Shown: in pieces, positions 1 to 29,509 of the stretch
How the letters are laid out: each line of letters opens with the position of its first letter
How positions within the stretch are numbered: the stretch's first letter is position 1
Assembly (NCBI GenBank): GCA_008632985.1
Contig: QPGO01000239.1
Span: forward strand, 62,001-91,509
Length of the DNA stretch: 29,509 nt
Source of the DNA: Psammoneis japonica
Taxonomy: Eukaryota
Reading direction: 5' to 3'
Translations under genes and position numbers: made by a program
The notes under the pieces: generated by a model
Told to the model about the DNA's origin: nothing
Databases searched by the model: none
Seen by the model: the letters and a program-made list of their open reading frames with translations, nothing else

Positions 1-224
1 GGTCTGGAAACTATGGTGCACGAAGTGAGGATCTCGATATTGAGAGCAATTGCATTTTACTTTTGCCAGACGATTCACCGCTAAAGGAATCACTGGCGCA
101 CGAATGGAATTCCATGTGCAGCTTTGCGACCGAGTGGGATGGAAACCTCGTCAAGAGCCAAAATGAATCCACCTCACCCTTTCCAGTTAGAGCTGCGCTA
201 CCGTACATTAGGAATCTGTTTTGA
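1..224 (+). CDS. PGS1: 3' end of a phosphatidylglycerophosphate synthase (PLD-superfamily, PGS1-like); 5' part lies outside the window
   Basis: Not in the ORF track. The frame from nt 3 reads SGNYGARSEDLDIESNCILL...ALPYIRNLF* (TGA 222-224). This matches the GSxN(F/Y)GxRSxxxDxE motif after the second HKD-like motif and the ..PLIKNFF-type C-terminus of PGS1. Confidence 0.72.
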   Translation, partial: SGNYGARSEDLDIESNCILLLPDDSPLKESLAHEWNSMCSFATEWDGNLVKSQNESTSPFPVRAALPYIRNLF

Positions 225-354
225 AGTCGCGTGCTTTGCCAACTTCAAGGGCCTTGTACTTGAAATTTACCGCGAAACTCTAAATAGGAGGAAGATGGAT
301 GTCAATTTTTTTGCAACACGAGACTGGCAAGGCTCCGAGATTCTCGCTCCGATT

Positions 355-470
355 GAATAGTAGTTAGCCTACTACTATCTCACAACTACGTACTCTATGT
401 ACAGTACCTCTCTATTCCTTACTACTCTAGCTAGTAGATAGAGCTTTACCGGGACCCTACTGCCCTACAC
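355..470. repeat. TAG/CTA-rich low-complexity intergenic patch
   Basis: About 21 TpA in ~115 nt (hand count). Contains CTACTCTAGCTAG at 422-434, which recurs at 13927-13939. Confidence 0.7.
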
Positions 471-1041
471 AGCTCAAAGATCTGAGATTGAAATACGGAA
501 ATTTTCGATGTGATTATTCTGTACTTCATGTCTGATTAAAAAATATATATGAAAAAGCATCTTTTTTCTTTTTTCCTCGTCGCGAGGTCTTGCGAGTTCT
601 CACCCTTTGTTGTCGTCGTCGCCTCTCGTTGTCGAGCGACGTTGTCTTGTGTTTTGTTCTGTTGAGGAACGGATCAGGTTTGGTATTCATACTAGTACTG
701 TCGTTGCAACGGCATTGCTGTAAAAGGCGCTTGCTGTCTAAAAAAGCTATTCATGCCGAAGTGGCTAAAAAAGAGCGGCTCACCCAAAAAGAGCTCAGCA
801 TCAAAGGAAGAGCAGGTGAGAATCTTTGGAAGATCTTTTTCTGCGCCACGTTTCGATCGATCTGACGTGCAACTCAGTACGATTTCTACGTGCAACCTGA
901 GCTTTCTCACATATGCTCTTCTGAATTCATTAATTCTCAAACTCTTTTGATTAGTCGACGGATAGTGCTAGCGTTGAAGGCCCAAGGGAAATACCAAGCA
1001 CACCCTCGGACAACACCGTGCGTGTTGACAACACAACTGGT

Positions 1042-2888
1042 ATGAGTACTACTAGTAGTCAATCAGGACGTTCGAAAAAATCATCTCGGTATATTGCTGG
1101 GAATCCCGAGGAACGGCTTGCCGCGTTGGAAAAGGATTATGCGCGTCTCAAGGACCAATTTCTCGAAGAGAAAGGAGCGAAACGCAAGCTCTACTCGTCT
1201 CTTGTAAAGTTAGCCAGTCAGATGAAACGGATGCAACGTGATCAGGGTCCTCTTGTAGAGGCGGCAGATTATGCAAACCAAACGTGGTATGAGGGTGGCA
1301 TGTGGCGTGCTCCGCAAATTTTGCCGGGCGTATCCAAAGCAAAGTCCAAAAGCGAGGCTAGCCATCCGATTCGTCAACCCATTTCTCTTTCTGAATTATT
1401 CTTTGACCTAATTATCGTCATGGCGTTTACTCGGGTCGGTACATCCGTGTCGAACCGGCTCACCATTGATGGACCCGTTCTTGCGTATTTTGCAATTTTC
1501 TGGACCATTTGGAGCAAGGAGGCGTCGTATGGCACAAGGTTTGATACTACCGACTTGTCGGCACAGGTTTCAACGCTGCTCACGTGCTTTGCCGTCTTGT
1601 TTGGGTCTCTTTCGACAACCGAAGATTTTCAATCGGAGGACTCGACTCGCATGATGGCTGTTGCTGGCTTTGTGGCTGTCTTGCATTTATTGCTTCATAT
1701 TCGTGTGGCTCATTGGTATCTTGATTCTCCCAAGGGGTCGGTGGAGCATCATGTACGAAGTTATGCCGTTTACAATATCGTTATGAACTCGTTGGAGGCA
1801 GTAACGTGGGGTATTGGTATCTTTTTCGTGGGTCAAGAATCAAAAGTCCGTTGGGTCATTTTTCTTGTAGGAATTATCCTGTCTCTTCGAGTGCCTCGAG
1901 CTTTTCTTGCCAATGACTTTCATGGTACGTTTGAAAAGTTGCTGTTGTGTATTCTACGAAACTCCACGGATCTGACCTTGACGATTCTTCTATAGGCGCT
2001 TGTTCCAAGAGAGCTGTGCTTTACATTCTCTTGCTCGGCTTCTTGCTGCAAAGCATCGTCTTGGAGGCTTCGCCCTTTTTCGAATACGAATCGCCATCGT
2101 TGGAGCAGTATGCTTTCTTGGGATCATCATGTGTCTTGCTTTTCTGCATCAAGCTCTTGTATGTGGAGGATTCCAACACGCTCAATGTAGACCATGCGCT
2201 CTTGATCAATCGCTGGGCCGGTTTTTTCTTTAATCTGGGACAGTTCAGTCTGTTGCTGGCAACGACGATTTTGGGTTCGGGTTTGGATCTTTTGACGCAC
2301 AGTTACTTGGCCGCGACTGCCGCCTTGCCCAACAATGCCAAGAATCTCACGTGCGGTGGATTCTCGGCCGCGATTATTTCGATTGCCTTTATCAAGAGCA
2401 TGCATCTTCGCAGAGTCCCTCGTGATAAGAAGCAGAGACGCATGTTTTTGACGGCGTACTTTGTGCAGACCTTTGTTCTTTTGGTGGTTGCCTTTACAAC
2501 ATTTCGAATGTGCCTTACGGACAAAGAATCCGGCATGCTCTCCTTGCTCATGGTGAATGAGATCGAAATGCTCTTTGTTTTGTCGGGATTTGCAATTTGC
2601 TTGGTTGTAGCGCAATGGCTCGACGAAGCGGTGGAGCTCAGCCTATTTGACACGGGTGAAGATTCCAGGCAGTACATGGTTCATCCGTTTGGGTTTTGGT
2701 GGTGCCTCAAGCCAGAGGTTCCCTTGGAAGAAGCCGATCAGGCTGTTGAAAACATGAGGAGTACAATACCTTCTCAACGGCGACTCTCGCAGTTCTCTCC
2801 CTTGTTGGGAAGTAGTGTTGCAAATCTCAAGATTTCTCAAATGGACTTGAACTATGATGCGACAGCTGATGATTTGGAATCCGGATAG
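1042..2888 (+). CDS. Multi-pass membrane protein of the low temperature requirement A (LtrA) family with an N-terminal coiled coil; exons 1042-1924 and 1996-2888
   Basis: LtrA signature ELFFDLIIVMAF, then YGTRFDTTD and many hydrophobic segments. ORFs 1018..1995 and 1947..2888 join in frame via a 71-nt GT..AG intron at 1925-1995 (..NDFH G ACSKR..). First ATG at 1042, TAG at 2886-2888. Confidence 0.8.
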
Positions 2889-3119
2889 CGCCAACATGGT
2901 GCTGTATGAGGAATATCCGTCTTCTTTTGTTGGGATTTATGGAAGTTTGCTTGAAGCGCCCGCTTATCTAAGAATTACGGTGAGGCTCAGGATGAATACG
3001 ACGAGTTTTGTGATATATTATTTTGGATTTACTAAATGAAAGTAGAGTCAGAACCCTACTCGAGGAAGTATCTAATATGCACTCTGAGATTGGTCATGTA
3101 GCAATTGAAGAGACAAGAA

Positions 3120-4696
3120 CTATTGCGCCACAGCATGACCCTTGTTTTGGTGCTTGTGATGCACGTCGGCCGCATGGACCTTCTTGTGAGCCACCTTGTG
3201 CTGATCTGGTTTCTCCTCGCGCACGATACTCTTGACGACGCCGACAGCAACCGTCTTGCGCATGTCACGGACTGCGAAACGGCCGAGTGGAGGAAGCTCC
3301 GCAAATGATTCCACGCAAAGTGGCTTGGTGGGCTTGAGCTGCGCGATCGCCGCATCTCCCGTCTTGATGAATTTAGGATTTTCCTCCAAAACCTTGCCGG
3401 AGCGACGATCCATCTTGGACTTGATAGTCTCAAATCGGCATGCGACGTGGGAGGTATGGCAGTCAAGAACAGGACAGTAGCCAGGAAAGATCTTGCCAGG
3501 ATGATTCATGATGATGACTTGGGCGTCAAATTCTTTCACACCCGAAGCAGGGTCTTTTTCGGAATCGCAAGCCACCATACCGCGGTGCAAGTCCTTGACG
3601 GAGACATTCTTACAGTTGAATCCAATGTTATCCCCGGGCTCAGCATGATCTAGAGCAGTATGATGCATCTCGATAGACTTGACTTCGGATACGATGTTCG
3701 ACGGAGCAAACAACAGCTTCATTCCAGGCCTCATAATGCCCGTTTCGACTCGTCCAACCGGAACCGTTCCAATGCCACCAATCTTGTAAACATCCTGAAG
3801 AGGCACACGAAGCGGCTTGTCAGTGGGACGCTTGGGTGGGTGTACATTGTCAAGTGCCTCTAGCAAGGTCATTCCCTTATGCCAAGGCATGTTACTGGAC
3901 CTCTCAATCATGTTGTCCCCCATCCAGCCACTCACTGGAATGAAAGGAATCTTGTTTGGTTTGTATCCAACGTTCTTGAGGAAATGAGACACCTCTTGAG
4001 TGATTTCGTCAAAGCGCTCCTTCGAATAATCCACAGCATCCATCTTGTTAACACCAACAATCATCTGCTTGACTCCGAGCGTGTGAGCAAGCAAAGCGTG
4101 CTCACGAGTTTGTCCCTCCTTTGAGATTCCAGCTTCAAAGTGACCAGGGGCGGCATCAATTACTAAGAGAGCCACATCTGCCTGGGACGTGCCTGTGATC
4201 ATGTTCTGTGTCAAAAAGAAGCGATGCGATGAGTACATCAGGCTGGGAACGCAGCAGTAGATATGGAATCCGGAACGAAACGAATCGCCAGGAGGTGGCC
4301 GTGACTTAAACGTACCTTGATAAAGCTGTTATGTACAAAAAACAAAAGATGGGGGTGAGCTTCTATCGGAGAATCAAAGAACAGCTAGCGGATATGGCGG
4401 ACTTACTCGCGATGACCTGGAGCATCAATCACAGTCACCATAAACTTGGGCGTCTCAAACTTCCAAAGAGCGACATCAATGGTGATTCCACGTTCGCGTT
4501 CCGCTTTTAAGTTGTCGAGCACCCACGCGTACTTGAATGATGCCTTGCCCAACTCGGCGGCCTCCTTTTCAAACTTTTCAATTGTACGCTTATCAACGCC
4601 CCCTAACTTGTAAATCAAGTGTCCCGTGGTTGTGGACTTCCCACAATCGACATGGCCTATCACCACAAGATCAATGTGAGTCTTTTCCTTTCCCAT
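3120..4696 (-). CDS. EEF1A: Translation elongation factor 1-alpha, 461 aa; exons 4696-4407, 4325-4316 (10-nt micro-exon), 4205-3120
   Basis: MGKEKTH start, [24 protein letters not shown], and [15 protein letters not shown] introns at 4406-4326 and 4315-4206 restore the invariant APGHRDFIKNMITG. Confidence 0.96.
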
Positions 4697-5131
4697 TGCT
4701 TCTCTGTATCTTTTCTGTTTATTGTGCTATGCAGGAGATGAGAACTCCACACGGTACACGGTGACGCGATAGAGCGATGAGAACCCCCGTGTCAAGGTGA
4801 GTCATGGCTTCGTTGCGCTCATCCAATCATCTTGCTTGATATGAAAACAATTCAGAATCACCAGCAGCGTCTCATAAGCTTCATGGTTGACTACTAAGAT
4901 CATAAAACAGCATCTGCACACCACTGTTGCAAGTGCAAGAGGAAAATACCGGTACCAAATCGCATCATTGTCTATGGTGTGTGTTGCTTTGTTGTGGTTG
5001 GCGCCGGAATCTGAACCGCCACCAATGTCGCTCTCGGGACTCAGTGAGTCGTGTCGCGGTTGCGAGTCCCGCGAAGCCATAGTCTGCCGTAGCTGGTGGC
5101 TCTCTCTCTGTCCTGAGATTTTGGATTATGA

Positions 5132-5237
5132 GAAGTATAAAAGGGGAGGCCGCCGAAGGCGGCCCTGAAGTATAAAGTGAAAAGAAGAAAAGGGAGAAAA
5201 GGAAAAGAAAAGAAGAAAAGGGAGAAAAGGAGAAGAG
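5132..5237 (+). repeat. GC hairpin flanked by GAAGTATAAA direct repeats, followed by a polypurine tract with a tandem duplication
   Basis: GAAGTATAAA at 5132-5141 and 5167-5176; hairpin at 5148-5164. Purines only over 5179-5237, with GAAAAGAAGAAAAGGGAGAAAAGGA at 5179-5203 and 5207-5231. Confidence 0.85.
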
Positions 5238-5240
5238 TTT

Positions 5241-8200
5241 CTACATTGTCAATTTGTGGCCGTCAGGCTTTCCTGCAAAGTGTTCTGGCAACGCTTTGTG
5301 GTGCTCTGGTTTTGTGTTGTAGAGTTGAGCTCCTATGGCTTTTAGCCATGGGGCAGCATTGGCATAGGAAAGGCCCGAAATCATGTCTTTGGTGAGCACT
5401 CGTGCCAGTCGAGGTCTCTTTGCCCCGGCATCTCCTTGGTGCAACCGGGCTCTACGAATTTTCCTGCCACGTTCTTTCAGCAGCCGTTTGACGTGTGAAA
5501 CACAAATCTTGCCACCAAGGCCCACTAAAGATCCAGTGCCTCGCATCATGTTGGCGTGTTGAAGGTTCCATGCACTAGAAACTTTGCTTGAGAAATCCTC
5601 ATCGCTCAAGTTGTCACCAAACACTTTCTGCAATTCCGCCACCACACTCCAGAGCTGTGTTGTTTGCCAATCAGACAGACTTTGCGACTCTAAAAGGCAC
5701 GCATTTTGGAATGTCGGCGTGTCCACCTTTCCCAACTTTCGATTCCAAACTTGCTGCCCACAACAAAAATCTCTGCAGACGCCAGGGGATGAGGAGCTGA
5801 GGAAACCATGGCGCCAGCGGCAGGAGCAGCAGTGGGGGCGACGCCGGCCATCAAAGTCGGCATGTTGAAAGTGCCGGCAGCAGCAGCTCGTTCGGCATTG
5901 ACAACAGCACCGTGGGTGGCGACACTGGCTGCAGCAACATTGGCCAGGGCGCCATTCGCAGCTTCCTCAATGCTTTCAGTCGGCGCCTCTTCATTTGATG
6001 ATGGAGAGGTCGAGCTCCCCATGCCTGCACTCATGAGCAACAGCTCTTCTTCAACCTTTGCCCATTCCTTGTATTTACCATGGTCTGTGCCGATTGGCTC
6101 ATCACAATCCCCGAGCTCTGGAGGGAAGTCGATTCCATGGCACATCGACAGATTGGAGTGCCGAGCCAGGAGTGCCTCATGCAAGTGCCATTCAAGAGTA
6201 CGAGGGTCAGCAATGTTCAAGAGTTTCGCAAGCTTCTTGTCCTTGTCAAGGTTGAACCTTGTCACTCAAAGCCACAGCTTTTTGTTGGCAAGGCCAGAAG
6301 ACAATCGACCAACATCCCGAACAAGACGGTTCGCTTGTTTGTTGAATGCCTCTCCCTGCGATGTTGAACGAATTCTCACCAAGTCTGAATGCTCATCGTC
6401 GGGATCTGTCTTAAAGCTCATTTGGTCTGGTGGCAGTGGATCTTGACAGCAACCTTTGCGAATGTGCTGAAGCACATTGTCAACCTCTGCCTTTGTTCCC
6501 CGTCGCTTCCCTTTCACCGGCTTCAGAGTGCACATCAAGCATCCATTTCCTTTGAATGCTTCTTCAGCTCCAAGCTTTTCCTCTGCCTTCTCAATGTCAT
6601 TGCAGCATTCTTCAATTTCCCTCGCCATTGTGTCTTTGTCTGGCACATGGTTTAACGTCTTGTCCTTGCACTTCTGCTTTTTCAGCATGACCGGCACTCC
6701 CAATTCTCTTGAGCACGAAACCTCCTTGGGTTCTTTTTTGAAGAGCTCAAAGGTGTGGTTGCAGCTGGCTGTGTCAAACTTGAGACTCTTAGATGCAAAT
6801 GCCGTAGTGAAGGTCCTGTGAAGCTCATGATCCGGGCCACGTGTCGACTCGTGTGCTTTTTTTTGCCCGTGCATGTTGTCTTTCAAGGGCGCCTCCTCCG
6901 CACCCGGCCTGCACTGCGCAAACCAATGGGCTTTACGGTCCTCACAACCACCACAGCAGGTGTCGGAGTGTGCAAATTCCACTCCATCCACGTGTGTCTG
7001 CCCAAGCCGTTCACAACGTTTTCGGAGAAAATGGCCAAGCTTCTGGCACACATCGTCGCTCTCCGATTTCGTGAAAGCCCAATTCATTGCATGCCCACAC
7101 ATTCCAAAAAGAATTGCTGAGGTGTTGATGTCTTCCTCTGAATCGGGGTCATTCACAGTCTTTTTTCCACATCAAACGTCGCGTCCCACTTGATGCATTT
7201 GCCCGGCGACCAACTGAATAAATCCCGTTTCAGATGTGGAAACACCGCATCAAAGCAACGGTCGAATGTTGCCTTCAGTTTCTTTTCGTCCGGTGGCACA
7301 AAGATTTTGTTGCATCGAGCTGCTTTGAAATCAGGCCATTGTGCTTGTCTGCATCTTCCTCCTCGAGAAAATCCATGTGCGCCTTGACAGCTTTTGTTCC
7401 ATTGCATTCAAATGTTTCTCGAAAATCTCGGGCCATGTCCGCAAACACCGTGTCATCCTTCAACAGTTGGTTGCACAGTTCTTTTGTAACAAACACTTCT
7501 CCATCTTTGCCATCTGCTGTTTCTGTCTCAATGAATTCTGAACACCTTTCCCGGAGCTTCCTTGGATGCTGCGACCACGTGTCAGGTTCACACATGGCAA
7601 AGTCATGGGAGCTGGTGAGATCTGTGCCATCACCCACCGCCTTCTTGGGATTTCCAGCACAGGTGACGTTGCTGCAGGTTCCAATGGCAGACAAGATGGG
7701 GATGCGGGTCTTGCATCCAGCAATGGTGCAAGTTGAATCCTTCTTGTAGCCGGTTCTGTCATCATGCCGGACGCTCTTGTTGCCACCACACCATGGACAG
7801 GGTGTCTTGACGCCCACAAGTTTGCGACCATTTTCATCAATGTGCTCACAACGACATCTTTCATCCTTGATGAGAATGTCTCTGTCAAAAACATCAGGAA
7901 ACACACAAAGCAAATGAGTCCCTGGTGGGACTTCAAATTCGCTTGCGGCCTTCTTCATTCCCACCAGACTCCACTTGGAAGATTGGGCGTGGGGACCAGA
8001 AATGGTGAGTTGAGTAAGACCTGTCTGCTTGTGCTTCTTAGCTTGCACCTCTGGTTTTGAAACGTGACGAATGAAACCCTGGGGAAAGAACGTGTGGATG
8101 TGCTTTTCCAGAGTCGTCCCATCATGCAGCTGCTTTCGGTGAAGCAACGCCTGGCACCCACGGAGCCCTGGCTTCTTTAAATGAGCCATGCCATTGTCAT

Positions 8201-8291
8201 CCAAAGAAGGAAACCAGTCAGACCTGTGCATTCGATGAATGCATCGGTCAATTCCTGAAAGAGAACCTGTCTCGTTGGGAGGTTCGGCCAT
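5241..8291 (-). pseudogene. Frameshifted putative RNase H-fold (DDE) transposase with an N-terminal Cys cluster, resembling KDZ-like/DUF6729-type proteins
   Basis: ORF pieces 7275..8291, 7153..7407, 6266..7156, 5690..6265 and 5241..5735 tile into ~1000 codons, with three frameshifts and an in-frame TGA at 6266-6268 (KLWL*VTRFN, likely CGA->TGA). Motifs in order: CPWC..C..C, IKWDATFD, (Y>H)SDTCC, LKDNMH (DxxH), RSTSQGEAFNK. The family call is from remembered motif similarity only. Confidence 0.62.
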
Positions 8292-8404
8292 GGTGAAACG
8301 ACGAATGTGTCAACAGTGCTGCCGATGCTCTCACGTTGATGTTGTTGTTGCTCCGTCTCAGCAAAAACTAGCGTGTCTTTCCATGTGTCAAACATGCGGT
8401 GTCG

Positions 8405-8607
8405 CTGCGTCGGAGATTGCAGCGATTTTGTCAAATCTGCGTCGGATGATGCTGGCTTTTCTACGTCGGAAGTTCTTCCGTTGGCAAGTCTTTTCTGCTG
8501 AGGCTACGACAAATTGTGCATGTAAAATGCAACACAAAAGTGACGCACGTCGGATGGGTGCAAAATTTGTGTGGGCCAAATCCTTTTCTACGTCGGATCC
8601 GACGTAG
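8405..8607. repeat. Subterminal array of a 9-10 bp motif (TA/TG/CA)CGTCGGA ending in a perfect 20-bp palindrome
   Basis: CTGCGTCGGA 8405-8414 and 8437-8446, CTACGTCGGA 8461-8470, GCACGTCGGA 8545-8554, CTACGTCGGATCCGACGTAG 8588-8607. Confidence 0.9.
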
Positions 8608-8989
8608 GTCCTGGCATGTGTTTTATGCTTCTGACTTGAATTTTTCCATGCACTGCTGGCTGGGGTGTTCCTAGAGAGTGAACTTCCCGGCTGCGCTCCA
8701 CCATGCCAGAAAGAATGGATTTGACATTGTGCATGCAGTCGAGCTTCCCTGATGGTCTCAAAGGGTGGTAATTGATGCGGAACTGAGTGACAGTGCGAAG
8801 GGTGCACACGTGGAATTGTCTTGGAATTGAGCGCCACCAACCTGTGACAGAATGAATGTCGAAGCTCGACCGCAGACAAGGCTCAATCTTTTGAATGCCA
8901 GAAAGTGAGGGCAGTTCAAATTCAAATGGTCTGAGCTGCCACCAGCAGCTGCCATTTTGTTCCATCACAAACTCTTGTGCAATGAACAT

Positions 8990-10310
8990 GATTCTGTTCG
9001 AAGCCTAGAAACTCAGCTTTTCCAGGGCATCTCAAAAACAACAATGGGGATGAATCCAATCCTTTCCTTTGCATTGAAAGATGAAATCACATCAGAGAAG
9101 AGGACAAATTGTGGGCCATCATTGACCAAAGCAGAAAGTGAAAAGTGCTGCCCACAAGGTTCAGCGACAAAGTCACCGTGTCGCCGTCGCCAAAAGTTGG
9201 ATGGAAAGAGTCACAAGGACCACCATCTTTCTGGACTGCACAGGCAGCGCCATTGTTTCCATGCACCCAGCCAACATTGGGGTGCACAGGATGTTCGGAA
9301 GAAGCCACACCAACCAAAGTGATGCCACACATGGCTGCAATCTTGACTTGCCATTTGTGCATTCCATCTTGAAGGGCATTGACGCTGAGCATTTCGGCAA
9401 CATGGGAATCAGCAGTGCAGCTAAAGATTTTGCTGCTGGAGCTTTTCCATGCACAGTTTTTTGGGCACCCCAGGGAGCTGAGAGAGATGTTGTGTTTTGC
9501 TTGTGCGCGGACAAAGCCTGGACCCTGCAGGCTTGCATGAGTTGTTGTGTGGCAACGAGACCAGACGTGGCAACAATTGCACCCAAGTCACTGGGCTCAA
9601 TGTTCTCCAAGTTAAGAAATTTTGAGAGTTCTGCAGCTTTCCGCTTCCCACCCGCATGGCCATCATTGTCATCTGCACTCTGAAGTTCGATTTGCGACCA
9701 ATCATTCAGCAACTTAAAGAGCAAAGTGTCATCGATCCCAAGCCTCCCATGATGGACAATTCTTTCAAGGGCACTGGCGTTCATCACACACAGCAGTCCT
9801 TCATTGAAAACAGAGTCAAGATTCATGATGATCTGTTGGAGCACAAAATCCAGACTGCTTGAGTTGCGGAGGGAAAGGAATGATTCCGAGGCAGCCAGGA
9901 ACTCCAAAGCAACTGCATGATTTTCTGACATGACTTTTCACAAATGTTCCATGATTTTTGCACAGATCAGTGGTGATTCAAGGCAAATGGCAGCTTCCAC
10001 AAGTTCCCCGGCCTTCTCAGTGAAGTCGGTTTGACTTGCTTCTGCAAACACAACAAGGATGTCAGCCGTGTTGGTGCAGGCATGCGACACCAAAGACTCC
10101 AGCATGTCTCCGGAATGCGGAAGATTCACTTCCTTGCTCTTGGACTTGGCAAACTCTCCAGCATGTCATCAAACATGGGCAAACACAACACCATGAATGC
10201 AGTGAATGGCTGGAGCGCATGCCCCGTCAGATCCAACAAGTGTCAAATCATCACATTTGTTGCCATTCCTTTGTTGATCAAGATTTTGCTGTTGGCAGGC
10301 ATGATGATTA
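8990..10310 (-). pseudogene. Decayed BTB/POZ-BACK protein gene with a C-terminal SPRY/concanavalin-like domain
   Basis: Pieces read DLTLVGSDGACAPAIHCI (BTB start), LESLVSHACTN (expected ..EYxYTD), LFKLLNDW, LNLENIEPSDLGAIVATSGLV..LMQACRVQAL (BACK end), then HKWQVKI..GVA..FGDGDTVTLSLNL. Interrupted by stops and frameshifts; ends approximate. Confidence 0.72.
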
Positions 10311-10779
10311 AAGGGAGTGCAAGCAGTGTCGAAAGTCAACTCTGTGCTCCACAATGCACCACTGGAGCAGAGGTCTAGCTTGTTGCAGATTGTTCTTGTG
10401 AAGCAGTGACAACAATGACAAAAAGCTGAGTTTGGAAAAAAGATCCAACACTGCACCAAGACAGATGACCATGCCTTGATGAAACCAACCAACAAACGCG
10501 TGCACAACGCACATGATGCCTGCTGGCATGGGGCAATCGGGACTTTGGAAATTTGCACTCCCTGCCTGCAACTGCAATGGCTGGCTCTGGTGGCTGGATC
10601 TGGTTAAACTGTGGCCACATCTGCGGTTTGTTGAGTCTTCAGTTGTTGTCTGGGAAGAATGAATTGTGAGACCATCTCAGTTGTCAAAAACACGCCATTT
10701 CAGTGACCGGCATTTTTTCTCCGTTCCCCACCTGAAAGCAAAAAGCTGTGACACTCCACATTGTGACACAGCCTCTGCC

Positions 10780-11560
10780 ATTTTGCAGCCTGCTAGAAAT
10801 GCCTTGGAGCTTGCTGCTGGCAAGTTCCCATCTTTCAAGCCCACATCAACAATTGGAAACAAAGTCCTTGCCAGGACCGCTTCAAAAGCATGTGTGGTCA
10901 TCACACCAACCCATCATGTGGAGAGGGCTTGACCCCAGTTGCCTGGACCACCTTGGACTGCACAAGTGAAAAAGACCAAGACATCACCAGGATCTGATGC
11001 AGACCAATTCAACTTGTCTTTGCCATCTGTGGACATTTCTGTTTTGTCAGCAAAGTGTTGTGGATTGTGGTTGCTTCCAGCCACAAACTGGAGATCTTCC
11101 TTGGGGCTGACAGAATTGTGTGGAACAAAGACAGAGGCAACTTGTGCTCCCTTGAGTCTTCCAACATCTGCCATTCTGATGCCATGACATTGTGGTGTTG
11201 ACACTCCCTCCTCTTTGACAAAGAGAGCTGGTTGCACAAATGCCTCATGGTTGGCGAGCCCATGACATTTCCAGCAATGGCAACAACAGGGATCGTGCAA
11301 AGCAAATGCAGCAAACAGGGGGGGGTGACAACCAGAGGTTTGCAACAAAAATGCTGGGAATGGTTGGCCTTTTCAGGTGTTTGACACAAGGCCCCGCCTC
11401 ATCCTCTCTTGGGCATCCACTGCACAGCAAGTCCAGCCACTTCTTTGAAAATGAACTGGGAACTTTGGTCATGCCTGTGTGGCATTGTGCTCATGAACCA
11501 TGGCTTGTGTCACCTGCCTTGTTGCCGTCTCTGCTTCTTTTTGCAGTCAGTGCCTTGGTC
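10780..11560 (-). pseudogene. Decayed phytanoyl-CoA dioxygenase (PhyH-like 2OG-Fe(II) oxygenase) gene
   Basis: Pieces read KVPSSFSKKWLDLL, FVKEEGVSTP, SVFVPHNSVSPKEDLQFVAGSN, and DPGDVLVFFTCAVQGGPGNWGQALST* (expected PGDvlvF...vHgapgN..RAlstRw.gdd). Frameshifted; ends approximate. Confidence 0.62.
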
Positions 11561-11879
11561 ACAACTCTTTGCATGGAAGGTTTGTTGGGGTTGCATTTTT
11601 GTGAAAAAAAAAGTGGCCGCACTGCACCACAAGGTGCAGCATTTGTCAACTGCATGGAATCCCATGCAAAGCATGCCCATCAGTTCTCTCACTGCCACAT
11701 TGCAGTGCACTTCCCAACACTTAAAGTGAAGGACAAGCTGCACCCATCCGTGCTGCACCATGCTCCACTGACAACCAGCTCTGCCTGCTCTGATCTTGGG
11801 GGGCAAACTCACATTTGCAGTTTGCTTTTTCACCCCAACTTGTCCATTGGCACAGTGTCCTGACAATCTGCAAATCCAG

Positions 11880-13400
11880 GGACTGCTGCTGGATGAGCCA
11901 TTTCATGCTCAACATGATTGTTCTTCAGTCTCCAGCAACAAAGCGCAAGCTGCACCTTCGTGTGCAACCCTTGGGGTGCCTCTCAAGTGTGCTCTGGGTG
12001 TGAAAGAATGTCCAAGTGAAAGTCCTCTAAAAGTTCTCTTGACTTGGGGTGCATTTGATCCTCACCCCAATCATTGAGAGCAAAGCTTTTCCCTTTCATT
12101 TGAGTCCTTCTCAATCAAAATGTTGTGTTTGGCAATGTGTCTCCATGTCAAAGCTTTGCTTCATTGGTGCTCAATGCAGTGGTTTTCCTCCAAAGTTCTT
12201 GAAACATTTTGTTGAATTTTGTCAAGTTTCCATGTCACAGGGCTTTCAACATGAATCAACAGGCAGCAACAACTCTCTGAGACAGTGGAGGCAAGATCTG
12301 GGTGGGTGTGAAGGACATCTTTTTGTCATTTAGAGGCTCCATGCTTTCCCTGAATTGAGCACCACAACAGAAGAAAATTTTGATTGGAAGGCATCATGCT
12401 GAGAAAGTTTGGTCCTTCTAGATCTCCTCCTTCTGCTCACAAAGATGTGGATCCCCATGACTTCCCAAGCTCTGTTCTTTCCAGAACATCAGAAAACAGG
12501 AGCTGCCACCCCCCACTGCACTCTAAATCACAATGCTTTCAGCAGAAGACATTGGAGCCAAAGTCTTGTGGTGCAATGAGTCACACTGGAGAAGCACTCC
12601 AGATGATGCGTGTGGTCTTCTTCTCCCACAGCATTTCTTTGATGAGGAACTGGTTGAGAAGCTTGCCAACAATGGCAACATCATTGTCCAGAGATGCATC
12701 TCTTCAAAACAAGTTGGACAAGGCATTCTGCTGAAGCATCTGGGAAGAGACAGCTTCAAAAAACAGGTGCAGCACCGTGCATCAGATGCCAGCCTCCCAA
12801 GTCAATTTTGTTTCCCCACTGCTTCAGATGACAGCTGAAAGGACCACAAATGATGAACCTCTGCTGCCAGCTGCTGAAACTTTGCAAGAACAAACAGAGG
12901 AGGAGCATCAAGCATGTGCCATGCTGCATCAAAGCTTTGCCAACACAGAAATTTTCATTGTTCTTGGTCTCGCCCATCACAGCATCTCTGTCATCATCAT
13001 CAGTGCTTGCAATGATGCACACACTGGGTCTTGAGGTTGCTTGAACAAAGAGCTTGGCTTGGCTTGGAAGCCTGCAGCCTGCACTGCCTGAGCAGCTTCT
13101 TTGCCAACTGGGTTTGCTTTTGAAAAATGGTTTCTCATGTGCAAATCCAGAGCAGTTTTCATGTCCTTCTTTTGGCACAAAAACCACCCAGGTTGGCAAT
13201 GTGCTCAAGCTTGACAAAAAAATGTTTTTTTTTGGCAGCTTCCTGGATTCTCTGGAGGAGTGGCAATGTTTTGCAGAACAGACATTGCGCTGAACACCCT
13301 GTGCTGCTGCAAACCACTCTTTGTTGTTCCTTTCAGTGAATCTGCAGCTGCCTTCACAAAATCCTTGTTGGCTTCACTGCCACCACACCGACGCTGCTGT
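11880..13400. other. TpA- and CpG-depleted decayed sequence, probably formerly coding, unidentified
   Basis: Protein-like fragments on the + strand (12533..12838, 12777..13034) but no family recognised. No TpA between 12526 and 13547. Confidence 0.4.
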
Positions 13401-13891
13401 GCTGGCTTGTGCTCACCAGTGTCACATGAGTGACCACCCTGTCTGAATTCTCAGTGGCTGCACATCATTCCTGCTTGGATTGGGATCTCTGTCAGGCCAT
13501 GAGCAACGCTTGTGCTCAACGCAAGCGGGGCCCCTCGTTTTCCATTTTACAAGCTTTTTGTGTTGTCTGTTTGGCATTTCACGTGGCATGAGCGAGGGTC
13601 GACAATGACCCGCGATCATGCAATGTGGCAACAAGCACTGGACAGAGTGAGTCTTCAAAGAGCTCTGGAAAAGTGGCAGTGTCTCACCTCCATTTATTGA
13701 AAGGGACTCAACATCGCTGCAGAGTGAGCAATGTCTGTTGAGAAGAAGGTCCCTGATCGACCACCACCGAACTGAGAGTGTCGCTCTTCGCTCGGTTGGT
13801 CGGGCTCCGCTCCGGCTCCTGAGGAGGAGTGGTGTCGCGTTTTTGAGTCCCGCAAGCATGGCAAACGGCAACGTCCGCCACGACTTCGTAG

Positions 13892-13939
13892 GCCCCACTG
13901 TGCCGGTGGGGCATTACTCGAGGTCTCTACTCTAGCTAG
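13892..13939 (+). mobile_element. Possible Helitron-like 3' terminus (GC hairpin followed by CTAG) at the right edge of block 1
   Basis: Hairpin GCCCCACTG-TGC-CGGTGGGGC at 13892-13912 (single mismatch explicable as CpG->TpG). CTCG at 13917-13920, CTAG at 13932-13935 and 13936-13939. No Rep/helicase coding sequence seen. Confidence 0.35.
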
Positions 13940-13947
13940 AGTAGAGA
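13924..13947. repeat. Perfect 24-bp palindrome TCTCTACTCTAGCTAGAGTAGAGA inside a TAG/CTA-rich patch
   Basis: Read directly: TCTCTACTCTAG followed by its reverse complement CTAGAGTAGAGA. Confidence 0.9.
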
Positions 13948-14255
13948 GTAGAGGCTACTTCAGCTAGTAGTAGATTTCATTCTTTATGCAGTAGCATGTT
14001 TGCAGAATGATCGGTGTGTAGGCAGTTCATCCGGGCAACAAGCACGGTACTATTCTTCTGCTATCTAGCTAGGGCTACGATACATACTGTAGAGGCTTTC
14101 TCTCTGGAGAACACGCAACGCTGGCAGGAAGCTGTGGCGCGGATAACTTTGGAGTTTCAGCATCAGGGTCTTCTGTCCTTGTTCGTTACATCTATGAAAC
14201 GAAGCTTAGAAAACTAAACTTTGCGGTTTCAGAAATTCATAAAGAACGTATTATT

Positions 14256-14857
14256 TTAACAGCTAAGAGGACGTGTCCGACCAATTGTTTGATGACACGT
14301 CGGACACGAGTGAACACTGGTATAGCAACACGGGAGCACTAACGGTAGCCAAAAGAGCGGCCAACAAATGAATATCATGAGCACGGTGGCCAAAACAGTC
14401 ATCCAGTCTATTCGAAGCCGCACACGCGTTGATATGCTTTGTTGGCAATTTGGACATGTGATTCGTTCTGACCTTCTGAAAACAAAAGCAACGAGTGAGA
14501 AAAGAATGAGATCGTCACATGCTTCCGCCACTTTGAAAAGAACTGGCGCAAATCAGTTTTCTTACCGACCCAAGTTACCATAGACGCGTCCGGGTGCCAC
14601 TGGTATAACAGTGTGTTGATCAGCATACGCAAATGTGGTCGTGGATGACATTGGGGGGCCAGATGATGGCGGACTACTCGCCGGTATCGGCGTCGATGGG
14701 TATGGATACGCATGAGTAGACGAGTTGACTCCATGACTTGATGTGGAACCGTAGTTTGTATCGAATTCCTGAGGAGGTGCCGAAGGAATTGCGTCAACCT
14801 CCATGTCTGGCTCCATGGGAACCGCGTCCACCAATGGGATCGGAGCGTCAACACCAC
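14256..14857 (-). CDS. LITAF-like zinc-ribbon membrane-associated protein with a Pro-rich N-terminus; intron 14565-14476; start uncertain
   Basis: CPNC...hydrophobic hairpin (ICWPLFWLPLVLPCC)...HSCPTC is the LITAF pattern. A 90-nt GTAAG..CAG intron joins ORFs 14562..14867 and 14256..14531 in frame. Possible acceptor at 14858, or an internal Met start near 14815. Confidence 0.85.
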
Positions 14858-15624
14858 CTGCAAGCAACCATTTAAGAATAAATCGTGAGCAAGAATCAGC
14901 ATCAACATCGACACATGCTATAAGCGTTCAAGGCTAAATATATATTATGCGTGAGTCAGAAGTCAGAACGCTTGTTCTCTCTAGAGAGAGTGGCTCTCCT
15001 CTCTAGAAGACAGGTTTTCGTTATTGACACCCCGCAACGAGACCCACAGAATCATGAGTGGATGTATTTTCCAACAAAGTACTGTATTTTGTTGGATACA
15101 ATGCCTGTTGAAGTTTTTTCCATCACATACCTTGTGTCATGTTTGACGTGAAAGTTTTATCGTACTTTTAAGAACGGTGCTTGTCTGGTTTTGCTAAACA
15201 AGCTGATGCGTTGCAGGAGATGATGAGCATCTTCCAACTTGACGACGACTACTCTTGACTCGATATTTGGATTGAGGACTGACGAGAACGGCAAAAAACA
15301 CGACTCAAAATTCATTTAGTCGAACTAATCCGTTTTGGCGCGAAAAAATGATGAGTCAGGGACAGCCACGTGAACGCTTGTGCATGCGAGACTCCGTGGC
15401 AGCTGACGACTTTGGCGTCAAGACACGCAGACACCAACACAACACATTTTGGCGGGATGAGACAAACGACGCGCAGTCAAATAAAGAACACGTCATTCAC
15501 GGTATCTCAGTGTGAGAGCAAAGTGCTCCTAGGGTATTGTTGTGATTGCTGACTGCTTCGCTGACAACGGCGATCGAAACACACGCACTATTTGCATTTT
15601 ACTGACCCATATCACTTTTTCGTC

Positions 15625-16427
15625 ATGTTGAGATTCACTGCCGTTGTCCTCGCCGTAGTTGTGGCTGCATGCGCCGTTGCTCCTATCCAAGGCTTTGCTC
15701 CTTCGGGCACAACGTGCAAGCCTGTTGCCTTTACTAGAAACGCTATCAGACTACACGCCGAAGAGGGTGGTGATGCCGTGTTTGTTCCTCCTGAAGAAAC
15801 CCAAGAAGAAAATGATGATACCTTTGAAAAGGTGGAATCACTTGGTCGAGGATCAGCCAAGGTAAGAATCCTTTCTGTCCCCTCTTTTTCGATCTTGAAG
15901 TGATGTTTGCCGTATCTTACTCTCTGCATTTTCTCACTACGCACTTGCAGAAAAAGCGTGGTCGTCGTAAGAGTGGAAGTGCCGAGGGATCGAAGGTACG
16001 AAAATCGGCAGCATCCCTTGCACCGGAAGAAGTTTTCTATGAAGGTCCGCCAGCGATTACCGAGACGATTGCTCCCACGGCTTCCATTGTGACTGTGATT
16101 GGCATTATCCCCGCCGCGGCAGCTTGGGCCCGTCAGGCTTGGGTTCGTTATAAGATTACAACCCGTCGTATCCGCGTCACATCCGGAATCGGCGGCAAGG
16201 ACATGGCCGAAATTGTCTACCCGGACATTGTAGAGATCCGAACCGCCAAGCGTCTCTTTGGTGACGGCGACCTTGTGGCATTTCTGCGTGACGGAGCCAA
16301 GTTCGAGATGCGCAACATACCGAATTTTGAAGAAGCCATGGAATTCATTCTCAAACAAGTGGATCCCCAAGTTGCAGCCACTTACAGGGAAAAGGGCGAT
16401 GTCACCAACCCGGAACCTAAGGAATAG
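15625..16427 (+). CDS. Plastid-targeted bacterial PH-domain (bPH_2/YdbS-like) membrane protein; exons 15625-15861 and 15951-16427
   Basis: Signal peptide plus IQG-FAP (ASAFAP-type) and a transit-like segment. Phase-0 GTAAG..CAG intron at 15862-15950. EEVFYEGPP..WVRYKITTRRIRVTSG..GDLV..LRDG.KFE resembles the cyanobacterial-type PH-domain family. Confidence 0.78.
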
Positions 16428-16712
16428 AGTCCGCAGCTGATTTCAACACACAATACACATTTGCAACTGCACGTAATTTGAAAGCTATTTAGTAAACAAA
16501 ATCTTTTTTATGCTTCTGTTACTTGCTGTTTGTATGATTCGCTAACCCTCGCTTTTCCTCAATTTTGATATCTAGTTAGCTTGGTTGGCAATACGAATAC
16601 ATGCTACACTGCTGTTCCATGGCATTGTAATTGCATCCAACGTTGCTCGTTCGATCCTTATCACAGGCCTCCCCTTTGCAAGGCTGAAGAGGGAAAGGAA
16701 CAAAATAGAGAA

Positions 16713-17881
16713 CTATAGTTTCTTCATCCGGTCATCTAGATCCAACATGTTCTGTTCCATCGTCTTTAGATTGTCTCCCATTCCTGCCTCGAGCTGCGTG
16801 AGAGTCTCCTCTAAGTTTTTCAAGGTTTGTTGAGACGCTCCCGCAGCTTGCTCTGCGGCAGTCAATCGAGCGCTGAAGGTTCCTGTCTGTTTGTGAAGCG
16901 ACGCCAGTTCCTGCAGACGAGTCACCAGTGCCGGTAAATGATCGGATACACCCTCCAATTGAATCATGAGATTGTACAGTTCATCAATCTTCTTTGCATC
17001 CTCGGTGCTGGTGCTGCCGGTGGTTGAAAGTTTCGCACGCGCCTTACTAGCAGCCTCTAAGTCCGCTCTTTTGTTAACCAAGAATAGATAAACACAAAAA
17101 TAGGGAACTAATCAGGACCAACAAAATACCGCAGTAGTTTAGCAAGCACTTACAGGACACTGGCTGCAACTTACCGAATAACTTTAGCTCGTGTCGCTGC
17201 TTCTTCGAGTGACTTGGGTTCAACGCTCTTGATCATTTTCTCCACCTCATCAAGTCTTGCAAAGAATGTCTTTGAAGACCCCGCCTCGGAAGATCCCAAG
17301 ATTTGCTCCAATTTGCAGAGTCGTTCCTCTGCACTCGATGTTGGAGGGCCGCCGTCCGTGCTGGGTGCACCATAGAGCTCATAAACAATACCTTCTGGTT
17401 TGTCCTCGTCCTGATCGTCATGAGTCCACCGTTTTGCCTTCCATCCCTCAACTTGCTTTTGTAGACTCTGCGTAAGTCGACCCTGCTGTGTGTTATTGTT
17501 GGATGAGGCAGCTTCAACACGTGCCGCCAGCTCGGACGCAGCCAATGTAAGTTCTTCTGGCGTAGCCGCAGCATCGGAATCAAGATCTTTTTCCAACTGC
17601 GCAACTTCTTCTTTAAGGCGTGCTAAGCGCTCCAGGGGAGTTTCAGTGTATCGGGTGACGACACTCCTTCCGGTCAGCGATGGAGCATAGACCTTTCCAG
17701 AAAAGACCTCAAAGGCTTGCGTCGCACCAACTCCGTCGCCGCTGTCCAGCACATCGTCTCCTGTTTTCTCTGGAATTGGAACCGATGGAGGTCGTGGAGC
17801 AGGTATTGGTGGAAGACCATCACTCGAAAATACAGCCTCTCCACCAGCCTCGTCGGCAGCGTCGGCGGGAGTGCTGCTCAT
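16713..17881 (-). CDS. DCTN2: Dynamitin (dynactin subunit 2/p50)-like; exons 17881-17175 and 17067-16713
   Basis: ETPLERLARLKEEVAQL, IVYELY, EERLCKLEQILG, KKIDELY, LPALVTRLQELASLH, and a C-terminal NM..LDDRMKKL. A 107-nt GTAAG..AAG intron at 17174-17068 keeps the frame. Confidence 0.82.
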
Positions 17882-18379
17882 GGTGCTCTAGTAGCACAAT
17901 CTCTGCGTGTTATTTTGTGTGTTGGGGGTTGGAGGTTGGAGTGTGCGGAGAACGGGACACGAGGTTTTTTGTGGAGCCAGGCAGGGTTGCACGAGTTTTT
18001 GTACGAAATCTTAGTTTTCACGAGCTCTCCGAATTCTTACATTGCATGATGAGAGATTGGGGGATGTCTTCGGAAGTGAGACTGTCGAAGAAAGTTACGT
18101 AGAATTTGTAATAAAACATTCTGTCAATCAGTGCGATTGGGTATTTGGGATCTCTGGACAGATCCTACGTGTTTTCTTGTGCGTACAAAATATACTGGGA
18201 AAACCCCAAACGCACTGGCGATCAGACCGCCTTCGACGATCTCACTTCCAAAGACGCCCCCCAAGATGGCAAATCACGGTCCCGGCGGCGGAACATGCAC
18301 GCCCTGCCTTCGATTTACCTCCTCTCTCCCCGCCCCCACCTCGTCCAGCCCTTCTACTAAACGCCCTATGTCCTGCGCT

Positions 18380-19620
18380 TGCTGCCCATTTTGTTCTTCC
18401 ATCACTGCAGCTCTCTCCGTGCCTCCTTCTGCTGTCCCCTTCTGCTCTGCATGGGCTCCTTAACTCTGCACTCAGTTTAAAGTGGTGCTGGCCTGGGGCT
18501 GGCAGCGCACGCCAGCACAACTTTTGGTTTTGTGCACTTGCATCGCCCCACAAACCAACAGCACAAAATTTGCACAGTGCCGCAGGAAGCAGGAACTCCC
18601 TGTGCACACGAAAGCTTGCAACACCCACAGGAGCCCTCCCCAGGTTTGTGTTTGTGGCACAACAAGAGGCGCTGCTGTGAAGAGCTGGGCAGTTCGCACC
18701 AGGTGCAACAGGTGTGTTTGACACAACTTTGCAAGAGCTGGCTGCACCTTGCAGAAGCAGCTGTTGAAGTCCTCAGTTGAAGCAAGTTGGGGAACTTTGG
18801 AGACCAGGAGATTTGATTTGCAGCTCAGAGCCTGCAATGACACAAACTGAAGAGGTGCTTCTTTTCCATCATGCCAGAGCATTGAGCATCTGCACATTTT
18901 CTGCTTGCACTGTGAACATGTCTCATGCATTCTCACATGGTCCAATGACCATGCATTGTGCATGTGAGATGGAACAACAATGACAGGCACAAAAAAAAGG
19001 TTTGGTGGTGGCAGCAGCAGGGAGCGGCTGTGCCTCTGTCTTCAGCTGGCACCAGCATCAGCCCAGGATGAGGACCCATGCTGCTGCCAGCTGAGCTGCT
19101 GGTGCACACCAAGCAAATGTGTCCCACTGGGGGTTTCACCCAACTCTCAGTCACTGGCTCACCCCGGCTTTGTTTTGATCTCTCAGGATGAGCAGCTCTC
19201 CCATTTTTGCAGCACAGCTTTGCCTCTCCCTCTCCATGATGCAAGGGTGTGACATGCAAGAGATGCCTGTTCTTCCCTCTTGCTCAGTCACAGAAAATGG
19301 GTTGTTATCAGCAGAACATGCAGAGTGGGAGAGAGTGCTGCAACAGAGGCCAGTGCAGCATGTGTGGTGCTGGAAACACAGCAAGACTGCGCAACAGATC
19401 TCAGGGCAATGGCCATGTGCGCAAAAATGCAGCAGCACCAGCGTGCACCATGGAAGCACAGGGGAACTCTGGCGGTGGCTCAGTGACTTGCTGGGCACAT
19501 GAGGGGTGAGGAGCATCTGCGCGCATGGCAGAATGTGCGCGCCATTGACACACCATCAACACAAGCATGACAACACAAGCAGAGGCACAGTGCACACACA
19601 TGCACACATGACAACATGCA
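18380..19620. other. TpA-depleted decayed repeat-like sequence upstream of the Gypsy remnant, unidentified
   Basis: Only one TpA (19306) between 18480 and 19620. The CA/TG-rich stretch at 19550-19620 may be a formerly TA-rich LTR-like segment. No protein family recognised. Confidence 0.45.
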
Positions 19621-19883
19621 ACAAGTGGGGTCAGAAAAACTTCAACACAATTGACTGCATGTGATCAACAAATGCAAGCCAATGGGGAATTTTCATGATT
19701 CCTCATTTGCATGACTCCACTTTTCCAGAGATGAAACTGGCCTCACAATTTTCACCAAAAATGACTCTTGACAACTTGCTGTTTTCATCACTGGCAAATG
19801 GTGCACAAGGCACAGCAATGTTGCTCCTGCGCAAGTGTGTGACAGTCACTGCTTCAGTCAAACCACTGATTGGCAAACCAACC

Positions 19884-22145
19884 ATGAAAAAGTGGATTGA
19901 ACTGATGATTGATTCTGCTCAAATGTCTGGAGAGAAGGTGCTGTTCAAAGGAAAGCAATGGCAGACTTGTGAGCTCAGGAGTTTGCCAGCTGATGCTGAC
20001 AGTCCAATTGTGAGCTGAGTGTTCCATGCTTTTGTGTGTGCATGTGCAGAGCACCTGCCATTCCTGATGTGAAATGCTGAGCATGTCATGGCAGAGCAAA
20101 ACATCAAAACAGGTCTGGAAAATTCTCAGTTGTGTGCTGGCGGTGGTTGCTCAAAGGCAATGCCTTGACTGCACTCAATGATGAAGCTGAGGGCACACAA
20201 CAGAGACCAATGCATTGGTGCAAACATGTGTTGCAAAGGTTGTTGCTGAAGCATTTTCCATTCAGGGAATCACTGCCACAAAAGCATCATCTGTGATGTT
20301 TTGTGCTCAAATTGGTTGGCCAACATGAAGACTTGTGATCATCATGCCGCAAGAGCTGTTGAGCTGCTCAATGGCCGCATTTTGCTCTCTCTTTTGTGTT
20401 GCTGCCAGATTTTGAGCTGGCTGACTTGTTTGAGAAGGGGCGCCAAACTCATGGCAGAAACAGACAATTTCACAAGGATTGTGACCCACTGGCACATGCT
20501 GTTGCCCAATTTGTCTCTTTCTGCAGGCATGTGGAGCAAGCTGAAAACTTGCCAAGGCAAGCAGGGAAATCATGCAAAGGTTTGTGAGGGAAGCAAGGCA
20601 ACAGAGCTGACCCAGCCCTTGATCGTTGGTTGCGAGTCATGAGAAAAAAGCTGCCAAATGCTGCATGCTCTGTGGTGATGACCAGATGCATGATGCAGAA
20701 GAATGTCAAAGTTTGAAACGTCCCATGAAATGTCTCAAGATGTCCAGGGCAGACAGTCACACTCAGACGAACTCCTTGTGGTTGCCAAAAATGCTTGCGA
20801 AGATCACTCAAAGACATCGATGGTTGCGCTGCAGTGCACACACAATGCTGGACTAAAGGTTCAAGGTTGATGCAGGAAGGACATTTTGTCAAACCCAGTT
20901 GGAGCATTTGGGCCACTCAGTTGTTTGGGTGGGGGATGCTCCAACACCTTCCAAAGTCAAAGCTGTCAAAATGCTTGCACAACTTGCAGCCAGGATTTTT
21001 TCTGAGTGGAGTGGATGCACATTGAAGACAAAACATTTGAAGCCATTGAGATGGCAGTGTCACATGATGTGTTGTTGTGCCCTGGGATTTTAACAAACCA
21101 TTTGAGGTTCATGCCCCTGATGCCTCCAAGTGTCAACTCAGAGCAGCAACATTGCATGCCAATGAACCCACTGCCTTTTATGCTGGCAGCAAGTGCTCAA
21201 AAGTGCACAACACTTTAAACTGTGCAGCGATGGAGTGAGAGTTGCTTGCTGTTGAGGAAATGTCAAACAAAGAATTTTGAGTGTGCTCTTCCTTGTCCAA
21301 CATGTGATGGCATGTGCTGGTCACAAAAACCTCACATGCGAGCTGTCCAACACCAAATGCACCATGCATTGGCAGTTGACATGTGAGGAATGTTGTGACA
21401 TGTCAAGGGATGTCACACTCTGACACCTGGCTGCACACACCCTCAGTTGTCCTGTGTGCTCATCCAAGTTTGGAGCCAGGGTGCAGCCCCACACAGTCTC
21501 AGAGATGCCAGACATGCATCCTCTGCACACAGCACCCACTTTGGAGAGCACAGCACTGCCAGCAAGCTTTGAGAAAATGCAGCAAGAACAGCAGAAGGAG
21601 AAGCATCTGTTGCTGAGAGGAAGCATGGGAAATTGCCGATGCATCAATTTACATTCATGGCTTGAGCACATGTGTGGCGAGGTGGCATTCGTGGCAATTC
21701 CCCAGGAAACCATGCTTCCCGTGGAAAATCACGGTGAAAGGTGACAACCCCGGGGAATTTTGGGGAACCCATGTGGCAAAACCAAACTGAGGACCAAAAA
21801 CCACAGTGGGTGTGCTGCCAGTGGCAAGAAGCTCCAAAATGTTCACACACCACAGCAGAGTTGCCACACGCTGTCAATGTGCACACTTGCAGTTGCACAA
21901 AATGTCACAAACTGGTCCTCACACGCAACTCTGTGCCACACACAACAACCCAGCTGAGTGGAAACGCTGTTTTCACCCAAGATGCCTCCTTTGCCGCCTT
22001 CCAACTCTGCCTCCACAAAATTGAGGGAACATCATGGTGCTTCCTTCCTTTGCAAAGAAGAGTGCGATCCACCAGTGCTCCAGCACACCCAGGGCGCACC
22101 GTTCCACTGCCCACGAGCGATCTGGTGCACCCACTCATTGGGGAT
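19884..22145 (+). mobile_element. Decayed, internally deleted Ty3/Gypsy LTR retrotransposon (gag plus RT/RNase H remnants)
   Basis: Gag-like TCELRSLPADADSP/CELSVPCF, LKGNALTA, NMKT.D..AAR.VEL, KCCMLCG..HDAEEC. RT 3' part FKVDAGRTFCQTQLEHLGH..PTPSKVKAV (~20860-20965). RNase H DFNKPFEVHAPDASKCQL (21086-21139). Purine run then TG near 22140-22146. Paired LTRs not found. Confidence 0.82.
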
Positions 22146-22491
22146 GTGCATCATGACAGCCAACATGCCATCTGGACAAAATTGTTGTGCCAGAGGCATA
22201 AAACATTTTGGTTGTTTTCCTCAAACAAAGGCTCTTCAGTCGAAATCATCATCAGTCGATTCATCACCTGCCATGTACAGTACATGCCGGTAAACATTCT
22301 CCAACGATGTATTTGCCTTACACTCAATCACTTACCGCTACGTGTTTCTTAGTAATGATTTTACATACGTTGACTTTCTTGTAGAAAGATAAGCATTTCA
22401 CCCGACTGAAGAATTTCGCTCGAATGAACCGAGCCACGACCCAACCATCCCGTCCCATTCTTCTCATAAAAAAATCCTTTCGTACTTACAC

Positions 22492-23562
22492 ATGTATCAT
22501 CTCAGATCTGCAATGAACAGTCTTGAGTCAATCTCATCTTCTCAAACACCATTGATGCATTCTTCCTCTTCAGTGGGAATCCAATTAGACACGTTCAACA
22601 AACCGCTAATGCAGTTGACGACACAAGAAAGGGGGGTCGCTGACACTGTTATGAGCACCCCTTGGGTCAACGCTCCCTCTGTGAGTGTTGAATCTGGGCT
22701 GGCAGCTTCCATCAACAATGATCCTCAGCTTCGTGAGATGTTCGAGAGCTTGGCGCGTTCGACGACGAGCGATCAAGGTGAGAAGGGTGGGTCTGTCAAC
22801 TTCACTTTGATCTCTAGCTCCAATGTGCGTCCACCAAGTACCGCGCTGTATGACATGATCACAAAGGAAGTAATGAAGAATTCAACAGACGATGCACTTA
22901 AAGGGCAAGGCAATGCTCCATCCACCCCACAAAATGAATTGCCATTTGATCCGAAGAACTATAGCTTACGTACGCTAGAAAACCTTCGAACACTATTGGA
23001 CGGGCATATCCAGCAGCGTCGCTTGCTCGAAGAGCAGCAAATGGATCAAGAATGTGGTGATGCGTCCGACGCGTCTGCAGACTCGGCAGTTGCTTTCTCC
23101 GAAGTTACCCACTTCGCGGTGAATGTCAATGCAAATGCTGCTTTGCCTGCTGTGAAACCAGGCGTAAAAAGGACCGAGAAGATCCCTCACAAGTCTTCCA
23201 GGAACGTTCCAACAAAGAACATTAGTACGAAAAAAAATTCTGTCCGCACGTTTGTTGAGGAGAAAGACGTTCGCGAGCTTGATGTCCTTCCGGGGCGAGG
23301 CGGAGCTGTCATCAACCATACAGGCAATAAGACCCTTCAATCAGTGGTGGCACAATTCAGGGAAGAGTACCAGGCAATTCCGCACAAGGACAAAAAGAAA
23401 AAGGAAGCTTGCAGTCGCAAACTTGTGGAAAAGGTTCATGGATATGGAGGGCGGTTCCTTGCCAAGGCACCGAATGTTGACGGTGTCTATTACGTTATGC
23501 ACATTAACGATGCATGGCATAAAGCGGGCATGCGCCTTCGAGAAAAGCCAAGGAAAAAGTGA
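22492..23562 (+). CDS. DUF6824-domain protein (diatom-expanded, putative nucleic-acid-binding regulator)
   Basis: Intact 356-aa ORF with C-terminal DVLPGRGGAVINHTGNK..EEYQ..KK..SRKLVEKVH..GGRFL..A..K...LRE. Confidence 0.8.
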   Translation: MYHLRSAMNSLESISSSQTPLMHSSSSVGIQLDTFNKPLMQLTTQERGVADTVMSTPWVNAPSVSVESGLAASINNDPQLREMFESLARSTTSDQGEKGGSVNFTLISSSNVRPPSTALYDMITKEVMKNSTDDALKGQGNAPSTPQNELPFDPKNYSLRTLENLRTLLDGHIQQRRLLEEQQMDQECGDASDASADSAVAFSEVTHFAVNVNANAALPAVKPGVKRTEKIPHKSSRNVPTKNISTKKNSVRTFVEEKDVRELDVLPGRGGAVINHTGNKTLQSVVAQFREEYQAIPHKDKKKKEACSRKLVEKVHGYGGRFLAKAPNVDGVYYVMHINDAWHKAGMRLREKPRKK

Positions 23563-24320
23563 AAATAGAAAGGACGCGAGAAGATACACAGTGGAAGGCA
23601 TATAACATGAATAGGAACGTACCATACCTAAGTAATTTACCAATTCATTATCGATCATCTTTCGCTGAAGTTGTGCCGCAAGGGAAATGTGTAGATTCAA
23701 ACCAAAACAACAAAAGTTTAAGAAGCGTTTATCAATCCCCACTGTATTCTTCTTTTCATCATCGCTCTCGTTCTGATTCTTTTCTATCGTTTTCCTGCAT
23801 CAATCTCTTTCGAAGTTTCCCCTATAGTCGCCTGCCACTGCCCTCTCGTGGAAGTAAAGAACTGATCCTATGATTTCCCACTCTTGCCATCGCCTTCATA
23901 TTTTGAGCTTGCAGAATCATTTCCAATATGTAGTTTTGTTTCTGCGCTCGTGCCGTCGTCTTCATACTCGCGGCACAAACTCAAAATTTCGTCGCTGTAC
24001 ATTCCCAAGGCTGACGTCTTTTGAGTCATGTCTTTCAACTCCAACGCATCTTTTTCTTCCGAGGAAATACTACAGTGTGGTGTGATGCCCCCGGCACTAA
24101 GTACAGCAGTATGTTACCTCTCCGCTTCTCGCCGGCCCACTCGGTTCGGTTCATTTGCGTTACTTGCGTAGTTTTGGATCCTATTTTACAATCTAGATCA
24201 CTCCTTGTACAACGGGATCTCTACGTTGTAGGACTACTGTCCACATATGACTGATTCTCACAGTAAATGCATGGCTGCGTAATAGCCATGAAACACCAGA
24301 TGCGTTTGGTCCGGCGACAT

Positions 24321-26902
24321 CTACATGAAGCTGAAATCCACATAATCCCTTCCAATGGCGGTCATGCTTCCGCGATTCTTCTTGTCCGTACGACTCTTCT
24401 TTCTCTTTCGAGAAGACTTCATAGATACTTTGAAGCGCGCTGTTGACGAGGCGGGGATTCGGTTCACCTTGTCGGGCTTCTTGGCAGCAGAGAGCTCTAC
24501 GACGGGAGACGAAAACAGCGAGCGACTGGGACCACAGCCCCAATCTTCATCTGTAACATCCCGCCCGTCGTCCTTGACAGATAACTCTGATGTTTGCGTG
24601 CGTCTTGGAGGGGTGATGCAAATGTTTAGTGGCTTGAGCACTGCCCGGGGCTGACTTGTCTTCGAGCGCTTGCCACGTCGGGCTCCCTTGTGGGGCTTGG
24701 TAGTGGCTTTCTTGGTCGTTTTCTGAACCAACGCCAAAGGGAGAGCAGGCTTCTCACTTGGAGAATCCAATAGAAACACATCTCGAGTGATTGGCGTCGC
24801 GTTATCTTTTTCTGCAGCCATTTCCGTTGGAGCTGTCGTGATTCCGTCCTCCGACTTGGCCTTGTCACCTGAATTGAGCTTCTTTCGCTTGCTTCTCCGC
24901 GTGACCGGGCGACTGGGTTCAAGTCGCCTCTTGCCAGACCTAGTTCGAGGAGGGGAAATACCGGAGACTTTTTCCACTACTAAAGCACCGGCTGCCCTCA
25001 AGAATTGAGGGATAAACGAAGAGCCCACGGGGTCCGGTACGACTGCAGTCAAGGCGTGGTCTTCATCATCACTAGCCGGCTCTGGTGTGTCTTTGGTAGG
25101 CTGCGCTGGCGTTGACTTGACCCGAACCTTTATAGTTGAAAAGCTTCGACGAGCCTTTGGCTGTGCTGGTGAATCGGTGAGCTCCAAGATGGGTGTTGTT
25201 TTGGTAGGCGAGTCCTGAGCAGCAAGTGTTTTCTGATTGCGGACCTTTGGGTCTCCGTCCTTGGTATGCCGCTCGTAAGGAGTGATTGCGAGTTTCTCGA
25301 TATCGTTAATTGCATTCTGCGCCTCTTTCTGTGCAAGCTCAGTCGCGGCGTGAGAAGCTGCGTTTCGAATCGCCGGCAAAATCGCCTGTAGCATGTGCAA
25401 CTGGGGTGAAGTGAGGTTCAAGTCGGTCCGACAAAGCTGCCTTTCGGTAATATTGGCGCGCGCTTCTTCTTCGACCTTGTTGATTCGGGCAACGGCGGCA
25501 TCTGCCCTTTCCTGGAGAACGGCCAGTTTCGATTCCGTCACCTTGTCAGCCAGCTCTTGGATCTCTGCTGGTTTCGTATCCGTCGCATTCTTGAGCTCTT
25601 TTAGCTTCTCGATCTGCGTCGCGACAGATGATGACAGTGCCTCGAGAGCCGCTTGCTGCTGCTTCATGTTCTCTTCAGTCGCTCGTTGCTGCTCCAATTG
25701 TGATTCCGTCTCCTTGGCCAACGCTTGGAATCGTTCCATCTGGCCAGCAACCGAAGAGGACAGTTTCTCCAAGGCCTCCCGTTCCTCCTTTACCTTCGCT
25801 TCACGAGAAGCTAAATCGTGCGTCTCGAACCGAGTTTGGGTAATGCTACCTGGAGAGATTGCGCTTGATTTGGCCTTGGGGGGCTTGGAGGCTTCTTCGT
25901 CGGCACATGACGTCGTGGAGCGGTGGCTGGTCTGTTTGTTCACAAGTGAGAGAAGAAAGTAGAATCAATGGTTATTCATTTCAGATATGACGACGAGTAT
26001 TTGCTTGGACAGCGACAGCTTATACGAAGACATACCTTTGTGGCTTCATCGTCACGAGCCTCAGTCGGAGGAGTCTTGTCGACGACTCTTGGCGCGTCCG
26101 TTTGGCTCGCTTCGTGGGAACGCAGCGAGACACGAAAGGGCGGCTTGAGCAGATTCTTCATCCATACTCGTGGCGTCGCAGCGATGCTATGAATGGATCG
26201 TCGTGCCGGAGTAGCAGCTGGTTGGAGACTGCGGCTCGCTTGTGCAAAATTCCAGCGACTTGGTGGACCGACGCTATTTTGGCTCGGATTCAAACCTTGT
26301 CCAGGAAACACTCGAGACTGTCCTCCGACCGAGCCACCGCTGCTCCGTGGCTTGCTCCAAGAGTTCCCCACACCGTTGGTAGGAGGAGGTGATCGGTTCG
26401 TAGCAAAATGGTTGTTTGGATACGAGCCTTGACTTTCCGCGGCGGTGCTGCAGTTGGAACTCACGGAATGGATATTATGCTGGTACGACCCACTCGGCTG
26501 CGACGAGGACGATCGGGATGAATAATCTTGGGATCCGTTGCTGAATTGCGACATGGTGAGCTGTGACAGGCAGCCATTGTCAAAGTCGGGCTCATGATGT
26601 GACGTCATGCGTGGGTTTTGTACGTGAGTGTACGGGGGAGGCGGGACCGACTGTACATGCCCGGTTGCGTCCGTCTCTGACGCGAGAAGTTGCTTTCCGG
26701 TTGCCGTATCGTTCGGGTGGACATTGCCGTTGAAAGCATGCACTACATTGGATCGAAGAGGCGTTTGAATCGGATTTGAAGATTTGTTGCTTCCGCCACC
26801 AACACCACGATTCTTCCGCGATGACCCGTCGTTCCGATTCTTCTTTCGCTTTCCGCCGAAGCCTCCGTGAAATAAAAGCGAGTTCCTAGCAAAGCCCGAC
26901 AT
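24321..26902 (-). CDS. Uncharacterised protein with an S/Q/N-rich disordered N-terminus, central coiled coil and basic disordered C-terminus; exons 26902-26036 and 25931-24321
   Basis: ORFs 25976..26908 and 24321..25943 join via a phase-0 GTATG..CAG intron at 26035-25932. Normal TpA/CpG content. ATG at 26902. Confidence 0.75.
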
Positions 26903-27355
26903 TGTCAATCACTTGTTGAGTCGATGTAGGAAGGCGTCGTTTGATATGGAACGGCACCGACGGCAGAGTCATCAACGTCGAGAGTGTTCCGATCGAGCGA
27001 GCGAAAATGAGCTTGCTTCCGCCGCGGGATTTTTGAATTTTCGAATGTACTGAGACTTGTCGTAGATTCTACTTACGTATGAGTGAGTATTGATCCTACG
27101 TTTCGTTCGACGGCAAGGCCGTCGCGCGAATGCGCGCGAATGCGGGAAAACCAAAATCCGCCCGAAACCAAAACGACGCCACGCTTCTCGCTTGCAGAAA
27201 GATGAGGAGAAAAAGAGAGAGACTAGAGAAACCTGCATAAATAAAAACGGAAACAGAAATTCAAGGACGTGAGGTTTGTCAAAGGAAAAGACCGACATTG
27301 CTGACATGAGGTGGTCTCTGTGCTCTGGTCTAATCATGTAGTCGAGATGTTCACC

Positions 27356-28276
27356 TTATGAATCCAAAATACGAGGAATGCAGACTAGAAACACAGTCTG
27401 GTAGCAGGATTGACATATCCTTGGAAATAATCCAGTGTATAGTTCTCCAACTCCTCGTTCCTTCGCCACGTACTGCATCGATTGAATCAGATTCATGTGG
27501 TGCTTGTCTTGACTGTTTTTGTGATTGGCAAACGTGCGCGATTGTGTCTCTATTCTTGCAATCTCAAAGGGCGTATTCCATGAAGACAACGTCCCTCCAA
27601 GACATCCCGCAAGAATCTCACCGCCAATTCCAGCAACACCAATTCGGGGACGCACCATCTCTGTGAAGCCTTGACGAGACGCCCAATTTGTAGCTTGTCG
27701 AGCAGCCACGGCTGGAGACCCACGGTAAATACCCCGCAATCCGTGACGAGACCAAACGTCCTTTGCTGCTTCTAGTACAGAGCCACCATTAGCCGTTGTG
27801 GCTGTGACTAGTAGTGAGCAAGGGGCCATGACTATTGCTTGAGCTGCGCCTCCGCCAGCACCAGCCACAAAACCAATCAGCGCAGGCGACACCCGGCTTG
27901 TAATAACTGGAGACGCGCAAAGCGTTTTCCGAATCGTTTCCTTCCCCGCAAGCAGTACTGCGCCACTAAAGAAGCCCTCCACCATTCTTGCCGAACATCC
28001 CGACCACAAGGCTCCTGGACCTCGTTCTTGAAGCAATTGTCTCAACACGGCCAAATCTCCCTGGGCCTTTCTTCCCACATCGCTGGCACGAATATGCTCC
28101 ATGACTACCGATGATTTCCAAACCTCAAAAGGTAAGCCCCCGCATAAGTCCCCCACGCATTTTAGTGCCGATCCTCGAGCGAGGTTGCGAAAAACACCAG
28201 CAGGAACCGGCGACGAGGAAGTCGCTGTGAACAGGAGGAATGCAAAAAGAAAAAGAGCATACCGGTACTTCAACAT
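27356..28276 (-). CDS. Mitochondrial carrier family protein, YHM2-like (citrate/oxoglutarate carrier type), with a hydrophobic N-terminal extension
   Basis: PFEVWK and WNTPFEIARIETQ carrier signatures; ARQATNWASRQG resembles the YHM2 subfamily. Start is uncertain (in-frame Met at 28321, 28297 or 28276). Confidence 0.82.
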   Translation of the reverse strand: MLKYRYALFLFAFLLFTATSSSPVPAGVFRNLARGSALKCVGDLCGGLPFEVWKSSVVMEHIRASDVGRKAQGDLAVLRQLLQERGPGALWSGCSARMVEGFFSGAVLLAGKETIRKTLCASPVITSRVSPALIGFVAGAGGGAAQAIVMAPCSLLVTATTANGGSVLEAAKDVWSRHGLRGIYRGSPAVAARQATNWASRQGFTEMVRPRIGVAGIGGEILAGCLGGTLSSWNTPFEIARIETQSRTFANHKNSQDKHHMNLIQSMQYVAKERGVGELYTGLFPRICQSCYQTVFLVCIPRILDS

Positions 28277-28519
28277 GCGATAAAGATTTTCCTTCATCTG
28301 GTAGCCTGAAATTAGGCTCATTAGCGCCAAGGACAGTGGAGCAATAACAGTTTGGACTCAAGATAAAGACAACACAGTAGACAATGGGCGATCCGATCGA
28401 AGGTGCAAACGTCGTCTCGTGCATGTGCGTGCGTGCATGCCTCGTGTGATCCTCCCGTCTGACCGTGGCCACATCCTGAGCTAACTCAATGGCCAAAAAT
28501 CCGCTGTTTACAGTCATAA

Positions 28520-29509
28520 ACTGCTGTTTTGACTCAGTTGGTGATGAACCTCCTGCACCACACAGAATGCAAGGATGGAGGAGCATCTGAAGAGGCTCAA
28601 GAGCGAAAACCAACAGGGGCGGGGGAGCAGGGAGACCCCCCAAAAAGAACATCCAGCTCGCAGCTTTTGAGTCAACACGTCTTCATTTCCACACTGAGCT
28701 CAATGCCATGGCTTGTTTCTTCTGCTGGTGCCCCACTTTTCTGAAAGCAAAGCACAGTGAAAAGGTGTGGCATTGCACACACGCTTTGGCACAGTGCCAA
28801 CTTGGCTGGCCAAGGCAACCACCAAAAAATCCCACGCTCTCGGCTCCCCCATTGCTTTGGGCACATTGTTGAAGCACAGTCTTGCTTTGCATGAAAATGC
28901 AGCTGGATCAGGGCAACTTTTTGAATGTTTTGTCATGCAGAAAGAGCTGTCACATGTGTTTGTGGTTTCTTGCTCATGGACATTCATGGTCTTGCTCTGC
29001 ATCCACACACTGCGATGTTTGAAATTCACTCTTGAGCCAACTGCATGGCAAGGAACGTCATTCACTTTTGCATGATGACCATGCAAGAGTGTTCCACACC
29101 ACACACAGCTGGTCCAAGCATGTTCTTGCCAACTGAAAAAAAGAGACTGCCTCTGCCAGTTCTCCAACGTTTGTCATTTGCACCAAGCAGGTTCGTGCTG
29201 ATTGTTTCAGCAGTTGTGGCAATGGCTGTCATCTCACAAACCTCATCTCAATGTCAAACCCGCAGCTGCAGCTCCTCTCCAAAGCAAGAAGTCTGGGGTC
29301 AACAATGAGTGCAGCGCAAACTTGTCTGTCCATCTCTTAAATGTTGATGATCTCACAGCAGACCATCCAAAAAAGAATGAGCCAAATTTTGATTCCCACC
29401 AAAATGGTGAGTCCCATTCAAAGCGGACAACTCTTTTGCACCTTCTTTTCTTTTTCAATGAAAGCAGAAAGAAAGTCCAGGACAATGCTCGGTGGATTGT
29501 TTGCATCAC
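28520..29509. other. Third TpA- and CpG-depleted decayed block, unidentified, running off the window
   Basis: One TpA (TTAA, 29338) in ~990 nt by hand count; Cys/His-rich pseudo-ORFs in most frames. Confidence 0.7.

Follow-up and report, generated by a model that had tools for sequence, protein, structure and literature searches.

Three domains of degenerate DNA nearly devoid of TpA, a likely footprint of TpA-specific hypermutation

Gene relics and other sequence in the depleted domains

The window analyzed here is a stretch of 29,509 nucleotides, probably from an algal chromosome, in which three TpA-depleted domains were called by a two-state HMM on P(A|T). Their limits, which lie near those of the blocks pointed out in an earlier note on this DNA, are given in Table 1 together with the features recognized within domain 1. 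The three domains are degenerate and apparently non-functional DNA, composed of a multi-copy gene of selfish appearance, a dead BTB-BACK-SPRY gene and other sequence.

Table 1. Features of the TpA-depleted domains (o/e, observed/expected ratio).
Feature	Position	Strand	Basis and remarks
TpA-depleted domain 1	5583..13888		HMM; two unrelated gene relics, spacer and further DNA
Relic of a ~1030-aa protein family, full-length, intronless	5244..8303	-	tblastn of P0001-P0006
Spacer between the two relics	8369..8900		TA o/e 0.27 (partial depletion), CG o/e 0.90 (normal)
BTB-BACK-SPRY gene relic, ~450 aa	8985..10348	-	phmmer, Pfam, tblastn
Most TpA- and CpG-depleted part of domain 1	10349..13547		0-3 TpA and 0-7 CpG per 500 nt
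Right edge of domain 1, TpA-poor, CpG-normal	13548..13888		TA o/e 0.11, CG o/e 0.89
TpA- and CpG-depleted domain 2	18369..22275		HMM, dinucleotide counts; core 18479-22198
TpA- and CpG-depleted domain 3	28522..29509		HMM; continues past the window end

The ~1030-aa relic covers residues 1-1027 of the homologue P0003 across frames -3, -2, -1 and -3; it is split over three reading frames and is therefore frameshifted. It exists in several diverged copies in the genome, with diverged contigs that differ by 9-16% of their letters. No real Pfam family was found on the homologues of this family, and no relatives were found among IMG/VR or JGI metagenome contigs. In the spacer that follows, loose ends of other copies are found at 8603.

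The second relic was recognized from the open reading frame 9173-9937, which in phmmer matched 63 representatives at E<=1e-3, the best at 2.8e-14. A Pfam scan of eight of these matches gave BTB in all eight, BACK in three and a weak SPRY match in four. Residues ~8-455 could be mapped by tblastn, and the reading frame is broken by a frameshift near 9470-9500. The domain architecture of this relic is host-like.

The earlier note had confined the depletion to transposons and pseudogenes. This holds for the two gene relics, while 10349-13547 and domains 2 and 3 carry no Pfam family; indeed, six-frame translation of the three depleted blocks gave none at all. Domain 2 is matched in part by diverged contigs of one DNA run, and no homologue was found for its stretch 20081-21172 on the plus strand. 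Beside domain 2 lies a MITE-like high-copy repeat of 208 bp (18057-18264), which keeps its TpA (o/e 0.60).

Extent of the TpA depletion

The depletion of TpA in the three domains is real. Dinucleotide tables give a TpA o/e of 0.03-0.12 in the domains and of 0.51-0.58 in the gene-bearing flanks (0.56, 0.58 and 0.51), and P(A|T) is 0.13-0.15 in the flanks versus 0.004-0.018 in the HMM domains, domain 1 being at 0.018. There are 39 TA in the block 5501-13500 (o/e 0.08), 13 in 9001-13500 (0.04), six in 18501-22000 (0.03) and three in 28501-29509 (0.04), and the Poisson probability of TpA being this scarce at a flank-like density is, per block, between 1e-15 and 3e-57. For domain 2, six TA are observed versus 129 expected, with 46 CG versus 233 and 904 TG+CA versus 521; for domain 3, one TA versus 38 and 15 CG versus 56. 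The longest TpA-free run extends over 1548 nt in the window versus 189 nt in the concatenated flanks. The hand counts of the earlier note were recovered (24 TpA in 1201-1800, 4 in 6601-7200, 0 in 10801-11400 and 13 in 9001-13500), as were its TpA-free runs, given by TA positions (10796-11721, 12526-13547 and 19308-20853). Both the HMM and P(A|T) show discrete domains with sharp boundaries, and normally evolving DNA adjoins each of them.

Direction and context of the substitutions

A directional process of transitions from TA to TG or CA, acting on both strands and in any frame, is supported by the sequence, given that Tyr is found changed to Cys or His versus outgroups in two unrelated relics and that the mass balance of dinucleotides agrees. 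At the 26 columns where six homologues of the ~1030-aa family have a consensus Tyr, the window has two Tyr, 13 Cys (TGY) and seven His (CAY), and the Tyr content of the homologues is 3.1-5.3%. Other conserved residues of this relic are kept (Trp 12/13, Gly 37/42, Cys 10/12, Pro 30/37, His 15/19 and Phe 18/25). The seven consensus-Tyr columns of the BTB-BACK-SPRY relic hold no Tyr, three His, three Cys and one Ala, so that A:T to G:C changes falling on TpA, seen as Tyr to TGY or CAY, account for 20/26 and 6/7 columns. On the minus strand, the peptides SHACTN at 10087 and QACRVQAL at 9535, in which the earlier note had suspected replaced Tyr, do fall on consensus-Tyr columns of this second relic.

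In four blocks, the TA+CG lost and the TG+CA gained versus a flank-like expectation are 141/137, 373/365, 310/383 and 78/75, and in depleted blocks both TG and CA go up to 1.5-2.0. The counts of TG and CA (262/269, 493/523, 439/465 and 96/118) show strand symmetry, and these like gains, with the loss of Tyr in the relics, bear out the claim that the depletion ignores frame and strand. The level of most other dinucleotides is 0.9-1.16 of that in the flanks, but in the three older blocks GA/TC is reduced (0.73-0.90) and GC is raised (1.18-1.29). In the same four blocks TA is at 0.03-0.17 of the flank level, whereas AA/TT is at 0.94-1.16 and AT at 0.82-0.97. WA to WG mutagenesis of the Pol eta type, which had been put forward as a candidate, does not fit because AA/TT and ApT are undepleted; the loss of AA that it predicts is absent and, of the two WA steps, only TA is lost.

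Under-representation of UpA and CpG is common to many viruses and elements, and most of the depleted DNA found no match in the homologue search. The blocks could accordingly have come from a virus, another genome or elements that avoid TpA and CpG, with their composition inherited or selected and no hypermutation in this genome. Such an origin is very improbable, given that the homologues of both relics are normal in Tyr while in the window Tyr has become Cys or His and other conserved residues were kept. The relics carry frameshifts and stops and are therefore not under selection for function, Tyr codons are indispensable to protein-coding genes, and no compositional bias that we know of comes anywhere near a TpA o/e as low as 0.03-0.08.

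Of all the explanations weighed, an artefact of sequencing or assembly is the least credible. A single contig of 9527 nt assembled from short reads matches 8403-17929, which spans depleted DNA and normal genes, with two differences, both in the genic part. The contigs come from a single DNA run, X1, the only one that covers the stretch, and since X1 may be the source data of the assembly itself, this match is not an independent proof against a sequencing artefact. Nonetheless, the changes lie in sharp domains and shift Tyr codons coherently to Cys or His, and we know of no chemistry or base-caller error that would turn TA and CG into TG and CA in some kilobase blocks only.

The TpA sites that survive are not a random sample, as TTAA accounts for 13 of the 49 but for 15 of 600 flank sites (Fisher 8e-9). 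The density of TTAA is 0.99/kb in depleted DNA versus 0.92/kb. Survival is 0-2.4% for the classes of TpA with a 3' T or C on both strands, and the loss ranks by the 3' neighbor of the A as T, C > G >> A. In this context analysis the 49 sites are taken together although their blocks differ in age, and the ancestral composition is taken to be flank-like.

A parallel depletion of CpG had been overlooked by the earlier note. The CpG o/e is 0.19-0.28 in 9001-13500, 18501-22000 and 28501 to the end, and 0.68 in 5501-9000; CpG is lost in all contexts, GCGC being the least affected. The losses of TA and CpG are uncoupled, as seen at the right edge of domain 1 (Table 1) and in 5530-8360, where 16 TA are observed versus 95 expected and 119 CG versus 181. 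Consensus Arg has changed to His, Cys or Gln at 9/36 columns of the ~1030-aa relic and to His at 3/6 columns of the BTB-BACK-SPRY relic, changes that are a mark of CpG decay. With the low o/e and the gain of TpG/CpA in the older blocks, this signature, read from the DNA itself, resembles the decay driven by 5-methylcytosine in methylated transposons. Such decay accounts for the CpG half of the pattern only, and the removal of TpA is beyond its reach.

Known systems and the proposed mechanism

Fungal RIP shares with the present case a genome-resident process, transitions of a single class at a given dinucleotide, selfish or duplicated DNA as target, and kilobase blocks of skewed dinucleotides beside normal genes. 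It mostly converts CpA to TpA, raising TpA/ApT, and affects only duplicated sequence above a length threshold. Here the opposite is observed, with TpA destroyed and CpA/TpG enriched 1.5-2.0-fold, and the base attacked is A rather than the C of RIP. The earlier statement that neither RIP nor 5-methylcytosine deamination explains the loss of TpA therefore stands, as RIP makes TpA and the deamination takes CpG only. RIP belongs to ascomycete fungi, and the gene content suggests that the organism here is not a fungus. The dependence of RIP on duplication was likewise not seen in the contigs of the one run. The term repeat-targeted, used for the process in the earlier note, is unsupported because the BTB-BACK-SPRY relic, with the rest of 8670-13338, has no second contig at >=80% in that DNA run and because the high-copy 208-bp MITE is untouched. 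A RIP-like length threshold could account for the latter.

The same note knew of no characterized system of this kind, but Mettrop et al. report TpA to TpG/CpA hypermutation in mutation-accumulation lines of the alga Bigelowiella natans and describe the enzyme as still unidentified (bioRxiv 10.64898/2026.01.13.699255). According to the text of this preprint, two viral regions had 231 mutations, of which 230 were TpA to TpG/CpA, all at TpA, the rate was ~1000-fold over background and active in some lines only, and the genome contains 124 clusters of TpA-poor, CpA+TpG-rich windows. The likeness extends to changes that are exclusively A to G or T to C at TpA, to confinement within separate domains that border on normally mutating DNA, to TpA-poor, CpA+TpG-rich clusters of mostly unannotatable sequence, and to single-copy DNA being hit, not repeats alone.

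The differences are also several. The NCLDV region of B. natans has an o/e of 0.45, as stated in the preprint, versus the near-saturated 0.03-0.08 here. CpG decay accompanies the loss of TpA here, while CpG does not occur in the preprint text, and the sparing of TTAA with a preference for TAY is likewise absent from that text, Fig. 2B and Table S2 aside. The targets described for B. natans are viral or foreign, whereas those recognizable here are a multi-copy intronless gene and the BTB-BACK-SPRY relic. The rate was measured live in the B. natans lines, while the window samples a single haplotype at a single time in one assembly and gives a footprint, not a mutation rate. The window probably comes from another lineage: its EF-1alpha is canonical and its ORFs are uninterrupted over 310-547 aa, versus a divergent EFL (as given in PMC1891102) and eight introns per gene (as given in PMC13746701) in B. 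natans.

An RNA origin, in which dsRNA of mobile elements would be edited from A to I by an ADAR-like or TAD-like enzyme and fixed by reverse transcription and re-insertion, is improbable. Hyper-editing by ADAR in animals resembles the present pattern in its A-to-G changes, its 5' U/T preference and its repeat or foreign targets, and parts of domains 1 and 2 do exist in several diverged copies. The substrate of ADAR is RNA, however, and fixation in DNA needs a retro-copy step, while six-frame translation of the depleted blocks revealed neither a reverse transcriptase nor an integrase. ADAR also accepts A as the 5' neighbor and favors G on the 3' side, whereas here AA is untouched and the preferred 3' neighbor is T or C, not G; to our knowledge, no ADAR exists outside animals. 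Furthermore, both strands are equally hit, and domain 1 runs unbroken over two unrelated relics, the spacer and further DNA. While the 5' U preference is described as typical of ADARs in the text of Mettrop et al., the B. natans spectrum reported there arises in place, in single-copy integrated virus during clonal growth.

At the DNA level, the same changes could come about by means other than adenine deamination. A modified base at TpA, such as methylated adenine or modified thymine, might be misread or mis-repaired, or TA-specific error-prone repair might operate in heterochromatin. Such a route is unlikely, although the strict dinucleotide specificity and strand symmetry are those expected for a mark on palindromic TA. 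Pol eta at WA would have lowered AA, ApT, the usual eukaryotic site of 6mA, is undepleted as well, and we know of no TpA-specific DNA modification. In favor of such an alternative, the only DNA adenine-deaminating ADAT2 whose sequence context has been published favors, in E. coli, GAA for A and TCG for C according to the text of PMC10354150, versus the T-A-(not A) motif of the depleted domains.

The reading favored here, at a probability of roughly 75%, is that silenced DNA was brought near saturation by an in-place TpA to TG/CA process, likely adenine deamination, which left a footprint of the B. natans type, with a separate decay of CpG. A DNA-level transition process restricted to 5'-TA-3' would have acted in situ on entire chromosomal domains, with the two strands hit alike and regardless of frame. 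Reading of A as G would leave TG after a hit on the top strand and CA after one on the bottom strand; the process would act best with a 3' T or C and spare TA before A on both strands (TTAA). As for the chemistry, a TadA/ADAT-type or other deaminase aimed at foreign or silenced chromatin would most likely have deaminated adenine in the DNA. A second, slower process would strip CpG from the older parts by CpG to TpG/CpA changes, most simply through 5-methylcytosine deamination in silenced DNA. The domains would then represent the long-term footprint of the TpA-specific localized hypermutation described in B. natans (bioRxiv 10.64898/2026.01.13.699255), to which they would add the near-saturation, the sparing of TTAA and the separate, slower CpG decay as features that are new relative to the text of that report.

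The depletion of TpA and CpG

The near-absence of TpA in three stretches of the window is confirmed and statistically overwhelming. A scan in sliding 500-nt windows with block-wise dinucleotide counts (table below) reproduced all the TpA counts and TpA-free runs of the earlier note, and the Poisson probabilities of the block counts at flank-like density range from 1e-15 to 3e-57. A two-state HMM on the probability of A after T delimits the depleted domains as 5583-13888, 18369-22275 and 28522 to the end (domains 1, 2 and 3), with P(A|T) of 0.004-0.018 within them versus 0.13-0.15 outside, and the longest TpA-free run is 1548 nt in the window versus 189 nt in the concatenated flanks. CpG is also depleted, which the earlier note had overlooked: its observed/expected ratio (o/e) is down to 0.20, 0.19 and 0.28 where the three stretches are most extreme, and is 0.68 in 5501-9000. 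In the depleted stretches TG and CA are raised alike (o/e 1.5-2.0) and the G+C content is near 0.5.

Features of the window and their dinucleotide content (lost and gained counts are relative to the dinucleotide o/e of the flanks)
Coordinates	Strand	Feature	TpA	CpG	TA+CG lost	TG+CA gained
1-5250		flank	n=203, o/e 0.56
3120-4328	-	canonical EF-1alpha gene, just left of domain 1
5501-13500		depleted	n=39, o/e 0.08
5530-8360		depleted block	16 of 95 expected	119 of 181 expected	141	137
8369-8900		within domain 1	o/e 0.27	o/e 0.90
8900-13547		depleted block			373	365
9001-13500		depleted	n=13, o/e 0.04
13501-18500		flank	n=189, o/e 0.58
13548-13888		edge of domain 1	o/e 0.11	o/e 0.89
18057-18264		MITE-like element, 208 bp, 34-nt terminal inverted repeats (85%)	o/e 0.60	o/e 1.08
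18479-22198		depleted block			310	383
18501-22000		depleted	n=6, o/e 0.03
22001-28500		flank	n=204, o/e 0.51
28501-29509		depleted	n=3, o/e 0.04
28518-end		depleted block			78	75

When the dinucleotide o/e of the flanks is taken as the ancestral expectation, the missing TA+CG matches the surplus of TG+CA in each block. The surplus is symmetric between the strands, with TG/CA counts of 262/269 (5530-8360), 493/523 (8900-13547), 439/465 (18479-22198) and 96/118 (28518-end). This balance and symmetry is the pattern expected of two transition processes, TA to TG/CA and CG to TG/CA. AA, TT and AT stand at 0.82-1.16 of the flank-like expectation, which, together with the balance, argues against a WA-type process as expected of Pol eta and, for AT, against an ApT-directed process. 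GC-biased gene conversion is rejected because TA alone is lost among the steps containing A or T, and because the G+C content of the blocks (0.43-0.56) is unchanged from that of the flanks. In 8900-13547, 18479-22198 and 28522-29509, the dinucleotides GA/TC lie below the flanks and GC above.

Two dead genes and the direction of change

Six-frame Pfam searches of all three blocks gave no family at E<=0.1, including for 10349-13547, domain 2 and domain 3, and neither did a search of 18 ORFs from the depleted blocks. Blocks of this kind escape domain searches and are readily taken for orphan genes or unique sequence. The blocks are not copies of one another, given that the window holds no repeats of at least 40 bp and that blastn at word size 9 matched only a 24-nt palindrome. 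This palindrome is perfect and lies at 13924-13947, just past the right edge of domain 1 in DNA rich in TpA.

Protein searches identified two dead genes in domain 1. For the first, a word-based search with ORF 6266-7171 (-) gave two relatives, and a 'longer' search with ORF 7275-8309 gave four full-length relatives of 919-1051 aa. In tblastn, 8303..5244 (-) matches this ~1030-aa family over its full length, as an intronless relic that falls into three frames. Contigs from one DNA run that are 9-16% diverged align to the relic, indicating that this stretch is multi-copy. The family has no Pfam domain, and its 130 pattern matches in IMG/VR and 195 in JGI metagenome contigs included none that was confirmed. 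An AlphaFold2 model of one homologue, P0003, from a 6-row alignment (mean pLDDT 43.4, pTM 0.29) was too poor for a fold search, and a DDE-like reading of three motifs, made by eye, had no support from any tool. Homologues P0003-P0006 are encoded on contigs of 3.3-3.8 kb that are nearly all ORF and come from four different public sources. They appear to represent an uncharacterised family of selfish or mobile genes from marine protists.

The second dead gene is a BTB-BACK-SPRY relic. A full HMMER search with ORF 9173-9937 (-) gave 63 representatives, and Pfam found BTB in all of the eight that were searched, BACK in three and a weak SPRY in four. The whole ~450-aa protein maps by tblastn to 10348..8985 (-), with a frameshift. 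In domain 2, a homologue search with 20081-21172 (+, read through with X) returned 663 candidates, none at E<=0.01; a gag-like reading of this stretch was an impression by eye that no tool supported, and was dropped.

These relics allow the changes to be polarized. For the ~1030-aa family, 492 columns had at least three homologues aligned and at least two thirds of them agreeing. At the 26 columns with consensus Tyr, the relic retains only 2 Tyr and has instead 13 Cys (all TGY), 7 His (all CAY), 2 Phe, 1 Leu and 1 Glu. Other residues are retained at 12/13 (Trp), 37/42 (Gly), 10/12 (Cys), 30/37 (Pro), 15/19 (His) and 18/25 (Phe) of their columns. Against P0001 alone, the window has no Tyr, 11 Cys and 5 His at 24 Tyr columns, and against P0002 alone 1 Tyr, 6 Cys and 3 His at 14; the Tyr content of the homologues is 3.1-5.3%. 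The BTB-BACK-SPRY relic has no Tyr at its 7 consensus-Tyr columns (3 His, 3 Cys, 1 Ala), and two motifs in which the earlier note had expected Tyr, SHACTN and QACRVQAL, fall on such columns. At 36 consensus-Arg columns of the ~1030-aa family, the relic reads His, Cys or Gln in 9, and the BTB-BACK-SPRY relic reads His at 3 of its 6; these changes are the codon signature of CpG decay. The composition is thus not inherited, given that most residues that are Tyr and some that are Arg in the outgroup homologues are now Cys/His or His/Cys/Gln. TA to TG/CA and CG to TG/CA have both happened in this lineage of copies, and the polarity in two unrelated relics supports the mutational interpretation proposed earlier.

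Differences between the window and contig copies, whose direction is unpolarised, comprise 155 A>G, 181 T>C, 206 C>T, 191 G>A and 270 transversions. Among the 40 listed of 1004 differences, 26 lie in domain 2; about half of these are at CG, TG, CA or TA steps, which is suggestive only, and they include two adjacent CA to TG pairs.

Sequence context, two clocks and targeting

Only 49 TpA survive in the depleted domains, so that the ranking of contexts relies on few sites and on an assumed flank-like ancestral spectrum. TTAA accounts for 13 of the 49, versus 15 of 600 in the flanks (Fisher 8e-9), and its density is 0.99/kb in the depleted domains versus 0.92/kb outside. Where the A of TpA is followed by T or C on both strands, survival is 0-2.4%; it is 9-17% for TpA with A on one side and 22% for CTAG. 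ATAT and ATAG have vanished from the depleted domains, and ATAC and GTAC have one survivor each. The simplest reading of these sequences would be a per-strand target T-A-N, in which N is preferably T or C, less often G and hardly ever A, with TpA lost once either strand is hit.

In the old blocks (8900-13547, 18479-22198 and 28522-29509), surviving CpG is enriched for GCGC only (survival 0.63 versus 0.11-0.33 in other contexts), indicating that CpG loss is broad and not T-specific. The loss of TpA and that of CpG are separate processes, of which the first is faster, given that 8369-8900 and 13548-13888 are poor in TpA with CpG near normal, 5530-8360 has lost most of its TpA and about a third of its CpG, and the older blocks have lost both.

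The earlier note had proposed that repeats are the target, which is unsupported. Only one contig of one DNA run (9527 nt, 2 differences) covers 8670-13338, so that this DNA, which includes the BTB-BACK-SPRY relic, has no visible second copy at >=80% in that run. The high-copy MITE-like element at 18057-18264 keeps its TpA although it lies only ~200 nt from domain 2. Its borders coincide exactly with the ends of many contig variants, and the contig depth over it sums to thousands, versus ~61 for single-copy DNA. Domain 1 also runs unbroken across two unrelated relics and the DNA between them. Targeting of a chromosomal domain that is silenced or marked as foreign fits better than targeting of duplicated sequence; for the escape of the MITE, a length threshold could be an alternative explanation. 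A search of sequencing runs listed no RNA run for the stretch. Contigs of a second run, X2 (labelled 'DNA?'), skip the GT..AG introns 15859-15949 and 17067-17175 and are therefore probably RNA-derived; they lie on the genic flanks, with none on 5335-14005 or 18675-22009, a missing cover that is not evidence of silence. One of them passes from 4207 to 4407 by way of 8 other letters, which may reflect an intron or an alternative 5' exon.

A parallel in Bigelowiella natans and the proposed mechanism

The statement of the earlier note that no characterised system does this is out of date. According to the accessible text of a preprint (bioRxiv 10.64898/2026.01.13.699255), two integrated viral regions take 231 of the 302 nuclear mutations in mutation-accumulation lines of B. 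natans, at a rate of ~6e-7; 230 of the 231 are A to G or T to C, every one on TpA. The genome has 124 clusters of 1-kb windows that are TpA-poor and CpA+TpG-rich, and 324 low-TpA CDS in which DDE and RT domains are enriched; the candidate enzyme put forward is an ADAT2 homologue. CpG and wider context, both described here, go unmentioned in that accessible text. The literature search found only this preprint and papers on fungal RIP, with no other report and none for diatoms. The earlier framing as a reverse-RIP that is repeat-targeted and unknown to science holds only in part: the TA to TG/CA mutation is supported, the repeat targeting is unsupported and the novelty is out of date.

The window probably comes from a different lineage. 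B. natans is reported to carry an EFL that is highly divergent (PMC1891102) and to have 8 introns per gene (PMC13746701), whereas the flank of the window encodes a canonical EF-1alpha and ORFs of 310-547 aa run uninterrupted in the window, with only two short introns in the RNA-like contigs. This EF-1alpha scores 513 bits to human eEF1A2. Other proteins encoded in the flanks are LtrA-like, dynamitin, bPH_2, mitochondrial-carrier and DUF6824 proteins, the last with a domain that we take to be restricted to diatoms or stramenopiles; no mention of DUF6824 was found in the literature searched. We class the window as a further case of the recently described TpA-specific localised hypermutation, probably in a new lineage. 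To what is known of the process it adds saturation, the immunity of TTAA, the co-decay of CpG, a target for which no second copy was detectable and the escape of a MITE.

The direction of the change, its dinucleotide specificity, strand symmetry, domain limits, context ranking and independence from CpG decay are observed in this DNA. The lesion would be a deaminated adenine, with inosine read as G, produced by a deaminase that is brought to silenced or foreign chromatin, and the CpG decay would come from 5mC. The only ADAT2 for which DNA contexts are published prefers GAA for A and TCG for C (PMC10354150); as this does not resemble T-A-(not A), another deaminase or a route other than deamination is possible. 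We tentatively propose, with a probability of about 0.4, that a TpA-specific DNA adenine-editing defence is not confined to one chlorarachniophyte and exists also in another lineage far from it, which judging by gene content is probably a stramenopile or diatom-like alga. It would have reached saturation on silenced domains of any copy number or origin, with the motif T-A-(not A) and TTAA immune, and would act as a second and faster permanent kill beside cytosine methylation.

Any mechanism must explain why both strands are hit equally, AA and AT are unaffected, TTAA is immune, TAY is preferred, CpG decay is independent, a target with no detectable second copy is hit and a short high-copy MITE is spared. 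These constraints narrow the search for the enzyme and argue for targeting by chromatin state over sequence duplication. Localised A-to-G hypermutation of resident DNA is not known from reports earlier than the 2026 preprint, which concerns a single alga. Finding a saturated footprint in a second lineage would mean that the process is widespread, and of an age sufficient for a gene to lose all its Tyr codons. The proposed defence, if true, would be a counterpart of RIP that is widespread among eukaryotes and uses the opposite chemistry.

Follow-up and report, generated by a model that had tools for sequence, protein, structure and literature searches.

Flank-graded loss of TpA in discrete blocks of a 29,509-nt window

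Results

Four blocks in the 29,509-nt stretch analysed here (the window, at its full length) share a conversion of TpA and CpG into CpA/TpG. They contain a degenerate transposon-like gene, a BTB-BACK-SPRY pseudogene and otherwise unrecognisable DNA. The features are as follows.

5256..8294, minus strand: degenerate repeated-element gene (tblastn hits, homologues P0001-P0003, loci L001-L003)
5750..8350, no strand: depleted block A, TpA strongly and CpG mildly down (dinucleotide counts)
8350..8800, no strand: spacer between A and B, milder depletion, 9 TpA including 3 in CTACG (TpA listing)
8985..10348, minus strand: BTB-BACK-SPRY pseudogene, about 450 aa (homologues, domain scan, tblastn)
8985..13700, no strand: depleted block B, TpA and CpG nearly absent, CpA/TpG in excess (250-base counts)
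9001..13500, no strand: flagged stretch with 13 residual TpA (TpA listing with tetramers)
18480..22200, no strand: depleted block C, partly multi-copy (250-base counts, TpA listing)
28520..29509, no strand: depleted block D, running past the end of the window (250-base counts, TpA listing)

All counts come from this one window, with its three undepleted parts (15.7 kb) as baseline, and all baselines are proxies, since they derive from the window's own genes or from remote relatives rather than from true ancestors. Depletion was mapped by dinucleotide counts in 250-base bins; for tetramer counts the blocks were delimited as A 5750-9000, B 9001-13500, C 18500-22200 and D 28520 to the end. The depletion is confined to discrete regions with normal flanks: TpA counts jump from 0-3 to 10-17 per bin at 13750, 18500, 22250 and 28500, and the right border of block B lies between 13695 and 13751. 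Positions 9201-13400 are single-copy at a word depth of 61.5, the same as in neighbouring genes (run X1, at least 80% likeness). Word depth in block C is 71-302 (run X1), and searches of this block against Pfam and PDB gave no match. A repeat of about 200 bases and very high copy number at 18057-18264 is free of depletion.

Block A holds a remnant in three frames with one stop, whose intact relatives encode about 1036 aa; neither the remnant nor these relatives matched a Pfam family. With a word depth of 174-394 in bins 5601-8600, as opposed to 61.5 for unique DNA (run X1), the element is multi-copy; the gene is probably transposon-borne. As a lead only, the nearest Atlas clusters carry DUF6729. 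Across 959 columns aligned with homologues it has 4 Tyr where the homologues have 38.4, 41 Cys against 17.7 and 43 His against 32.1. At some conserved Tyr sites it instead carries Phe, Leu, Asp or Glu, perhaps as a result of earlier divergence.

Two frameshifts, one near 9145 and one near 9470, spread the pseudogene of block B over three frames. A search at E <= 0.001 yielded 63 homologues (best tblastn match of a homologue to the window 4e-46), and a domain scan of seven of them found BTB in 7/7, BACK in 2/7 and SPRY in 4/7; the pseudogene is of host type. Relative to homologues in aligned columns it has no Tyr (10.9 in the homologues), 14 Cys (7.9), 19 His (10.2) and 6 Arg (19.2). Judged by the homologues, Tyr codons at conserved sites have been turned into Cys or His. 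The residues in SHAC and QAC that the earlier note had read as former Tyr are indeed Tyr in 89%, 64% and 49% of homologues, while its third example, AHSD, has to be dropped, all three homologues carrying Val there; for LEH and the site near 20911 no homologue or family was found.

Within 9001-13500 the observed/expected ratios are 0.04 for TpA (a 25-fold depletion), 0.20 for CpG, 1.75 for CpA and 1.77 for TpG. Per kb, normal DNA has 36.9 TA and 59.7 CG, and this stretch 2.9 and 11.8; the summed loss of TA and CG (81.9) is balanced by the gain of CA and TG (78.4), and arithmetic on the per-kb counts gives the same balance inside every flank class. The gains are even on both strands (507 CpA, 479 TpG). 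ApA, CpA and GpA are undepleted, so that among NpA only TpA is lost. What is missing as TpA and CpG is found again as CpA/TpG. Related copies (run X1) differ by 665 transitions against 218 transversions, including adjacent CA-versus-TG pairs at 19847/8 and 20201/2. Across the blocks the TpA ratio of 0.02-0.06 is the end state of the process. It may be added that the mass balance of region B leaves scant space for products other than transitions.

The 13 residual TpA of 9001-13500 (T at 9006, 9422, 9613, 9715, 10309, 10376, 10605, 10794, 11722, 12028, 12331, 12419 and 12524) comprise five TTAA, four CTAG, three CTAA and one TTAG. A recount thus bears out the statement of the earlier note that all are YTAR. 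Its random share of about one in four was too high: in the undepleted parts YTAR makes up 101 of 579 TpA (17.4%), and against this lower baseline 13/13 therefore has P = 1.4e-10. The nearest TpA beyond, at 8769 (GTAA, RTAR) and 13548 (TTAC, YTAY), are both non-YTAR, so the run stops near the borders of this stretch. Chance, an ancestral TpA-poor and YTAR-biased composition or a sequencing or assembly artefact is hardly credible given this P value, the Tyr of homologues at sites that are now Cys or His, and a 9527-base contig at unique-DNA depth that covers 8403-17929 with 2 differences and joins block B to normal genes. What speaks for such an origin is that a single window was analysed and that the only run with the stretch may be the assembly's own source.

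Survivors in the other blocks are more mixed: 7 YTAR, 8 RTAR, 6 YTAY and 2 RTAY in block A, 3 YTAR, 3 YTAY and 1 RTAR in block C, and 1 YTAR in block D. The 30 survivors outside region B also depart from the baseline (chi-square P = 0.0075), with 11 YTAR where 5.4 are expected and 2 RTAY where 9.5 are expected. Nevertheless, 19 of the 30 have TAY on one strand, and in block A TAY survives 18 times when both strands are counted. When all survivors are pooled, TTAA is found 11 times (11.8 expected), CTAG plus CTAA/TTAG 13 times (68.1) and the other seven classes 19 times (378.6). TTAA differs from other YTAR (OR 4.9, P = 0.0018), and other YTAR differ from the remaining classes (OR 3.8, P = 0.0008). 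Measured by the coding sequence of the intact relatives, TTAA is likewise undepleted (3 found, 2.8 expected). Loss of TpA depends on its flanks: TTAA shows no measurable depletion, CTAG, CTAA and TTAG are down about 5-fold and all others about 20-fold.

The earlier note had drawn a stricter rule from these sites, in which TAY (equivalently RTA) is the sole target and YTAR a very slow bystander class. Its direction stands, since TAY is lost faster than YTAR, and RTAY, with a target on each strand, shows the strongest depletion in the other blocks. Region B agrees with it in three respects. Besides the 13 survivors, the products YTGY+RCAR and YCAY+RTGR stand at 311:217, which departs from the expectation without a rule (binomial P = 0.0046) and accords with the 0.608 expected under it (P = 0.37), and all six homologue-inferred Tyr codons fit (3 His after G, 3 Cys after C/T; n = 6, P = 0.10). 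YTGY+RCAR account for 0.589 of these products in B and for 0.609 in C; normal DNA gives 0.543 (Fisher P = 0.017 for B+C+D). Exclusivity fails outside B, where TAY is so often found among the survivors. Block A products, at 170:143 (0.543), are no more skewed than normal DNA (Fisher P = 1.0) and depart from the rule's expectation (P = 0.032). Nor does the corollary that Tyr becomes His only after a purine extend to block A, where nine Tyr>His changes are well supported and four of them (8183, 7033, 6649 and 6082) come after a pyrimidine, three of these four following C, which is TAG context on the opposite strand. Overall, Tyr codons of block A became His 5 times after R and 4 times after Y, and Cys 8 times after R and 2 times after Y (P = 0.35); with A and B pooled, His and a preceding purine are not linked (P = 1.0). 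Moreover, YTAR is not one class, because CTAG and CTAA/TTAG are depleted and TTAA is not; the view that YTAR is slowed rather than immune holds for YTAR minus TTAA but finds no support in TTAA itself. We therefore regard TAY as sole target as unlikely.

A preference graded by the next base on the 3' side of the changed A (T/C > G >> A) fits the data, although CTAA/TTAG (7 against 42.8 expected) is lower than a model of the 3' base alone predicts. Among conserved residues, 6 of 46 Ile/Met sites behind T (TAT context) have turned into Val, against 0 of 56 Lys/Asn sites (TAA context) into Glu/Asp (P = 0.007); Thr>Ala behind T (TAC context) is seen at 1 of 30. The trinucleotide balance gives the order TAC > TAG > TAT > TAA, the survivor counts TAT/TAC > TAG > TAA; as these rankings conflict and Thr>Ala is so rare, the order among T, C and G is tentative. 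Of the 18 TAY left in block A, 7 are TACG, a share that is 11.6% in normal DNA (P = 0.003).

The residual YTAR could also be new TpA, formed when ordinary C>T or G>A changes struck CpA/TpG after the process had ended, or TpA held at a steady state. Substrate is ample (CpA+TpG are about 22% of dinucleotides in the blocks), and TTAA at baseline density suits a steady state as well as it suits immunity. Such an origin predicts all four flank classes, yet region B has 0/13 non-YTAR, and a steady state would bring back the same flank rule, because YTAR would have to be destroyed more slowly. No known C>T context would seem to yield TTAA, CTAG and CTAA together. We judge this origin quite unlikely.

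In 5750-9000 the survival of TA is 0.19 and that of CG 0.72 (ratio of per-kb values to normal DNA). CpG would be lost from the blocks through a distinct and slower process, presumably methyl-CpG decay. The coincidence of both losses in the same blocks would suit a repair-based origin, in which methyl-CpG T:G mismatches recruit a Pol-eta-like polymerase whose WA>WG errors, known from somatic hypermutation, erode TpA. However, AA>AG has left no trace (ApA observed/expected 1.27, and no Lys/Asn>Glu/Asp as given above), the mass balance has little room for the transversions of this polymerase, and TpA loss in block A exceeds CpG loss. Relatives L002 and L003 have CpG ratios of 0.07-0.41 and yet TpA ratios of 0.28-0.55. 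Repair errors as the source of the TpA loss are thus very unlikely.

Discussion

We consider it probable that the 13 YTAR are the slow-reacting residue of a TpA-specific A:T>G:C process, near-complete on silent DNA and graded by flanks, of the kind seen in Bigelowiella natans lines. TpA-specific A:T>G:C transitions would act on silent DNA almost to completion. On the strand with A->G, a 3' T or C would make the site fast, a 3' G would slow it several-fold and a 3' A would leave it near-refractory; TTAA, being TAA on both strands, would be close to refractory. Near saturation YTAR alone would remain, which is why all 13 survivors would belong to it. An enzyme reading T-A-N on DNA may be responsible, with an ADAT2/TadA-like adenine deaminase as the leading candidate. 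The data would equally suit a change that is directed at thymine and prefers a 5' purine, and the two readings are indistinguishable from sequence.

The long intron-poor ORFs of the window would seem to differ from the genes of B. natans. In mutation-accumulation lines of that species, TpA hypermutation of integrated viral DNA has been described (Mettrop et al., bioRxiv 10.64898/2026.01.13.699255). According to the main text of this preprint, two silent viral inserts gained 231 de novo mutations of which 230 were A>G or T>C, the GC-biased ones were all on TpA, 124 clusters are TpA-poor and CpA+TpG-rich with an enrichment for transposon and viral domains, and an ADAT2 homologue was proposed as deaminase (10.64898/2026.01.13.699255). 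The words context, flanking, trinucleotide and CpG have no occurrence in that main text, which therefore offers neither a flank preference nor a link to CpG loss. As far as the main text goes, both cases share the TpA-only target, the TpG/CpA products, kb-scale regions with normal flanks and the possibility that a single-copy region is affected. In contrast to B. natans, the depletion here is far deeper (TpA ratio 0.04 against a Rho of 0.45 for its NCLDV insert), the targets include a host-type BTB-SPRY pseudogene, and the loss extends to CpG. In B. natans the mutation was seen in progress, at a regional rate about 1000-fold above normal; here it is read from the sequence end state.

Repeat-induced point mutation (RIP) causes C>T mostly at CpA and enriches TpA. 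In Neurospora and other fungi it attacks selfish or duplicated DNA within sharp bounds, makes nearly only transitions and destroys reading frames, and in these traits the blocks would resemble it. RIP is at odds with the 25-fold depletion of TpA and the enrichment of CpA/TpG. Unlike under RIP, region B is single-copy at no less than 80% likeness (blocks A and C are multi-copy), whereas the high-copy repeat at 18057-18264 is undepleted. Methyl-CpG decay, which turns CpG into TpG/CpA, matches the CpG ratio of 0.2 in the same blocks. As sole cause it fails, since it cannot remove TpA and is slower than the TpA loss of block A; in L002 and L003 CpG loss occurs without extreme TpA loss. ADAR hyper-editing and APOBEC resemble our case as deaminase-type clustered transitions in repeats, but APOBEC targets C. 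ADAR favours a 3' G and edits one RNA strand. Its 5' U preference is cited in the preprint (10.64898/2026.01.13.699255). ADAR-type editing copied into DNA is rejected by the near-equal CpA and TpG counts and by TAG surviving better than TAY.

TadA, ADAT2-ADAT3 and TadA-derived base editors turn an A preceded by T/U into I, which reads as G, and they favour a pyrimidine on the 3' side (UAC, anticodon loop); UACG of tRNA-Arg is the natural TadA target, in DNA form TACG. Similarly, the changed A here has a 5' T, and a 3' pyrimidine is preferred over a purine overall. The TadA-type signature of C then G on the 3' side is lacking, TACG being over-represented among the TAY that survive in block A. 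To our knowledge, TadA/ADAT enzymes are not natural genome mutators, save for claims about ADAT2 in amphioxus and Trypanosoma. These claims are cited in the preprint (10.64898/2026.01.13.699255), and the TadA/ADAT idea agrees with the hypothesis published there for B. natans.

Conclusions

TpA-directed hypermutation of silent DNA is not known to have been described outside that single 2026 preprint (10.64898/2026.01.13.699255). The flank signature can help to identify or exclude candidate enzymes and to tell a dedicated editor from errors of a repair polymerase. For annotation, such blocks give long false ORFs without TAA/TAG stops and proteins without Tyr, and ordinary domain searches miss them. 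Since a host-type pseudogene and single-copy DNA are affected, the finding bears on target choice, pointing to silence or chromatin state rather than repetition or viral origin. Taken jointly, the flank pattern (TA followed by T/C > TA followed by G >> TA followed by A, with TTAA exempt and TACG spared while its CpG is intact) may, as a tentative reading that we hold possible rather than probable, reflect an editor dedicated to TpA in DNA and at work in a second protist lineage, Bigelowiella being the first, one that would hit any long-silenced DNA, including single-copy host pseudogenes and not only viral inserts, about 5 times faster than methyl-CpG decay, and that would be hindered by an adjacent 5-methylcytosine.

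Setting of the depleted blocks

Counted in bins of 250 bases, TpA steps at sharp borders from 0-3 to 10-17 per bin. These borders delimit four blocks in which it is almost absent:

about 5750-8350, block A
8985-13700, block B (region B is its stretch 9001-13500)
18480-22200, block C
28520 to the window end, block D

The DNA of the window is eukaryotic. Its ORFs with Pfam matches carry EF-1-alpha domains, LtrA, dynamitin, DUF6824, a bacterial-type PH domain and a mitochondrial carrier. The contigs of one sequencing run, X2, skip two stretches with GT..AG-type ends and therefore look like transcripts:

15860-15948, plus strand, intron-like stretch of 89 bases in the bPH_2-domain gene
17068-17174, minus strand, intron-like stretch of 107 bases in the dynamitin-like gene

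X2 contigs cover the normal genes and none of the depleted blocks, a coverage that says nothing on expression. Block B and normal genes are physically joined, since a single 9527-base contig at unique depth covers 8403-17929 with 2 differences. In another run, X1, word depth over the bins of 9201-13400 is 61.5, i.e. unique DNA.

Two blocks contain recognizable genes, both degenerate:

5256-8294, minus strand, degenerate copy of an element gene in three frames (intact relatives about 1036 residues)
8985-10348, minus strand, BTB-BACK-SPRY pseudogene with two frameshifts, at the start of block B

X1 word depth over block A is 3 to 6 times unique depth, and 606 contig pieces map to the block A and block C families at 80-99% likeness. 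The element protein family, Cys-rich in its N-terminal part, has no Pfam match; its nearest Atlas clusters carry DUF6729 and, lower in the list, a Mutator-like transposase, which we take as a lead only. Intact copies lie on metagenome contigs (L002:1180-3492 and L003:1002-4109). Over the C-terminal end of the element (5256-5795) TpA is already rising, at 3-8 per 250 bases, so that the depleted zone and the element differ in their left border; Tyr codons are kept at 5366 and 6073. The 450-base spacer between element and pseudogene (8350-8800) is only half depleted, with 9 TpA, and blocks A and B may therefore be two separately hit units.

For the pseudogene ORF, word-indexed searching of proteins gave no match; a full HMMER search gave 63 homologues, and tblastn against the window reached 4e-46. 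Among seven homologues scanned for domains, BTB is present in all seven, BACK in two and SPRY in four.

For the rest of block B and for blocks C and D, no family was found by Pfam searches of ORFs and six frames or by a PDB search of 20503-22302. The 39 block-derived ORFs gave two Pfam matches, both under curated cut-offs and taken as chance, all six frames (X at stops) gave one match below cut-off and no real family, and the PDB sequence search gave none. A reverse-transcriptase-like stretch near 20900 was dropped for want of support from the Pfam and PDB searches. Neither exact-seed repeats nor a purine/pyrimidine-coded self-comparison revealed paralogues inside the window. Directly beside block C lies a short, very high-copy repeat (18057-18264) of normal TpA density, with a word depth of about 4000-15000 against 61.5, loose ends at 18057 and 18263-18265, and occurrences in the transcript-like X2 contigs.

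Direction of change

Per kb and relative to the normal parts, region B has lost 34.0 TpA and 47.9 CpG and gained 78.4 CpA+TpG, and this balance of loss and gain holds in every flank class as well. Observed/expected ratios in region B are 0.04 for TpA, 0.20 for CpG, 1.75 for CpA and 1.77 for TpG. In aligned columns, the block A gene has 4 Tyr where homologues have 38.4, but 41 Cys (homologues 17.7) and 43 His (32.1). The pseudogene has no Tyr where homologues have 10.9, with 14 Cys (7.9), 19 His (10.2) and 6 Arg (19.2). Copies in X1 are 665 transitions and 218 transversions apart (883 differences), and among the 40 of the 883 differences listed, adjacent CA-versus-TG differences occur at 19847/8 and 20201/2. 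The mass balance, the loss of Tyr with gain of Cys and His, and the copy differences together show that TpA>TpG/CpA and CpG>TpG/CpA both happened, and the two are separable. A read-level base modification artefact was rejected by reasoning, as symmetric modification would give mixed calls and not one clean haplotype.

CpG loss lags TpA loss: survival of expected TpA versus CpG is 0.19 versus 0.72 in block A and 0.08 versus 0.20 in block B. At L002 and L003, the loci with intact relatives of the element (from other sources), CpG o/e is 0.07-0.41 and TpA o/e 0.28-0.55, i.e. CpG was lost without extreme TpA loss.

Flank preference of the residual TpA

According to the earlier note, all 13 residual TpA of region B lie in YTAR, the one class without TAY on either strand. 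A recount of 9001-13500 matched the positions exactly (CTAG four times, TTAA five, CTAA three, TTAG once). Three undepleted window parts (1-5000, 13800-18400 and 22300-28400; 15.7 kb) served as baseline, in which 101 of 579 TpA (17.4%) are YTAR. On that baseline 13/13 has P = 1.4e-10; the all-YTAR residue of region B is thus confirmed as real, with chance excluded. All tests were made within one window, and the baselines are proxies rather than true ancestors.

Tetramer survival in the four blocks pooled (5750-9000, 9001-13500, 18500-22200, 28520-29509) against the window baseline

TTAA: 11 seen, 11.8 expected
CTAG: 6 seen, 25.3 expected
CTAA/TTAG: 7 seen, 42.8 expected
GTAA/TTAC: 7 seen, 58.6 expected
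CTAC/GTAG: 6 seen, 69.6 expected
ATAA/TTAT: 4 seen, 60.2 expected
GTAC: 1 seen, 39.7 expected
ATAC/GTAT: 1 seen, 71.3 expected
ATAG/CTAT and ATAT: 0 seen, 79.2 expected

The preference is graded. Depletion is not measurable for TTAA, about 5-fold for the other YTAR and about 20-fold for all other NTAN (TTAA versus other YTAR, OR 4.9, P = 0.0018; other YTAR versus the remaining classes, OR 3.8, P = 0.0008). When the intact relatives' coding DNA serves as reference, block A again has TTAA at 3 seen for 2.8 expected. The suggestion that YTAR is hit more slowly rather than immune therefore holds for CTAG (6/25.3) and CTAA/TTAG (7/42.8), but not for TTAA (11/11.8). Deamination linked to CWG methylation, considered as an origin of new YTAR, was rejected by reasoning because it cannot make TTAA.

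A model fitted by hand lets the rate depend on nothing but the base that follows the mutated A on its 3' side. Its rates (in units of minus log survival) are roughly 2.5 for T, 1.9 for C, 0.7 for G and about 0 for A; most classes are reproduced and the loss of CTAA/TTAG is underestimated. The trinucleotide balance ranks TAC > TAG > TAT > TAA, the top gain always being TGC/GCA. TAA is consistently the poorest context over the tests; T, C and G are ordered differently by the two rankings.

TACG accounts for 7 of the 18 TAY that survive in block A, counted over both strands, compared with 11.6% in normal DNA (P = 0.003). TACG sites are 6199, 6934, 8462, 8505 and 8589 within 5750-9000, and a further one, 5453, lies close by but outside the block. 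A TpA may be protected by a neighbouring CpG that is still intact and presumably methylated.

A strict TAY rule is supported in part

The earlier note had proposed TAY as the target (TAY->TGY, RTA->RCA). Outside region B, survivors comprise 7 YTAR, 8 RTAR, 6 YTAY and 2 RTAY in block A (taken over 5750-9000), 3 YTAR, 3 YTAY and 1 RTAR in block C, and 1 YTAR in block D. For 30 survivors outside region B the direction replicates (P = 0.0075; YTAR 11 against 5.4 expected, RTAY 2 against 9.5), but exclusivity to YTAR fails.

If the rule applies, YTAY and RTAR that were lost are expected to reappear as YTGY and RCAR. Of the four product classes concerned, these two make up a fraction of 0.589 in B, 0.609 in C and 0.557 in D, while block A and normal DNA both stand at 0.543 (Fisher test against normal DNA: B, P = 0.081; C, P = 0.020; B+C+D, P = 0.017; A, P = 1.0). 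With CpG decay assumed to split evenly between both products, region B rejects the expectation without the rule (0.527, P = 0.0046) and fits that with it (0.608, P = 0.37), whereas block A fits the former (0.531, P = 0.69) and rejects the latter (0.604, P = 0.032).

Codons give the same division, although informative counts are small. Tyr should become Cys in any context, and His only after a purine. Six pseudogene codons at which 49-89% of homologues have Tyr all comply, yet with P of only 0.10: His at 10117, 10084 and 9263 always follows G, and Cys at 10078, 9985 and 9529 always follows C or T. Homologues agree with former Tyr in the motifs SHAC (10076-10087, minus strand) and QAC (9527-9535, minus strand), while for AHSD, not supported as former Tyr, 3/3 homologues have Val. 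For LEH and for the codon near 20911 no homologue was found. Block A sites were taken where Tyr occurs in two or more homologues and in no fewer than half of them. Here His follows a purine five times and a pyrimidine four times (8183, 7033, 6649, 6082), three of these four after C, i.e. in TAG context on the other strand; Cys follows a purine eight times and a pyrimidine twice. No association of His with a preceding purine is seen in block A (P = 0.35) or in both stretches pooled (P = 1.0). Two of the tests come out differently in block A and in region B.

Candidate mechanism

At homologue-conserved residues, first-position A>G changes behind T were Ile/Met>Val in 6/46 sites (TAT context) against Lys/Asn>Glu/Asp in 0/56 (TAA context; P = 0.007), and Thr>Ala in 1/30 (TAC context). 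Ile, Met, Lys and Asn codons retained in block A are preceded by C in 31/54 cases and by T in 1/54, and this C-rich preceding base matches the expected leftover of T>C at that position. A Pol-eta-like repair error as the source of TpA loss is unlikely: ApA is untouched (o/e 1.27), as are the 56 Lys/Asn sites, and TpA loss does not track CpG loss.

Our analysis demonstrates a TpA-specific, flank-dependent transition process that is confined to silent blocks and outpaces CpG decay. We infer an enzyme that would read T-A-N; a DNA-acting adenine deaminase would be the simplest candidate. A thymine-directed change preferring a 5' purine, instead of A>I on the opposite strand, is equally compatible with the strand-symmetric data. 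ADAR-like editing fits neither the balanced gains of CpA and TpG nor the weakness of a 3' G, and the chemistry of RIP runs the other way.

The proposed DNA adenine deaminase has a precedent in Bigelowiella natans, where an ADAT2 homologue has been put forward for this role (bioRxiv 10.64898/2026.01.13.699255). According to that preprint, 231 of 302 nuclear point mutations in mutation-accumulation lines fell in two integrated viral regions, one of them single-copy and transcriptionally silent; 230 of the 231 were A>G or T>C, these GC-biased changes all being at TpA. The genome holds 124 clusters of TpA-poor, CpA+TpG-rich windows enriched in transposon and viral domains. Diatoms possess RID-like DNMT4 enzymes of unknown function (PMC9998398); passages of that paper contain nothing bearing on TpA.

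Conclusions

The literature on TpA>TpG hypermutation yielded no report besides the Bigelowiella preprint. The terms "context", "flanking", "trinucleotide" and "CpG" are absent from the main text of this one source, and neither the flank preference nor the link to CpG loss is part of it. In Psammoneis japonica, the TpA process has also destroyed a BTB-BACK-SPRY gene of cellular type; with two frameshifts and no Tyr left, it shows that the targets extend beyond viral or transposon DNA.
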